64,000 nucleotides of DNA from Bacteroidales bacterium (GTDB taxonomy: Bacteria > Bacteroidota > Bacteroidia > Bacteroidales > Prolixibacteraceae): positions 13,311 through 77,310 of the forward strand of contig JBBQHB010000005.1 of assembly GCA_038323575.1 (NCBI GenBank), in the 5' to 3' direction. Within the stretch, counting starts at the first letter, position 1; the number at the start of each line of letters is the position of its first letter. Below, piece after piece: positions 1 to 64,000 of this stretch. The translations under genes and the position numbers were made by a program. Below the pieces are notes generated by a model. That model made no database searches, had not been told where the DNA came from, and worked only from the letters and a program-made list of their open reading frames with translations.

Positions 1-222
1 GTCACCGTGCTTAATTCACCCGGCACTATTGATGCTGATTACAGGGGAGAGGTCAAGATCATCCTGATTAATTTGTCGCAGGAAGATTTCATTATAAATA
101 ATGGAGAGCGTATTGCACAGATGGTAATTTCCCCGTATAAGCAAGTAGCCTGGGATGAAGTCGCACAACTCGAAGACAGTGTGCGGGGCGAAGGTGGGTT
201 TGGACACACAGGAAAGCATTGA
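1..222 (+). CDS. dut: dUTP diphosphatase, C-terminal part (5' end outside window)
   Basis: Frame is open from nt 1. Translation [22 protein letters not shown]...GERIAQMV...[10 protein letters not shown] carries the conserved C-terminal dUTPase motifs. Confidence 0.9.
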
Positions 223-244
223 TATGTGCTTTAAAAAAAGTAAG

Positions 245-2020
245 ATGAACAAAACAATTTTTTTTCTTGGCTTAATATTTTCGCTCTTTATTATACTTGA
301 TTCATGTAGGACAACGCAGCAACCTGTTAAAAAGGTGATGCCGGTCGTGCCGGAAGAGGAGAGTAAAAGCCTTTCGCTACTGACAGACGATCAGAAACAG
401 CAGTTTCAGTATCTTTTTATCGAAGGAATCAAGCAAAGAACGATTGGCAATGTTGATGAAGCCATTAAGATTTTTTCAAGATGCCTTGAACTGGATCCTT
501 CCTCTTCGACTTCATTGTATGAAATTGCCAACATTCACCTTGTCCGGGGAGATTTTCAAAGTGCCATGATCATGCTGGAAAGGGCAGTTTCGTTAAATCC
601 CAAAAACCGGTATTATCAGATTTTACTGACTAAAATATATCAGCAGAACAAGTTGTACGAGAAGGCTGCAAATACTTTTGAAGTATTGTCGGAATTGGTT
701 CCTGACAATACTGAATATCCGCTTTATCGTGCCGACATGTATGGTATGGCCGGGAAACTGGATAAAGCGCTCTCCTGTTACACTGAACTTGAAAAAAAAT
801 GGGGCTTAACCGAATCTGTAGCCTTGGGAAAACAGTCTGTTTTTCTCAAACAGGGTAAAAAGAAGGAGGCATACCAGGAGATTGAAAAACTGATCGCAAA
901 ATACCAGGGTGAGACGAAATATTACGGATTACTTGCTGATATGTATTTGGCTGATAGCGTAATGGATAAATCACTTGAGAATTACAACAAGTTGCTGCAG
1001 TTTAAACCTGATGACGGATTTGTCCAATTTTCGCTTGCTAACTATTATCGGATTGCCGGGGACTATTCCAAAACTTATGAGCATTTAAAGATTGGTTTTG
1101 AGGATCCCAATCTGGATTTGGAAACCAAAATTCAAATGTACATTCTTCTTGCCCAGACAGAAGAACATCGGTTAACTGATGTTCAACAACTGGAACTTAT
1201 CAGAATTTTAATTGACAGACACATAGATGATGAACGGCCAAGGTCGCTGCTTGCAGAGTATTATCTGAGTAAGAAACTTAACAAAGAGGCACGTGAGCAA
1301 ATGAGATTGGTTGTCGAAATCAACAAGGGAAATTATTCCTACTGGGAGCGGTTACTGTTCATCGATAATGATTTGCTGGACTGGAAATCCCTGGAACAAG
1401 ATAGTAAAACTGCACTTAAATATTTCCCGGAGCAACCTATTCTGTATATTCTGAACGCGGTAGCGTTGATCCAGACAGGAAACAACAAGGATGTATTTGC
1501 AGTACTGGACTCAGCCGAGGCAAATGCCAACAACAATTCTCAGGTTCTTTCACAGGTTTATACCTACCGTGCAGAAGCATTATACAAACAAAAAAAATTC
1601 GAGGAATCTTACAAATGGTTTGACAAAGTCGTGGAGATTGACCCGCAAAATTACATGGCCATGAACAACTATGCATACTATTTATCACTTAGATCCATGA
1701 AATTGGATGTTGCCGAAAAACTTAGCAATGTTGTGATTAAAAATAATCCAAACAATGCGACCTATCTTGATACTTACGCTTGGGTGTTGTTCAAAAAGAA
1801 AGACTATCAGTTAGCCAGGTTTTACATGGAATCTGCCCTGTCGAACAGCACAGAGGAGAATCCTGTTCTGGTTGAGCATTATGGCGACATTCTGTTTTTT
1901 TTGAATGAAAAAGAGAAAGCTTTACTCCAATGGGAAAAATCATTAAAGATGGGCAACCAATCCAAAGTTTTGCCGGCGAAAATCCAAAAGGTTATTTTCA
2001 TAGAATCAGATGAAGATTAG
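245..2020 (+). CDS. TPR-repeat lipoprotein
   Basis: ATG at 245 gives MNKTIFFLGLIFSLFIILDSC (signal peptide plus Cys). The ORF-track start at 155 would overlap dut. The body is repetitive TPR-like helices. Its position after dut and before DUF4292/M23 matches a conserved Bacteroidota gene order. Confidence 0.8.
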   Translation: MNKTIFFLGLIFSLFIILDSCRTTQQPVKKVMPVVPEEESKSLSLLTDDQKQQFQYLFIEGIKQRTIGNVDEAIKIFSRCLELDPSSSTSLYEIANIHLVRGDFQSAMIMLERAVSLNPKNRYYQILLTKIYQQNKLYEKAANTFEVLSELVPDNTEYPLYRADMYGMAGKLDKALSCYTELEKKWGLTESVALGKQSVFLKQGKKKEAYQEIEKLIAKYQGETKYYGLLADMYLADSVMDKSLENYNKLLQFKPDDGFVQFSLANYYRIAGDYSKTYEHLKIGFEDPNLDLETKIQMYILLAQTEEHRLTDVQQLELIRILIDRHIDDERPRSLLAEYYLSKKLNKEAREQMRLVVEINKGNYSYWERLLFIDNDLLDWKSLEQDSKTALKYFPEQPILYILNAVALIQTGNNKDVFAVLDSAEANANNNSQVLSQVYTYRAEALYKQKKFEESYKWFDKVVEIDPQNYMAMNNYAYYLSLRSMKLDVAEKLSNVVIKNNPNNATYLDTYAWVLFKKKDYQLARFYMESALSNSTEENPVLVEHYGDILFFLNEKEKALLQWEKSLKMGNQSKVLPAKIQKVIFIESDED

Positions 2021-2906
2021 AAATATGAAGTTTAAATTTCTCATACTTTGTTATTTAGGGTTATTCCTTTTCCTGTTGGCGGGATGTAAACATATTGAAA
2101 AGGTCGTTATTGAAAAAAAAGTAAAACCTATCAGCGTCAAACGGTGCATCCGATTAGTGAGTGAAAATGAACTTAAATTCAATACGTTATCGGTCAAAAA
2201 AGTCAGCCTGACAATAAATAATGATGGTGATATCAACTCGGTGAGGGGATTTTATAAAATAAAAAAAGACAGTGTTATTCAGGTCTCTGCCCAAAAACTG
2301 ACCATCCCGGTAGGGAAACTTGAGCTTGATGCCGACTCCTTCAGGGTTGTTTACCATATTGGAAAGCAGGTGATAGCGGGTGTGATACAAAATATAAGCG
2401 ATTTGATTGGAACTGACGTTGATTTTCTGACGATTCAGTCAATTTTAAGTAATCATATCCAATCGATAAAGCAGGACCAGAAAGAATACCTGTTCAAAGA
2501 TTATATATTGACGATAGAGGGAAATATGTACAAAATATCATCAATAAGAGATCGCAGGTTTAACAAATATGCCGGCAATGAACAGAAACTGGAACGTTTT
2601 AAACAAAGAAATGAGGATGAGCACCTGGTCAAGCAGGATATTTTTATTGATCCCGATATTTTTGTCGTAAGAAAAGAGGTATACAATGATATTGACACCG
2701 GAAGGATTGTCAGCATTGAATTCTCTGAATTTAAGGCTTTAGGAGAAAAATGGTTTCCCGGAAATATCCATATATCAATGTACGGAAAGAAAAAAATGGA
2801 TATACAGGTTGAATTATCAAAGGTTTCTATTGACGATGAATCCGATTTTGGTTTTAGTATTCCAGCCAAATACAAACGGGAAGAATTGAAAAATAAAAAA
2901 TTTTGA
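2010..2906 (+). CDS. DUF4292-like (LolB-like) outer-membrane lipoprotein
   Basis: N-terminus MKFKFLILCYLGLFLFLLAGCKH has lipobox LAGC. The alternative start is 2025. The family call rests on size and on conserved synteny between the TPR protein and the M23 peptidase. Confidence 0.6.
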   Translation: MKIRNMKFKFLILCYLGLFLFLLAGCKHIEKVVIEKKVKPISVKRCIRLVSENELKFNTLSVKKVSLTINNDGDINSVRGFYKIKKDSVIQVSAQKLTIPVGKLELDADSFRVVYHIGKQVIAGVIQNISDLIGTDVDFLTIQSILSNHIQSIKQDQKEYLFKDYILTIEGNMYKISSIRDRRFNKYAGNEQKLERFKQRNEDEHLVKQDIFIDPDIFVVRKEVYNDIDTGRIVSIEFSEFKALGEKWFPGNIHISMYGKKKMDIQVELSKVSIDDESDFGFSIPAKYKREELKNKKF

Positions 2907-2924
2907 ACACAAGGTGGGAATAAA

Positions 2925-4142
2925 GTGATGGTTGATCGGGTATGTAACAAATTTGTCTGGCTTTTTTTACTGACCCTGGTTTTTTCAAATTCTTTCGGGC
3001 AATCGAAATCTATTAATGATTTGCGAAAGGAAAAGGAAAAAACGAGTCAGGAAATTGAATACATCAACCATTTATTGAAAGAGACAGATCAGAATGCAAA
3101 AACTTCCATCAACCGGCTAACCATGCTTGAACAAAAGATTCATTTACAGGAAAAACTGATTTCAAACATTAACAATGAATTGGGCTATCTGGATTCGACC
3201 ATTGTCAGAAGTACCCAAAACATGGATTCTCTGAATTCGGATCTGAACATGATCAAAGATCGCTACGCAGGGATGATCCGGTATGCTAGGAGAAACCAGA
3301 ATCAGAACAACCAGTTGGTATTTTTACTTTCTGCAGATGATTTCAACCAGGCTTACAAGCGATTTGCATACCTGAAGCAATATGCTGATTACCGTAGGGC
3401 ACAGGTTGAGGAGATTGCCGCATTAAAGGAACAACTGGGGGAAATTGTCGTTAACCTGAGCAAAAAAAAGTCGGATAAACAACAACTGCTCACAACAAAA
3501 GTAAATCAGTCTGAAAATTATGCCAAACAAAAGGCAGATCAGAAACTGTATTATACTTCTTTACAAAAAAAGGATAAGGACCTCAGGAAGAAACTGGAAA
3601 ACCAGCAAAAAATAGCCCAAAAGCTTGAACAGGAAATTGAAAAGAGCATTGCTGAAGAGGCCCGTAAAGTAGCGGCCAAAGCCGCCAAGGAACCGGGAGT
3701 AAAACCATCCCCTGAGCGGAAAATGTTATCCGATGACTTTTCAATGAACAAAGGCAAATTGCCCTGGCCATTGCAGCGGGGACTTATAACTGACCATTTC
3801 GGGGAGCATCCTGATCTGGTATTGAAACATGTGATGAGAAAGAATTCCGGGATTGATATTACAACAGAATCCGGTGCAAAAGCAAGGGCAGTATTCAAGG
3901 GGGAAGTTACCAAAGTTCTGGCGATAGGCGGCAATTGGGCCATCATTGTAAGGCATGGCAGTTACCTTACCGTTTATTCGAACCTGGCCAGTGTATCAGT
4001 TCAGGCCGGTCAGAAAGTAGAGACCAAACAAGATATCGGAACCATCTTTACCGACCGGGAAGAGGACAATAAAACTGTACTCAAGTTTCAGCTCTGGTAT
4101 GAAAACACCAAGTTAGACCCGGAGAAATGGATCAGTATGTAG
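2925..4142 (+). CDS. EnvC-like murein hydrolase activator (coiled coil plus degenerate M23/LytM domain)
   Basis: Signal peptide, about 250 aa of heptad-rich coiled coil, then a C-terminal LytM fold (GIDITTESGAKARAVFKGEV...IVRHGSYLTVYSNL). The canonical HxxxD and HxH metal ligands are replaced (NSGID; KFQLWYE), as in non-catalytic EnvC-type activators. Confidence 0.8.
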   Translation: MMVDRVCNKFVWLFLLTLVFSNSFGQSKSINDLRKEKEKTSQEIEYINHLLKETDQNAKTSINRLTMLEQKIHLQEKLISNINNELGYLDSTIVRSTQNMDSLNSDLNMIKDRYAGMIRYARRNQNQNNQLVFLLSADDFNQAYKRFAYLKQYADYRRAQVEEIAALKEQLGEIVVNLSKKKSDKQQLLTTKVNQSENYAKQKADQKLYYTSLQKKDKDLRKKLENQQKIAQKLEQEIEKSIAEEARKVAAKAAKEPGVKPSPERKMLSDDFSMNKGKLPWPLQRGLITDHFGEHPDLVLKHVMRKNSGIDITTESGAKARAVFKGEVTKVLAIGGNWAIIVRHGSYLTVYSNLASVSVQAGQKVETKQDIGTIFTDREEDNKTVLKFQLWYENTKLDPEKWISM

Positions 4143-4145
4143 CTA

Positions 4146-4850
4146 TCAGTATTTTGTGAGGTTGGCAACTCTTGTCAAGGCCTGAATGTTGATGATTCTT
4201 ATTTTGCGACCTTGAAGATCAATCAGTTTATCCTGTTTAAACTCAGATAAAAGGCGGATAATTGATTCGGTAGCAGTGCCGACCATGTTGGCAAGTTCTT
4301 CCCTTGTGAGCGAAATCTGCAAAGTATTTTCAGCATCAAGTTCAAATTCCTGCTTAAGTAACAATAATACTTCAGCGAGCCTTTCCCTGACTGTTTTTTG
4401 TGCGATATCTGTAATGTAGTCGTTGGCCTCTTTGAGTTCTGCACAAACAATTTTAAGCATCGCCAAAGAGAATCTCCAGTTACGTTCAATCAGGTTGAGC
4501 AGTGTTTTATAGGGAATATGGCACAGGGTGGCCTCTTCGATTGTCTTGGCAGAGGTGCAGGCAGATTCCTGGCTTAACAAGGAACGATAGGCAATTATAT
4601 CCCCTTTTTTGGCAAAACGTATGATCTGTTCCTTTCCGTCAATACCTGTTTTGTAAATTTTTACAATTCCACCTGTAATGCAGTAAAAACCCGTCAGGCG
4701 GCTACCCTCTTTGTAAAGAACACTTCCCTTCTTGTAGGTGGCACAGACTTTTTCGTTGTTCAGACTATTCATCTCATCCTCGGACAAAGACTGAAAAAAA
4801 CGGAAACCCGTCAAACTGACGTCTTCAGTTAAGTTGCTGTTGTTCTTCAT
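4146..4850 (-). CDS. Crp/Fnr family transcriptional regulator
   Basis: Start at the internal ATG (4850, MKNNSNL...). Has a cNMP-binding beta-barrel region (GSVLYKEGSRLTGFYCITGGIVKIY) and a C-terminal HTH (LTREELANMVGTATESIIRLLSEF). Confidence 0.85.
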   Translation of the reverse strand: MKNNSNLTEDVSLTGFRFFQSLSEDEMNSLNNEKVCATYKKGSVLYKEGSRLTGFYCITGGIVKIYKTGIDGKEQIIRFAKKGDIIAYRSLLSQESACTSAKTIEEATLCHIPYKTLLNLIERNWRFSLAMLKIVCAELKEANDYITDIAQKTVRERLAEVLLLLKQEFELDAENTLQISLTREELANMVGTATESIIRLLSEFKQDKLIDLQGRKIRIINIQALTRVANLTKY

Positions 4851-5042
4851 TATATCAAATAAAGTTGAAGATAAAATTAGATGCCAAATATACAATTTAA
4901 GTACGGATCTGCCAATTCTGTGCTGCGTAACAAAATTTCAGCATGGCCGTAAACAAAAGCAAAAAATATAAAGATTATGGTTATGATTTTAAAACACATC
5001 AAAATTTCAATAGGACGGTCGGGAGTGGCCTCCAAACTGATC

Positions 5043-5609
5043 ATGAGTACATTATTCGTAATGTTCTGCCTTACCGGATTTTCAAAAGATTATCGTGTTG
5101 ACACAAAGGGAAGTACATTAGAGTGGGTGGCTAAAAAAGTTACCGGTCAGCACTCCGGAACGATCACATTCGGAGAGAGTGTACTGAAGGTTGAAAAACA
5201 AAAGATTACCGGCGGTAAATTAACTGTAGATATGAACACCATTGTTAATACAGATTTGACAGATGCCGGTTACAATCAAAAATTGATCGGCCATCTGAGA
5301 TCGGATGACTTTTTTGGCGTAGCAAAATTTCCCGTTTCAACTTTAGCGTTAAAAAAAGTTGAATTCAAGTCAGGTACGGTTTATCATTTTGCTGCTGATC
5401 TGACCATTAAGGGTATCACTTCTCCGGTAGAATTTGATGCCGAGGTCACAGAAGCGGCAGGGCAGTTAACTGCGACAGGTATGATGACGGTTAACCGGAC
5501 AAAATTTGGCATTAAATACGGGTCAGGAAGTTTCTTTGAAGGTTTAGGAGATAAAATGATCTACGATGATTTTACTTTAAATTTTAAGCTGGTTGCTACT
5601 AATAATTAA
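5043..5609 (+). CDS. YceI family periplasmic protein
   Basis: MSTLFVMFCLTGFS signal, then STLEWVAKKVTGQHSGTI...FTLNFKL, typical of YceI-like lipocalin domains. An upstream in-frame ATG at 4977 is possible but less likely. Confidence 0.8.
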   Translation: MSTLFVMFCLTGFSKDYRVDTKGSTLEWVAKKVTGQHSGTITFGESVLKVEKQKITGGKLTVDMNTIVNTDLTDAGYNQKLIGHLRSDDFFGVAKFPVSTLALKKVEFKSGTVYHFAADLTIKGITSPVEFDAEVTEAAGQLTATGMMTVNRTKFGIKYGSGSFFEGLGDKMIYDDFTLNFKLVATNN

Positions 5610-5650
5610 GCTTGGTTTTTTGGTTTTACAACAGGGGATGAATCTTTTGA

Positions 5651-8600
5651 TCATCCCCTGTTTTTGGGTTCATAATTCAGGTTGGTAGGAATGTATTTCT
5701 CAATAAATTGAAGCGAAACCTGCTTTCTTGCAGCGTAATCTGCTGCCTGGTCAGCACCGATTTTTTCAACGCCAAAATATCTTGATTCGGGATGGGCAAA
5801 ATAAACACCGCAAACTGAAGCATTTGGAAACATGGAATAATTCTCTGTAAGTGAAATTCCTGTACGTGCTTCTGTTTGCATCAGTTGAAAAATCGTTTCT
5901 TTTTCTGAATGTTCGGGACAGGCGGGATAACCCGGCGCCGGGCGTATTCCCTGGTATTTCAAAGCGATTAATTCAGCAGGTGTAAGTGCTTCATATTTGC
6001 TGTAACCCCATACTTCGGTCCGGATCAGTTGGTGCAATTTTTCTGCAAAAGCTTCGGCCAGCCTGTCTGACAAAGCTTCCAGCATGATCGCTTTGTAGTC
6101 GTTGTTATCCTCCTTGTATTGTTTGACCAGTTCGGCCACGCCAAGACCTGCAGTTACTGCAAATGCACCGCAATAGTCAGGGATTCCGGTTTCTTTGGGC
6201 GCAATGAAATCACCCAGACAGAGCTGGACTGTTGCCCCCTGTTTTTTCTCCTGCTGGCGAAGCTGGTAAAATGTACCGATCGGTTTTGACCTGGTTTCAT
6301 CGGAATAAAGCTCGATATCGTCAGCCACACTGTTTGCCGGCCAGATGCCGGCAACACCGTTGGCCCTGATCAGTTTCTTTGAAATGATTTCATCCAGGAA
6401 CTGGTTGGCCTCCTCAAAAAGCTGGCGGGCTGCTTCCCCTTTGTCGGGATCGTCCAGGATGGCAGGATATTTTCCCCTGAATTCCCAAACGAGGAAGAAG
6501 AAAGTCCAGTCGATGTATTTTCTCAATTCTTCCAATGGAAAGTCAAGGTAGTATTTGACGCCAGTGAAATTAGGCGAAGAGACCGGATGTTTGACAAAAT
6601 CAGGATGGAATCTTCTCTCCCTTGCTTCCTGAAGCGTCCAGTAAGCTTTAGGTTTTTTTGCGCTGTGTACCTGTCTGATTCCGGCATATTCTTCCAAATT
6701 TGCTTTCAAAAAAGCAGGAGAACCTGAGAGGAGTTCAGCCACTACCTGGACAGACCGCGAAGCATCTTTGACGTAAAGGGTCGTTTTGCTGTATTCGGGG
6801 GCAATTTTAACCGCTGTGTGAATTTTAGAGGTCGTTGCACCACCGATCAGCAAAGGTTTAATGAATCCTCTCTTTTCCATCTCCTTTGCCACATTCACCA
6901 TCTCTTCCAGTGAAGGGGTAATCAGACCGCTCAAGCCGATGATATCGACCTGTTCATTAATGGCAGTTTCAAGTATTTTTTCGCATGGAACCATGACGCC
7001 AAGATCAATCACCTCGTAGTTGTTGCAGGAGAGAACAACGCCGACTATGTTCTTTCCAATGTCGTGCACATCTCCTTTGACGGTGGCCAGCAGTATCTTT
7101 TTCCTGACTGTAACTTTGTTCGGAAGCAATTTCTTCTCCTCCTCTATATAAGGCTGAAGCCACGCAACGGCTTTTTTCATTACCCTTGCCGACTTGATGA
7201 CCTGCGGAAGGAACATTTTACCTGATCCGAAAAGATCACCAACTATGTTCATGCCATCCATTAACGGCCCTTCGATGATGTTAAGGGGTGAGTCGTACAT
7301 TGGCATAAGATCACGCACATCGTCTTCGATGAAGTCGGTAATTCCCTTCACCATGGCATGTTCTACACGCTCTGCGAGAGATAATTCCCTCCAGGCTTCT
7401 ATTTTTTCCTCCTTTTCGTCTGTATGCTTGTTTTTTTCTGAGAACTCAAGCAGCCGTTCCGTAGCATCAGGCCGTTTGTTTTGTACAAGATCTTCGACAA
7501 GTTGAAGCAGTTCAGCCGGGATTTCATCGAAGATCTGGAGCATACCCGGATTTACAATTCCCATGTCCAGACCTGCCTTAATGGCGTGGTACAGGAATAC
7601 GGAATGGATAGCTTCCCTGATGGTATTGTTTCCCCTGAAGGAGAAGGAGACGTTCGAAATACCTCCGCTTACTTTGGCATAAGGAAGGTGCTTTTTGATC
7701 CAGGTGGTTGTCCTGAAGAAGTCGACGGCATAGTTGTTATGCTCCTCCAATCCGGTACCAATGGTGAGGATATTAGGATCGAAGATGATGTCTTCGGCCG
7801 GGAAATGAACGGTGTCGACCAGAATATGGTAAGCTCTTTCACAGATAGCGATCCTTTGTTCGTAAGATGTTGCCTGACCCTCTTCATCGAAAGCCATCAC
7901 TACAACTGCAGCGCCGTAGTCCCTTATCTTCCGGGCCTGACGGATAAACTGCTCCTCGCCCTCTTTCAGGCTGATGGAATTGACGATCGATTTACCCTGG
8001 ATACATTGTAATCCGGCTTCTATTACTTCGAATTTAGAAGAGTCGATCATGATGGGCAATCTCGAAATATCTGGTTCGGATGCGATCAGGTTCAGAAACC
8101 GGACCATCTCTTTTTTGGCATCAAGCATGGCATCGTCCATGTTAATATCGATGATTTGGGCTCCGCCTTCTACCATATCGCGGGCAACAGAGAGCGCTTC
8201 ATCATATTTTCCGTCGCGGATCAGGCGGGCAAATTTGATAGAGCCGGCCACGTTGCACCGCTCTCCGATGTTCACAAAATTAGTGAGTTTATCTACCGTA
8301 AGCGGTTCGAGACCGCTCAGACGGGTTACTTTTTCCGGTTTGGATTTGATGTGTGGCTTTGCTTTTTCGGCCAGTTTTACCAATTCCCGGATGTGATCCG
8401 GCGTAGTGCCGCAGCAGCCTCCAATGATGTTAACCGTGCGGTTATCTGTAAATTCGGCCACCTGGAGGCTCATCGTTTCGGGCGTTTCGTCGTATTCCCC
8501 GAATTGGTTGGGCAATCCGGCATTGGGATGGACGCTGACGTAGAAAGGGGCTTTCCTGCTAAGTTCTTCCAGGTATGGCCGCAGGTCTTTGGCACCGAAG

Positions 8601-9331
8601 GAACAGTTCAGTCCGATGGTGAGCAGATCGATGTGTGATACGGAATTGAGGAATGCCTCGATGGTTTGGCCCGAGAGGGTCCGGCCGCTTTTATCGGTGA
8701 TGGTCCCGGAAATCATCACGGGAAGCTTGATCCCTTTCTCCTCAAAGATTTCGCTGATAGCGACCAAAGCCACTTTGCAGTTCAGGGTATCGAAGATGGT
8801 TTCGACCATTAAAAGGTCGACTCCGCCTTCCAGTAAACCTTCCACCTGTTCACGGTAGGAGTGTTTTAATTCCTCAAACGAGATTGAACGGAAACCCGGG
8901 TCGTTCACATCGGGCGACATAGAACAGGTTTTGTTGGTCGGACCGATTGATCCGGCTACATATCTTGGTTTTTCGGGGGTTGAAAATTTTGCAGCGGCTT
9001 CGCAGGCAATCCTGGCAGCTTCCCTGTTTATTTCCCGGACAAAGTCTTGCGTTCCATAGTCGCTTTGCGAGATGGAGGTGGCATTGAACGTATTGGTTTC
9101 CAGTATATCTGCACCGGCTTCCAGAAAGGCCTCATGTATATTTTGAATGGCTTCCGGATGACTTATGCAGAGCAAATCATTGTTTCCTTTGAGTGAGGAG
9201 TTCCAGTTTTTGAATCGTTCTCCCCGGAATTCGGCTTCCGAAAATTTGTACTGCTGGATCATGGTTCCCATGGCACCATCCAATACGAGCACCCTTTTTT
9301 CTAATACTTTGCGGATATCCGGTTTTGTCAT
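5651..9331 (-). CDS. metH: Cobalamin-dependent methionine synthase
   Basis: 1226 aa with all modules: Hcy-binding, pterin-binding, B12 cap/binding with the DxHxxG motif ([11 protein letters not shown]), and a C-terminal AdoMet reactivation domain. Confidence 0.97.
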
Positions 9332-9334
9332 GAC

Positions 9335-10744
9335 TTAAATGTTGGGCTGTTTTAATGTTTTGACTATTTCACGGGCTATCAGTACGCCGTTCACTGATGC
9401 CTGCATCAGTCCCCGTGTAATTCCGGCACCATCTCCTCCAAAGTAAAGATTTTTGACGGAAGGGCTTTGAAATGTACGGTCAACCTTGACGATGTTGGAA
9501 TAGAATTTAACTTCAACGCCGTAAAGGAGTGTTTCATCGCTTGCCAGTCCCGGGCTTACCTTATCGAGTGATTTGATCATTTCGATGATGTCGAACAGGA
9601 TGCGATGGGGCAAAACCAGGCTAAGGTCACCCGGTACGGCATCTTTCAGTGTAGGGATAATATTGTTGCGGTAGAGCCGGTCGGCAGTAGTACGGCGGCC
9701 GCGGATCAGATCGCCAAACCGCTGAACCATGATTTTATTCCTGGTAAGCATGTTGGCCAGCCGGGCTATGTGACGGCCGTACTCAATGGGTGCGTTGAAG
9801 GGTTCGGTAAATTTTTGAGAAACCAACAAGGCAAAATTTGTATTCTCACTTTTAAGGTCTTTGTAACTATGCCCGTTCACCACAGCCAGGTTGTTGTCGT
9901 AATACTCGGAGGAGACAAATCCGCCCGGATTGGAGCAAAAAGTACGCACTTTGTCGTCGAATGTACGGGTATAATGGATCAGTTTAGCCTCATAGAAATT
10001 ATCGTTGATCTCCTGCATCACCTCGTTCCGGCATTCCAGTCTCACACCGATGTCCACGATACCCACGTCAACCGGAATAGATTGAGCAGCACATTGTTTC
10101 ATGAGCCAGTCGGACCCGTCCCTGCCGATGGTCAATACCACGTTTTGACCCAGGTAGGTTGCATGAGCAGTTTTTACCCCGTAAACAATTTGATCTTCAA
10201 TCAGGAATTCGGTCACAGGGGAATTAAGCTTAACCGCTACCCCTTTTAATTTGATATGTTCGAACAGAGAACGGTAAAGTTCCTGTGTTTTTTCTGTACC
10301 AAGGTGCCTTACGGGACAATGCACCAGTTTAAGGTTTGCCTCAATTGATTTTCTCCCGATTTCGCGCATAGCCGGTGTTTCTGTCAAACCATGAATGTCG
10401 GTGTCTGCCCCGAATTTAAGGTAGATATCATCGGTATAACTGATCATTTTTATGGTTTCTTCCACCCCGATGTAGTCGGGCAAAGTGCCGCCAACTTCAT
10501 GCGAAAGCGAAAGTTTGCCATCAGAAAATGCACCCGCTCCTGCCCATCCGGTAGTAATGGAGCATGGATTGCAGTTTACACAGGTCCCGCCGTTGGTATG
10601 TTTCGGGCATTTTCTCTTGTAGATGTCCCTGCCCTTTTCAAGCATCAGGATGCTTAAATCTGAATGTTCCCTGGTTAATTCGTATGCAGCAAAAATTCCT
10701 GCAGGACCTGCTCCTACTATGATTACGTCGTATTTTTTCTCCAT
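9335..10744 (-). CDS. NAD(P)/FAD-dependent oxidoreductase (uncharacterised FAD-dependent dehydrogenase type)
   Basis: N-terminal dinucleotide fold YDVIIVGAGPAGIFAA and a C-terminal GGDGAG motif. The stop is 3 nt before the metH start, so the two are probably co-transcribed. Confidence 0.8.
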   Translation of the reverse strand: MEKKYDVIIVGAGPAGIFAAYELTREHSDLSILMLEKGRDIYKRKCPKHTNGGTCVNCNPCSITTGWAGAGAFSDGKLSLSHEVGGTLPDYIGVEETIKMISYTDDIYLKFGADTDIHGLTETPAMREIGRKSIEANLKLVHCPVRHLGTEKTQELYRSLFEHIKLKGVAVKLNSPVTEFLIEDQIVYGVKTAHATYLGQNVVLTIGRDGSDWLMKQCAAQSIPVDVGIVDIGVRLECRNEVMQEINDNFYEAKLIHYTRTFDDKVRTFCSNPGGFVSSEYYDNNLAVVNGHSYKDLKSENTNFALLVSQKFTEPFNAPIEYGRHIARLANMLTRNKIMVQRFGDLIRGRRTTADRLYRNNIIPTLKDAVPGDLSLVLPHRILFDIIEMIKSLDKVSPGLASDETLLYGVEVKFYSNIVKVDRTFQSPSVKNLYFGGDGAGITRGLMQASVNGVLIAREIVKTLKQPNI

Positions 10745-10978
10745 TGATGTGATTTAATCTATTCCTCCGAACAGGAAGACGATCTGCTGAAAATCAATTT
10801 TTTTTGCCTGTAGGGAGAACAACCCGGCAAAGGTATAAATTTTAAACACAGATGGTTTAGCCTGAAAAAACAACGTATCAGGTGGCGGTTGGCGGGAATT
10901 GATTTTTTATTAATTTTCGATGCTTTTAATACATGCATTTTTTTTGAACAAAACCCGGATTACCAAACGAGAGGAAAT

Positions 10979-12157
10979 ATGGCAAACACAAATTTTAACC
11001 GCAGGAATTTTTTGTTTTTAGGCGCCACGGCAACTGTAGGCCTGACCGCCCAAGCCCTTCAGGCTTTGCCTGCAAAAAAGGACAAAGAGAAGAAGAAAAA
11101 GAAGATAATTTACAGGACACTTGGAAAGACCGGAATTGAGGTTCCTATTGTCAGCATGGGCGTGATGCGTGCAGATAATCCCAATATCCTCAAAGCTGCC
11201 TATGAAATAGGTATCCGGCATTTTGACACAGCCAGCGGGTACCAGGACGGCCGGAATGAAGAGATGGTCGGCCAGTACTTCAAAGATATTCCAAGGAATG
11301 AAGTAATAATTTCGACCAAGATACATCCTCCGAAGGAGGGTCTGTCAACAGAACAATTTCTTGCAAAATTTGATGAGAGCCTTAAAAGACTGCAGATGAG
11401 TTATGTTGATATCCTGTACCTGCACGTATGCAATGACAGGGCCTATACCCTGGATCCAAGGTACACCGAAGCACTGAGAAGAGCCAAGGAGAGCGGGAAA
11501 ACCAGATTTATCGGCTGCTCCACCCATACCAACATGCCTGAAGTAATCAATGCCGCCGTCGACAGCAAATTGTATGATATTGTCCTCACTGCCTATAATT
11601 TCCGTTTGAAAGACGATGCTGAATTGCAAAAAGCGTTGCAAAGGGCCAATGATGCCGGATTGGGGATCGTCGGAATGAAAAATATGGCAGGAGGCTTTTT
11701 GGATAAGGAGAAGAAAAATCCAGTCAATTGCAAGGCTGCACTAAAATGGGCCCTGTCTAATCCATTGGTTCATACCTGTATTCCTGGATTGACAAACTTT
11801 GAAATGGTAAAAGAGAACTGGGAAGTTGCCCAAAACCATGATCTTGATGAAAAAGAAAAAGGTGATTTGCAGTTGGCCTTGAACGAAACAGGTCTTTATT
11901 GCCATGGATGCCTTACTTGTTCGGGTCAGTGCCCCCAAAATCTTCCGATTCCGGACCTGATGCGTTCTTATATGTACAATTACGGATATTCCTATCCTGC
12001 CAAGGCACAATCGACAGTGGCACAGTTAAACCTTTCTGCCAATCCATGCGAAAATTGTCCGGGTTGTTCAGTAAACTGTCCCAACGGTTTTGACGTAAGG
12101 GAACGGATTACCGATATTGCACGTATCAAACTGGTACCTGCAAATTTTTTAGTATGA
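10979..12157 (+). CDS. TAT-exported aldo/keto reductase with C-terminal 2x[4Fe-4S] ferredoxin-like domain
   Basis: ATG at 10979 gives a twin-arginine signal (NFNRRNFLFLGA). The AKR core includes IRHFDTASGYQDGRNEE. Two CxxCxxCxxxCP motifs are present (CHGCLTCSGQCP, CENCPGCSVNCP). Confidence 0.8.
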   Translation: MANTNFNRRNFLFLGATATVGLTAQALQALPAKKDKEKKKKKIIYRTLGKTGIEVPIVSMGVMRADNPNILKAAYEIGIRHFDTASGYQDGRNEEMVGQYFKDIPRNEVIISTKIHPPKEGLSTEQFLAKFDESLKRLQMSYVDILYLHVCNDRAYTLDPRYTEALRRAKESGKTRFIGCSTHTNMPEVINAAVDSKLYDIVLTAYNFRLKDDAELQKALQRANDAGLGIVGMKNMAGGFLDKEKKNPVNCKAALKWALSNPLVHTCIPGLTNFEMVKENWEVAQNHDLDEKEKGDLQLALNETGLYCHGCLTCSGQCPQNLPIPDLMRSYMYNYGYSYPAKAQSTVAQLNLSANPCENCPGCSVNCPNGFDVRERITDIARIKLVPANFLV

Positions 12158-12993
12158 AACAAGCATTGTTTTTAATTCTTTTGTTTTTCTCGCTCCGGGC
12201 CCGGTCGCAAGAGGTTGTTTTTCCCAAGTTAACAGCCTGGAATACAGATGGGAAAGTGTTGAGTTTCAACAAGGAAAATTTGTATGAACACATTGACGGT
12301 GCCGCTGAATTTTACCTGAGCTACGGATTTGAGACTTTACAGGTTGCCAGTTGGAGCAACGACGGTGCGGAGCTGACCATCGAGGTATACGATCATGCCG
12401 ATCCGCTGTATGCCTACGGAATCTACAGCATTGAAAAGTCAGCCAAGGCAGTGATTGTGCCGGTTGGTCTGGAAGGGTATGGTGATGCTGCAACATTCAA
12501 TTTCGTATCCGGGAAGTTCTATGTGAAGATGAACGGCACGCAACTTGAAAAAGTGCCGGGATTTTCGCTGAAGGTGATTGCTGAAGAGTTCTCGCGGACG
12601 TTGTCTGCCAAACCAGAATACCCAAAGTTGGTCGGGATGTTTCCGAAAGAAAATCAGTTACCCAATACTTGCCAGTATATTCCGACCGAATTCATGGGTC
12701 TTGGGTTTTTGGGATCGGCTCTGCGTGCAAAATACAGTCTAGACGGAGAGGAGATAACACTCTTTATCATTGAGCGTGCAGACCGGGGTGCAATTGAGCA
12801 GATCATTACCAAATATGCATCCTATGCCGATGCAAAATTGAAAAAACCGGCAGAGGGTGATTTTTTGTTCAAGGATCCATTCAACGGCATGGTTTGCCTG
12901 AGGTGGAAAGCCAATTACCTGATTGGCGCAAGCGGATTCTCTGACAAGAAAAAGGTTACACCGTTGTTCGATAAGGTTTCGAAATTACTATGA
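12154..12993 (+). CDS. Secreted hypothetical protein
   Basis: Signal peptide MKQALFLILLFFSLRARSQ. It has 4-nt ATGA overlaps with both neighbours (12154-12157 and 12990-12993), implying an operon. No family recognised. Confidence 0.6.
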   Translation: MKQALFLILLFFSLRARSQEVVFPKLTAWNTDGKVLSFNKENLYEHIDGAAEFYLSYGFETLQVASWSNDGAELTIEVYDHADPLYAYGIYSIEKSAKAVIVPVGLEGYGDAATFNFVSGKFYVKMNGTQLEKVPGFSLKVIAEEFSRTLSAKPEYPKLVGMFPKENQLPNTCQYIPTEFMGLGFLGSALRAKYSLDGEEITLFIIERADRGAIEQIITKYASYADAKLKKPAEGDFLFKDPFNGMVCLRWKANYLIGASGFSDKKKVTPLFDKVSKLL

Positions 12994-13682
12994 AAGACAA
13001 CAAGTTACCTAATGGCTTTGGTTCGCTCAAAGCCATTTTTTTTGATATGGATGGTGTGATCTACGATTCTATGGGTCATCATTCAGTGGCATGGCACAAG
13101 GCTTTCGCCGACCTCGGTCTGGATTTCCCGCTTGAGCAGGTTTATATGAACGAGGGTCGGACAGGATCTTCTACCATTCAGATGTTTTATAACGAAAATT
13201 TAGGCAGGGAAGCAACAGAGGCGGAGATACTGCACATCTATGCAAAAAAGAGTGAATACTTTGAGCTGATGCCAAAACCGGTTCCAATTAAAGGAATTTC
13301 CAAGTTAATGGAACGGATTATTAAAGAGAATTTAGCTATTTGGGTGGTTACCGGATCTGCCCAGGAGCAGCTGCTGGATGGTTTATGCATTGATTTTTTT
13401 GGCTATATCCAAAGGGAAAAGATCGTCTCGGCGAACCATGTAAAATTTGGAAAACCGAATCCTGAGCCCTATCTGATGGCGCTCAAAAAATCGGGATTTA
13501 CTGCGGATGAAGTTGCGGTAATAGAAAATGCACCTTTGGGAGTCCAGTCTGCAAAGGCGGCAGGTATTTACACCATTGGCATCAATACCGGGATACTTGC
13601 GGATGAGATCTTGTGGAATTCCGGCGCTGATGTGGTGGTAAAAGAGGTGCATCAACTGGAGAAACTGATATTCCCCAACTGA
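12990..13682 (+). CDS. HAD-superfamily hydrolase (beta-phosphoglucomutase-like subfamily)
   Basis: HAD motif I FFDMDGVIYDS, motif II VVTGS and a KFGKPNPEPY lysine motif. Confidence 0.8.
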   Translation: MKDNKLPNGFGSLKAIFFDMDGVIYDSMGHHSVAWHKAFADLGLDFPLEQVYMNEGRTGSSTIQMFYNENLGREATEAEILHIYAKKSEYFELMPKPVPIKGISKLMERIIKENLAIWVVTGSAQEQLLDGLCIDFFGYIQREKIVSANHVKFGKPNPEPYLMALKKSGFTADEVAVIENAPLGVQSAKAAGIYTIGINTGILADEILWNSGADVVVKEVHQLEKLIFPN

Positions 13683-13706
13683 TGCACCTCTTAGTGGTTG
13701 TTCTTT

Positions 13707-15254
13707 CTATTTCAACTCTTCCAGCATCGCTTTTATATTACGATGTATCGTGGGAGCCGTTTCAGGTCCCAGTGAATTGACTTCTCCATAGGGACTACCG
13801 GCTTTACCGTAAGTGAAAGGAGCTTTTTCATCCCACTGGCTTTTGGGTATGATGTACCCGATTTCATCGTTGGCAAGACCGAACATGAATTTATATTTAC
13901 CTGGCATAAGATCCCTGATGGAGGGAACTTCGACGGGTGCTATGGCAAAATCCTGACCGGCAGGTGATTCAACTCCGCCGTTTAAGATTTCAGGATACAA
14001 CTCTCCGGGAATTGTCACAATGGTGATGGGCCCGATTTTGATCACTGAAAGTTCCGATTTCATGTTCATCCATCCGGTCATTCCCCTTTTCATGAGTCCG
14101 GTCATGGCAGCGATTTTGAACAGGGTATTTTTAAGTGGTATAGGCAGTGTTTTTGCAATTATTGAGATAGATGCCGAATCGATAATCTCTTCAGGTTTCT
14201 CCATGGCATTCAACGCCAGGCTGGCCACTGCTTTGCCTTCTGCTGCGGCTTTCTCAAATGTAGGCGCTTTGAATTCTTCCCCGGAGAATGGATCTTTTAC
14301 GGTAAGACTGGGATGAGTGGTCATCAGACCGCCGACGCACGCGCTGACATATACAGCAACGCCTCCGACACCGGCTTTCATCAGGCTGTCTTTGTTGTAA
14401 ACACCTTTTTCTATGCCTTCACGCACATAATGGGGAAAGTCGGAAGTCAGCAAGAGGTTGTCACTCCAGAGTGTTTCAGGATGATTGCCCCAGGATATCA
14501 GTGTTCCCAATGTATTGTTGGTTTCTTTGTCCAAAACCTGGATCATGCGCAGGCCTGAATCAAAGACTTCCGGCTTCCTGGTATCCTTAACAAGAGGAAT
14601 TGCTCCGGTCAGATCCTGTGAAACTGAAAAGCGTGCAGGCCGCAGGTTTTTTGCCGCAGTATCGATTGCCTTTGCAGCCTGGTTCTTGACATATTCCATG
14701 TGGGCAGCGTTGACGCCGGTATTTAGCGGATTTTTCCCCCAAAGGCCAAGGAGATCTGGCCCTTCGTGGGTATGGGTGGAGGTAACAATGGCGTAGGTGA
14801 TCCCTGATTCTTTGGAGATCTTGCCCCGCAGATCGATCACATCGTTGTTCATAAAGCCTATGGCATCAAGTACTACGATTGCCAGACGGGTTTTGCCGTC
14901 ATCTATTACCATGGCTCTTGCCCATACATCATCGTGAATTCCGTTGGCAGGTTTGTTGTTTCCAAAACCAGCAATCCATACCGGATCGAATTTGCCGTTT
15001 CCATTGCCATCTGTGAATGTCTCCCCCTTGTCGAATTTGGCATTTTTATTTTTATCGTCCCAGCGGTCCGGAACCGACGGAGTAATTGGCAAAGCGCAGA
15101 ACCCGGCTGAAAGCTGCGAGGAAGGATTGTTCAGGATTTTCAGGTCCACTTTGTAATCCGGTTGCTTGTCCCTGAGGTTATTACCGAACCAAAAGGATAA
15201 AGCAATAATCAGCAGCAATACGATCAAGCCTAAATACTTGAAAAATTTCTTCAT
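13707..15254 (-). CDS. Neutral/alkaline ceramidase-like exported hydrolase
   Basis: N-terminal membrane anchor or signal. The region GIHDDVWARAMVIDDG...VTSTHTHEGPD resembles the N-terminal domain of neutral ceramidases. Assignment is by recollection of the family motif only. Confidence 0.55.
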   Translation of the reverse strand: MKKFFKYLGLIVLLLIIALSFWFGNNLRDKQPDYKVDLKILNNPSSQLSAGFCALPITPSVPDRWDDKNKNAKFDKGETFTDGNGNGKFDPVWIAGFGNNKPANGIHDDVWARAMVIDDGKTRLAIVVLDAIGFMNNDVIDLRGKISKESGITYAIVTSTHTHEGPDLLGLWGKNPLNTGVNAAHMEYVKNQAAKAIDTAAKNLRPARFSVSQDLTGAIPLVKDTRKPEVFDSGLRMIQVLDKETNNTLGTLISWGNHPETLWSDNLLLTSDFPHYVREGIEKGVYNKDSLMKAGVGGVAVYVSACVGGLMTTHPSLTVKDPFSGEEFKAPTFEKAAAEGKAVASLALNAMEKPEEIIDSASISIIAKTLPIPLKNTLFKIAAMTGLMKRGMTGWMNMKSELSVIKIGPITIVTIPGELYPEILNGGVESPAGQDFAIAPVEVPSIRDLMPGKYKFMFGLANDEIGYIIPKSQWDEKAPFTYGKAGSPYGEVNSLGPETAPTIHRNIKAMLEELK

Positions 15255-15412
15255 GTTAATGAGTTTTAGTGATTTGAATTTAACAGCAGTAAAGTATAGA
15301 CCCCAAATATATAGAGAGAAAATTACTTAAAAAAATTGTGTAACAATAATTGGGTACGTTCGTCTTATAGGTAGCGTAAATTTTTAGAAGACAGATTAAA
15401 CAGAATTGGTTC

Positions 15413-15449
15413 AAAGCTGCTTCCTTTCGGGGGAGCAGCTTTTGTTGTT
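15413..15449 (+). terminator. Intrinsic-terminator-like hairpin with U-tract, not preceded by a plus-strand gene
   Basis: 12-bp stem AAAGCTGCTTCC (15413-15424) pairs with GGGAGCAGCTTT (15431-15442). The loop is TTTCGG and the trailing sequence is TGTTGTT. Confidence 0.4.
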
Positions 15450-15508
15450 AAGGAGAAAAATAAAAGCTATTTTTACAATTCAACAAAATTCAAGAAAAAA
15501 ATATAGCC

Positions 15509-16381
15509 ATGACGAACAGAAGAGATTTTTTTAAAACCACTTCTCTGGTAGTTGCAGGAAGTGTAATCGGTGCCAATCTGGTATCAGCCGCCATCCCGGC
15601 AGCAAAAAAGAAAAAAAAGATAGGGCTGCAGCTATATTCCCTGCGTGATGATATGGGAAAAGACGCGGCAGGAACCCTTAAAAAAGTAGCCGAGATGGGC
15701 TATTATTCCCTGGAAACGGCTTCGTACGGAGATGGTAAGATCTATGGAATGCTGCCGGATGAATTTACAAAGCGCGTCAAAGACTTGGGTATGAAGCTTA
15801 GCAGCTGCCACCTCGGCGGGCCAAACTATACCAAAGAAACACATGACGCTGCGATGGAATGGTGGAAAAAGGCCATTGAAGACCATGCCAAAACCGGTAT
15901 GAAATTCATGATAAAACCTGGTGGATTGAAATGGCCGGATACCTTGGAAGCCTTGAAAATTCAGATGGATTATTTCAATGCCGTTGGGGAATTAACGGCT
16001 GCTTCAGGTATGCAATTTGGCTGGCATAACCACAACCACGAGTTTACCAAAATCGAAGATAAAGTGATCTTCGATTTCATGCTCGAAAATACAGATCCCA
16101 AGCTGGTGACTTTTGAGATGGATGTATATTGGGTGATGAAGGGTGGCTGCTCGCCGGTTGATTACATGAAAAAATACCCGAAACGGTTCCAACTTTTACA
16201 TATTAAAGATGAAAAGGAGATTGGTGATAGCGGTCAGCTCGATTTCAAATCAATTTTCGAAGAAGGTTATTCAATTGGTATGAAGGATTATTTTGTTGAG
16301 GTGGAGCGTTACAACTTTGAGCCTCTTGTCAGCGTCCAGAAGAGCTACGACTTTTTGGCCGCAGCTTCCTATGTGAAATGA
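15509..16381 (+). CDS. TAT-exported sugar phosphate isomerase/epimerase (xylose-isomerase-like TIM barrel)
   Basis: Twin-arginine signal MTNRRDFFKTT, then GLQLYSLRD...HNHNHEF...LHIKD, typical of the AP-endonuclease-2/xylose-isomerase-like TIM barrel family. Confidence 0.8.
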   Translation: MTNRRDFFKTTSLVVAGSVIGANLVSAAIPAAKKKKKIGLQLYSLRDDMGKDAAGTLKKVAEMGYYSLETASYGDGKIYGMLPDEFTKRVKDLGMKLSSCHLGGPNYTKETHDAAMEWWKKAIEDHAKTGMKFMIKPGGLKWPDTLEALKIQMDYFNAVGELTAASGMQFGWHNHNHEFTKIEDKVIFDFMLENTDPKLVTFEMDVYWVMKGGCSPVDYMKKYPKRFQLLHIKDEKEIGDSGQLDFKSIFEEGYSIGMKDYFVEVERYNFEPLVSVQKSYDFLAAASYVK

Positions 16382-17508
16382 AAACAGCTGTTATATCCCT
16401 TATTTTTATTGGGGAGATGATGTTGGCCACCGTTTTACCCTTCTCCTGCATTGCCGCAGGGAAGGGTAAGGAGGTGGTTTTAAAGCTTATTCCAGGAAAC
16501 GATAATCCGAGAAACAGTGAAGGAGATTTTATCACACTGAAGGATAGCCGGATACTGTTTGTCTATACCCATTATACAGGCACTTCATCCAGTGACCATG
16601 CAACGGCTTACCTGGCCGGAAGATACTCATCCGATAAAGGCAAGACCTGGGACAAGGAAGACCACCTTGTCCTGGAGAACGAGGGTAAGATGAACGTTAT
16701 GTCTGTCTCACTGCTTAGGTTGAAGAATGGGGATATCGCACTATTTTACCTGCGGAAGAATTCAGTTGCCGATTGTATCCCGATGCTGCGGCTTTCGAAA
16801 GATGAAGCCAAAACCTGGAGCGACCCGGTTCTCTGTATCAAAGACCGGGATGGTTATTTTGTACTGAACAATCACCGGGTCATTCAATTAAATAGCGGCA
16901 GATTACTGATGGCGGTGGCCTACCACGGAAATATTGCCAGTGACCGTAAAAACCGGTTGGGTAGCGCTTGGAGTTACTATTCAGATGACAATGGGATCAA
17001 CTGGAAACCCGGTAATGAAGCGGCAAATCCGGATAGTGTAGTGATTCAGGAGCCCGGAGTGACAGAGCTGAAAAATGGCCGGATCATGATGTGGATGAGA
17101 ACCAATGCCGGGGTTCAGTACCAGGCGTTTTCGAATGACGGGGGAGTGAACTGGAGTTCCGCCCGAAGGAGTAACATCCCTTCTCCGCTTTCTCCTGCCT
17201 CCATTGACCGGATTCCAAAAACCGGAGATTTGTTGCTGGTATGGAACAACAATGATCAAACTGATCAGGCAACCAAAGGGAAACGCACCCCGCAGACCAT
17301 TGCCATTTCAAAAGATGAAGGAAAAACCTGGGATAAAATCCAAAATATAGAATCTGATCCGGATGGATGGTACTGCTATACTGCAGTCCATTTTACCAGA
17401 CGTTTTGTACTTCTGGGATACTGTGCCGGAAGTCAGCAAAAAAAGACCCATCTCTCTGAAACCGATCTTGTCAGGATCAGGCTGTCAAAGATTTACGGGG
17501 CAAAATAA
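16378..17508 (+). CDS. BNR-repeat sialidase-like (exo-alpha-sialidase family) protein
   Basis: Five Asp-box/BNR motifs: SSDKGKTW, SKDEAKTW, SDDNGINW, SNDGGVNW, SKDEGKTW. Has a 4-nt overlap with the upstream gene. Confidence 0.75.
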   Translation: MKTAVISLIFIGEMMLATVLPFSCIAAGKGKEVVLKLIPGNDNPRNSEGDFITLKDSRILFVYTHYTGTSSSDHATAYLAGRYSSDKGKTWDKEDHLVLENEGKMNVMSVSLLRLKNGDIALFYLRKNSVADCIPMLRLSKDEAKTWSDPVLCIKDRDGYFVLNNHRVIQLNSGRLLMAVAYHGNIASDRKNRLGSAWSYYSDDNGINWKPGNEAANPDSVVIQEPGVTELKNGRIMMWMRTNAGVQYQAFSNDGGVNWSSARRSNIPSPLSPASIDRIPKTGDLLLVWNNNDQTDQATKGKRTPQTIAISKDEGKTWDKIQNIESDPDGWYCYTAVHFTRRFVLLGYCAGSQQKKTHLSETDLVRIRLSKIYGAK

Positions 17509-17519
17509 GAAGAACGGTA

Positions 17520-18527
17520 ATGAATAGTTTACAGCGGACAATGGATTTTTTGGAAGGAAGAGCGGTGGACCGTCCGCCGTTTCATCCCATTCTGATGCGC
17601 TTTGCTGCCAGATATTGTGGCGTGAACTACCGTGATTTCTGTCTTAATTACCTGGATAAATGTGCTGTGAACCTGCGATGTGCTGAAGATTTTTCTTACG
17701 ACTGGGTCAATGTGATGTCTGATCCTTATGCCGAAGCATCATCTTTCGGGACCAGGATCAGTTATCCGTTAAATACCCTGCCAATAGTAGATTCACTGCT
17801 AATCAATGATATAAATGACATTGGCAAGCTGAAACCGATCAAAGTGAATGAACATTCCCGTCTGGTTGCCCGGATAGAGGAGATCAAACAATACCGGAAA
17901 CTTGTTGGTGATACCCAGTTCATCAGCGGATGGATAGAGGGCCCTTTGGCTGAATACTGCGATTTGCGTGATGTTTCTGCTGCCTGTCTTGATTTTTATG
18001 AGCATCCTTTGGAATTGAAGCGGGCGTTAGATCTTATCACAGACAGTGCAATGGACTTTTTGGAAGCACAGGTCAAAGCGGGAGCCCATTGCATCGGGAT
18101 TGGAGATGCCGTATGTTCACTGATATCGCCCGACCTTTACCTTGAATATATTTTTCCATTGGAGAAGGCGCTGGTCGACCGTGCGCATCAACTTGGGGCC
18201 AAAGTAAAACTGCACATCTGCGGCAATACCACTGCAATCCTGCCGGATATGATCCGAACCGGCGCCGATATTATCGACATTGATCACCTGGTGGAAAGAA
18301 TGGAGGACTTAATTCCGCTTTTGTCTGTTAATCAGGTTGTTTCAGGCAATAGTGATCCTGTTTCAGTTGTTCAGAATGGTTCCCGGGAGCAATTGGAAGC
18401 TAATGTTGAGCGTTGTTTTCACCTCACTGCTGGCAGGGGGATTGTTTCTGCGGGTTGTGAAATTACTCCCGGTACCACAGTTGACAGGATGATGGACTAT
18501 TCAGCAATCGCCCGAAGATTGAAATAG
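17520..18527 (+). CDS. Uroporphyrinogen decarboxylase (URO-D) family protein, MtaA/CmuA-like
   Basis: 335 aa. N-terminal GRAVDRPPFHPILMRFAA and a central LHICGNT motif are typical of URO-D-fold methyltransferase/decarboxylase proteins. Confidence 0.7.
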   Translation: MNSLQRTMDFLEGRAVDRPPFHPILMRFAARYCGVNYRDFCLNYLDKCAVNLRCAEDFSYDWVNVMSDPYAEASSFGTRISYPLNTLPIVDSLLINDINDIGKLKPIKVNEHSRLVARIEEIKQYRKLVGDTQFISGWIEGPLAEYCDLRDVSAACLDFYEHPLELKRALDLITDSAMDFLEAQVKAGAHCIGIGDAVCSLISPDLYLEYIFPLEKALVDRAHQLGAKVKLHICGNTTAILPDMIRTGADIIDIDHLVERMEDLIPLLSVNQVVSGNSDPVSVVQNGSREQLEANVERCFHLTAGRGIVSAGCEITPGTTVDRMMDYSAIARRLK

Positions 18528-18541
18528 AAAAGTGCCCAATT

Positions 18542-19438
18542 CTATTCAACCCCTTTGGTTTTCATTTTTAGGATATAAACAGACGTTCTTGCTGTAATAA
18601 AGAGAACATCTCTCTTTTTACCACCGAAACAGAGATTGGATGGCTGTTCGGGTACCTCAATCCGGGCTATGTTTTCACCCTTGGTATTATAAACAGATAC
18701 AGATTTGTTGGTCAGGTACACATTACCACGATTATCGATTGTCATACCATCAGATCCTTCCGGTGCAAATAATGTTTTATTTACCAGAGATCCATCAGAA
18801 TTAATGGTGTATTTCCAAATTTTTTTATCGTTGATATCGCTTACATACAGGGTTTTGCCGTCGGGAGTGCCGACTAAACCGTTTGGTTGTTTAAAGTCAT
18901 TTATAACACGGATTACCTTTCCTTCAGGACTCATGTAGTAGACTCCGCGGGTATCCTGGGTTTCCTTGTGACCGCTCTCCCAGTAATCACGATGGTAATA
19001 CGGATCTGAGTAATAAATCCCTCCAGTGGGAGTGATCCAGAGATCGTTGGGGCCATTCAGGTGGGTACCGCCGAAATTTTCTGCCACAGTTTGAATTTTT
19101 TTATCCATGGTGATGGCAACAAGCCGGTTGTGCAGATCGGCACAGGTAACCAGTTCTCCTTTCTTGTTGAAATAGGTTCCATTAGATCTTTCGCAGGATT
19201 GCATAAAATTGGTGATGGAACCATCCTCACTCCAGACCTCAATTTTGTCGTTGGGCTGATCCGTAAAGAACACACGGCCATCCTGTGCAACAGAAGCGCC
19301 TTCGGTGAACTTGTATCCGCCACCTGCCTTGGTTGCTGTTGCACCTTTGGCAATCAGTTTATTTTTGGGATCGCGATCCCTTGAGTTTACAGTCAGGGTA
19401 AAGGCAATCAGGAGAAGTACGAAGCTAAATTTTTTCAT
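18542..19438 (-). CDS. SMP-30/gluconolactonase/LRE-like beta-propeller protein (exported)
   Basis: Start at the internal ATG 19438 (MKKFSFVLLLIAFTL signal). Has repeated propeller motifs (NGPNDLWI, PNGLVGTPDGKTLYVSD). ATGA overlap with the upstream membrane-protein gene. Confidence 0.75.
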   Translation of the reverse strand: MKKFSFVLLLIAFTLTVNSRDRDPKNKLIAKGATATKAGGGYKFTEGASVAQDGRVFFTDQPNDKIEVWSEDGSITNFMQSCERSNGTYFNKKGELVTCADLHNRLVAITMDKKIQTVAENFGGTHLNGPNDLWITPTGGIYYSDPYYHRDYWESGHKETQDTRGVYYMSPEGKVIRVINDFKQPNGLVGTPDGKTLYVSDINDKKIWKYTINSDGSLVNKTLFAPEGSDGMTIDNRGNVYLTNKSVSVYNTKGENIARIEVPEQPSNLCFGGKKRDVLFITARTSVYILKMKTKGVE

Positions 19439-20715
19439 GGTTGAAGCGGAAAACGTAGGTTTGCATTGGGAAATCCTGGGTGCACCATGTGCAGGATCAA
19501 CGAAAGTACAACAATTACTGTTATGGTCGAAATAAAATAGATCGTCCACCGGTCTTTCGGATAGAGGTCCCTGTCATATGGCACGGCAAAAGGAGATTCC
19601 GGCTTTTTGATCAGCAACAGGAAAACCAGCAAATTAAGAACATACAAAGGCTGTTCGGTCCTGAAATTTCCCATAAACAGTCCGGTAACGAGGTAACTCC
19701 AGATAATGTAAGTGCAAAATACACTCAGGAAAAGTGTCATGACTTCCTGTTGACCAAAACTGTTTTTCCTATTCAGTTTAAGCTTGATAACAAGATTCAT
19801 CAGAACCAGTATAAAAAGGGTAATTATCGTGAGAAAAAGTGCCCTTGATTCATCGTTTTGAATGAAACTGCTCTTTAACAGGTGACTTACCTGAAAGGCA
19901 TCCTTCCAAACAAGCAAAGGGACAATCAGTAAAATGACAAGGAGAGAGAAGTTGTTGACATATTTCTTCGGCTCTTCATTGTCTGAAGGCCACTTGGAGG
20001 TGAAGACCCCGTAAGCCATTCCGGAACCGCCCCAGAATCCTATGTTGTATTCCATTACATTCCACATGTTGAAATTGATTTCGAGGATTCTTCCCAGAGT
20101 TTGGAGAAAGTTTCCGAATGAAAATCCGAAACCGGCGCCCAGCATTGCATAGAAAGCGACGCGGAGAGCAGGGGTATATCCATTGCGGACCATGTGCCAA
20201 ACCATAGCTGCCCCTGCGCCAAAGCAGATGGCCCAGGCCTCCGACCGCGGTGGTGTCATCAGCAATTCGGCTTGTTCGATCAGGAAATAATAGCCGATCA
20301 ATCCGCCAGCAGACATTTCTGCCAACAGGGAGGCCCACTTTACCCGATTGGATGAAGTCGAATTCAGGCTCAATCCAACGAGGCCTCCGCCAATTAGCCC
20401 GAAAAGTCCGCCAATGACAAAAAGCGAAAGAAATCCATAGGTTGAGTTGAGCAGATCACCGGCCCGGCAATAGCCTACAACCATCCCGTAACTGATCATT
20501 CCGGTTGTGCCCCAGCCAATGGCGGCACTGGCAATGACCGGCAGCATTTTTTTATACCATTCTTCGCGTTTGGCAGCGAGTACCAAAGCGGCACCGCCGA
20601 TGATGCCTGCCATGGCAGCACCCGGTTCATGGCCAAATTGCCCACGGATGGCCCAGGCTGTACCAAAGGCGATTCCCACCAGCAGAATGGAGAAAAGTAA
20701 TTGATTTGTTTTCAT
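19435..20715 (-). CDS. Polytopic membrane protein, unknown function
   Basis: 426 aa, Gly/Ala/Phe-rich with at least 10 predicted hydrophobic helices. Translationally coupled to the SMP-30-like gene. Confidence 0.6.
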   Translation of the reverse strand: MKTNQLLFSILLVGIAFGTAWAIRGQFGHEPGAAMAGIIGGAALVLAAKREEWYKKMLPVIASAAIGWGTTGMISYGMVVGYCRAGDLLNSTYGFLSLFVIGGLFGLIGGGLVGLSLNSTSSNRVKWASLLAEMSAGGLIGYYFLIEQAELLMTPPRSEAWAICFGAGAAMVWHMVRNGYTPALRVAFYAMLGAGFGFSFGNFLQTLGRILEINFNMWNVMEYNIGFWGGSGMAYGVFTSKWPSDNEEPKKYVNNFSLLVILLIVPLLVWKDAFQVSHLLKSSFIQNDESRALFLTIITLFILVLMNLVIKLKLNRKNSFGQQEVMTLFLSVFCTYIIWSYLVTGLFMGNFRTEQPLYVLNLLVFLLLIKKPESPFAVPYDRDLYPKDRWTIYFISTITVIVVLSLILHMVHPGFPNANLRFPLQP

Positions 20716-20760
20716 GGTAATGAGTTAATAATAGTTGTTGAACAACCCAAAGCTAATAAA

Positions 20761-20779
20761 GAATTTTCGATTTTGGAAT
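20761..20779. repeat. Copy of dispersed motif GAATTTTCGATTTTGGAAT
   Basis: The same motif occurs tandemly at 42615-42647, and a 13-nt identical core at 21931-21943. Confidence 0.6.
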
Positions 20780-20781
20780 AC

Positions 20782-20842
20782 ACCACAATAGGCACATAGT
20801 TCACAATAGGTTCTAATGTGTTCTATTGTGTCTAATGTGGTT
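20782..20842. repeat. Imperfect palindrome built of ~10-nt-periodic CACA-core units
   Basis: Units ACCACAATAGG / CACATAGTT / CACAATAGG are followed by their approximate inverse (CTATTGTG, CTAATGTGGT). A perfect 8-bp hairpin forms between CACAATAG 20802-20809 and CTATTGTG 20823-20830. Confidence 0.55.
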
Positions 20843-20937
20843 TATTTTTTGAGTGTGGGGAAATGGTATGCCTATAGGATTCTATCTATGGTGTTCTAAG
20901 CAATTTGGGTTAAATTTGTCAAATTAAATCGGCAAAG

Positions 20938-21978
20938 ATGACCAGGTTAAAAGTTGATGAGTTTATCACGAAAATGAAGGAGGGTACCGTTCTGGATATC
21001 CGGACACCCGCTGAATACAGGGAGGGCCGGTTGCCGGGGGCCATATCGTTGCCGCTTTTTAGTGATGAAGAACGGGTCATTGTTGGTACGCTGTACAAGC
21101 AGCAGGGTCGCAACCAGGCTGTTTTGAAAGGACTGGAACTGGTTGGACCAAAACTGAAAAGCTTTGTCCTGCAGGCCAATAAACACAATGGCGCACTTTT
21201 TCTTTATTGCTGGAGGGGAGGAATGCGGAGCAACAGCATGGCCTGGTTGCTGGAGACTGCCGGAAGGGAAGTGTTTGTTTTGGACGGCGGGTACAAAGCC
21301 TACCGAACCCATTGCAGGGAACTCATCACCAAAGGATTAAAACTAATTATGCTCAGCGGGCCGACCGGGTCCGGGAAGACGGAGATACTGCTCCAAATGG
21401 CCAGTCTGGGTCACCAGGTTTTGGACCTGGAAGGTTTGGCCAATCACCGGGGGTCCAGTTTTGGCGGAATTGGCCAGCCACCGCAACCAGGTACAGAGCA
21501 GTTTACCAACCTGATCTTTGAAAAAATATCCGGATTTGATCTTACACGCCCCATTTGGGTGGAAGGTGAGAGCCAGAATATCGGAAAGGTGTTTATCCTC
21601 GATGAGCTTTTCTCACAGATGAATTGTTGTCCGACCATTCGCATCGATCCGCCCAAATCGGAACGCATCGAACGGCTGGTCCGCGATTATGCCTGTTTCC
21701 CGGCAGAAGAACTGCAGCTGAGCATAGAGAAGATTAGCAAAAGACTGGGCGGCAAGGATACGAAAGATACACTGGATGCTCTGCAGGCAGGAAATTACCG
21801 GAAAGTAGTTGACATCACGCTTGCCTATTACGATAAAACCTATGATTTCAGCATGGCAAGAAGGGAGACGAAGATGATACCGTTCAAGCCTTCATCATTT
21901 GAGCCTTCACAGGTAGCTAAAGAGCTATCAGAATTTTCGATTCTGAAGTTTGGTGAGGGTGCACAGCGTTTGAATTAG
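20938..21978 (+). CDS. selU: tRNA 2-selenouridine synthase
   Basis: N-terminal rhodanese domain with an active-site Cys loop (LFLYCWRGGMRS) and a P-loop (GPTGSGKT). Length and order match SelU/MnmH (YbbB). Confidence 0.9.
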   Translation: MTRLKVDEFITKMKEGTVLDIRTPAEYREGRLPGAISLPLFSDEERVIVGTLYKQQGRNQAVLKGLELVGPKLKSFVLQANKHNGALFLYCWRGGMRSNSMAWLLETAGREVFVLDGGYKAYRTHCRELITKGLKLIMLSGPTGSGKTEILLQMASLGHQVLDLEGLANHRGSSFGGIGQPPQPGTEQFTNLIFEKISGFDLTRPIWVEGESQNIGKVFILDELFSQMNCCPTIRIDPPKSERIERLVRDYACFPAEELQLSIEKISKRLGGKDTKDTLDALQAGNYRKVVDITLAYYDKTYDFSMARRETKMIPFKPSSFEPSQVAKELSEFSILKFGEGAQRLN

Positions 21979-22109
21979 GATTTATCGGATGAAAGGATTA
22001 TTGGATTAGAACAGTAGTGGCGACCCTTTGTGGTCGCCCACTTAACAGGAAGACGCTATGGTGCAATGATCTCGAATTGTAAAACAGAACAGAAATAGAC
22101 AGAAATAGT

Positions 22110-22715
22110 ATGCAGCTAGTAGACGGAAAAGGATTGCTGTGTCCGCAGCCATTGATTTTGACCAGGAAGGCATTGAAAAATTGTCTGCCCGGTGAGACTT
22201 TGAAAATTGAGTGCGATAACCAGACAGCCTACCAGAATATTCTGACTTACCTGCAAGATCAGTCACTTGCTCCAAACGGAACTGAAAAGGGAGCTGTATA
22301 TCTCATTGAAGTGATTAATCAGCCAACTGAAAAAGGGGAAGAGGCTGAATCGTACAGCATGAATCCCGGAATCTGCTCTTCAGCCTACGTAGTTGCAGTC
22401 AGCAGTGACCTGATGGGTGAGGGAGATCCTCAACTGGGAGCCATCCTGATGAAGGGATTTTTGAATGCATTGCATGAGCAGCCTGTTTTACCAACGCATC
22501 TGATTTTTTACAATTCAGGCGTGAAAATGGTTACCAATGAATCGGGTGTTATTAGCTCACTTCAGGAACTCGAAGCAGACGGAGTAGAAATTCTTGTTTG
22601 CGGTACCTGTGTTGATTTTTACGGCATAAGGGAACAAATGGGAGCCGGCAGAATCTCCAATATGTTTACGCTTACTGAGATTATGGCAAAAACAGGGCAT
22701 GTTGTTAAACCATAA
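22110..22715 (+). CDS. yedF: YedF-type selenium-metabolism sulfurtransferase-like protein
   Basis: N-terminal TusA-like motif GLLCPQPLILTRKAL fused to a DsrE/DrsE-like C-terminal domain (AYVVAVSSDLMGEGD...LVCGTCVDFYG). Confidence 0.85.
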   Translation: MQLVDGKGLLCPQPLILTRKALKNCLPGETLKIECDNQTAYQNILTYLQDQSLAPNGTEKGAVYLIEVINQPTEKGEEAESYSMNPGICSSAYVVAVSSDLMGEGDPQLGAILMKGFLNALHEQPVLPTHLIFYNSGVKMVTNESGVISSLQELEADGVEILVCGTCVDFYGIREQMGAGRISNMFTLTEIMAKTGHVVKP

Positions 22716-22745
22716 ATATTTCAAATTTTTAAACCCGAAACAATA

Positions 22746-23864
22746 ATGAACTTATATTTCGACAATTGTGCCACAAGTTTTCCGAAGCCTTCCGCGGTAG
22801 CGGAGGCCATGAGCAGGCACCTGAACGAAACAGGCGGGACCTATGGCCGTTCTGCCTATCCGCGTATCCTGCAGTCGACCAGGCTGGTGGAGGAGTGCCG
22901 TGAACAGCTGGCAGAAATGATGGGCACGGCCGATGCCGGGAATATCATTTTAACCGCCAATGCTACCACGGCTTTGAACCTGATGATCCAGGGCATCTGT
23001 AAAAAGGGAGGGCACGTGCTTACCTCGGCCATGGAGCACAACGCCGTGGCCCGGCCGCTTGATCATTTGAAACAAAAGGGGCTGATAGAGTGGGAATTGT
23101 TGGAAAGTGCGCCTGACGGCAGAATTCTTACGGATAAAATTGCTGCAAAAATAAGGCCCGATACAATACTTGTTGCGATCTGCCACATGAGCAACGTCAA
23201 TGGAATGGCGCAATCACCGGGAGATATTAAAAGGATGATTGGTGAAATCCCATTGCTGGTTGATGCGAGCCAATCGCTGGGACAACATCCTGTCGAGGTG
23301 GACAACTGGGGAGTTGATTTTCTGGCATTTACAGGACATAAATCGCTGCTTGGGCCAACCGGTACCGGCGGGGCTTTTATGCGGAATGCCGGTTTGGTAG
23401 AACCCCTGCTTTACGGAGGAACGGGGAGCGGATCTGATTCTCTCTCCATGCCCTCTTTTACGCCCGACAGGTTCGAAGCCGGAACGCCGAATATTACCGG
23501 TATCCACGGTTTAAATGCTGCATTGAAGAACCGGCCGGCAGCACAACATTCGCGGGGTGATTTTGCGGATTTGCTGAATGAGGTACGACAGAACCAAAAT
23601 TACAAAGTGCGCTGTGCCAATGATTTCGCCAACCAGGGGAAACTGTTTTCTGTGGTACATCAAAGCCTCAGCGGATCTGAACTGGCACAGCGGTTTTATG
23701 AGGAGTTTGGCATCGAGTGCAGGGCCGGACTCCACTGCGCACCGCTGGCCCATCGTCACCTTGGTTCTTTCCCCGGTGGGGACTGCAGGTTTTCGCTGTC
23801 ACCCTACCATACGCCGGAAGAGCTGAACCTCCTGGCCAAAGCCATCCATGATGTCGGAAAGTAG
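22746..23864 (+). CDS. Class-V aminotransferase: cysteine desulfurase / selenocysteine lyase family
   Basis: PLP-lysine context [10 protein letters not shown] and a C-terminal active-site Cys in RAGLHCAP. Located between yedF and DUF3343, as in other selenium clusters. Confidence 0.85.
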
Positions 23865-24087
23865 GGAAATATTTCTTTTTCAGAACATCCGGCAGGTAAT
23901 TCTGGCAGAGCGGTGGTGTGCGGAAAACAAACTGGATGTGAAGGTGATACCTGTACCACGGCCTTATTCGTCAGAGTGCGGCATGTGTTTGGAGACCACA
24001 AAAATTGATGGAGACAGACTGGAGCAGTTTGCAAGAACGAAAGGGCTCATCACATCAAGAATCCGCACCACAAATTTCACAAGTTGA
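23848..24087 (+). CDS. DUF3343-like putative Se/S carrier protein
   Basis: 79 aa. The pattern [39 protein letters not shown] fits the small DUF3343 family that accompanies yedF and the desulfurase. Has a 17-nt overlap with the upstream gene. Confidence 0.65.
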
Positions 24088-24104
24088 CACAAATAAACCC
24101 CCAC

Positions 24105-24135
24105 TCAACCACAGATTGCACAAATTACACAGATT
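24105..24135. repeat. Left arm of the inverted repeat flanking the GxxExxY gene
   Basis: TCAACCACAGATTGCACAAATTACACAGATT. The reverse complement of 24631-24661 differs at 1 of 31 positions. Imperfect homology continues outward to about 46 nt. Confidence 0.9.
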
Positions 24136-24163
24136 AAATCACAGAAAAATTGAATTCGTATTG

Positions 24164-24541
24164 TTAGAGAATAAACCGTTTGAATTGAAGTGATGCAGAG
24201 ACAAAGTTAACCAGCAGACCAAGACTAAGATCAGATGCTTTTAAATAGTTGAATAATTGAGCTTTATGAATATCTGTTAATTCCTTTGCAGCCTTGATTT
24301 CGACAACAATCTTGTCAAAACAGATAAAATCAGGGTAATATTTTTTCTGCAGCAATTTTCCTTTGTAAAGGATTTTCAATCTTTTCTCTCTTTCAAAGAG
24401 GAGTGCGTTTTCAATAAATTCAAATTGCAAAGCTTCCTGATAAACAGCTTCTTTGAACCCACATCCAAGTTGTTTGTGTACTTCCATACAGCATCCAATT
24501 ATCAGGAAACTTTCATCTTTGTATAGAAATTCTTCTTTCAT
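24164..24541 (-). CDS. GxxExxY family protein (PD-(D/E)XK-like small protein)
   Basis: 125 aa with the eponymous motif G-F-K-E-A-V-Y in LGCGFKEAVYQEAL, plus the downstream YYPDFICFDKIVVEIKA (D..E.K-like) segment. Confidence 0.85.
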   Translation of the reverse strand: MKEEFLYKDESFLIIGCCMEVHKQLGCGFKEAVYQEALQFEFIENALLFEREKRLKILYKGKLLQKKYYPDFICFDKIVVEIKAAKELTDIHKAQLFNYLKASDLSLGLLVNFVSASLQFKRFIL

Positions 24542-24630
24542 CTGTTAATAATTTGAAGATGAAGTATTTGCTCCTAATAAGTTACACTAATTGAAATTAA
24601 TAAAAGAATATTTTGTTGTTTTTTTATTTT

Positions 24631-24661
24631 AATCTGTGTAATTTGTGTAATCTGTGGTTGA
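24631..24661. repeat. Right arm of the inverted repeat flanking the GxxExxY gene
   Basis: AATCTGTGTAATTTGTGTAATCTGTGGTTGA, which is the reverse complement of 24105-24135 with one mismatch. Confidence 0.9.
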
Positions 24662-24681
24662 AATGGGGTTATTTTGCATTT

Positions 24682-25725
24682 ATGAGTTATTTCGATTTGT
24701 TAGCTACTGTTGAGCAAGGTGGTTGTTCGGCCAAGCTTTCGCCGGTTCAGTTGGGTGAGATCCTGGCTAAGCTGCCCAAAGTTGAGCATCCCAATCTGAT
24801 GGTCGGCATTGAAACGCACGATGATGCAGGTGTTTATAAGATGAATGAGGAGACCGCGCTGATTTACACCACAGATTTTTTCCCGCCGGTTTGCAGCGAT
24901 GGGTATGAGTTTGGACAGATTGCCGCTGCCAATGCCCTGAGCGATGTTTATGCGATGGGAGGCACCCCGCTGCTGGTTCTGAACCTGATGATGTTCCCGG
25001 CGTCCAAAATTCCGCTAGAAGTATTTGGCGCTATCCTGCAGGGAGGTCACGATAAAGTGGTTGAGGCCGGGGCACTGGTGCTAGGCGGTCATACCATAGA
25101 GGATTATCCGCCGAAATTCGGACTGGCTGTTGTTGGCACAGTTCATCCTGACCGGCTAATCACCAATTCGGGTGTAAGGGCTGGCGACAGGCTTATCCTG
25201 ACCAAACCGCTTGGTACAGGTGTGATCCTCGCCGGACAGCGAAACGGGATGACAGATGAAGCCACTGTCAGAAAAGCGCTTGATTGTATGAAAATGCTGA
25301 ATAACAGTGGTGCTGTAGTGATGCAGGAGTTCAACCTGAAAGGCGCTACCGATATTACCGGATTTGGACTGCTGGGTCATGCCATGCGCATGGCAGATGC
25401 AAGTAATGTCACCATCCGGATTCAATCCCTGGATTTACCTCATTTCCCGGAGTCTATAACACTGCTTGAGGAGGGATGTATCCCGGGTGCGGCCTTCAGG
25501 AACCTGGAATTTGTGCAGGAGAGCACCATTTTCGGTTCATCGCTGGCTTACGAACGCAAAATGTTGTGCTGCGATGCCCAGACTTCCGGAGGATTGCTGA
25601 TGGCCGTTCCGGCCGACAGAGCGGATGAAGTCCTGATATTGTTAAAAACAAATGCAGGCTTGCCCGAATCTGCCGTCATCGGGGAAGCATTGCCAAGAAG
25701 TAAAAAAAGTTTGTACCTCGATTAG
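24682..25725 (+). CDS. selD: Selenide, water dikinase (selenophosphate synthetase), Cys-type
   Basis: ATG at 24682 gives MSYFDLLATVEQGGCSAKLSP, the N-terminal Gly-rich loop with Cys rather than Sec. PurM-like domains follow (DDAGVY, GHTIED). The longer ORF-track start (24613) lies inside the repeat. Confidence 0.92.
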   Translation: MSYFDLLATVEQGGCSAKLSPVQLGEILAKLPKVEHPNLMVGIETHDDAGVYKMNEETALIYTTDFFPPVCSDGYEFGQIAAANALSDVYAMGGTPLLVLNLMMFPASKIPLEVFGAILQGGHDKVVEAGALVLGGHTIEDYPPKFGLAVVGTVHPDRLITNSGVRAGDRLILTKPLGTGVILAGQRNGMTDEATVRKALDCMKMLNNSGAVVMQEFNLKGATDITGFGLLGHAMRMADASNVTIRIQSLDLPHFPESITLLEEGCIPGAAFRNLEFVQESTIFGSSLAYERKMLCCDAQTSGGLLMAVPADRADEVLILLKTNAGLPESAVIGEALPRSKKSLYLD

Positions 25726-25726
25726 C

Positions 25727-25981
25727 CTATTTTTTCTTTTTGCGCAGCATGAAAGCAATACCTCCGGCAAATATAATGCCTGCAGCAACGCCATAGATTG
25801 TGGAATTGCTTCCGCCTTTGGAGCTGTTTTCGTCTTCAGATGCCTGGTAAAAAACAGGTTTGGCGGCTTTGTCGGCATTGATAGTGTCTTTGTCGGCTTT
25901 TGGTTGTTGGGCCATTGCAACAGCTGCAATGTTCAGCAGCAGCATACCTGCCAGTGATAAACGAATGATGTTCTTTTTCAT
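25727..25981 (-). CDS. Small exported, C-terminally anchored protein
   Basis: 84 aa from ATG 25981. Signal peptide MKKNIIRLSLAGMLLLNIAAVAMAQQ, a polar Lys/Asp/Ser-rich middle, a C-terminal TM helix GVAAGIIFAGGIAFML and an RKKKK tail. Confidence 0.5.
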   Translation of the reverse strand: MKKNIIRLSLAGMLLLNIAAVAMAQQPKADKDTINADKAAKPVFYQASEDENSSKGGSNSTIYGVAAGIIFAGGIAFMLRKKKK

Positions 25982-26040
25982 TTTTGATAATGTATTTAAT
26001 AAATATAGTAATGTATAATTATTTGCAACGCTCCGGAATT

Positions 26041-28152
26041 TCACTCGGTCCCTGAGCGAAGGGCTAATTCATCGTATTTCTTTGCCACCTCCGGATCCGA
26101 AATCCGGTAACTATCTGCCAGGCCGACAATGGCAGGTTTAAATCCGGGATTCATTGTCAGACAGGATTTTAGCAGTTCACGCGCTTTTTTTTCCTTCTTC
26201 TGTCTTACCAGGATTTTCGCCAGCGCGGGATAAGCGTCAAAATATTTCCGGTTGATCCCAATCAGCTTTTGGTACAAATCGGCTGCCCCGTCCTGATCCC
26301 CCATTTCTGCAAGGATATTTGCCTGAAACATCAGGATAAGTTCGCATTCCGGATTAATTTCCAACCCCTTTTTCAGGAGCACAAATGCTTTTTCCTTGTC
26401 CCCCAGATTGTAAAAGACCGATGCAAAATTAAAAAAGATTATTTCATCCTGACCATTTTTTTTGACAGCCTCTTCAAAGTATTTTACTGCATCATCCGGC
26501 TGATGCTGATTAAATTCCTGATAACCAAGAAAATCAGCCTTTGTTTCACGTTTTAAAACGGCACAGACAGGAACTCCGTCGGTTTCGATTACCTTGATAC
26601 TATTCTTTGGAGGCCAGTTCCCGTTTTTAAGCAAAACCGGCGAGATGTAACTGTTGGCAACGATGCAGAAATCCCAGTCCTGCTGGCTTCTTTCGTTGAA
26701 GGGAAAATATTTTACGGAAAGATTCTTTTCGTTCCGGAAGAACCAGTCGATAGGGAAATTAGTTCCGATTTTCAGACTGTCGCCGGGATGGTTCTGTTTC
26801 AGGTAACTGATCAGCCATTCCGATCCTTCGCGCATGGAATGGTAATAATAATCAGTTTCATAATTGCCGTAAGCGCCCTTCAGTCCGCCAACCAACTGAT
26901 TGTAATAGAGGTAATAATAAGGATGATTTCTGACCATGAAACTGAACGGATGCCAGCCCAGCAGCAACACAACAGTGATAACCAGACCCTTTCTGAGTCT
27001 CGTTTTGAAAAAGAGCAACAAATGCCACAACCCGATGGCGGAAAGAATCACTATTCCCGGATAGATAAAAAGGAAATGCCTCCAGGAGCCGTAAAGATTC
27101 GATTTTTCATAAATTACAAATAGTATTGGAAAGAGAATCGTAAAGATCAAAAGGGCATATTTCAGCCAATCTTTCCTTATGGCTTTCCCGGTTACGGAAA
27201 CAAAACCGAGGATGCCGGCCCACACAAGCAACGGAATGGTAATCAGCATCAGTTTGGGCAGGTAGTACCAAGGCATCCAGTCCGACCACTCCAGCCTGCC
27301 TTCGAAGATCTGCCGGATGGTAGTCGGGAATTGCGCCATCACCTTGAGTGATTCCCAAAATCCCTTCGCGGGATTCTGCAAAACGTAGGGCCACAGCAGG
27401 ATGCCCAATATGCAGGAAAGCAGGATGATTAAACCAATACGGACCAGTTTCCGATGGAAGAGGCGAAAGTTGATTTTGGCAGTTTCCCGGTAGGTAACAG
27501 CCTCTTTGATAAAAACAAAAAGCAAAAGGTAACAGGCAAGCAGCAACCCGCCAGTCCGGATGCTGATGCTGAAGGCGATGGAGAGGATTAGCAGGATTGC
27601 GTCCTGCCATTTTTGGTTTTCGGAAAACAGCCATTTCAGGAGGAAGAAGGTGCCGGCTATATAGGCCAGCGCAAAAGGGATATCTTTCAGGTTGTTCTCT
27701 GCATGGCCCAGAAAAGTGGGGGAGAGGGCGAACAAAAGCAGGGTCAGTATTCCGGCCCCGTACCCGGAAAGCCAAACCGCAAAGAGGGCGGCCAGCAGGA
27801 CCGTCAGCCAGCCTGCAAAACCGCTGGCCAGATGGCGGAAGGCATAAATATCTTCGATGTTGAACCAACGAATCAGGATGGTCGTCAGGTTATCGAACGA
27901 TTGTCCGTAATATTTAAGGTGGGTTTTCGGCGTGTTGAGCGCGCTTTGGTCTTTTCCGCAGGTGGCAAAATAGTCGTAGACCTTAACGGATTGTTGGTAG
28001 TGAACCTCTTCGTCGCCTGAGATGCCGGCATCTTTGCTGCTGATGAGCATGAAAATGAGCAGGAGAGTGGCGCAAAAGAAAAAGATCGCTTTAGATAAAT
28101 TCACCTTATTGAATAAGGTGGAATAATTTATATTGCTGATAAATAGAAACAT
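26041..28152 (-). CDS. GT39/ArnT-like polytopic glycosyltransferase with C-terminal TPR domain
   Basis: About 480-aa N-terminal region with many TM helices, typical of PMT/ArnT-type lipid-linked-sugar transferases. The C-terminal ~200 aa is TPR-like (YFEEAVKKNGQDE...LKKGLEINPECE...CLTMNPGFKPA). Confidence 0.65.
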   Translation of the reverse strand: MFLFISNINYSTLFNKVNLSKAIFFFCATLLLIFMLISSKDAGISGDEEVHYQQSVKVYDYFATCGKDQSALNTPKTHLKYYGQSFDNLTTILIRWFNIEDIYAFRHLASGFAGWLTVLLAALFAVWLSGYGAGILTLLLFALSPTFLGHAENNLKDIPFALAYIAGTFFLLKWLFSENQKWQDAILLILSIAFSISIRTGGLLLACYLLLFVFIKEAVTYRETAKINFRLFHRKLVRIGLIILLSCILGILLWPYVLQNPAKGFWESLKVMAQFPTTIRQIFEGRLEWSDWMPWYYLPKLMLITIPLLVWAGILGFVSVTGKAIRKDWLKYALLIFTILFPILFVIYEKSNLYGSWRHFLFIYPGIVILSAIGLWHLLLFFKTRLRKGLVITVVLLLGWHPFSFMVRNHPYYYLYYNQLVGGLKGAYGNYETDYYYHSMREGSEWLISYLKQNHPGDSLKIGTNFPIDWFFRNEKNLSVKYFPFNERSQQDWDFCIVANSYISPVLLKNGNWPPKNSIKVIETDGVPVCAVLKRETKADFLGYQEFNQHQPDDAVKYFEEAVKKNGQDEIIFFNFASVFYNLGDKEKAFVLLKKGLEINPECELILMFQANILAEMGDQDGAADLYQKLIGINRKYFDAYPALAKILVRQKKEKKARELLKSCLTMNPGFKPAIVGLADSYRISDPEVAKKYDELALRSGTE

Positions 28153-28174
28153 TAATAAATTTTATATTCGTAAA

Positions 28175-28855
28175 TCAAATTGCCATTCTAACCCCATTCC
28201 GTTTTAACCATTGCTCATGCTTTTGATAATTGGGACACAGAGCCGAAACCTGATCCCAAAATGCCCGGGAGTGGTTCGGATGCTCCAGGTGAACCAGTTC
28301 ATGAATGATGAGATAATCGAGGACTACTATGGGCGCCATTACACATCTCCAGTTGAAATAAATATTACCTGCCGGGGTACACGATGCCCAACGTGTAGGC
28401 AGCTCCCGTATCTCAACTTTACCCGGCTTCCTTTGAACTGAATCCAGAAATAACAACAATCGTTCTTCAATTCTAAGTTTGGATTGTTTCTTGTAAAAGT
28501 ATACAAATGCTTCTTTGGGATATTTAGAGGAGATACTCAGCAGAAATTTTCCATCCTTAAAAAGCAGATTCCGTTTTTGTCCTTCTACCAGATGCAAATT
28601 GTAGTTTTTTCCCAAATACATAAAGGACTGCCCCGAGACAAACTTTCTTTCGATCTGCTCCTTGTTCAACTCTTTCCAGTAAACCAGCTTTTTATGAATC
28701 TCATATTCCTTCTTTTTCAATATGCCAAGAATACGCTCTTCTTCCATACCGTCCGGAACCTGAACGCTCACCGTCCCGTCCCGTTCGATCACGATGTGCA
28801 TCGTTTTCTTTCGGGTAGTACGGGTCACCACGATGTCTAATCCATTAAGATGCAT
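28175..28855 (-). CDS. DUF45 / M48-family (YgjP-like) zinc metallopeptidase
   Basis: HExxH motif in IIHELVHLEHPNHS. Overlaps the hsdR stop by 11 nt. This family is a frequent last gene of type I R-M operons. Confidence 0.85.
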   Translation of the reverse strand: MHLNGLDIVVTRTTRKKTMHIVIERDGTVSVQVPDGMEEERILGILKKKEYEIHKKLVYWKELNKEQIERKFVSGQSFMYLGKNYNLHLVEGQKRNLLFKDGKFLLSISSKYPKEAFVYFYKKQSKLRIEERLLLFLDSVQRKPGKVEIRELPTRWASCTPAGNIYFNWRCVMAPIVVLDYLIIHELVHLEHPNHSRAFWDQVSALCPNYQKHEQWLKRNGVRMAI

Positions 28856-31800
28856 GAAGAATACTTTTCAGAATTTCGGAATAATTGTTTTTGGCCAGCA
28901 TCATGATTTGCAGGGCAATTTCCTTGTTTTTCGCTTTCAGGCTTTGAATTCCGGTCATTCTTATACGTTGTTCTATCTTCCCGGTGACTCTCCGTTTTTC
29001 ATCGTTTTTCTCCCAGAAATTGCCGATTTGAATGCCTTCTGTGATGTATTTAAAGACAAATCCGGTCAGCTCAATCAAATTTTTTTCTGATTGTTCGGTC
29101 TGTTCTTCCTCCATCCCATCAACCAGCAAATCTAAAAAAGGTGCCTGCAAGGCGGGAACCTTTGAAACTGTGCGTCCCTTGCCTATCTCACCCCTTAGCT
29201 CTTCCATCTCCCTGATCATGAGATCCCAATTCCCCTGGTAGCCGGAGATGATGGTATCTAACCTGTCTTTGAAATGGCGGTACAAAGAGGGATCGTGGTT
29301 TTCCAGGTTTACCTTTATCTGTTGCCTTATCGCATGTTCCATGGCCGAGGCCTTTGATTTGGAGCCTCTGTACATGTTTTCCATTTTTTTCGGAAAATCA
29401 TCTGATATGATCGATACTTCCGACACCCTTTGCGCTATACCTAAATGGATCAAGTATTTATCAATCAGATTTCTGACTTTGGCGCTCGCCCATTTCAAAT
29501 CAAGCGTGTCATCTTTGTAATGATAGCGGATGCGCCACATCAAATAACCGATGCGTTTGGCCGGAACCCAATGTTCACGCTGTACTGAAGGGACGTTGAA
29601 GAGCAAATCCAACCGGTCGAAGTAGTTTTTGATCAAGGTATCGAATTCGGCCCTTAGCTTCAGATTTCCGGCCATATCAATTACCGCTTCCACGATTTGG
29701 AACTCTGCACGGCCGTCCGGGATTACCTGATGCAGGAGTGCATCCATTTGAGCTATGTTTTGTTCTTCGAAAAACTGTACAATTTTCCGGTAACGCAATT
29801 CCAATTCGGGTATTTCCTTGTTGATGTCTTTGAAGTATTCGCCAAATTCGGCTAATTCGCTCTTGCACTCTTCAGCATCTTTATCTGTATAAATACCCAA
29901 CGCCCGATTCAGGTTTTTAGTGATGCCAAAATAGTCGACCACCAAACCATGGGTCTTGCCCTTCTTGGTACGGTTTACCCTTGCTATGGCCTGGAGTAAA
30001 TCATGTTCCCTTAAATTTTTATCCATGTAAAGAACTTGTGCAATCGGCGCATCAAAGCCTGTCATCAGACGGTCGCAAATGCACAAAATGCCAATCCCAT
30101 TCTCTGATTTGGATGGATCATGGGTATTGAAATCCTTCTTGAATGAATCGGTAATATTTTTACCGGCACCTTCTTTCCTGGCTTCGGTGATGTAACCTGG
30201 TTCGTTGTTCGACTGCGACGATATGACCGCCCGCACTTTCAATATCTTCAATCGCTTGATCAAATCCTCATTTCTGGCTTCTCCTTCTTTGGCTTCTTCC
30301 ACTGCCAGAAATTCAGGTATCAGCCTTTCCAATTCTATTTTATAACGGATTGCTGCCACGATGGATGATACTGCAACCATGGCTTTAAATCCGTTGGAAA
30401 GTACTTCTGAAACATAGTGCGTCATGATATCCAGGGCAATGGGCTGCACCCGATTCTTGCTTTCCAGATATTCTATCATGCCACCGTAGCGCCGCTGAAT
30501 CTCCTGGCGTTCCTCTTCGGTACGATGTTTGAATATCTCTTCGTATTCAAGATCAAAAACCTCTTTGTCAGATATTTCGTCCGAGGTGCTTTTACCGATG
30601 TATTTGAGGTCAACCGTTGCCCTGTCGGCAACAGAATCATTCATTTTATAAGTGTCTATGTACTCGCCGGGCAACTGACAGAATCGTTCTGCGGTTGTAA
30701 TTTTGTGACGGGGTGTAATCAGGGGCGTTCCGGTGAATCCGATCCGGGTTGCCTCCGGGAAAGCCATGAACAGGTTATTGCTCATATCGCCATTTTGCGA
30801 ACGGTGGGCTTCGTCAATCAGTATCAGCACTTTCTCGCTTTTGTTGATCTCCCCGAAACTTTCATATTTCGGAACAATACCCAAACGGAACAACGCTTCT
30901 GCAGATGCCTCCTGGTTGATCCCGAATTTGTGCAGCATCACGATGTTCAGGTCGGCTGTATCGTCGCTGAGTTCTGCCAAAACCTTTTCCTCTTTGCCTG
31001 CGGGTGCCCTGCCTGTCTTTTTTGAAACGGTCCAGACCTTCTCTCCGGCCAGATGGGCCGTCTCTTCCAACTGATCTTCCAGATCGATGCGGTCGACCAC
31101 CATCAATATTTTGTAATTCTTCAGATCAAAAGTGGTCCGCATTTTTTTGATCAGGAAGACCATGGTCAGGCTTTTCCCGCTTCCCTGCGTATGCCAGATC
31201 ACGCCGCTTCGCTCTTGCCAGGATTGCCCTACAAGGAGCCTGTCAATCATTTTGCCGACAGCGCGGTATTGCTGGTAGCGGCAGATAATTTTCACCTCCA
31301 GTCCGGGTTTGGCTTCCGCGTACAAGGTGAAATTCCGCATGATGTCCAGCAATATCTCGTGGTTGAACATTCCCAAAATGATCACCTCCTGCCGCTTCCC
31401 GCCGGTTTGCGTCTCTACTGTTTTGTATTTTTCGGGGAAGATATCTGTCCAGTTGAAGAAGTAATCGAATTCGGCACGGATGGTCCCGAAGCGGGCTTCC
31501 GTCCCGTAAGTTATGACATTGAAGAGATTGGTGTAAAACAGCGATTCCTTCCCTTCCGTAACGGCATAAAAATCATCATCCCGTTGGTTGCTGTACCTTC
31601 GAATCTGGGTATAGGCATCACTCAATGGCTCTGCCACGTACATCTCCTTGCATTCTATTACCACCCAGGGCATTCCGTTGACAAAACAGACAATATCCGG
31701 TATGATGCAGGACTTGGCCGTGGTGGGGGTATCGACCCGAAACTGGTTCATGGCCACAAAACTATTGTTGCCGTAATGTTCGAAATCCACCAATTTCACC

Positions 31801-32132
31801 GTAGGATTTTCCTCTCCTGTCTGAATGTTTTTCCCGGGCAGAGGGATGCCTTTGCGCAACATTCTGTACACATCCTTGTTGGCCTCCAGCAATTTTTTGT
31901 TTCCCTGCAGCAGGATCCGGTCGAAACAATATTCCAGTTGCTCCGACGTGGCCCATGGATTTAACCTGCTTACTGATTCCAGGAATACACCCCTCAAAGC
32001 TACTTCGCTGAAAGTGGAGCGGTATGATTTGGAAGGATCCACCGGAATGCCTTGTCCCTGATCGATCACCTGCCAGTGTGCCTGTCGGAGTTTCTCCAGA
32101 AAAGGTTTTTCAACGTTGGTATATTCGGCCAT
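28845..32132 (-). CDS. hsdR: Type I restriction enzyme, R subunit
   Basis: 1095 aa. N-terminal PD-(D/E)XK nuclease motif (IPDIVCFVNGMPWVVIECK), SF2 helicase Walker A (TQGSGKS), DEAH box (LIDEAHRSQ) and a C-terminal helical domain. Confidence 0.95.
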   Translation of the reverse strand: MAEYTNVEKPFLEKLRQAHWQVIDQGQGIPVDPSKSYRSTFSEVALRGVFLESVSRLNPWATSEQLEYCFDRILLQGNKKLLEANKDVYRMLRKGIPLPGKNIQTGEENPTVKLVDFEHYGNNSFVAMNQFRVDTPTTAKSCIIPDIVCFVNGMPWVVIECKEMYVAEPLSDAYTQIRRYSNQRDDDFYAVTEGKESLFYTNLFNVITYGTEARFGTIRAEFDYFFNWTDIFPEKYKTVETQTGGKRQEVIILGMFNHEILLDIMRNFTLYAEAKPGLEVKIICRYQQYRAVGKMIDRLLVGQSWQERSGVIWHTQGSGKSLTMVFLIKKMRTTFDLKNYKILMVVDRIDLEDQLEETAHLAGEKVWTVSKKTGRAPAGKEEKVLAELSDDTADLNIVMLHKFGINQEASAEALFRLGIVPKYESFGEINKSEKVLILIDEAHRSQNGDMSNNLFMAFPEATRIGFTGTPLITPRHKITTAERFCQLPGEYIDTYKMNDSVADRATVDLKYIGKSTSDEISDKEVFDLEYEEIFKHRTEEERQEIQRRYGGMIEYLESKNRVQPIALDIMTHYVSEVLSNGFKAMVAVSSIVAAIRYKIELERLIPEFLAVEEAKEGEARNEDLIKRLKILKVRAVISSQSNNEPGYITEARKEGAGKNITDSFKKDFNTHDPSKSENGIGILCICDRLMTGFDAPIAQVLYMDKNLREHDLLQAIARVNRTKKGKTHGLVVDYFGITKNLNRALGIYTDKDAEECKSELAEFGEYFKDINKEIPELELRYRKIVQFFEEQNIAQMDALLHQVIPDGRAEFQIVEAVIDMAGNLKLRAEFDTLIKNYFDRLDLLFNVPSVQREHWVPAKRIGYLMWRIRYHYKDDTLDLKWASAKVRNLIDKYLIHLGIAQRVSEVSIISDDFPKKMENMYRGSKSKASAMEHAIRQQIKVNLENHDPSLYRHFKDRLDTIISGYQGNWDLMIREMEELRGEIGKGRTVSKVPALQAPFLDLLVDGMEEEQTEQSEKNLIELTGFVFKYITEGIQIGNFWEKNDEKRRVTGKIEQRIRMTGIQSLKAKNKEIALQIMMLAKNNYSEILKSILHAS

Positions 32133-32152
32133 GCTATTACCAAAAAATCAGA

Positions 32153-32860
32153 TTATACAACAATGAATTTAGTATAGAGAACGCCAATAACAATGGCAAG
32201 ACCAAAACTTACCAAGGTGCCAATCAGTACATATTCAGTGAGTTTGCGTTCTTTTGATTCTTTAAGATCACCGAAGCGGAAGATTGATTTTGCCGCGAAG
32301 AGGAACCCGATTGCTTCCCAGTGACCTGATAAAACAAAAGCAAAGACAAAAAGACGTTCGAGTATTCCAATGGTCTTACCTGCTTCCTGTAATGAGCCGT
32401 CATCCTCATCGATTGTATGCGGCGTCCATTTTGAGATATAAAACTTTACCGCGATTGATATGGGTGTAGTGAGTGCGTATGCCGCAGTAATAAAAACCAG
32501 TAAATGATCTGGTTTAATATTTCGTAACGGGGATTCACCGGCTGAATAAACAAGCCAAATAGCTGTAAGCAGTAAAAGATGGATAGCCTGATCAACAAAA
32601 AAGTACCACCGTCCGTTTTCTTTTATAGAATACAGTTTAACAACATCAATAACCAGGTGCGCCAAAGCAATTATTGCCGCCCACTTCCAGAAGGTGAAAT
32701 CAAATACCAGCAGCATGATAAGCGCAAAATGGATAAATGAGTGTAGGTAAAGTTGCCATGAACCCAGTTTATTTTTCTCTTTGGCTTTTACCCAACTGTC
32801 GGGTTGCAGTAGAAAGTCGCCCATCAGATGTGCCAAAACAAGTTTTATCAAGAGTATCAT
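32153..32860 (-). CDS. DUF3307-like (SatE-like) polytopic membrane protein
   Basis: 235 aa with about 6-7 hydrophobic helices carrying conserved-looking His/Asp (AHLMGDFLLQ, HSFIH, AHLVID, QAIH). ATGA overlap with the SatD-like gene at 32857-32860. Family named from memory of the recurrent SatD/DUF3307 pairing. Confidence 0.65.
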   Translation of the reverse strand: MILLIKLVLAHLMGDFLLQPDSWVKAKEKNKLGSWQLYLHSFIHFALIMLLVFDFTFWKWAAIIALAHLVIDVVKLYSIKENGRWYFFVDQAIHLLLLTAIWLVYSAGESPLRNIKPDHLLVFITAAYALTTPISIAVKFYISKWTPHTIDEDDGSLQEAGKTIGILERLFVFAFVLSGHWEAIGFLFAAKSIFRFGDLKESKERKLTEYVLIGTLVSFGLAIVIGVLYTKFIVV

Positions 32861-33471
32861 AACAATTGCATTATTTTTTTTTGATACAAATCATTCAGTT
32901 CTTTCAATTCATCATAATGTGCCCTCGCAAGGCGATTACTTACCGCATTTTGTCTGAGATTGCCCAGCATCTGCCCAAGTTCTTCCTGAGATAATTGGGG
33001 ATTGAATAATTTGAGATGGATTACTTCAGCAGATTTTAACGACCAGTTGTCCATGAAAATCATTCCGAGCCTAAGGCAAAGGTTCATTGTTGCATCAAAT
33101 TCCAACCATGGGGTTTTTATTGCCAGGGTAAGTTTTTCTTTTTTAAGAAGAGAGAATTTTTCACCCGAATTGATAAATGCCGGGCCATTGCTTTCGGTTA
33201 TCCTTTCGCCCTGGTAGGTAATGTCGCCAATGCCGATGGCCAGTCTCACATCGAGGGGTTTTACCATCTTGATGGCAGCTTTTAGCTTTATTGCAGCCAG
33301 AAGCGCTTTGAGCGGATCGTCGACCCGGAACTGGAATGTATCACCTTTATAGGTTTCCCAGGATACGGGGCTGTTACCATATAATTTCAGTTCTTCTTTC
33401 AGGAGTCCCAGCCAACTTTCGGGGGGTCTCCTGCGCGAATTAATTATATCGCCGGTTATTACACTTATCAT
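32857..33471 (-). CDS. SatD-family protein (cyclase-like N-terminal half plus C-terminal HTH)
   Basis: 204 aa. Motif series VITGDIINSR / KGDTFQF / RLAIGIGDI / GPAFINSGE, and a C-terminal SQEELGQMLGNLRQNAVSNRLARA helix-turn-helix-like segment. Family call is from memory and needs HMM confirmation. Confidence 0.65.
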   Translation of the reverse strand: MISVITGDIINSRRRPPESWLGLLKEELKLYGNSPVSWETYKGDTFQFRVDDPLKALLAAIKLKAAIKMVKPLDVRLAIGIGDITYQGERITESNGPAFINSGEKFSLLKKEKLTLAIKTPWLEFDATMNLCLRLGMIFMDNWSLKSAEVIHLKLFNPQLSQEELGQMLGNLRQNAVSNRLARAHYDELKELNDLYQKKIMQLL

Positions 33472-33490
33472 CTCATTCGATTTATTATCT

Positions 33491-33560
33491 CAAAGATATC
33501 ATTTAATAACGTGATAAACTGAAATATCACCTAAATACGTGATAAATTAAATTATCACGT
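33491..33560 (-). promoter_or_regulatory. Putative internal promoter and operator region upstream of the SatD-like gene
   Basis: On the minus strand, TATCTTTG (33498-33491) matches the Bacteroidota -7 consensus TAnnTTTG, 19 nt before the ATG. The motif ACGTGATAA occurs at 33509-33517 and 33537-33545, and inverted (TTATCACGT) at 33552-33560. Together these give the palindrome ACGTGATAA-N6-TTATCACGT. Confidence 0.4.
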
Positions 33561-34718
33561 TATTGTGCCTGGTGCCAGTTCATTCGTCAGCAGAACCATT
33601 TCTAAGGATTTCTCCCCTCCCAACAAATCCCCCATCAACCCCCGCTTAATCGATTGGTATTTTTGGAGAAGGGTTTCTTCGGCATTCATTTTATTATCAA
33701 GGGCTAATAGCCGATTCCCGATTTCTTTCTGTTCGTTGTGGTGTGGTTTTGTAATGAATAAACGCAATATTTTAGCAACAGCCAATCCTGGTTGAGCTGA
33801 TGCCTCAGAATATTGGTTAAGGTTCATGTAATCAAGTTTTTGAGAAAGCCAGTCAACATTAATATCTTTATTTACAGTTACAACTACAGCATGTTCTGAT
33901 GCAAAGAAATTACCCGAAACTCGGGTGATATTTCCACACAAAGCACCTTGCCTGCCAATAAGCACAAAATCACCTTCATGGGTATAAGTTGTAGTAAATC
34001 CTCTCAATCCATTTCCTCCAAAAACAGGGAATTCTCCGCTATCTGCAATAAATTTAGATGTGATACCCTCTCCACTTTTCATGGTTGAAATCTCTCCTAG
34101 TCTCTTCACCTCCCACTCCTTCGGTATCATCCCCAACTCCGAGGTTTTGTAAAGTTCCGGCGCTTCCTCGTGGCGGGGACGCAGGCGGCCGTTGGCATCC
34201 AGTCCGCGGGTAAACAAATCGTGCAGGAGCCCTTGTTTGATGGCTTTGTATTTGGCGATGGCGGATTGAGTTTGGGAGATAACGGAGTCGCAAGTGGTGA
34301 GGATATGGGCGATTTTTTGCTGCGAAGATTTCTCTGTTGGAATCTTTAACCTAATTTTCTCGATAATTCCACCAGTTATGACAGGCTGTGCACTCTGAAA
34401 AGCATAATCTCTTAAATTTAGATTAGAAAGTACATAATACCAAAATTTAGAATCTTGATTACTATTGAGAAAGGATACAACTAAAGCATTATCAGTAATC
34501 CAACTCTTAACTTGTGTAATATGCACATTACCACAGAGAGCACCAACTCTACCAATAATTAATCTGCTTTCATCAAATAAAAAATGATTATGAAATCCAG
34601 TAATTCCATTCCCTCCATAAACTGGGAATTGTCCAGGTTTCATTTTTGAGTCAGGCAATCCTTCTCCGCTTGAAACTTTAATGAATTCATTCAACCTCAC
34701 TTCCCTCCACTCACTCAT
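33555..34718 (-). CDS. hsdS: Type I restriction-modification specificity subunit
   Basis: Start at ATG 34718 (MSEWREVRLNEF). Two target-recognition halves, each beginning with GxxPVYGGNG/FPVFGGNG and each followed by a conserved helical spacer (IKQGLLHDLFTRG; IKRGLMGDLLGG). Confidence 0.9.
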   Translation of the reverse strand: MSEWREVRLNEFIKVSSGEGLPDSKMKPGQFPVYGGNGITGFHNHFLFDESRLIIGRVGALCGNVHITQVKSWITDNALVVSFLNSNQDSKFWYYVLSNLNLRDYAFQSAQPVITGGIIEKIRLKIPTEKSSQQKIAHILTTCDSVISQTQSAIAKYKAIKQGLLHDLFTRGLDANGRLRPRHEEAPELYKTSELGMIPKEWEVKRLGEISTMKSGEGITSKFIADSGEFPVFGGNGLRGFTTTYTHEGDFVLIGRQGALCGNITRVSGNFFASEHAVVVTVNKDINVDWLSQKLDYMNLNQYSEASAQPGLAVAKILRLFITKPHHNEQKEIGNRLLALDNKMNAEETLLQKYQSIKRGLMGDLLGGEKSLEMVLLTNELAPGTIT

Positions 34719-35247
34719 CCCCCAACTCCTTCCTTTTCTTTTTCGTTGCGGCAATTTGGCGAATCGACTTGGCATTGAGTGGAGTAACCACTTTTTGTCC
34801 GGTACTTGCTTCTAATTGCTGACGCGCCACGCGGGCCACATCGCCCCCTTTGCGGGCAGCAACGGCGCTTTCACCGAAAGTTTGCGGATCGGTAGCCACA
34901 GAAATATCTTTGGTGGAGGCTTCTGCCAGCCAAAGTTTAAATGGCTCGGCTTTGGGAGATGGAATGGATTGGATGAGTCGGAAAAGTTGCTCACTATCAG
35001 CCACATCCGTTAAATATACTTTCCCGTCGGAAGAGGGCATTTTCAGTTGACTACAATTTGTAGTCAACTGACTGCCTTCTTTCTTCAAGCGATTTTTGAG
35101 TACACTCCAATATTTCCGCGGGTTCGGACTGTCAGTCAGTACCGCCACCACATCCACAACAGAGAAATACCATTTCTCCTGCCCGTCGTCCCATACCGTG
35201 CGGACTTTTTTATCCCCGAATATTTTTAGCGCATTTTGCTTTGTCAT
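34711..35247 (-). CDS. Bro-N domain protein (antirepressor-like DNA-binding protein)
   Basis: 178 aa. FGDKKVRTVWDDGQEKWYFSVVDVVAVLTDS...KAEPFKLWLA is a typical BRO N-terminal domain. Its stop overlaps the hsdS start by 8 nt (ATGAGTGA). Confidence 0.7.
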   Translation of the reverse strand: MTKQNALKIFGDKKVRTVWDDGQEKWYFSVVDVVAVLTDSPNPRKYWSVLKNRLKKEGSQLTTNCSQLKMPSSDGKVYLTDVADSEQLFRLIQSIPSPKAEPFKLWLAEASTKDISVATDPQTFGESAVAARKGGDVARVARQQLEASTGQKVVTPLNAKSIRQIAATKKKRKELGDE

Positions 35248-35342
35248 AATTGGCTTCTCCTCTAATTAGCTGATTACCACAATTTATCATCTCTTTAAAC
35301 TCACCTTCCCGGTTCGATCCAATTTCTTAGACGTTGCAAGTA

Positions 35343-36200
35343 TTATTCAGTTGCATCATTGTTTAAACCCTTAAGTTTTTTACCGGCAATATTTCTGTCG
35401 GCTGTTTTCACTCTTCGTTCCAGTTTTTTAAGGTCTTCTTCGGGTGGTAAAACTTCTGGTTTTATCCCGCTTTTACCCAAAAGCAAACGAATGTCGGTAT
35501 TGTTTTTTACATGCTCGTTGGTGATTCGATTCTCACCTTTCAAATCGTTTTTCTTGACGTTGAAATTGGTAATTTCAGTTGCCAACTGCTTGGCGGTAAT
35601 GGTTATGGTGGGTAAAAAGTCGGCCAATGGCCGGTTCTCCGGAACACCCAACTTTCGTTTCATGGCGCTGGTGTTGTGACCTCCAAACAATGCCCAGTCG
35701 CCTTTGCTTCGGATATTTGCAAAACCTTTGTTATCAACACCCCTTTCATAAATATTTTTAGAGAGTTCGGTTTCGGTGGCTGCCAGTTTTTCCCTTGCCT
35801 GCAATCGTTCGTTTAACTGAATTCTTTCCTCAAGCAATTCCTGCTTCCGGGTTTGTATGGCAAAGTAACTTTGGGCAAAAGCAATCTGTTCTTTGCGTGG
35901 ATCTCCGTTTTGGGCAATAAGGTAACAGGCATAGCGGGTAAGCATGACGTCGTCAATTTGCTTACTTGCACCTTTGGGCATATCGATCGTTTTGTTGACG
36001 TCAACGAAATGATCGGAAACCGCTTCACCAGTGGTTTTGCAGCTTTCTTTGGCTTTATCAACAATATTCAAAAAGTTACGCCAATCGGCATATCCTAATA
36101 GGGTTTGCAATTCGCGGGCAAGCCAATATTCGATACCGTCTTGTTCGTATGCAAATTCTTCGAAACTGCGGTTTAACCTGGTAATTATTTCTTTATCCAT
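35343..36200 (-). CDS. dinD: DNA-damage-inducible protein D (DinD) homologue
   Basis: 285 aa, collinear with E. coli DinD as I recall it (YWLARELQTLLGY..., LTRYACYLIAQNGDP, QSYFAIQTRKQEL). Starts 13 nt after the hsdM stop. Confidence 0.8.
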   Translation of the reverse strand: MDKEIITRLNRSFEEFAYEQDGIEYWLARELQTLLGYADWRNFLNIVDKAKESCKTTGEAVSDHFVDVNKTIDMPKGASKQIDDVMLTRYACYLIAQNGDPRKEQIAFAQSYFAIQTRKQELLEERIQLNERLQAREKLAATETELSKNIYERGVDNKGFANIRSKGDWALFGGHNTSAMKRKLGVPENRPLADFLPTITITAKQLATEITNFNVKKNDLKGENRITNEHVKNNTDIRLLLGKSGIKPEVLPPEEDLKKLERRVKTADRNIAGKKLKGLNNDATE

Positions 36201-36213
36201 GGTCGATTATTTA

Positions 36214-38811
36214 TTATTCATAACCCAATTCCTCCATAAAACGGTTCAACTCCTGGGTGAAGGAATCCCGTTCAGTCAGGATATCGGTCAGCGTAACGGT
36301 GTATTTGTCGTGGAGTTCTTCCACGGATTGCTGTAATCCGCGGGTATGGGCATCGAGGTAACTATTGATGGTAGAATGCAGGATGGTTAACCAACGATTG
36401 ACGATCAGAGGCTTGGCTTCTTCGGCAGTTATCTGCTCGCGGGACTGTTCCACCGTTTCATTCTTGTATTGTTCGATCAGGCGGATGGTCGAAGCACATG
36501 CCTTGAGTTCATTTTCCAAATCAACATGGCGCTGAATGCCGGCTTCGGCAGTTTTGATCTCCTGCGTCAACGAAAGCAGGGTTGCCTGAAGCTGCGCCAA
36601 CGCTTGTTTCAAGGCAGGTATCCCGGCGCTTTCGAAGACATTTTGGTAAGCCTGAATCCTTTTTTGCAGGCTTTTTGCCTCTTTCTCCTGCTCTTTGAGT
36701 TGCCCGTTCAGTTGCTTGATGGTTGCTTTTATCTCCGAAATCTGGTTTTTGGGAATGACCTGATAATCGGTATCGTTCCATTCTCCATCTTCCAGTTCAG
36801 CTACTTCGGCAAATTGCGCTTCCAACTCCTCCTTGCGGGATTGGCTGGCCCTCAGTTCGGCCAATAATTTTGGGAACTGGCTTTCCAGGATGGCCTCTTC
36901 CGGGATCAGTTCGGCATTCCAGCCACTGGCGGCTACCGATTTGAAATCCGTTTCCAACTCGTTCAGGTATTGTGCGAATGCCCCGCGACTTTGGAATTCG
37001 TCTAACAGCGGATGTTCCAGTCCGGCGGTTTTGCCGGCAAAACTTTGCGACAGGGCCTGGGTAAAATGGTACACTTCTTTGTCTTCGGGTAATTTGTCCA
37101 GCAAGGGTAAGCAATTTTGCCAGAACTCCTCCATCTTGTCTTTGTACAACTGCATGGCTTTTGCATATCCCGCCGAACCGAGTATCACCTCTTTGATCAC
37201 TTCTTTAGAGCCAATTGCTTCACTAAATTGATGGTATCCCTTTTTGCCGTGAACGAAAAGCAACTCTTTCAATCCATCGTAGCAGGCAAAAGCGCTATCC
37301 AGGTTACTGATTTCAGCATCCGGCAGACCACCTTTGAGATGGGCGTGCACATCGTGCGGCGTTGGTTCCGGGGCATTGTCCACATACCTGCGAATGTTGC
37401 AGTTAAATTCTTCGGCTTCCAGCTCTGCCTTGTTTACCAGCCGGCTGTATTTCTGCAGTGTTTTTTTGTGGGTGTAGCAATAGGATATTTTCTCGATGTC
37501 CTCGGGGCGCAGGCTGTTCTGGTTTTTCCCCTCTTTGTATTCGCGGTCGGCATTGATGAAGAATACGCCTTTTCGGTTGACTGCATCGGCTTTGTTGACA
37601 ATCAGGATAGAGGCAGGTATGCCGGTGCCGAAAAACAGTCCGGGCGGCAGTCCGATGATGCACTCCAGGATACCCTGTTCGATCAGCCGTTTCCGCATCC
37701 TTTGCTCCTCGCCTCCGCGGAACAGCACACCGTGTGGCATCACCACCGCCATGCGGCCGTTCTCTTTCAGCGTGGCGATCATGTGCTGCACAAACATAAA
37801 ATCTGCCTGTTTCTTGGCGCTCATCCAGTTCTGGAAACGCTCCTTGAATTTCATGCCGGCAGTGGTATAGTTCTGCGAGAAAGGGGGATTGGCTACCACG
37901 ATATCGTATTTCCGGAGCATACCGTTTTCGACCAGTTTAGGGTCAAGCAGTGTATCGCCCTGCTGGATATTGGCGTTGCGGATGCCATGGAAAATCATGT
38001 TCATCTTGCACATCTTGTAGATGCCGTCTTTCAGCTCCTGTCCATGGATGGTGAGGTTTCGGGCGGTGCCGTAACGGGCTTCCACATAATTGCGCATGTT
38101 AATTACCAATCCGCCGGAGCCGATGGTCGGGTCGCAGATTTCGGCATCGATGGAGGGTTGCAGGATTTTCCCCATCAGTTGTACCACCGGGGATGGGGTA
38201 TAAAATTCGCCGCCTTTCTTTCCGGCGCTTTCGGCAAAGTATTTGATCAGGAACTCGTAGGCGGCGCCCAGCAGGTCGGGAAATTCGAAGTGGTCGTCGG
38301 TTAACTTCCATGAATTGAAGTCTTTCAGCATTTGCGAAAGCACCTCGTCGGAGAGGAGTTTTTCTCCTTTGGAGTTGACTGAATTGAACTTTGTGGTACT
38401 CAATACGCCCTGTAAAATATCGGCATTGGCATCTTCGAGGGCATTCAAAGCTATACTCAAGGCATCCCCGACATTTTCAACGACAGTTGCGATACCAGGC
38501 CACTGTGAAGGAACCGATTCGTCTGCTTTCCACCGCGCTGCCTTTGGGACAAAAAATTCATATTCTTCGGCGTTGTTTTCTTCCAGTTCTGCGGCAAGCT
38601 CCGCTGCGCTCATTTCCGGAAATTCAGACAGCAGATGCTTCTCCCTTTCGGTACGGGCTATTTCGAACTGGTCGTTTACCCGCTTGAGGAAAAGCATCGC
38701 GATGATATAATCTTTGTATTCAGCAGCATCCAAACCGGCTGCCCGAAGATTATCGCATTGCAATTTGAGGAAGGTATTTAACTTGGAAAGGGAGATTTTC
38801 TTGTTGGGCAT
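36214..38811 (-). CDS. hsdM: Type I restriction-modification methyltransferase subunit with long C-terminal coiled-coil extension
   Basis: 865 aa. N-terminal HsdM_N-like helix bundle, AdoMet motif I (DPTIGSGG) and catalytic motif IV (VVANPPFSQ). The last ~350 aa are Glu/Lys/Gln/Leu-rich helical sequence. Confidence 0.95.
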   Translation of the reverse strand: MPNKKISLSKLNTFLKLQCDNLRAAGLDAAEYKDYIIAMLFLKRVNDQFEIARTEREKHLLSEFPEMSAAELAAELEENNAEEYEFFVPKAARWKADESVPSQWPGIATVVENVGDALSIALNALEDANADILQGVLSTTKFNSVNSKGEKLLSDEVLSQMLKDFNSWKLTDDHFEFPDLLGAAYEFLIKYFAESAGKKGGEFYTPSPVVQLMGKILQPSIDAEICDPTIGSGGLVINMRNYVEARYGTARNLTIHGQELKDGIYKMCKMNMIFHGIRNANIQQGDTLLDPKLVENGMLRKYDIVVANPPFSQNYTTAGMKFKERFQNWMSAKKQADFMFVQHMIATLKENGRMAVVMPHGVLFRGGEEQRMRKRLIEQGILECIIGLPPGLFFGTGIPASILIVNKADAVNRKGVFFINADREYKEGKNQNSLRPEDIEKISYCYTHKKTLQKYSRLVNKAELEAEEFNCNIRRYVDNAPEPTPHDVHAHLKGGLPDAEISNLDSAFACYDGLKELLFVHGKKGYHQFSEAIGSKEVIKEVILGSAGYAKAMQLYKDKMEEFWQNCLPLLDKLPEDKEVYHFTQALSQSFAGKTAGLEHPLLDEFQSRGAFAQYLNELETDFKSVAASGWNAELIPEEAILESQFPKLLAELRASQSRKEELEAQFAEVAELEDGEWNDTDYQVIPKNQISEIKATIKQLNGQLKEQEKEAKSLQKRIQAYQNVFESAGIPALKQALAQLQATLLSLTQEIKTAEAGIQRHVDLENELKACASTIRLIEQYKNETVEQSREQITAEEAKPLIVNRWLTILHSTINSYLDAHTRGLQQSVEELHDKYTVTLTDILTERDSFTQELNRFMEELGYE

Positions 38812-38980
38812 ATTGTGTAAAAAGGGATCAAACAGGTTTAATTGGTTACCAAAGTTACCTTTTTTTCCTGAACAACTGCCGATTAGCCAGACAGGTTCAT
38901 TCAGGTGTGAAGGTTCAATTCAATTTCAATTGAGCACGCTATTGCGTGTTCTCAAATATTGCTCACCAATGTGACTTTCA

Positions 38981-39910
38981 TTAAGATTCCGCCGAATCTT
39001 CATGGATTTTCTTAATAAAATAGATCGGCCGGTTTTGGGATTCTTTGTAAATACGGAAGACATATTCTCCCACGATCCCTAAGAAAATCAACTGAATAGA
39101 GCCAAGGAAATAGAGGCTAAGCAAGGTGGATGACCATCCGATAATGGCAAAGCCAAGCATTTTATCCACCAGAACATAAATACCGGCAAACATAAAAACA
39201 ATGGTACCTATGATGCCAAGGTAGAGGCATAACCGGATAGGGAACCTGGAAAAGGAAAAAATGGCGTCGTTGGCCAGGGTAAAGAGTTTGGAAAAGCTCA
39301 TTTTGGGTTCCCCATGCAAACGGTCTTCGCGGATGTATTCAACTGTTCCCTGGTTGAATCCGATGAAGGAGCGCAGACCCGGCAGGTAGCGGACTTTTTC
39401 CTTCATGGAGAGGAGCGCCTGCAATGCATTGCGGGTCATCATGGAGAAGTTGCCTGCATTCTCCAGGTTTTCGATTCCGGCTATGTATTTAAAAATCAGG
39501 TGGAAGATGATGGTATATAAATTGCGTTGACTGCGCCCTTTCCTTCCGGTTCTTTTCCCGCTGACGATGTCAAAGCCTTCGGTTTTGATTTTTTGGTACA
39601 TCTCTGCCAGCAATTCAGGCGGATCCTGAAGATCACCATCCATCATGGCCACAATATCTCCGGTCGAAAACTCCAGTCCGGCGGTAAAAGCTGCCTGGTG
39701 ACCAAAATTTTTAGACAGGGAGATGATCTTGATTTTTTTGTTCGCAGCCCGGTACTGCATAAGTTTCTTTACTGTACCATCTGAACTTCCGTCATCGACA
39801 AACAGTAATTCATAATCGACGACAAAAGATGACACAGCATTGACCGATCTTGTTACCAAATCGTTGATCAGTTGCTCTTCGTTATAAACAGGGATTACCA
39901 GGCTGAACAT
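38981..39910 (-). CDS. GT2 polyprenyl-phosphate glycosyltransferase (ArnC/GtrB-like)
   Basis: Start at ATG 39910 (MFSLVIPVYNEEQ). DxD-type motifs (VDDGSSD, MDGDLQD) and two C-terminal TM helices. Confidence 0.85.
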   Translation of the reverse strand: MFSLVIPVYNEEQLINDLVTRSVNAVSSFVVDYELLFVDDGSSDGTVKKLMQYRAANKKIKIISLSKNFGHQAAFTAGLEFSTGDIVAMMDGDLQDPPELLAEMYQKIKTEGFDIVSGKRTGRKGRSQRNLYTIIFHLIFKYIAGIENLENAGNFSMMTRNALQALLSMKEKVRYLPGLRSFIGFNQGTVEYIREDRLHGEPKMSFSKLFTLANDAIFSFSRFPIRLCLYLGIIGTIVFMFAGIYVLVDKMLGFAIIGWSSTLLSLYFLGSIQLIFLGIVGEYVFRIYKESQNRPIYFIKKIHEDSAES

Positions 39911-40033
39911 CGAGATATGAATTATAAGATATGAATTATAAGTTATGAAGGCGTCCAAACACAAAAGTTAAATTCCTGTGTATGGACGCCTAAAATTACA
40001 AAAATCTGAGCAGCAAACTAATACATTGTCTTG

Positions 40034-41251
40034 TTAAATTTTGCGGGGCCCCTTCATTCTTTCGAGTGTAAATGCTGCCGCCTCCTGCAAGTCGGTGTTT
40101 TTCAACAGTTCCTGAACAGCGGGAATGCAATAGTCAGAACCCATCCATGAAAGTTCCCTCAGGATCAGTTTCTTCCCTTCGACAGAAGCATTCTTGTCCT
40201 TGAGAATTTCCACCATCTGTTTCTCCAAAGCGAGTAAAGCAACAGGATCGGCGCTTGCCAGGCGGATTCTTGCCTGAAGATCCGTGAAGTATTTGGTGCT
40301 TTTATCGATGGTATACGATGAGATTTTCTCCAGGTCATCTGTAAGTGTTACTTCTTTGTAATCGGGTCTCAAAACAGCACAACCCATATTCGGGAAATCC
40401 AGCGGGATGGCCTGGGTGACGTTTCCGCTGGCTGCCCATTCGGCGCCACGCTGGAAAGTCACAATAAATCCGACGCATTCGGTTGCAGGATGGGTCTCAT
40501 CTTTGCCGACATGTCCCAAGGCAGTATGGAAAATTCTTCCTTTTCCGTAAGTGAGGGTCATCAGCATCGGTTCGTCCCTGCCGGTACCTTTCTTTGCAGT
40601 ATCAGCGTAGGCGGTTGCCAGGATTTCCATGTTTTTGGCCGGTCCGCGAAGTTTGCTGTACAGCTCATCTTTACCATGAATCCATGAAGCAGGAAGGCCT
40701 TTCATGATCGGATGATCGGCATTTCTGGTTTTTACAACATATTCGTGCTGTGGTCCGTGTGTCCCACCGGGTCCTGCAGTTGTATCAATTACCAGTTGGT
40801 TTTTCTTGTAGTAAACCATGGGGCCGTCTTTTTCAGAACGTTTGTTCCAGCCTCCAAGTCCTATGATTTCGTTGTACTCTTTCCAATCGGCGAATGAGTT
40901 GTCGGCTTCATGGTAAATGACCACCCCTCCGCCGTTTTTTACGAAGTCAAGGAATGCCGTTTTGGTTTTTTTAGGCCACGAATCGCCGTTGTAGTCGATT
41001 ACGACAATGCTGTACTTTGAGAAATTGGGTTGAAACGTGCTCATATCGCCCTTTTCTTTTGGCGTTTGGGCAATGTCGGTAGTGAACAATTTTGTCTGGT
41101 CCAGAATTGTTTTTAGAATGGGAGCCGATGCCTGCCAATTGTGGTTGCTTTGCCCGGTAATGAGCAGTGCCCTGTAGGCAGTTTTTTCCTGGCATGAATG
41201 GAAGAGAAAGAACCCTGTCAGCAGCAGGAGTATGGCATATGTTTTTTTCAT
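40034..41251 (-). CDS. ThuA-domain protein with C-terminal HEAT-like repeats (exported)
   Basis: Signal/lipoprotein N-terminus (LLTGFFLFHSC), then ALLITGQSNHNWQASAPILKTIL...VVIYHEADNSF, typical of ThuA-like class-I glutamine-amidotransferase-fold proteins. Confidence 0.7.
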   Translation of the reverse strand: MKKTYAILLLLTGFFLFHSCQEKTAYRALLITGQSNHNWQASAPILKTILDQTKLFTTDIAQTPKEKGDMSTFQPNFSKYSIVVIDYNGDSWPKKTKTAFLDFVKNGGGVVIYHEADNSFADWKEYNEIIGLGGWNKRSEKDGPMVYYKKNQLVIDTTAGPGGTHGPQHEYVVKTRNADHPIMKGLPASWIHGKDELYSKLRGPAKNMEILATAYADTAKKGTGRDEPMLMTLTYGKGRIFHTALGHVGKDETHPATECVGFIVTFQRGAEWAASGNVTQAIPLDFPNMGCAVLRPDYKEVTLTDDLEKISSYTIDKSTKYFTDLQARIRLASADPVALLALEKQMVEILKDKNASVEGKKLILRELSWMGSDYCIPAVQELLKNTDLQEAAAFTLERMKGPRKI

Positions 41252-41262
41252 TATAAAGCGAA

Positions 41263-42579
41263 TTAAATTGTTGGTAATTGCCAGGGTTGACGATAAGGAC
41301 GATCGAGCAGACGTGCTGCCATCGGATTGCCGATGATCTCCTCTTTTTCAGGATCCCACTGGATCTTCTGTCCGGTTTGCATAGCGATTTCGCCCAAAAG
41401 TGCCACGGAAATAGCCCTGTATGCTACCTGGATGGGAGCAATGGTATTTTTGCTTCCGGCCCGAACGTTATCCACAAAATTCTGCCAGTGGTTGTCGCTT
41501 TTGATCAGATGAATTTCATTCTCTCCAATCACTTCTTCCAAAATTTTAGGATCGGAAGCGGTGAGGGTATTTCCCCTGTTCACATGAATCCAGCCTTTGT
41601 CGCCGTACCACGTAGTGCCGGAACCTTTTTCCAGGCGAGCCTCGTTGCATACCCTCATTTTTATGCCATTGGCATAGGTACACATAAAGTCATATTCGAC
41701 CGGAACGTTGTAGATTCCTTCTCTTGGATAAACTCCTTCACCAACGATTTCGACGGGTCCGGTATGTTCCAGTCCGGCACCCCAGTTGGCGATATCGATG
41801 TGATGACCGGCCCAGTCGGTCAGCTGACCGCCTGAATATTCTAGGATCCAGCGCCAGTTCCAGTGGCTGACTCCGCGGTAGCCTACTTTTGGAGCGGGAC
41901 CTAACCACATGTCCCAGTTTAGTTCTTTGGGAACATCCTGAACAGGGGGTGTTCCTATGCCTTTGCCTCCGTTTGGAAGTCCGGCTTCAATAAAATTGAT
42001 TTTCCCGATCCTGCCGTTGATGGCGAGTTCGGCTCCTTTGTGGAAATGAGCCTGCGATCTTTGCCAGCTGCCTGTCTGCCAGATGATGTTGTTCTTTTCG
42101 ACGGCTTTCACGATGGTCTGGCCATCACGAATGGTACGGCAGATTGGTTTCTCGCCATAAACGTGCACCTTCTTTTCGGCTGCGGCAGAATAGATGATTC
42201 CATGCCAGTGATCCGGCAGGGCGATGGCTACTGCATCCAGTTTTTCTTTTTCAAGAAATTCGCGGTAGTCGCCATAGGTTCGACAATCGTTGTTGGCATA
42301 GGCAGCATCTGAAAGTTCTTTTGCTTTTTGCAGATTGGAGGAATCTACATCACAAACGGCAACAAATTGTACCTCCTTGTTGAGTTCGAGAAAGTCGCGC
42401 ATGTTGCTTTTGCCCTGGGAACCTGTACCGATGGCGCCCATAACAATCCGGTTGCCGGGTGCCAGTTTACCACCCATCCCCAAAGCTGTTGAAGGGATGA
42501 TCTGTGGAAGAATCAGCGTTCCCACGGATGCAACAGCCGAATTCTTTAAAAAAGCTCTTCTGTTTGATTTAGTAGTCAT
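41263..42579 (-). CDS. TAT-exported Gfo/Idh/MocA family oxidoreductase
   Basis: Twin-arginine signal (SNRRAFLKNSAVAS) and Rossmann motif IVMGAIGTGSQG. Confidence 0.85.
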   Translation of the reverse strand: MTTKSNRRAFLKNSAVASVGTLILPQIIPSTALGMGGKLAPGNRIVMGAIGTGSQGKSNMRDFLELNKEVQFVAVCDVDSSNLQKAKELSDAAYANNDCRTYGDYREFLEKEKLDAVAIALPDHWHGIIYSAAAEKKVHVYGEKPICRTIRDGQTIVKAVEKNNIIWQTGSWQRSQAHFHKGAELAINGRIGKINFIEAGLPNGGKGIGTPPVQDVPKELNWDMWLGPAPKVGYRGVSHWNWRWILEYSGGQLTDWAGHHIDIANWGAGLEHTGPVEIVGEGVYPREGIYNVPVEYDFMCTYANGIKMRVCNEARLEKGSGTTWYGDKGWIHVNRGNTLTASDPKILEEVIGENEIHLIKSDNHWQNFVDNVRAGSKNTIAPIQVAYRAISVALLGEIAMQTGQKIQWDPEKEEIIGNPMAARLLDRPYRQPWQLPTI

Positions 42580-42614
42580 AATTAAGGAATAAATTATTGT
42601 AATGAGTTACTTAA

Positions 42615-42647
42615 GAATTTTCGATTTTGGATTTTCGATTTTGGAAT
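42615..42647. repeat. Tandem copy of dispersed motif (GAATTTTCGATTTTGGA TTTTCGATTTTGGAAT)
   Basis: A direct tandem duplication of TTTTCGATTTTGGA in the intergenic spacer between the two Gfo/Idh/MocA genes. The same motif is found at 20761-20779. Confidence 0.6.
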
Positions 42648-42693
42648 GCCGTATACTTGATCCGAACTTTATTTAAATATACTTGAATTAATT

Positions 42694-44040
42694 TTAAACA
42701 TTTGGAGGTGTTCCGGGTACAGGTACTTCGAATTTCATGTCGACAGGACCAAAATTCAATTCTTTCGGACCGAGCTGCATATCTGATTTCATGATCTCTT
42801 CCCAGGAAACCAGTTGTCCGGTATAGGCAGCGGTCCGGCCCATGATGGCGGTTAGGGTCGAAAGGGCAGTCTGTTCGGCCTGGTTCACATATTCGCCTTT
42901 GCGGATGGCATGCACCAGGTGCATGTGTTCCTGTACGTAAGCCGGAATTTTGAGCTGGCTCATCGTATTCCCGTTTTCGTCTTTCGGATATTCGAACTGC
43001 CATTTGATCTTTCCGTTCAGATCCCAGATGGTATTGACACAGTTGGTATACCCCTCTGTGCCCATCACCATCTCGCCGGTGCGGTTGGTGCAGCTGTCGA
43101 TCTCCCGGCAATAGCTGTGAGAGTTAACGCCATTCCCGTAATCAAAATCGATGTTGAAGAAGTCATACTGATCGCCTGTGACGCGCCTGTGACGGCCGCC
43201 ATTGCCGATGGCGCTGATGGGGGTCTTGCCCATGAACCAATTGATGACATCAATGTTGTGGATGTGGGTATCCAGGATGTGGTCACCGCAGAGCCAGCAA
43301 AAGTTGTTCCAGTTGCGCACCATATAGGTCATGTCGTCCCATCCTGCTTCCCGGGTACGGAACCAGACATGATCCTGGTTCCAGAAGGCCCTGGCTGAGG
43401 TGGGCCGGCCGATGGCACCTGCCTGAACACGTTTGTAGGTTTCGATGTAGTCTTCCTGGTGGCGGCGCTGCGTTCCCGTCACGACGCAGAGACCCAGCGC
43501 CTCTGCCTTCTTCGCGGTAGCAATCAGTGAGCGTATTCCGACAGGGTCTACCGCTACCGGTTTTTCCATGAAGACATGTTTCTTATTCAGTATGGCCTCT
43601 AGAAAATGTTCGGGCCGGAAGCGGGGAGGAGTAGCCAACAGTACAACGTCGAGGTCCAAAATAGCGATCATCTTTTTGTATCCGTCGAAACCGGAGAAGC
43701 AATTTTTTTCCGGAACCTCCAGGTTGAATGATTTGAATCGTTCGCGGAAAGCATCGATTTTGTCCTGGAAGACATCGCATGCCGCTATAATTTCCAGGTC
43801 AGGACCGGCGCTTATAAAGTTGATAGCTGCACCGGTACCCCGGTTGCCGCAACCAACCAATCCGGCACGAAGTTTTCTGCCCTTCGGTGCTCCTTTCAGA
43901 ATGGGAGGAAGTCCGAGCGAGGCATTGGTTGCCTCTTTTTTGCAGGACGAGAGAATGGCGCCAGCTCCGATTACCGTGGCTCCGGCCAAAACGCCTGCTC
44001 CCAAAAATTTTCTTCTGTCTATGTTTTTCCTGTTTTCCAT
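42694..44040 (-). CDS. TAT-exported Gfo/Idh/MocA family oxidoreductase
   Basis: Twin-arginine signal (IDRRKFLGAGVLAGA) and Rossmann motif RAGLVGCGNRGTGA. Confidence 0.85.
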   Translation of the reverse strand: MENRKNIDRRKFLGAGVLAGATVIGAGAILSSCKKEATNASLGLPPILKGAPKGRKLRAGLVGCGNRGTGAAINFISAGPDLEIIAACDVFQDKIDAFRERFKSFNLEVPEKNCFSGFDGYKKMIAILDLDVVLLATPPRFRPEHFLEAILNKKHVFMEKPVAVDPVGIRSLIATAKKAEALGLCVVTGTQRRHQEDYIETYKRVQAGAIGRPTSARAFWNQDHVWFRTREAGWDDMTYMVRNWNNFCWLCGDHILDTHIHNIDVINWFMGKTPISAIGNGGRHRRVTGDQYDFFNIDFDYGNGVNSHSYCREIDSCTNRTGEMVMGTEGYTNCVNTIWDLNGKIKWQFEYPKDENGNTMSQLKIPAYVQEHMHLVHAIRKGEYVNQAEQTALSTLTAIMGRTAAYTGQLVSWEEIMKSDMQLGPKELNFGPVDMKFEVPVPGTPPNV

Positions 44041-44067
44041 TTTATGTATGAATTAGCCCCAAATTTC

Positions 44068-45612
44068 TTATTTCCCTGCCTCCGAAGAGTCTGCTTCACA
44101 TACAATTCTAAAACCAACATCGTTGCTGTCGGAATACCACCATACACTTTTGGGCATCTGCGGATCAGTCATCAGCCATGCCTTGGTCTTGGTGAAATCC
44201 CTGGCTGCGCTTCTTACATCCTTGGCATCACTTTTGAATGATCCTCCGCGGATGACATGCTCCTGACCGTTTTCAGGACCTGCGGGATTGTTGAGTAGCT
44301 CACCGGATGCTGTTTTGTAGGCATTCGGCGCATAAAAATCCGAACAGAACTCAGATACATTGCCAGACATATTTTTCAATCCGAACGGATTAGCATTCAC
44401 TGATACCGGCTCCCGCGTCTTGAACTGACTGTTCTCCTTGTAGATAACATAGGAGTTGATTACAGTCGTGTCGGCGCCAAATACTTTGTGAAGTATCCCG
44501 CTGGCACTGAATTTTTTCGGATTTCCGGGAAAGAAATAGGGTTCTTTTGATCCTCCGCGGCAGGCATATTCCCATTCGGCTTCTGTGGGAAGGCGGTATT
44601 TTTTGCCGGTTTTTTTGGTTAGCCACTGGCAATAAGTGGTGGCGGCTTTCCACGACATGGTGATGGCCGGGCGGGTCCCCTTTCCCCATCCCTGGTCGGG
44701 TGCGCCCCAAGGAGGAGTCGGTCCTGTAATTGCATCTGTGACAGGCTGAACCTTAACCTCTTCTTTCCGGCCCTGGGAGGCAGTAGCCTTGAAAAATTCG
44801 AGGTATTCATCCCAGCTTACTTCCGCTTTCCCCATCCAGAATTTGGATAAATGAACTTTCCTGACAGGGCCTTCATCCTGTTTACGCAGTTCTTCTTTTT
44901 CCGGACTTCCCATCTCAAAACTCCCTTCCGGGATGACTACCATTTCAAAAGTAAGGGTGGTTCCGGGTACTTTTTCGGCAAAATTTTCAAATTTCTCCAC
45001 CTTGGTGGGTTCGGTAAAAAGTTCTTTTGCCACTGTTTCCGTCACGCCGAAATTGGCGTCGTGTGTATGGAGGTTGTTTTTATCGTAATGGCCGACGTTG
45101 AGGTGGCAATTGATACAGTTTGGTTTTGGCACTTCCGTACTGTTGACATATTGGAGGTGCGCGTTGCTGCCGTTGACTGAAAGTGTCACCGGGAAAAGAT
45201 TCTGGTGGCATTTGATGCAAGAGGCTTCATACACATACTTTTTGGCATTTTCCAGGGATTTTTTTGCTTCCCAGTTAAAATCTGCACTGTCCTTGAAGAG
45301 TATGCCATATACATCTTTGAATCCATGATAAGCTTTCGCCGGAAGGTAACCATGACCCTTGGGCGGCAGGTGACATTCGACACAGTGGGTCACAAAGCCG
45401 GATTTGTTGTTGTAATGTTCTGAAAGTCTCCAGTTTTGATCCGGTACCGGATGGATATGACAAGAGACACAATATTTATCACTGGAAGTATATTCCGATA
45501 CTTTGTTAAGTGACAATAAAAAGAGTGAACAGATAAGGATTCCTAGTCCTACCAATAGGAGTCTCAATCTGGTTCCTTTGAATGCGTTGCTCAACTTCAT
45601 TCTGATTTTCAA
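44068..45612 (-). CDS. Fusion of a NapC/NirT-type tetrahaem cytochrome c and an FGE-sulfatase (SUMF1-like) domain
   Basis: N-terminal TM anchor, then four CxxCH haem motifs (CVSCH, CVECH, CIKCH, CINCH) in about 190 aa. The C-terminal ~300 aa is an FGE-like domain (WDEYLEFF..., LPTEAEWEYACRGG, NVSEFCSDFY, VIRGGSF). There is no Cys pair after RGGS. Confidence 0.8.
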   Translation of the reverse strand: MKIRMKLSNAFKGTRLRLLLVGLGILICSLFLLSLNKVSEYTSSDKYCVSCHIHPVPDQNWRLSEHYNNKSGFVTHCVECHLPPKGHGYLPAKAYHGFKDVYGILFKDSADFNWEAKKSLENAKKYVYEASCIKCHQNLFPVTLSVNGSNAHLQYVNSTEVPKPNCINCHLNVGHYDKNNLHTHDANFGVTETVAKELFTEPTKVEKFENFAEKVPGTTLTFEMVVIPEGSFEMGSPEKEELRKQDEGPVRKVHLSKFWMGKAEVSWDEYLEFFKATASQGRKEEVKVQPVTDAITGPTPPWGAPDQGWGKGTRPAITMSWKAATTYCQWLTKKTGKKYRLPTEAEWEYACRGGSKEPYFFPGNPKKFSASGILHKVFGADTTVINSYVIYKENSQFKTREPVSVNANPFGLKNMSGNVSEFCSDFYAPNAYKTASGELLNNPAGPENGQEHVIRGGSFKSDAKDVRSAARDFTKTKAWLMTDPQMPKSVWWYSDSNDVGFRIVCEADSSEAGK

Positions 45613-45866
45613 TCTATTAATTTCAATTTTTGTGTTTCAATGAGGAATCCTGCGGAGTCTGATACCTGAAACGTCATTGACAAACTCCATGAATATGTTG
45701 CAAAAAGCACACAAATATTTTTTGTCAGCGTACCCCTGTAATCTTTTTTAATTTAATAGTAGCAGTGATCAGTGTCCTTCAAATCAATCTCAAAAATAGC
45801 GTTAATATTAATTCCTCAATAATCAAATGGTTATAAATTTAATATTTCAATATAATAGTCAACAAT

Positions 45867-46943
45867 TTATTTAGCATGCTCCAGTTTTGTCATCGCAGCC
45901 GCAGCCCAGAGCACTGCTGCCTGACCGTGAAAATTTCCAGTGCTTTTTGGGCGGGAGAGGTAATGTTTCTTGCTGTTTTTGGCATTTGTCCCGACGCACA
46001 CATTCCGGACTTCACCTTTGGCATTGACATAGCCTGCAAGGGCTTTCCAGCCTTTCAGGGTATTTTCCCGGAATCCGGCTGAAGGCAGCCAGCCCTTGTC
46101 CAAACCCGAAGCCAGGGCGTAGATAAACATCCCGGTACAGGAGGATTCGGGGTAACTTTGCGGATCATCAAGCAGTTGGTGCCACATGCCGTCTTCCCCC
46201 TGGAAACTAATTAGTGTCTTCATCATTTTGACATATGCTTTTAGCAGGGCCGGATAATATTTGTTTTCTGCAGGCAGGTTCAGCAGTACTTCGGTCATGG
46301 CTGCAGCAGCCCATCCGTTGCCGCGGCCCCAGTAAAACGGCGCATCCTTGCGGTGGTGGAAGAGTCCGTTGTCCCGTTGCAGTCTCTCACAATAAATAAC
46401 CAGCTGTCTGGCTGCCCTGTTGAGGTAAACAGTATCCTTCAATGATTTGTATGCCTGAATCTGGAGTGACCCGACCATGTACATGTCATCAACCCAAAAC
46501 CTTGAAAGGCTGGTCAGTCCATCTGCCTGAAGATTGGAAAACTCCTTGTCGGCTAGTTTTTTAGGAATTTCCAGGTATTTCTCCTGCCCGGTCTGGCGGT
46601 GTAATTCAAAAGGCCAGATACCGAATACATTGTAGTCCACGTGGCCGCTGTGTGGTTTCTTTTTCCCTTTTAAAAACGGTGCATAACCTTCGACCATCTT
46701 GTCTGTGATGGTTTTGTCACCGGTGGCATCGGCCAGCATCAGGCATCCGTAATAGGTGCAGACTTTCTGGTAACGCCAGCCAAAGCGGCGTCCGGCCACG
46801 TTGGTGGCGATTTTTTTTCCTATTTCGGAAGGCGACAATGTGATTTTTGGCTGATCAGCCATTTCATGCTGTGGATTTCCGAAGGAAATATTTGAGACAT
46901 TTAGCAGGTACAATAAAGTTGTTAATCTTATGGTTGTCTTCAT
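45867..46943 (-). CDS. GH105/GH88-type unsaturated glycuronyl/rhamnogalacturonyl hydrolase
   Basis: Start at ATG 46943 (MKTTIRLTTLLYLL signal). Motifs FWVDDMYM and WGRGNGWAAAAM are characteristic of the (alpha/alpha)6 GH88/GH105 clan. Confidence 0.72.
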   Translation of the reverse strand: MKTTIRLTTLLYLLNVSNISFGNPQHEMADQPKITLSPSEIGKKIATNVAGRRFGWRYQKVCTYYGCLMLADATGDKTITDKMVEGYAPFLKGKKKPHSGHVDYNVFGIWPFELHRQTGQEKYLEIPKKLADKEFSNLQADGLTSLSRFWVDDMYMVGSLQIQAYKSLKDTVYLNRAARQLVIYCERLQRDNGLFHHRKDAPFYWGRGNGWAAAAMTEVLLNLPAENKYYPALLKAYVKMMKTLISFQGEDGMWHQLLDDPQSYPESSCTGMFIYALASGLDKGWLPSAGFRENTLKGWKALAGYVNAKGEVRNVCVGTNAKNSKKHYLSRPKSTGNFHGQAAVLWAAAAMTKLEHAK

Positions 46944-47040
46944 GTTAATGGCGAATAGTAATTGCGGTAAGTTGAATAACTGACGATCCGGAGTCCTCAA
47001 AAATCAATGCAATGTAATTAAATTCTTCTGGTTGGCTTCT

Positions 47041-48453
47041 CTAAAACAAATCATTGATAACGACCTCTGCCTGGATCATACCTGAATTTTCATTGGGTTT
47101 GATTCCATAGGTAGTGACCATGGTGAGATGAACGGCTTTTCTAGTCTTCGATTCATCACGCAATGTCGAAGCTTTGTTTCTGAGATCCTGGATGTAATTT
47201 TTATCGATAGTAAACTCCCCTGTGGAATATTTCATTTCGCATAGGTTGATTACCTGATCCCTGCGTTCAATCAACAGATCAATCTGTACTCCAGGACTGG
47301 AGGTTTTGCTCCTCCATGAAGCAATTTTGCTTTGAATCCCGGATATGCCAAGTTTTCTCTTAATCTGCTCGGTATGGGCAAGGCACAATTGTTCGAATGC
47401 ATATCCGCTCCAGGCCCTGTGTTGTGCAGTATCAATAGATGACGACCAAAAATGAGGGTCATTGTATTCGTTTTTTTGAATGAATTTGAAATAGAACAAC
47501 GAATAAAAATCGATCAACTGATATAGCCCGTCCTTGGTTTTTTTATCCAAAGCATTGTATTTCCTTATAAACCGACACGCTTCCAATTCCTGAAGAATTT
47601 TTGACAATCCTCCTCCATCCGGGAGATTTGTCTGCTTTTGTATTTCGTCACGAGTCAGTCCTTTTGCTTTTTTACCCAGCGCCTCCACTACCTTTACATA
47701 GTTTTCATGGTTCCTGAAGAGTGAGCCGTAAAGATTTTGGAACTCATTTTTCAATTCACCGCTTTCCCTGAATAACAGATTATCAATATTTTGAGGCAGA
47801 CTCAGACCCTTTTCAAAGAGGCTGAGGTAATAAGGAATTCCTCCGAATACCATGTAACATTCGGCAATGTGATAACGGTTCATGGCGATGTTTCTAGAAC
47901 GGAAATAATCTTCACATTCCTTTAATGTAAAAGGGGCAATGTACATTCTTCGGGTTATCCTGTTGTGGAGCCCTCCCTTGTTGTTAATTAATTTACCTGT
48001 TATCCAGGAAGTTGAAGATCCACAAATGATGAGGACAACGTCTTTTCTTGCCGAAGCCCATCCATTCCAAAAATGTTCGAAGGCTGTCAGGAAGCCCGAT
48101 TTCGGGGTATCCATCCATGGCAGTTCATCCAAAAACAGGATTTTCCTCTTCTGATTGGATTGTTCCAACGCTTGAATCAACTGCTGAAAAGAATCAAACC
48201 ATGTAGTGGCAAACGGTAGTTCTGTAGTGAAATATTTTTGAAGTGCAGCATGAAAGTTGATTAATTGCTCTTTTAATCCGGCATTTGCAAGTCCGGTGAC
48301 CTGAAAATCGAAATTGTTACCAAAGTATTCCCGGATCAAAAAAGTCTTCCCTACCCTTCTCCTGCCGTATATCACAACAAATTCAGAGCAATCGCCAGAC
48401 ACATAGGATTTTAGACTATTTTTTTCTTCATATCTTCCAATTATCCTGTCCAT
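47041..48453 (-). CDS. AAA-type ATPase (archaeal-ATPase/DUF234-like) with C-terminal PD-(D/E)XK-like motif
   Basis: Walker A YGRRRVGKT and Walker B ILFLDELPW. C-terminal QIDLLIERRDQVINLCEMKYS has a D...E.K arrangement. Flanked by AT-rich spacers. Confidence 0.8.
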   Translation of the reverse strand: MDRIIGRYEEKNSLKSYVSGDCSEFVVIYGRRRVGKTFLIREYFGNNFDFQVTGLANAGLKEQLINFHAALQKYFTTELPFATTWFDSFQQLIQALEQSNQKRKILFLDELPWMDTPKSGFLTAFEHFWNGWASARKDVVLIICGSSTSWITGKLINNKGGLHNRITRRMYIAPFTLKECEDYFRSRNIAMNRYHIAECYMVFGGIPYYLSLFEKGLSLPQNIDNLLFRESGELKNEFQNLYGSLFRNHENYVKVVEALGKKAKGLTRDEIQKQTNLPDGGGLSKILQELEACRFIRKYNALDKKTKDGLYQLIDFYSLFYFKFIQKNEYNDPHFWSSSIDTAQHRAWSGYAFEQLCLAHTEQIKRKLGISGIQSKIASWRSKTSSPGVQIDLLIERRDQVINLCEMKYSTGEFTIDKNYIQDLRNKASTLRDESKTRKAVHLTMVTTYGIKPNENSGMIQAEVVINDLF

Positions 48454-48595
48454 TACTTCAAATATTGTTCGCTGTAAATATATAAATTAGCAATCATATA
48501 GTAGAATAAAAATAAGATAACATGCTAAATGTATAAGAAACGTACAGATTCCGCGAAGTATAATTTGCGATGATGAGATGAATAATTAAGATGGT

Positions 48596-50539
48596 CTAAT
48601 ATTTCCGGACCATTTTGTCAAAATCCAGGTACAGTGATTTTCCGTTCAAAGTAAAAATAATTACTCCTGCCTTCCGTGGCGTCTGGCTATAGGGGGAATC
48701 GAAACGGTCGTAGCTGGTGTTCACCGTCTGCCCGTCCAATTTGAAATCTTTGCCCCAATTCAACTGATAATTCCTGCCTCCGGATTGGTAGTTGAGCACC
48801 AGGTTGATGGAGTCGAAATCGCATTTATTGCCAAGAATCCTTTGGCGGAATTTTTCAAATGACTGATCATCCGTTTCCGAGCCGGCTTCCATGATCCAGA
48901 ATGTTTTTTTCCCGGGTTGGATAAGATTGTCTGTCCTGTTTTTCCGGAATGTCAGGTTGTTTTTGGCGATCAGGGCACAATAGGTCCGGCCTTTTTTGCC
49001 CATCGCATAATTCCCGGAGACAACTACGGTATCGAAATTTTCTTTTGGAAACCAGGCATAGGTATAATCCAGCAATGATATTTCCATCAATCCTTTCTTT
49101 GCAGGGAGGGAATAAATGGACAGCGAGACATTCCGGTCCTGGCCGACATCAGGCATGCGTCCGTACCCGACCCAATAATTTGGTGACTGTTTGGGTATGC
49201 CCAATTCGAGTGCCGGATGGGTATGGAAAACACTGAATGAGTTGCCAATGTTCATTCCGGCCACATGCTGCTGGTCGCCATAGGTTCCGGGATGGTAGTT
49301 CTGGGCGGCATACACCGAGTAATCCTTCGTTTTATAGGTATAAGTGTTCCCTCTTTGAATTGCAACGCCATCAGACGGCGGATTAATGAATCGGGCGATG
49401 GCCGGCTCAAGATGCAGCCAGCTTAAAAGCTTGAAATCCATTACTTTCAAATCGGAAATAAATCCATTGGTGAACATGCGGTTGGCACGGACAAAGGAGA
49501 GGGTATTCCTGATAATTTCAGGATTGGTAAAGGCCTCCATGCCCAGCTGCATCATCATGCTCCTGTTATCCGTGCCATAATATCCTTCTGCCTTCAATTC
49601 TGAAATATCCAGGCCGCTGCTTTGTTTGATCACCACTTTTCCTGTATCTCTTCCAATCTCCGCAATAACAGGCGGCAGAAAATATTTTTTGGTTGTTACC
49701 AGCCCGAATGCCATCCCGCCAGGTTTATTCCCGTTTCCCCAATAATAATTGGTAACGTTTCCCAAAGTTGTATTTGGTCCTCCCTTTCGGCTGTGTTCAT
49801 AGGCCCTTCCGCTGGCCGACACAAACATGGTGTTGCTATTCTGGGAGGCGACATCATACATCAGCAGATCCATGATGATCTCCATTTTTTTTGTAATTTC
49901 TTCGTCCGATGCATAATTGATCAGGTTGATCATTCCGCCGATATCTTCCGTATAATAGACATTGGAGAAGAATTCGGTAAAGCCGTATTTCCAGCGCATC
50001 TCCATCCAGTCGAGTATTCTTTTTCTTGCCTTGTCACTGTGTTCTTTCCCCGTCATGCCGCTTTTCGGGAAAAGGGTATCGGGATATTTTTTCCCGATCA
50101 GGTATTCTGCGGAAGCATACAGAATCTGGTGGTTTTCACTCCAGTAACACATGGAGTTACCACCTGGTTCATCCCACCAGTAGCGAAAATTAAGAATAGA
50201 CTTTTCAATTTTAGACTTTACGTCCGCTGGAATTCTGTCTCCGAAATCGTACAAAATGCGTATCAGACCGACCAGTCTGAAGTCGGAGCAGTCAAATTGC
50301 AGGTCAATAAATTTGAGGGTTCCATCCAATCCCTTCCAGTCGGTATCCTCTTTCCCGGAAACTAAATCCGCATAGATCTGATCCTGCATGAGAGGTAGGC
50401 CCAATGTCTCTTTGAGCGGATAGGACTTGTTTCTTTTGAGACTGATCAAATCATTTATGGTGGTTGCCCCGATGACTACGAGGAGGAAAATGATCAGGCT
50501 TGACCAGGTTAATTTGAATTTTTTAGTGAGTTGCAGCAT
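48596..50539 (-). CDS. Membrane-anchored large hypothetical protein (no family recognised)
   Basis: 647 aa with an N-terminal TM helix (WSSLIIFLLVVIGATTI). Good coding signal with no internal stops. Embedded in a glycan-degradation locus. Confidence 0.5.
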   Translation of the reverse strand: MLQLTKKFKLTWSSLIIFLLVVIGATTINDLISLKRNKSYPLKETLGLPLMQDQIYADLVSGKEDTDWKGLDGTLKFIDLQFDCSDFRLVGLIRILYDFGDRIPADVKSKIEKSILNFRYWWDEPGGNSMCYWSENHQILYASAEYLIGKKYPDTLFPKSGMTGKEHSDKARKRILDWMEMRWKYGFTEFFSNVYYTEDIGGMINLINYASDEEITKKMEIIMDLLMYDVASQNSNTMFVSASGRAYEHSRKGGPNTTLGNVTNYYWGNGNKPGGMAFGLVTTKKYFLPPVIAEIGRDTGKVVIKQSSGLDISELKAEGYYGTDNRSMMMQLGMEAFTNPEIIRNTLSFVRANRMFTNGFISDLKVMDFKLLSWLHLEPAIARFINPPSDGVAIQRGNTYTYKTKDYSVYAAQNYHPGTYGDQQHVAGMNIGNSFSVFHTHPALELGIPKQSPNYWVGYGRMPDVGQDRNVSLSIYSLPAKKGLMEISLLDYTYAWFPKENFDTVVVSGNYAMGKKGRTYCALIAKNNLTFRKNRTDNLIQPGKKTFWIMEAGSETDDQSFEKFRQRILGNKCDFDSINLVLNYQSGGRNYQLNWGKDFKLDGQTVNTSYDRFDSPYSQTPRKAGVIIFTLNGKSLYLDFDKMVRKY

Positions 50540-50553
50540 TCGTAGTTATTGAA

Positions 50554-50591
50554 GGGAATGCCCCAAATAAACAATTATTTGAGGCATTCCC
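50554..50591 (-). terminator. Long hairpin downstream of the DUF1080 gene (possible terminator)
   Basis: GGGAATGCC (50554-50562) and GGCATTCCC (50583-50591) enclose an inner CAAATAA/TTATTTG stem. The U-tract is weak. Confidence 0.35.
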
Positions 50592-50614
50592 GGTAGGTAT
50601 TTGAGAGAATTGTA

Positions 50615-51352
50615 TTAAAGTTCGCGGATCTTGATATTTCGGAACCAGACTGCATATCCGTGATCCTGCAGACCGATGAATCCTTCTTTGGCGATTCCTT
50701 CAGTCCATCCGGGGAATGATTTGAATTTACTTTTGGCTACCATGGCATCCCATTCCGGGGTCCACAAGGTATATTTAACCACTTCAACACCATTCATATA
50801 TTGGGTACAAACACCATCTTTCAGTGTAACCTTGCAGGTATTCCATTCGCCTGCAGGATGCACGGTTTTAGGATCGCAAGGCAGGATGTCATACAATGAA
50901 CCGGCCAAATGGTTGGCTAATTTGTTGTCTGTTGCATCGGCGTTGTCGAGTACCTGAATCTCGGGTGCCGCATAGTAAATAGGTTTACCGGGTACTTCCC
51001 TTACATTGTAGAAAATACCTGAATTCGCCATTTTGCTTGCTTTCCAGTCGATGGTCAATTCGAAATTTTTGTATTTCTTACCAGGAAACAGGATATCACC
51101 ATTAGAACCTTGTCCGGGTTTTTTGTCAGGAGCAGTGAAAACTTTCATTGCATTTTCTTCGATGACCCAGTTGGTTGGCATTGCAGTTCCGTTGCACTGT
51201 CTCCAGCCGTCAAAATCTTTGCCGTTGAACAACAGGGACCAGCCCTCTTTTTTCTCTTTTTTGGTCAATTCGTTGACCTTTTGCGAAAAAGCAGGAGCGG
51301 AGATTAATACCGCTGCGAATAAAGTGATTGTCAAAAAAATGTTGCGCTTCAT
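50615..51352 (-). CDS. DUF1080 (3-keto-disaccharide hydrolase-like) exported protein
   Basis: Signal peptide, GWSLLFNGKDFDGWRQ...NSGIFY...GLQDHGYAVWFRNIKIREL, the typical DUF1080 start and end motifs. Confidence 0.85.
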   Translation of the reverse strand: MKRNIFLTITLFAAVLISAPAFSQKVNELTKKEKKEGWSLLFNGKDFDGWRQCNGTAMPTNWVIEENAMKVFTAPDKKPGQGSNGDILFPGKKYKNFELTIDWKASKMANSGIFYNVREVPGKPIYYAAPEIQVLDNADATDNKLANHLAGSLYDILPCDPKTVHPAGEWNTCKVTLKDGVCTQYMNGVEVVKYTLWTPEWDAMVAKSKFKSFPGWTEGIAKEGFIGLQDHGYAVWFRNIKIREL

Positions 51353-51462
51353 GTTTTGAGTTTTATACCCGACCGGGTGCGATTAATATAATAAAATAGT
51401 ATTTGTTAATTCTTTTCGCCGAAGTTAACTAATTGCCACCGATTGGCCAAAAAAATTTAGAT

Positions 51463-52404
51463 TCAATTACCGGTTTTGCTACTCCCGGTTGCATCTGCTG
51501 CGCACCTGAATCCGGTATTGAAAAGTGAAGTTTCCTGTGTGTTGGATGCCCTGAAAGCAGAGGTGAAACTATTTTCGCCTGCCTGGTCGAAAAAGAAAGA
51601 TCCGCCCCGGATGACCTTTAAATCCGGATTATCCTGAAAGGGAGAATTGCTGCCGGGATAGGGTTTGTAAGTATCGGCGCACCAGTTCCAGACGTTGCCT
51701 CCCATATCTGTCAATCCGCAGGGTGTCTCGCCATAAAAACCAACCGGAGAAGTCACCACAAAACCATCTTCTCCCTGTTTTGCGGTCAGGTCACTTCCCT
51801 GCCAGACATTGGCCAGGTATTTTCCGTTGACAACCAATTGATCACCCCAACTAAAGCGTGAATTGCTTTTTCCGCCGCAACGCGCTGCAAATTCCCATTC
51901 GGCCTCGGTCGGTAGTCTTTTGCCTTCCCAGGCAGCAAAGGCAGAGGCATCGTACCAACTAACCTGGGTAACCGGGTGATTATCTGAGGCCCGGGCTGTG
52001 TTCTTGCCGAGTGGATATTGCCAGGTTGCACCGGGTTGTAAAGTCCAGGCAGAAGTATTAAAATCAAAAACTCCCGAATCGCCGAATTTCTCTGCATCCG
52101 TTTTGTAGCCTGTTGCCTCGATAAATTTCCGGAAATCAGCTACCGTAACTGGGTATTTGTCTATACTGAAAGACTTAACCTCCACCTGATGGGCAGGTTG
52201 TTCAGTCACGGGTCCCTTATCAGAACCCATGGTGAAAGCACCTCCGTTAAATGAAACCATTTCACGCTTTTGGGGCGATTGAATGGGTTCATTCATTTTT
52301 TCTGAACCTACTTTTTCTGACTTGACTTGTGGTTTACGGCCTGTGTTTGTGGAGCAACCGATCAATGCCAATGAAGACAACAAAACTAAATTTCGCAGAA
52401 TCAT
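51463..52404 (-). CDS. FGE-sulfatase (SUMF1-like) domain lipoprotein lacking the canonical catalytic Cys pair
   Basis: Lipobox LIGCS. FGE-family motifs LPTEAEWEFAARCG, GNVWNWCADTY and VIRGGSFFFDQAGENSF. The two Cys expected after RGGS in bona fide FGEs (RGGS..C....C) are absent. Confidence 0.8.
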   Translation of the reverse strand: MILRNLVLLSSLALIGCSTNTGRKPQVKSEKVGSEKMNEPIQSPQKREMVSFNGGAFTMGSDKGPVTEQPAHQVEVKSFSIDKYPVTVADFRKFIEATGYKTDAEKFGDSGVFDFNTSAWTLQPGATWQYPLGKNTARASDNHPVTQVSWYDASAFAAWEGKRLPTEAEWEFAARCGGKSNSRFSWGDQLVVNGKYLANVWQGSDLTAKQGEDGFVVTSPVGFYGETPCGLTDMGGNVWNWCADTYKPYPGSNSPFQDNPDLKVIRGGSFFFDQAGENSFTSAFRASNTQETSLFNTGFRCAADATGSSKTGN

Positions 52405-52446
52405 AAATTATTTTTGTTTAATGATCAAAACTACAATTTGTTGTGG

Positions 52447-53970
52447 TTACTCCTCCATCCAGCTTAATTCTTTCCAGTAAGCCTTCCCGTCGTTGTCCTG
52501 TCTTTCGCCGGGAGTGCTCCGGCCTTCTTTGACATATTTAATCATCAATGTTTTAAGCTCCTTAACTACTTCGGGAAATTTGAGGTACAGATTGCTGGTT
52601 TCGCCGATATCGTCTTTCATGTTGTACAACTGGATTTTTGGCAAACCTTCCTCTTCTTTTCCGGGTTTTGGTGAACTCCAACCTCCGGAGCCTGCAGCCA
52701 GCAGAAGTTTCCAGTCACCTTTGCGAATGGTAAAACTTCCGTTGATTGAATGGTGAACAGTAGCTTCCCTGATCGTCTTCTTATAAGCAGGGTCAAACAA
52801 CAAAGGCAGGAGATTGTAGCTGTCTTCCCCTTCGCCGGATTTTAACTGATACCCTGCCAGGGATGAAAAGGTAGCCATAAAATCTGTCAGACAGACTGTC
52901 TGTTTAACCAGGTGTGACTGAATGCGGTCCGGCCACTGCATCATTAGCGGAATATGATGACCGCCATCGAAGAGGTCTGCCTTCATGCCCCGGAAGATGT
53001 AATTGGGTGAATGCCCCATTGCCTTTAAATCGTCAATCTTAGCAGAAGGGGAACAACCGTTGTCTGAGGTGAAAATTACCAATGTGTTATCTTCAGCCCC
53101 GGATTCTTTTACTGCCTGCAAAACCTGACCTACGGCCCAATCGACCATTAACACAAAATCACCATAAGGATTCAATCCGGATTTTCCCTGAAACTCAGGA
53201 GACGGAAGAATGGGTGTATGGGGGGCGGTCATCGCGAAATAGAGAAAGTAAGGTTTGCCGGCCTCCGAATGTTCACGGATGTATCCGCTTGCCTTCCGGG
53301 TCAGGTTAGGCAGACAATCCTCGTGCATAAAGTCCTTGCCGGTTGGCCCTTTGCGCCACATCTTCATCCCCTCGTTCTGCGTTTCCCTGTCGGGTAGAGC
53401 GGTTGCTTTATCGTTTTCAATGTAAACATAAGGCGGCATGTCGAGCGATGCGCTGATTCCATAGAAATATTGGAATCCCAGGGCTGTTGGTCCGTTTTTA
53501 ATGGGTTTTGAAAAATCTACATTGTTGATTCCATTTTCGATATTGTTCCATTCCCAACCCAGGTGCCATTTCCCAATACAGGCCGTTGAATAATCATTCT
53601 GTTTGAGCATGGAGGCAACTGTCAGCCGACTGGCAGGGATCAAGGGTTTTGAATAGCCATTCAACACCCCCGATTTCAGGGAGGATCGCCAGCTGTATCT
53701 CCCTGTCAGGATGCCGTAACGAGTAGGAGAACAGACAGCGGACCCTGAATGTGCATCACTGAATACAACACCCTGCCGGGCTATTTTATCCAGATTCGGG
53801 GTTTGAATTTTTGAATCTTTATTCAGGGCTGATACATCACCGTATCCGAGATCATCGGCCAGGATTAAAACGATATTTGGCTTACCCTGTCCCGATAAAA
53901 TCAGGGAGACGGATGAAAATCCCATTACAAAAATGGTCTTCAACTGGTTGATAGGTGTTTTCAATCTCAT
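52447..53970 (-). CDS. Arylsulfatase-family sulfatase (Cys-type)
   Basis: Start at ATG 53970 (MRLKTPINQ...). PNIVLILADDLGYGD and active-site SAVCSPTRYGILTGR (CxPxR). Confidence 0.9.
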   Translation of the reverse strand: MRLKTPINQLKTIFVMGFSSVSLILSGQGKPNIVLILADDLGYGDVSALNKDSKIQTPNLDKIARQGVVFSDAHSGSAVCSPTRYGILTGRYSWRSSLKSGVLNGYSKPLIPASRLTVASMLKQNDYSTACIGKWHLGWEWNNIENGINNVDFSKPIKNGPTALGFQYFYGISASLDMPPYVYIENDKATALPDRETQNEGMKMWRKGPTGKDFMHEDCLPNLTRKASGYIREHSEAGKPYFLYFAMTAPHTPILPSPEFQGKSGLNPYGDFVLMVDWAVGQVLQAVKESGAEDNTLVIFTSDNGCSPSAKIDDLKAMGHSPNYIFRGMKADLFDGGHHIPLMMQWPDRIQSHLVKQTVCLTDFMATFSSLAGYQLKSGEGEDSYNLLPLLFDPAYKKTIREATVHHSINGSFTIRKGDWKLLLAAGSGGWSSPKPGKEEEGLPKIQLYNMKDDIGETSNLYLKFPEVVKELKTLMIKYVKEGRSTPGERQDNDGKAYWKELSWMEE

Positions 53971-53977
53971 TTTGAAT

Positions 53978-54937
53978 CTATGGTGTGTATTTTTTATTTC
54001 TAAAAAATTCCTGAACAACGGGTTTTCCGCTAAGATAGCCCAGTGATTCGAGAAAAAGATCTGCCTGGTAAACGGTTTCACTAAAATATTTATTTTCGGC
54101 CTTGTCATCTTTCTGAAAATTAAAAAATCCATGTCCCTGACCTTCGTATAAAAACAGATCGCACCGTGAACCGGCTTCTTCCATCTTTTGTTTGTAAAGT
54201 TTTGCTGTTTCGACAGGTATTAACTTGTCGGCTGTACCCAGGAATACCACAGCGGGAGCAGTACCTTTGCGGATATTGTGCATGGGGGAAATATCAGAAA
54301 AGCGTTCTCCCGTTCGCTCGTAACCATAACCGTTTGGTCCGTTGTCAAAAACCGGATTGAAAAGGACAAGGGCATTGGGCACGGCACTGATTTTCAGGTT
54401 ATCACGTGGATCATCCAATCCCTGCACTGTTGCAGCCGCTGCGGCCAGATGTCCGCCGGCAGAACCACCGGATGCTGCGATTTTTGCCGTGTCGATGTTC
54501 AGCCGACCCGAGTTTTGGCGCAAGAACCTGATGACCGATTTAGCATCAGCCACCGCCTCAAATGGGGTCGTATTGTGCCTCGATTTGACCCGGTAATCGG
54601 CCAAAACTGTGATCATCCCGCGACTGGCAAAATAGTCAGCCTGGGGTTTAAATTGAGCAATATCACCGGAAACCCAACCGCCTCCGAAGAAAAAGACGAT
54701 CATCGGGTAGCTTTTCTTATTATTAAAATGATCCGGTTTCCTGACATACAATTTCAAGGAGACGGTATCGATCTGCTTGTAAGTATACTCATCGTACCCG
54801 GCGGCCTTAAGCGCGCTGAATGATTGTTGCGGTGTATTCTTTTCCCGGACCTTGGGTTCACTGCTTTTTTGGGCTGAAACTGAAAGGTTGATACAAAAAA
54901 ACAGCAGCAATACGATACTACTTGGGACAGTTTTCAT
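53978..54937 (-). CDS. Alpha/beta-hydrolase esterase (hormone-sensitive-lipase-like / carbohydrate esterase)
   Basis: Signal peptide, an oxyanion-hole-type FFFGGGW and a nucleophile elbow GGSAGG. ATGA overlap with the upstream GH29 gene. Confidence 0.8.
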   Translation of the reverse strand: MKTVPSSIVLLLFFCINLSVSAQKSSEPKVREKNTPQQSFSALKAAGYDEYTYKQIDTVSLKLYVRKPDHFNNKKSYPMIVFFFGGGWVSGDIAQFKPQADYFASRGMITVLADYRVKSRHNTTPFEAVADAKSVIRFLRQNSGRLNIDTAKIAASGGSAGGHLAAAAATVQGLDDPRDNLKISAVPNALVLFNPVFDNGPNGYGYERTGERFSDISPMHNIRKGTAPAVVFLGTADKLIPVETAKLYKQKMEEAGSRCDLFLYEGQGHGFFNFQKDDKAENKYFSETVYQADLFLESLGYLSGKPVVQEFFRNKKYTP

Positions 54938-56712
54938 TTTGCCGGATTCAGGTTTATCTCCTTAAAGGTGAAACCGATTTTATTTTCGGTGAAATTTTGA
55001 GGAATCAGTGTCATCTCATAGGTTCCCGGTTTATCAAATTTGATTTTTCCCGCTCCTGAGTGTATCAGTTTCCAGTACTGGCTGCGCTGGTTGTATTCCC
55101 TGCTGTCGTCCTTAACTACAGCTGAAAGTTCCTGACCTGCACATTTAATCTTTATGGTTTGTCCACCCTGCCAGACGGGAGTACCGTGAGAACCCGTCTC
55201 TGTAGTTACGATGTCAACAAGATAGGTTCCCGGCTTCTCCACACGGAAACTCCAGGTGAGGTTAACAGCTTTGTCAAGCCAGTCGGCACCTCCGCCGCGA
55301 GCAGTAAATTTAAGGTTTGCAGGTTTGCCCTCTTTTTGTGCAGCTGCTAAAATTCCGGGAAGCAAAATCGTCCTGTTTGCCTGTTGGGAGATGGCCGTTT
55401 CCACATCTGCTGCTCCTTCTATTTCAACAACTATTACAGAAACGATCTTATCAGGTGCCTGTTTGGGAAGTTGGATTTTTAACCTGTGATGATCGGATTT
55501 TGGATCCAAAATTTCCTTAAACGGCAGGGCTTTTTGTTGGTTATCAGCAAGCAGGTAGATTTTTTTGACTTTGTTTTTCAAACCTTCCAGATAGAAATCT
55601 GTTGTTGGCCAGTTAAATATGCCAAGAAACAGTTTCCCGGGTTTTTGGGTGATATTTCCCCATTTGAACTCGATTTTGTAAGGACCAGCCTGGGATCCAT
55701 AGATGGCTTCGCTGTTGATTTTCATCCAGTCGCCCACTTTGGCCAGGATATCGACAGATTCTTTTGGGATAAGTCCTTCGGAGGTTGGTCCGACGTTCAG
55801 GAGGTAGTTTCCGCCTTTGGCGGCTATATCAAAAAGCAATCGGGTAAGTGCTTCGGGAGATTTCCATTCGTGGTCGTTTTTCTTGAAACCCCAGGTATTG
55901 TTGAGGGTGGCGGGCACTTCCCAGTCACCGGGAACGACTGTGGCAGGTATCACATTGTCGCCTGTGGACATGTAGTCGGTTTCAACGCCGCCACCGAGCC
56001 GTCCGCTGATGATGCATTCGGGCTGAAGGCTGCGGACCAGGTCTTTCAGGCTTTGTGCCTGTTCCTTGGAAATGTTCATCGGGGTATCGAACCATATCAG
56101 CCCGATCGGACCGTAATTCACCAGCAACTCCGTGAGTTGGGGTTTGACTTTTGAATCAAGATAATACTGGAAGTTCCTTTCCTTTGGGTAATCCCATTCG
56201 TTATCGAGTCCGTTGGGCTCATTCCAGTCGCGGGATTGGGAATAGTAAAAGCACATTTTTAATCCCTGCTTCTGACACTCTTCGGCCAATGCCTTGATCA
56301 CATCTTTGCCATAAGGCGTCGCGTCTACGATATTGTATTTGGAAGCATTCGATTTAAACATGGCGAACCCGTCGTGGTGCTTAGAGGTGATGGTGATGTA
56401 CTTCATGCCTGCATTTTTTGCCGTTGCCACGAAATCTTTCGCATTGAATTTTACCGGATTGAACTGTTTGGCCAATCCGCGGTATTCCAATACCGGAATT
56501 TTTGCATTTTTCATGATCCATTCCCCGATCTGGGGATATTCCGTGCCTTTCCATTCCCCGGCAGGGATGCAATAGAGACCCCAGTGGATGAACATGCCAA
56601 AACGGGCTTCGCGCCACCACTGCATCCTTTGATCCTGGGTGATGGTTTTTTGGGAGAAGGCTGACTGGATGGATATTGTCAGCAGTAACAGAAAAAAGAT
56701 AGATTTTTTCAT
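54934..56712 (-). CDS. GH29 alpha-L-fucosidase with C-terminal beta-sandwich domains
   Basis: Signal peptide, WWREARFGMFIHWGLY and ITSKHHDGFAMF, which are hallmark GH29 motifs. 592 aa. Confidence 0.9.
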   Translation of the reverse strand: MKKSIFFLLLLTISIQSAFSQKTITQDQRMQWWREARFGMFIHWGLYCIPAGEWKGTEYPQIGEWIMKNAKIPVLEYRGLAKQFNPVKFNAKDFVATAKNAGMKYITITSKHHDGFAMFKSNASKYNIVDATPYGKDVIKALAEECQKQGLKMCFYYSQSRDWNEPNGLDNEWDYPKERNFQYYLDSKVKPQLTELLVNYGPIGLIWFDTPMNISKEQAQSLKDLVRSLQPECIISGRLGGGVETDYMSTGDNVIPATVVPGDWEVPATLNNTWGFKKNDHEWKSPEALTRLLFDIAAKGGNYLLNVGPTSEGLIPKESVDILAKVGDWMKINSEAIYGSQAGPYKIEFKWGNITQKPGKLFLGIFNWPTTDFYLEGLKNKVKKIYLLADNQQKALPFKEILDPKSDHHRLKIQLPKQAPDKIVSVIVVEIEGAADVETAISQQANRTILLPGILAAAQKEGKPANLKFTARGGGADWLDKAVNLTWSFRVEKPGTYLVDIVTTETGSHGTPVWQGGQTIKIKCAGQELSAVVKDDSREYNQRSQYWKLIHSGAGKIKFDKPGTYEMTLIPQNFTENKIGFTFKEINLNPAK

Positions 56713-56904
56713 TGTTCAATAATTTGTTTTTTAATGGTCAAATGGAATAGCCATGAGGTTTTTTATCATTCCGAATGGTGATTGACAAATCATGTCTATT
56801 TCATAAATTTTAAAATATTTTTTGATGTTTCATTTACTGTTAAGTTGTTACGAATCTTAGTTTGGGTAAAGACTGTATTTGAAACCATAAATGTCCGAAA
56901 AAAA

Positions 56905-57088
56905 ACTTTATCCGCTACGCGGAAAGTGAAAACACCTAACTTTCTTTTCTACAATACTTTATCCGCCACGCGGAGGAGGAATGCAATTTAATGGTATACA
57001 ATACTTTAAGCCTTAGGGACATGGGTTGTTTGGAGGTATGCAATTCAACTGATTCTTTACCGCGTTGGGGTTGAAGTATTGTAGAAAA
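56905..57088. repeat. Repeat cluster in a 433-nt intergenic region
   Basis: Direct repeat ACTTTATCCGC(T/C)ACGCGGA at 56905-56923 and 56956-56974, each containing a CCGC-YAC-GCGG mini-hairpin. TACAATACTTTA occurs at 56950-56961 and 56997-57008. A 15-nt perfect inverted repeat pairs TTTTCTACAATACTT (56945-56959) with AAGTATTGTAGAAAA (57074-57088). Confidence 0.7.
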
Positions 57089-57145
57089 ATTAACCCACGA
57101 TGGTCCCTTTACCCTGTAGTTAAACATAATGGGTATCATATCGAA

Positions 57146-58591
57146 TTAATTTGCATTAGGCAATTGAAATTTAAATACATCGGAAGGAATCCTGGATTGG
57201 GCCATGATTTTTAACAGGTCGGCTACAATTTCAGGATGTTTACCGGCGACGTTGTTTTCTTCGCCGAGGTCCTTGCTCAGGTCATACAATTCGGTTGTGG
57301 TCTTCGCAGGAATCAGCACCTGGTACCTCACCAGTTTCCAGTTTCCTTTGCGGACAGCCTGTCTGCCGTTCTGTTCGTGAAATTCCCAGTACATTGATTC
57401 GTGTTCTTTCTGCCCTCCCTTTCCAAGAAGTACGGGGAGGAATGATAAACCGTCAATGTTTTCGGATGACTTTGCCCCTGCTATTTCTGTCAGTGTGGGC
57501 ATGACGTCCCAGAATGCCGAGATGTGGTCTGTTGTCGATCCTTGTTTAATTTTACCAGGCCACCAGGCAATCATCGGTTCGCGGATTCCACCTTCGTAAA
57601 GATCTCTTTTGTAGCCCTTCAGCGGACCGTTGCTGTCGAAATAATCGGGATCTGCGCCGCCTTCCAGGTGCGGTCCATTGTCGGAGCTAAAGAGGACAAT
57701 CGTGTTTTTATCCAATCCAAGCTCTTTTAATTTGGCAAAAATCTCTCCGACCTTCTCGTCCAGCAAGGCCACCATGCCAGCAAAAGCGGCATGTGATTCG
57801 GGTTGTGTTCCGTATGAACCGATCCTGAATCCCTTGTCACCGGGCACGGCGCCATTGAATGATTTTTCGGGCAGGAATTTCCCGCGGAATTTATCCATGT
57901 AATTCTTCGGTACTATCAATTCTGCATGCGGAATGGTCGTCGGGTAGTAAAGAAAGAAGGGCCGGTTCCTGTTTTTCTCCATAAACTGAAGTGCACGCTG
58001 ATGGATCAATTCCGGAGCATATTGTTCGAATTTATCCCCGGTATTTCCTTCCAGGATTACTTTTTTCTGGTTGTCCCAAAGGTGACCTGGATAGTAATTG
58101 TGGGCCAGACTCTGGCAGTTGAAACCATAGAATTCATCAATACCCTGCTTGTTTGGGTCTCCTTCGGATCCGGGGAATCCCAAGCCCCACTTGCCAAATG
58201 CGCCGCTTACATATCCTGCGGCTTTCAGGAGTCCGGGGAGAGTAATCGTATTGGCCGGCAAAGGCCATTGTCCTTCCGGATCGACACCTTTGTTTCCGCG
58301 GATTGGCGTATGGCCGGTTGTCAGACCGGTCATCAATGAGGAACGTGACGGAGCGCAAACCGCACAGCCCGCATAATGCTGGGTGAAGAGCATTCCCTCT
58401 TTGGCCATCCGGTCGATATTCGGCGTTTGAAAATGCTTTTGCCCGTAACAGCTCAGGTCGCCGTAACCGAGATCATCGGCAAGGATGTAGATGATATTGG
58501 GTTTTTGCTTTTGGGAAGTCTGACCGTTACTAGCAGGCAATAATCCCAGCGTACAGATTCCCAACGTAGAGAAGAGTTTGGTTTTGTTCAT
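57146..58591 (-). CDS. Arylsulfatase-family sulfatase (Cys-type)
   Basis: Signal peptide, PNIIYILADDLGYGD and active-site CAVCAPSRSSLMTG (CxPxR). Confidence 0.9.
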   Translation of the reverse strand: MNKTKLFSTLGICTLGLLPASNGQTSQKQKPNIIYILADDLGYGDLSCYGQKHFQTPNIDRMAKEGMLFTQHYAGCAVCAPSRSSLMTGLTTGHTPIRGNKGVDPEGQWPLPANTITLPGLLKAAGYVSGAFGKWGLGFPGSEGDPNKQGIDEFYGFNCQSLAHNYYPGHLWDNQKKVILEGNTGDKFEQYAPELIHQRALQFMEKNRNRPFFLYYPTTIPHAELIVPKNYMDKFRGKFLPEKSFNGAVPGDKGFRIGSYGTQPESHAAFAGMVALLDEKVGEIFAKLKELGLDKNTIVLFSSDNGPHLEGGADPDYFDSNGPLKGYKRDLYEGGIREPMIAWWPGKIKQGSTTDHISAFWDVMPTLTEIAGAKSSENIDGLSFLPVLLGKGGQKEHESMYWEFHEQNGRQAVRKGNWKLVRYQVLIPAKTTTELYDLSKDLGEENNVAGKHPEIVADLLKIMAQSRIPSDVFKFQLPNAN

Positions 58592-58727
58592 TGTGCTAAT
58601 AATATTAAAAAGATCATTTTAGAAGACCTTAAATTTACAATATATTATTGAAGTATAATTCGGTGAGTACTCCTCCCCGGTAGGGGCAGGGTCTTGTTGT
58701 GCTGATTTTTTCAAAGATGCATTTTTG

Positions 58728-59780
58728 TTATTTCCCCGTCAAATATTTTATCAGGTCGACTTCTTCTTTTTGGTAGGGAGTTCCGTCGGGACGGAAAATT
58801 TCGTGAAACCAGAGTTTTGGTTCCGAACCATCCGGAATGGGTTGGTCCCAGGCATATTTGGTATTCGATTTGCCGGCAACCAGTCCCCAATTGATGGCAC
58901 CGATATTTTGCTTTTTCAACATTGGCATAATATTCTGGAACAAGCTGTTGTTACGGCGAGCCATGTATTCTGAACAAACCAGCGGACGATTATAGCGTTT
59001 TAAGGTATCGATTGCAGCCTGATGCTTCTCCGGACTCTCATAATTGTGGTACGTAATGATATCGGAATTTTCCACCTGAAATTTATTCAGTTCACTTAGT
59101 TTTAGGTTCCAAACTGCCGCTGAAAGTGGTTGAGATGGACGAACTTCCCATCCCCATTCGAAAACCTTCTTCAACAAGGACATGGACTTATTGCCGTAAG
59201 CCGAATTTCCGGGTTCGTTGTATAAATCCCATAGGGCAATGCGTTTATCGTTTTTGAACGTCGTCAAAATGTCTTTTACATATGCTTCCAAGACTTTGAT
59301 CAGATTGGCATCCTGAAAAAGTAAGTCTCCCGGATCGCGTACCCAGCCCGAATTGTGAACCCCGGGTTTCGGAGCCGGCTGGTTGCCCGCGGCATAGGTA
59401 GGGTTCCAACAGTCGTCGAAGAAGACGAAAATGGTCTTTATGCCGTGTTTATGGGCTATGGTCAAGTAGGCATCCATTCTTTTTTTGAAGCCTTCTTTGT
59501 CGACCTGCCAAGCTAAATGGTGCAGGTAAACCCGCATCACATTCATTCCGATTCCCTGAGCCCATCCTAATTCGCGGTCAATGGTTGCTGCGTCGAACGA
59601 TTCAGCCTGCCAGGTTTCCAGTTGGTTGATGGCGGTACTTGGATTAAAATTGCTGCCGCTGAGCCATCCGTTTTCGGCTGCCCAGGAGTTGGCTTTATCT
59701 AAATTCCACCGACTTTGCTGGCTATATCCAACGAGATATAAACCCATCATAAAAAGCAAACTGATTATCCTTGTCTTCAT
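58728..59780 (-). CDS. Clan GH-A (GH5/cellulase-like) glycoside hydrolase
   Basis: Signal peptide and a (beta/alpha)8-type pattern with NVMRVYLH, FFDDCWN and the acid/base motif LYNEPGN. Confidence 0.55.
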   Translation of the reverse strand: MKTRIISLLFMMGLYLVGYSQQSRWNLDKANSWAAENGWLSGSNFNPSTAINQLETWQAESFDAATIDRELGWAQGIGMNVMRVYLHHLAWQVDKEGFKKRMDAYLTIAHKHGIKTIFVFFDDCWNPTYAAGNQPAPKPGVHNSGWVRDPGDLLFQDANLIKVLEAYVKDILTTFKNDKRIALWDLYNEPGNSAYGNKSMSLLKKVFEWGWEVRPSQPLSAAVWNLKLSELNKFQVENSDIITYHNYESPEKHQAAIDTLKRYNRPLVCSEYMARRNNSLFQNIMPMLKKQNIGAINWGLVAGKSNTKYAWDQPIPDGSEPKLWFHEIFRPDGTPYQKEEVDLIKYLTGK

Positions 59781-59845
59781 TTTATATACTGATTAATTCT
59801 TTATACCTGATTTTTCCAATCGCTGAATATCTGCGTTTTATTTCA

Positions 59846-61453
59846 CTATTTGTTCACTTGCTTTATCCATACCTGCCAGGATTTGTCCATCTGCTCCACC
59901 TTTTCCGGATATTTTGAGGCAAGGTCGTTTGCTTCGGTCCGGTCTTCAGCAAGATTGAAAAGTTCCCAGTTTTTGCCCTTCAGGGATGCAATTTTCCAAT
60001 CACCTACCCGCATTGCACGGCCTCCTTCATGTTCCCAGAATAGGGTATCATGAATTGATTTTGTCTCTCCGAATATTAATGGCAATAAATTTTTACCGTC
60101 AAGGTCTTGGGTTTTCAGGTCATTTATCATGGATGGATAAGTGGCTCCGGCCAGTTCCAGGCAAGTAGGCATAAGGTCTATCACATGGCCGACTCCCGGG
60201 TTGGTGGAGTTCCCTTTTTTCTTTAATTGGGAAGGCCAGTTGACAATGAAAGGGGTTTTGGTACCTCCTTCGTAGGACTCTTTTTTCCAGTACCGGTATG
60301 GGCTGTTTACTGCGCTTGCCCATGAACTGCCAATACTGTTCCAGGTATCCTGTGCTCCGGGATGTGCCGATCCGTGGACGATCATGGTTGAGTCGCGGGT
60401 AAATCCGGGACGGTCAAAACCGGGCAAATAACCGCGTTCTGGTGATGCTCCGTTGTCGGAAAGGAAAAAGATTACTGTGTTGTCATATTTTCCCATTTCT
60501 TTCAATTTTTCGATGATCTTGCCAACTCCCTGATCAAGCCTGTCGACCATGGCTGCATGGACCGCCATATTTTCTGCCTCTTTTTCCTTATCGGCACAGT
60601 CTGCCCAACTCTTTCCGGATGAATTTGGCGGCAATTCACAGACCGAAGGATCGATTAGCTTCATATCGATCATCCGTTTATATCGTTTGCTCCTGAGCAC
60701 ATCCCAGCCTTCTGTGTATTTATCCTTGTATTTGGCAATATCTTCTGGTCGGGCATGAAGCGGCCAATGTGGTGCCGTATGTGCGACGTAGAGGAAAAAG
60801 GGCTTGTCGTCTTTGCTAAATTGATCGATAAGATCTACAGATTTTTGCGTTATAAAATCAGTCATATAGAAATCAGCGGGAACTTCCTTGATAGGCTTCT
60901 CGTTATGAACCAAACTAAACGGGTCGAAGTAATTGACGACTCCCCATATTACCCCGTAATGTTCTTCAAAACCGCGGTTGGAAGGATAGGTTTCAAGCGG
61001 AGCAAATGGACCATGATCAGACCGGTGTGCCAGCCAACGTAACTGCTCATCTTTGTTATCGAGTGGTTTGGTAAGCGAAAGGTGCCATTTACCGGCCATA
61101 CCGGTATGGTATCCATTTCCTTTCAATACTTCAGCAATGGTAGCGGCATTCCTGTTAAGGTTGACTCCCATTCCGTTAATACCGACTCTTTGCGCATATT
61201 GCCCGGTCATCAGGGAAGCCCTTGTCGGGCAACACCTTGCACAATTGTAAAATTGGGTAAACCGCACACCTGTTTTGGCCAGTTGGTCCAGGTTCGGGGT
61301 TTTAATTTCACCGCCATAGCAACCAAGGTCAGAATAGCCCATGTCATCTGCCATGATGATGATGATATTGGGACGATTGGAATCAGCCTTTTGGGCATAT
61401 ATTTGACCCGAAAAAAGAGCCAGTCCGGTTATAATTGCGCTATTTAATTTCAT
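59846..61453 (-). CDS. Arylsulfatase-family sulfatase (Cys-type)
   Basis: Signal peptide, PNIIIIMADDMGYSDLG and active-site CARCCPTRASLMTG (CxPxR). Confidence 0.9.
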   Translation of the reverse strand: MKLNSAIITGLALFSGQIYAQKADSNRPNIIIIMADDMGYSDLGCYGGEIKTPNLDQLAKTGVRFTQFYNCARCCPTRASLMTGQYAQRVGINGMGVNLNRNAATIAEVLKGNGYHTGMAGKWHLSLTKPLDNKDEQLRWLAHRSDHGPFAPLETYPSNRGFEEHYGVIWGVVNYFDPFSLVHNEKPIKEVPADFYMTDFITQKSVDLIDQFSKDDKPFFLYVAHTAPHWPLHARPEDIAKYKDKYTEGWDVLRSKRYKRMIDMKLIDPSVCELPPNSSGKSWADCADKEKEAENMAVHAAMVDRLDQGVGKIIEKLKEMGKYDNTVIFFLSDNGASPERGYLPGFDRPGFTRDSTMIVHGSAHPGAQDTWNSIGSSWASAVNSPYRYWKKESYEGGTKTPFIVNWPSQLKKKGNSTNPGVGHVIDLMPTCLELAGATYPSMINDLKTQDLDGKNLLPLIFGETKSIHDTLFWEHEGGRAMRVGDWKIASLKGKNWELFNLAEDRTEANDLASKYPEKVEQMDKSWQVWIKQVNK

Positions 61454-61475
61454 ATTTTCAATATTATCAGGTCCA

Positions 61476-62849
61476 TTATAATTGTGAAACTTTTGGCAGC
61501 TCAGGCATTGATTTTCTCCACTCCAGCAATTTTGATTTCAGATTTTCGGTTAATTTAAAATTTTCCGGAACTACATTTGTCGTTTCCATTGGATCAATTT
61601 CCATGTTGTATAGCTCAGTTCCTGTCCCGTCATAGTTCATCAGCAGTTTCCACTTACCTTCTCTGATGGCTAAATTTGGGCTACGGTCACGCCCTTCCGG
61701 GAACCTGAATGCTTCATTATTGCGTCCGTATTCCCAATACAGCGTACGGCTCTCATCGGAGGTCTTTCCCAAAAATACCCGGCTTTTTTCTTTTCCATCA
61801 AAGGCAAAACCGGAAGGTATTTTTGCCCCGGCAAGGGCGCAAAAGCTTGGGAAGAAATCGTTTGCGGAAATCACTGACCGCTGATCGACTGTGCCTGCCG
61901 GTGTATGGCCGGGCCAACGTACGATAAAGGGCAACCGTGTCCCGCCTTCATACAAAGAAAGTTTGGAACCCCGGTAATTCCCCGAACGGGATCCCTTAAA
62001 GCTTGGCAAAGGCCCATTGTCGCTTGTAAAGAAAACCAAAGTGTTTTCATCTATTCCCAATTGTTTTAGGCCGGCGAATAATCTGCCAATTTGCCGGTCG
62101 TATTCATCCAAAACGGCCTTCAAATCAATTTCATCTTCTGTACCTTTGGGATATTTTCCAAATCTTTCCTGGCCCGGGACCCACGGAGTATGAACATCAT
62201 CGGGCCACAAATTGACGAAACAGGGCCGGCCTTTGTGCCGCTTCAGAAAATCAAGTGTCCTGTCCACAAAATAGGCTGTCCTGTTCCAGCGTTTGATGCT
62301 GTCTTTGCCTGACCAGATCCAGTTTGTTGCTGTAAGAAGAGGATCAGGATCCGGACTTTCCCAGGTACTTGAATGTTCATCGAATCCATATTCTTTGAAC
62401 CCGGGGGCATTTTTTACATCCCGTCCGCCTCCCATGTGCCATTTACCAAAATGGCCTGTAGCATAACCGTTGGTTTTCAGTGTGCGGGCAATGGAAGGTG
62501 CAGCGGAACTGAGGAAGTCAGCTTGTTCGCATTTTCTGTTTTCTGCCCTTTCGTGCAGGTAGCTGGTAATATTCCAACTGGCGGGAGCCATTCCTGTAAG
62601 AATACCGGTCCGTGAAGCGGAACAAATCGGTGAGGAACTATAGTACTGAGTAAACCTGGTACCTTCAGCGGCCATGCGGTCGATATTGGGCGTTGGAGCA
62701 AATTTGCCGCCGTAACAACCAATATCACTGAATCCCATGTCGTCGGTCAAAATAAGGATGATGTTGGGTGGCCCGGGATTAGCCTTTTGAGCGTAAAGCT
62801 GACTTGAAAATAGAGTCAGACCGGCAATAAAAAAGTTTTTCAATTCCAT
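61476..62849 (-). CDS. Sulfatase-family protein (Cys-type, CxAxR variant)
   Basis: Start at ATG 62849 (MELKNFFIAGL...). PNIILILTDDMGFSDIG and active-site SPICSASRTGILTG. Confidence 0.88.
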   Translation of the reverse strand: MELKNFFIAGLTLFSSQLYAQKANPGPPNIILILTDDMGFSDIGCYGGKFAPTPNIDRMAAEGTRFTQYYSSSPICSASRTGILTGMAPASWNITSYLHERAENRKCEQADFLSSAAPSIARTLKTNGYATGHFGKWHMGGGRDVKNAPGFKEYGFDEHSSTWESPDPDPLLTATNWIWSGKDSIKRWNRTAYFVDRTLDFLKRHKGRPCFVNLWPDDVHTPWVPGQERFGKYPKGTEDEIDLKAVLDEYDRQIGRLFAGLKQLGIDENTLVFFTSDNGPLPSFKGSRSGNYRGSKLSLYEGGTRLPFIVRWPGHTPAGTVDQRSVISANDFFPSFCALAGAKIPSGFAFDGKEKSRVFLGKTSDESRTLYWEYGRNNEAFRFPEGRDRSPNLAIREGKWKLLMNYDGTGTELYNMEIDPMETTNVVPENFKLTENLKSKLLEWRKSMPELPKVSQL

Positions 62850-62920
62850 TTTATATCTTCCATATTTTACTATCACTATTTTCAGTACTCATTTCCCGTT
62901 CCTTAATATGTATTTTTGAC

Positions 62921-63598
62921 TTATTTAATCCACAAAATATCCCTGAATACTGCTGTCGCAGCTTGTTTTACGTTGTGTGACGTGACTGCCGGTCCGAGAA
63001 ATAATTTTTTGGAGAGGTCAAGGGTATAGGAAGTATAAACTTTCCACGTTTTCCCGTCAGCGCTTACGTATCCGGTGAAATCATTGCCTGATCGTTTCAA
63101 CCTGATCCAGGTATTCGGATAATTAACGGGAAATTCAGGTATCCCGGTGGATTCTGCCGGATAGATGGCTTTCATGTCACCTGCTTTAACTGCCCGGTAC
63201 TGGAATTCAAATCCGCCGTTGTTTTTGTTCCGCGGTTTGTTGTCGGGAAATACCTGGAAAAAGATGTGGCGGCTGTGGTCGGAGAGTTCCTCGCGGGCCA
63301 TCAGCCCTGCTTTGGTGTACATATGGGGAGCAGTAAGGCTTTCGATACGCGCGGCCAGATCAAAATCCCCGGTTTTTTCGAGGTATGAGAAATGGAACTC
63401 GTCCTTTTTCCCCCATACATCGGCGCCGCCGGCAATTATTTGAATACCCTTGTCCAGGATTTTTGCTGATCCCGCAACGGCAGGATTACCGATATCTGTT
63501 TGTTTGAGTTTTTTCAGCGAAACCGCTTTTTCTTTTGCTGTTGACCATCCGGTCGAAAAGACGAGAATCAAAGCGACAGTTAATATTTTCTTAAGCAT
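62921..63598 (-). CDS. Exported concanavalin-A-like (DUF1349/LamG-like) beta-sandwich protein
   Basis: Signal peptide. 225 aa, beta-rich, with GGADVWGKKDEFHF...TKAGLMARE...NTWIRLKRSGNDFTGYVSADGKTW, a pattern typical of ConA-like lectin/glucanase folds. The call is tentative. Confidence 0.45.
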   Translation of the reverse strand: MLKKILTVALILVFSTGWSTAKEKAVSLKKLKQTDIGNPAVAGSAKILDKGIQIIAGGADVWGKKDEFHFSYLEKTGDFDLAARIESLTAPHMYTKAGLMAREELSDHSRHIFFQVFPDNKPRNKNNGGFEFQYRAVKAGDMKAIYPAESTGIPEFPVNYPNTWIRLKRSGNDFTGYVSADGKTWKVYTSYTLDLSKKLFLGPAVTSHNVKQAATAVFRDILWIK

Positions 63599-63676
63599 TG
63601 GAATTTGAGTTTAATGTTTGATAAAAATATTTAATTTTTCCGGTATCTTCAGTCTCAAATCCTGAAACCCCGGAAT

Positions 63677-63988
63677 ATGTTCCATACTATCCTCACACTT
63701 GCCTATATTATCCCCAATATTTATATTTTTCTGCGATTGGGGAAACTGTTTGTCAACCGGGAATACCGGTTTTACTATGCGCTGGTATATTTGTTTACCG
63801 CTGTTTTTTTCCCTCTGACCAATCTCTTGCCCGCAGGCGATTCGGGTTTTCTTCCGATCATCGCCAACTACCTTTTGCCGTATTACCTTTATTTGTTACT
63901 GGCTGTGCTGCTGTTTGATGTTTTTTTTTCTTGTCAACAGGTTTGTCAAAGCAATGCCTGCAGAAAAGATGAAAAGTACTGGTTTTAA
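63677..63988 (+). CDS. Small polytopic membrane protein (possibly the N-terminal part of a disrupted or longer gene)
   Basis: 103 aa with three hydrophobic helices. Ends at TAA 12 nt before the window end. It resembles the membrane N-termini of Bacteroidota membrane-bound metallophosphoesterases, but no catalytic domain is visible. Confidence 0.3.
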   Translation: MFHTILTLAYIIPNIYIFLRLGKLFVNREYRFYYALVYLFTAVFFPLTNLLPAGDSGFLPIIANYLLPYYLYLLLAVLLFDVFFSCQQVCQSNACRKDEKYWF

Positions 63989-64000
63989 GGTTTCCGGTCT

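Follow-up and report, generated by a model that had tools for sequence, protein, structure and literature searches.

A putatively self-regulated SatD/DUF3307 gene pair nested in a type I restriction-modification operon of a Bacteroidales bacterium

The window, i. e., the whole 64-kb stretch of Bacteroidales DNA that was analysed, harbours a complete type I restriction-modification (R-M) operon with hsdM, hsdS and hsdR in one orientation (Pfam, PADLOC). Wedged between hsdS and hsdR, and likewise on the minus strand, lies a pair of genes encoding a SatD-like protein and a DUF3307 membrane protein. In the order of the operon, the genes are:

36214..38811, minus strand: hsdM, 865 aa (Pfam N6_Mtase and HsdM_N; PADLOC MTase_I)
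35343-36200, minus strand: DinD-like gene between hsdM and hsdS (NCBIfam DinD, 357 bits)
34711-35247, minus strand: Bro-N gene, 178 aa, also between hsdM and hsdS (Pfam Bro-N)
33555..34775, minus strand: hsdS, specificity subunit with two target-recognition domains (Pfam Methylase_S, 129 bits; PADLOC Specificity_I)
32857..33471, minus strand: SatD-like gene, 204 aa, with a palm at about residues 1-120 and a helical helix-turn-helix (HTH) part at about residues 123-203; probable autorepressor
32153..32860, minus strand: DUF3307 membrane protein gene, 235 aa, translationally coupled to the SatD-like gene
28845..32132, minus strand: hsdR, type I restriction subunit, 1095 aa (Pfam HSDR_N, SWI2_SNF2 and T1R_D3-like; PADLOC REase_I)
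28175..28855, minus strand: YgjP-like metallopeptidase gene (Pfam YgjP-like, 184 bits), with an 11-nt overlap with the end of hsdR

A preliminary description of this DNA had placed two coupled genes inside a type I R-M operon, and this arrangement was fully recovered: an ORF check of the window returned both frames, the SatD-like stop and the DUF3307 start share the TCAT of the plus strand at 32857-32860 (ATGA on the coding strand), and hsdM, hsdS and hsdR surround them. As hundreds to thousands of homologues exist for each of the two, both are genuine genes rather than ORFs that arose by chance. The operon also holds other embedded genes, namely the DinD-like/Bro-N stretch between hsdM and hsdS (34711..36200), which matches the PADLOC candidate model PDC-S13, and the YgjP-like gene is found 3' of hsdR in the related locus L010 as well. 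Only 20 nt separate the DUF3307 stop codon from the hsdR start, and in two further related loci (L052 and L151) the frames of DUF3307 and hsdR share 8-14 nt. Neither a convincing terminator nor a TAnnTTTG box is present in the gap between DUF3307 and hsdR of the window, for which reason a separate hsdR promoter and a terminator after DUF3307 were dropped as candidates; hsdR is probably co-transcribed with the pair. Among relatives, homology begins a few bases before the first half-site of the operator array described below and stops at the DUF3307 stop codon. A compositional island was considered and rejected (the GC content is 0.40-0.50 throughout), as was a mobile element with terminal repeats (no ends are common to the relatives).

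The preliminary description had also pointed to a promoter of the pair's own and to operator-like repeats, both of which could be resolved into defined elements that are kept in relatives (half-sites are given as minus-strand sequence with plus-strand coordinates):

33497..33558, minus strand: operator array of five alternating half-sites at an exact 14-nt spacing (repeat search, conservation in relatives)
33558-33553, minus strand: half-site 1, GTGATA, contains the hsdS stop codon
33544-33539, minus strand: half-site 2, TATCAC
33530-33525, minus strand: half-site 3, GTGATA
33516-33511, minus strand: half-site 4, TATCAC
33502-33497, minus strand: half-site 5, aTGATA, overlaps the -7 box
33491..33498, minus strand: Bacteroidota-type -7 box TATCTTTG (P2), consensus TAnnTTTG, 19 nt before the SatD start
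38857-38850, minus strand: candidate promoter box TAACTTTG (P1), a TAnnTTTG match ahead of hsdM

The control region spans about 75 nt and runs from the hsdS stop codon through the five half-sites into the -7 box. Within 33511-33558, GTGATA-N8-TATCAC occurs twice and TATCAC-N8-GTGATA once, and neither repeat is found anywhere else in the 64 kb, for which 0.01-0.02 would be expected by chance. TAnnTTTG is the -7 consensus of Bacteroides promoters, and just two such boxes, TATCTTTG and TAACTTTG, stand immediately upstream of genes in the operon; judging from this distribution, P2 probably heads both satD-DUF3307 and hsdR-ygjP. In 16 relatives with unrelated flanking genes the control region aligns mostly without gaps, including the -7 box, while other lineages have a similar array architecture built from different half-sites (TATCGG, TATTAC, TATTCC, TATTGC, TATCGT). 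Among all 204 positions of the SatD-like protein, it is HTH residue 179, part of the helix 174-183, that shows the top mutual information with the half-site class (0.89, a value confounded by phylogeny): N, T or S go along with GTGATA, R with GTAATA, E with CCGATA, G with ACGATA and, at one locus, K with GGAATA, and three of these classes occur inside the Flavobacteriaceae alone. Because the lineage-specific arrays track residue 179, SatD is most likely an autorepressor. No earlier description of the array or of its co-variation with the HTH was found in the literature searched, and the operator array with its residue-179 co-variation is new here.

The preliminary assignment of the two proteins to the SatD and DUF3307 families stood without reservation for the second and in part for the first. 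The DUF3307 protein matches PF11750 over residues 3-106 with 90.5 bits (E 1.1e-25; cut-off 23 bits), as do 44 out of 44 homologues. The SatD-like protein stays below the curated PF16264 cut-off of 29 bits (24.3 bits, E 2.8e-5, residues 7-182, 176 of the 204 residues aligned). Among its close homologues (50-82% identity), 40 out of 43 match PF16264 (best E 7.4e-11), and precomputed annotation assigns many SatD-like homologues to this family. On these profile matches, the window protein is best described as belonging to a divergent SatD-like clade of Bacteroidota. SatD and SatE of the Streptococcus mutans sat locus belong to these two Pfam families as well and are encoded side by side in one orientation; there the pair is located next to ffh and not, as in the window, in an R-M operon, and satCDE of S. 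mutans is induced 2-3-fold by fructose. In agreement with the preliminary description, no function was found to be established for either family in the papers retrieved.

According to an AlphaFold2 model (pLDDT 95.9) together with Foldseek and profile matches, the SatD-like protein consists of an N-terminal cyclase/GGDEF-like palm followed by a C-terminal helical HTH region, as had been proposed from its motifs. The top Foldseek matches in the PDB are nearly all class III cyclase, GGDEF, GTP cyclohydrolase III or Cas10 palms, led by the GGDEF structure 4zvh, the adenylyl cyclase 4wp9, Rv1264 and PleD (probability ~1.0, best E 8.5e-4, TM 0.37-0.53 over 110-140 columns). With class III cyclases and GGDEF proteins (Ma1120, 4wp9; Rv1264, 1y11; DosC, 4zvh; PleD, 2wb4) the protein shares the beta-alpha-beta-beta-alpha-beta palm, the beta1 Asp, a Gly-Asp on the beta2-beta3 hairpin and the RxxIGxG strand. 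The HTH is indicated by weak Sigma70_r4, HTH_24 and AsnC matches among the 43 close homologues (Pfam) and by sub-threshold HTH matches in a PDB sequence search that returned no cyclase. All motifs quoted in the preliminary description for both proteins are present, and their key residues are invariant or nearly so (D8, G43-D44, R76/G80/G82 and G96 in the first; H11/D15, H40/H44, H68/D72 and D90/Q91/H94 in the second). Among 98 representatives of the SatD-like protein, G7, D8, S12, G43, D44, F46, Q47, R76, G80, G82, G96, S102, G103, W143, Q162, Q174, S178 and R183 are conserved in at least 90 %. This set includes both Asp residues at the metal positions: D8 is situated on strand 2-10 (beta1) and D44 between the strands 38-41 and 45-50 (beta2-beta3 hairpin) of the model, and the best register of a SatD profile against CyaB/Cya2 (hhalign) puts D8 and G43-D44 on the metal Asp, with an E value of 0.085 that is not significant and informs on the register only.

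Such a palm, next to a transmembrane gene inside a defence operon, had suggested the logic of Pycsar and CBASS, in which SatD would be an active nucleotide cyclase and the DUF3307 membrane effector would sense its second messenger. Since the palm keeps both metal-position Asp, catalysis by SatD is still conceivable, yet the comparison breaks down at several other points. The transition-state Asn/Arg of class III enzymes are missing: the segment G96-P-A-F-I100-N-S-G-E104 has I100 and E104 in their places, the family has I/V and E/D at these two positions, and N101 varies between N, H, Y and F. The SatD-like protein contains no GGDEF motif; Guanylate_cyc and GGDEF are absent among the best 25 of the 42 Pfam families that the 43 homologues match when E values up to 10 are allowed, and neither mCpol nor any PADLOC cyclase model is matched at this threshold. 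Unlike in cyclases, the palm is fused to an HTH that takes up half of the protein and co-varies with the operators that precede the satD gene itself, so that SatD is apparently a transcription factor. The presumed partner has no recognisable cNMP-binding, SAVED, STING or CARF-like domain (Pfam, PDB sequence and fold searches), and the family resides mostly away from defence islands. A cyclase-signalling system of this kind is therefore considered very improbable.

The DUF3307 protein itself was confirmed as a polytopic membrane protein with about seven hydrophobic helices (nine helices in an AlphaFold2 model of pLDDT 74). Its intramembrane His/Asp clusters are borne by an N-terminal four-helix bundle, and the C-terminal half is strongly conserved and carries no annotation. 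The PDB yielded neither a sequence match nor a meaningful Foldseek match (E above 2), and a Foldseek search of BFVD returned nothing but short DUF3307 proteins of phages, to which no function is assigned. As no structural or functional homologue was found, the label "metal-dependent membrane effector" reflects the residue pattern alone.

Relatives of the pair are present in at least 595 species genomes, dominated by Bacteroidota. In each of 87 loci, and in 83 of another 88, SatD has DUF3307 directly behind it, and in four of the five unpaired loci fewer than 70 bases of contig are left past the SatD match; wherever the contig reaches far enough, the two are inseparable. A single plasmid, that of Segatella copri, carries the pair as well, and no SatD relatives were found in phage records or IMG/VR. 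For the exact SatD-like protein of the window, a look-up returned no recorded contig. A metagenome scan gave no match with a single SatD protein as query and matches with the clade alignment. In 59 loci, the genes right next to the pair are for the most part housekeeping ones (4HBT, UxaC, RmuC, PyrD, HMGL), Methylase_S accounting for only three loci. In 22-23 Flavobacterium species the order HMGL-pair-PyrD is conserved, and the identities of the pair track those of PyrD and HMGL (r 0.84-0.96), i. e., the genes were co-inherited. At the level of the family, the possibility that the preliminary description had itself held against its proposal, namely a housekeeping module with incidental adjacency, largely applies: for the most part, SatD/DUF3307 belongs to the normal chromosomal gene content of Bacteroidota, and for this reason a defence role stays unproven.

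The proposed association with defence genes, although not borne out by these neighbourhoods, has a counterpart in recurrent nesting. Among 124 distinct related loci with at least 1.5 kb of upstream sequence, hsdS lies immediately upstream of the pair in seven (~6 %). Nested copies (that of the window, L010, L013, L052, L136, L140, L146, L151 and L155, plus L001 with an hsdS fragment) involve two type I R-M families that are unrelated to each other, and they stem from no fewer than two SatD lineages. Placement after hsdS is roughly 100 times commoner than a rough estimate for a random gene, which, together with the two R-M families, argues for more than passive capture. Moreover, relatives of 66-81% identity often reside in variable or defence-like regions, adjoining an hsdS fragment with KilA-N and HigB, an HD-CE/HATPase protein and giant helicases, or an island of ThiF/E2/ubiquitin-like and SocA/Panacea genes.

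Such surroundings invite the reading of an R-M-embedded abortive-infection, cell-death or toxin-antitoxin-like module (cf. PrrC, Ronin, TgvAB), in which SatD would silence a toxic DUF3307 protein and a phage that stops expression in the host, strikes at the R-M enzyme or alters a nucleotide pool would, through loss of SatD control, trigger membrane damage as a backup to restriction. EcoprrI has the order hsdM-hsdS-X-hsdR with PrrC as X, and the pair takes the slot of PrrC. The putative autoregulation of the operon, with overlapping frames, operators on the promoter and co-variation with the HTH, resembles the anatomy of type II toxin-antitoxin bicistrons, and the PDC-S13 match of the other nested genes, the repeated position behind hsdS and the neighbours of the 66-81% relatives point in the same direction. 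Guilt-by-embedding furthermore has a good record (Payne et al. 2024; TgvAB; Ronin), and the one "essential accessory gene" in S. pyogenes is satD, essential in all strains tested (PMC11323703), albeit as a distant relative. Against this stands that neither protein matched any family in PADLOC-DB v2.0.0 or NCBIfam, so that the candidate defence system of the preliminary description has no PADLOC counterpart, and that the supplements of Payne et al. 2024 that were searched make no mention of SatD or DUF3307; no paper tying either of them to R-M or defence was found in the literature searched. About 94 % of the loci lie outside R-M among mostly housekeeping neighbours, inheritance at one locus is stably vertical across Flavobacterium, the phage collections searched contain no copy and plasmids nearly none, and 45-60% sequence identity across many Bacteroidota lineages is unusually high for a defence effector. 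The mostly non-embedded spread as such is compatible with defence, since embedding is rarer still in known systems, Zorya II among them (Payne et al. 2024). An R-M-embedded accessory or defence role is thus possible; the specific module with a toxic DUF3307 protein appears unlikely, if far from fanciful.

Several embedded cassettes provide a yardstick in this regard. Like the pair, PrrC (EcoprrI), RonA of Ronin, TgvAB and the PDC candidates (Payne et al. 2024) are small cassettes nested in type I R-M operons, and the placement of the pair after hsdS likewise recurs. Unlike PrrC and RonA, which are found almost only with hsdMS, SatD/DUF3307 is ~94 % non-embedded and core-like in some genera; the pair also has no nuclease or known effector domain and apparently brings its own repressor and promoter.

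Another reading starts from the restriction gene. A nested SatD may act as a ligand-sensing analogue of C proteins that sets hsdR via P2 and via a roadblock at the hsdS/hsdR junction, DUF3307 being secondary. C proteins are small stand-alone HTH proteins of ~80 aa. Like them, SatD is an HTH regulator encoded upstream of, and apparently co-transcribed with, a restriction gene, with putative operators on its own promoter. In addition, the array starts in the hsdS stop codon, P2 is the sole promoter-like box before hsdR, and in either R-M family hsdR is apparently joined to the transcription unit of the pair, up to the overlapping frames of L052 and L151. The analogy is limited in that C proteins mainly activate and serve type II systems, whereas SatD has 204 aa including a palm and probably represses, and in that its operators and partner gene exist apart from R-M. 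Against this reading, DUF3307 is retained always, and a repressor on the same transcript offers no obvious delay of restriction upon entry into a new host. As an identical control region and the unchanged pair are found outside R-M, SatD regulation did not evolve for hsdR, and a dedicated restriction controller is regarded as quite improbable.

In our opinion, the observations are best accommodated by a self-regulated SatD/DUF3307 cassette at the junction of hsdM...hsdS and hsdR-ygjP that derives from an ancestrally cellular module of Bacteroidota, the R-M copies being secondary captures, and we lean, cautiously, towards regarding this as probable. SatD, as a dimer or higher oligomer, would bind the array and repress its own promoter P2, and its palm pocket (D8, D44, G96, S102, G103) may bind a ligand of the Mg-nucleotide type that tunes DNA binding, presumably making no second messenger. 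Upon release of SatD, the DUF3307 protein would be produced, a membrane protein that conceivably acts as a hydrolase or ion pathway by means of a metal site inside the membrane. Its unregulated expression is probably harmful, a point for which the essential satD of S. pyogenes is an indirect hint. In the window, the restriction subunit would come under joint control of SatD, as P2 is the only recognisable promoter before hsdR-ygjP, and SatD on the array might in addition stop transcription that runs on from hsdM-hsdS. As a whole, the family would be ancestrally chromosomal and vertically inherited, and its R-M-nested copies would have been captured secondarily. A bolder extension holds that nested pairs are an unrecognised second-line immunity, in which a sensor-repressor with a cyclase fold controls, through one promoter that responds to a signal, both the restriction subunit and an effector that damages the membrane, a phage that disturbs the nucleotide pool or the R-M enzyme frees both restriction and cell suicide, and the non-embedded copies form a "core" immune or stress module of Bacteroidota; this we deem rather unlikely.

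Neither SatD nor DUF3307 has been characterised as a family, the name goes back to a streptococcal locus, and relatives of the pair occur in at least 595 species genomes. The present analysis offers a first testable mechanistic outline for them, in which a cyclase-fold ligand domain joined to an HTH would read a lineage-specific array and thereby control a His/Asp membrane protein, and it draws attention to two unrelated type I R-M families that have the restriction gene behind a SatD/DUF3307 cassette. If this link is incidental, screens based on "guilt-by-embedding" call for caution, since R-M operons can repeatedly take up a cellular module that is passed on vertically. If it is functional, either restriction would be tied to a cellular signal in a new manner, or the pair would be an embedded defence of a new kind.

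The preliminary description had recognised a module of two overlapping genes inside a type I restriction-modification (R-M) operon, and this observation holds: both open reading frames, their ATGA overlap in the window sequence and the flanking hsdS and hsdR genes were all found. From 5' to 3', the operon reads as follows.

38850-38857, minus strand: candidate -7 box of hsdM (TAnnTTTG, 39 nt 5' of hsdM)
36214-38811, minus strand: hsdM
35343-36200, minus strand: DinD-like gene (NCBIfam NF008573, 357 bits; PADLOC PDC-S13, 381 bits)
34711-35247, minus strand: Bro-N gene, 178 aa (PADLOC PDC-S13, 240 bits)
33555-34775, minus strand: hsdS
33491-33498, minus strand: candidate -7 box of the SatD-like gene, TATCTTTG (TAnnTTTG match)
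32857-33471, minus strand: SatD-like gene, 204 aa (Pfam SatD, sub-threshold)
32153-32860, minus strand: DUF3307 gene, 235 aa (Pfam DUF3307, 90.5 bits)
28845-32132, minus strand: hsdR
28175-28855, minus strand: YgjP-like metallopeptidase gene (overlaps the hsdR end by 11 nt)

The SatD-like protein matches Pfam SatD over nearly its full length (24.3 bits, E 2.8e-5), which falls short of the 29-bit cut-off, and among PADLOC and NCBIfam profiles neither it nor the DUF3307 protein found a match. Homologue clusters at E up to 1e-3 number 1193 for the SatD-like protein (1362 representatives at 50% clustering) and 6894 for the DUF3307 protein. Between hsdM and hsdS (34711-36200, minus strand) sit the DinD-like and Bro-N genes, both of which match the guilt-by-embedding candidate PDC-S13 (bioRxiv 10.1101/2024.01.29.577857). 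A YgjP-like gene (48% identity) also lies 3' of hsdR in the related locus L010 (10685-11368).

The AlphaFold2 model of the SatD-like protein (pLDDT 95.9, pTM 0.91; alignment of 43 homologues) comprises a beta-alpha-beta-beta-alpha-beta core (strands 2-10, 38-41, 45-50 and 74-82) and, C-terminal to it, five helices (residues 123-203). Foldseek matches in the PDB are nearly all class III adenylyl/guanylyl cyclases, GGDEF proteins, GTP cyclohydrolase III and Cas10 (best match E 8.5e-4, probability about 1.0, 110-140 aligned columns), bearing out the palm fold proposed earlier. Over 98 representatives (34-67% identity), the palm residues G7, D8, S12, G43, D44, F46, Q47, R76, G80, G82, G96, S102 and G103 are at least 90% conserved. 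D8 on beta1 and G43-D44 on the modelled beta2-beta3 hairpin occupy the two metal-binding Asp positions of cyclases, and the best hhalign register against CyaB (3r5g) and Cya2 (2w01), non-significant by itself (E 0.085), pairs D8, G43-D44 and R76. The transition-state Asn/Arg of class III cyclases are, however, absent (I100, E104; N101 is variable), and no cyclase or GGDEF profile occurs among the listed Pfam matches of SatD-like homologues. The earlier account stands in its anatomy, which is now better defined; that the protein belongs to the cyclase families is not supported, and a Pycsar-like signalling pair, for which fold and Asp positions might speak, is very improbable. The predicted C-terminal HTH also found support in weak Sigma70_r4, HTH_24, AsnC, MarR and HipB-type matches; W143, Q162, Q174, S178 and R183 are conserved in this domain.

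The DUF3307 protein was modelled with nine helices at moderate confidence (pLDDT 74; 80-96 in the N-terminal half). The intramembrane His/Asp clusters noticed before are confirmed as residues invariant in 44 homologues (H11, G14, D15, Q19, H40, H44, H68, D72, K75, D90, Q91 and H94), spaced one helical turn apart over four hydrophobic helices, a pattern that points to a putative intramembrane metal site (hydrolase or ion pathway). Strong conservation extends to the C-terminal half (e.g., ERLFVF and FRFGDLK...LTEYxLIGT). Beyond its own family, no likeness was found in Pfam, PDB sequences or PDB folds, and a BFVD fold search returned only short phage DUF3307 proteins of uncharacterised function. 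These stand-alone proteins (A0A1L7N193, A0A7G7WXF7 and A0A8S5PQC1; 119-131 aa), from Ralstonia RP12, Rhizobium P9VFCI and a podovirus, correspond to just the N-terminal bundle of four helices with its His/Asp residues, and the phage collections searched yielded no SatD partner for them.

A promoter-like box and repeated operator-like motifs had likewise been described before the SatD-like gene, and both are substantiated. The 75 nt 5' of its start contain five half-sites at an exact 14-nt spacing (GTGATA, TATCAC, GTGATA, TATCAC and aTGATA on the coding strand); the hsdS stop codon sits within the first, and the fifth overlaps TATCTTTG, 19 nt 5' of the ATG, which fits TAnnTTTG, the Bacteroidota -7 promoter consensus. 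Such palindromes occur in this one region of the 64-kb window (chance expectation 0.01-0.02). Half-sites and -7 box are kept, mostly gap-free, in 16 relatives (58-81% identity) despite unrelated flanking genes, the shared homology extending from a few bases 5' of the first half-site to the DUF3307 stop codon. In farther lineages the alternating arrangement persists while the half-sites differ (TATCGG, TATTAC, TATTCC, TATTGC and TATCGT). Residue 179 (helix 174-183) is the most informative of the 204 positions on half-site class (normalised MI 0.89), a correlation confounded by phylogeny: N, T or S goes with GTGATA, R with GTAATA, E with CCGATA, G with ACGATA and K with GGAATA (one locus), and three classes are present within Flavobacteriaceae. 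Despite this confounding, the correlation and the footprint-like conservation make autoregulation of its own promoter by SatD the most economical reading.

Within the 10.6-kb operon, TAnnTTTG boxes lie just 5' of only two genes, hsdM and the SatD-like gene, which suggests two transcription units, mirroring the classical division of type I R-M systems into Pmod and Pres. Since the 20-nt DUF3307-hsdR gap moreover contains no convincing terminator or promoter, the cassette promoter is the best candidate for a restriction-side promoter; read-through might also be hindered by SatD sitting over the hsdS stop codon.

Among 124 distinct loci with enough upstream sequence (the window left out), hsdS lies immediately 5' of the pair in seven. 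For a gene chosen at random, the frequency of an hsdS directly upstream can be put roughly at far below 0.1%; the placement is thus genuinely enriched, if from few independent events (at least two or three). Two unrelated R-M families host the pair, one with a long HsdM (window, L010 and L013; hsdM and hsdR 49-53% identical) and one with a short HsdM (L052, L136, L140, L146, L151 and L155; 26-35% identical). Their SatD proteins are 48-69% identical to that of the window, and the pair invariably follows hsdS and precedes hsdR, with a KilA-N gene intervening before hsdR once (L010, 6653-7468); in L052 and L151 the DUF3307 frame runs 8-14 nt into that of hsdR. L052 has a KilA-N gene between hsdM and hsdS (7830-8642).

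A relative is present in at least 595 genomes (one genome per species scanned), and almost all of the 80 loci kept are from Bacteroidota. DUF3307 follows SatD in all of 87 loci and, among 88 more, in 83; four of the remaining five have fewer than 70 bases of contig beyond the SatD match. In Flavobacterium, an HMG-CoA-lyase-like gene precedes the pair in 23 species, with dihydroorotate dehydrogenase also 3' in 22, and SatD/DUF3307 identities track these HMGL/PyrD neighbours (r 0.84-0.96 in 22 species, at about twice their divergence), evidence that the pair has been passed on vertically at a constant position. The commonest of 111 immediate neighbours (59 loci) are 4HBT thioesterase (8), UxaC (5) and RmuC (4), then DHO_dh, HMGL-like and FAD_oxidored; Methylase_S accounts for three. 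SatD relatives were absent from 50,697 phage records and IMG/VR, and only one is plasmid-borne. Given such housekeeping-type neighbours, inheritance and absence from the phage collections, the pair is no defence-island gene at family level. A dedicated R-M controller, which would suit the window's promoter arrangement, seems improbable.

Defence systems are frequent among the genes embedded in type I R-M operons, examples being TgvAB (PMC11411939) and Ronin and PrrC (bioRxiv 10.1101/2023.04.06.535777), and guilt-by-embedding yielded 145 candidates (bioRxiv 10.1101/2024.01.29.577857). SatD and DUF3307 match none of these candidates and are not named in the supplements searched. Payne et al. point out that, of hundreds to more than a thousand copies of a genuine defence system, as few as one may be embedded (bioRxiv 10.1101/2024.01.29.577857), so a low embedded fraction is compatible with defence. 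A serious rival reading, though a rather unlikely one, is an embedded defence role like that of PrrC or Ronin, or a TA-like one.

Some pairs 66-81% identical to that of the window adjoin variable or defence-like genes, others RF3 or unremarkable genes. Just 5' of a 67%-identical pair in L001 lie pieces of an integrase (86 aa) and of hsdS (117 aa; 7804-9867), which may be left over from an R-M locus in decay or undergoing shuffling; on the 3' side of the pair, a KilA-N gene (11389-11940) adjoins a HigB toxin gene. An 880-aa HD-CE + HATPase_c_3 protein precedes an 81%-identical pair (L008, 6975-9617). Two 66%-identical pairs are flanked, respectively, by a 1599-aa DEAD + UvrD fusion helicase and a PIF1/HRDC/HTH_40 helicase (L011, 4727-9526 and 11501-14014), and by a ThiF / Prok-E2_E / Multi_ubiq set with SocA_Panacea-HTH and NOV_C proteins (L091, 3427-7637), which looks like a ubiquitin-like conjugation defence island.

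Functional information in the literature searched is confined to a 2-3-fold induction of satCDE by fructose in S. mutans (PMC12077213) and to S. pyogenes satD, the only gene that all tested strains require although 29% of genomes lack it (PMC11323703). For this distant relative, essentiality would fit a repressor that keeps a harmful partner in check. The pair is an accessory cassette nested in a type I R-M operon, from a cellular family that is widespread, though uncharacterised. We judge it most likely, with moderate confidence, that SatD acts as a ligand-gated autorepressor, combining a cyclase-fold sensor with an HTH, that would control the membrane effector DUF3307 and, in the window locus, hsdR.
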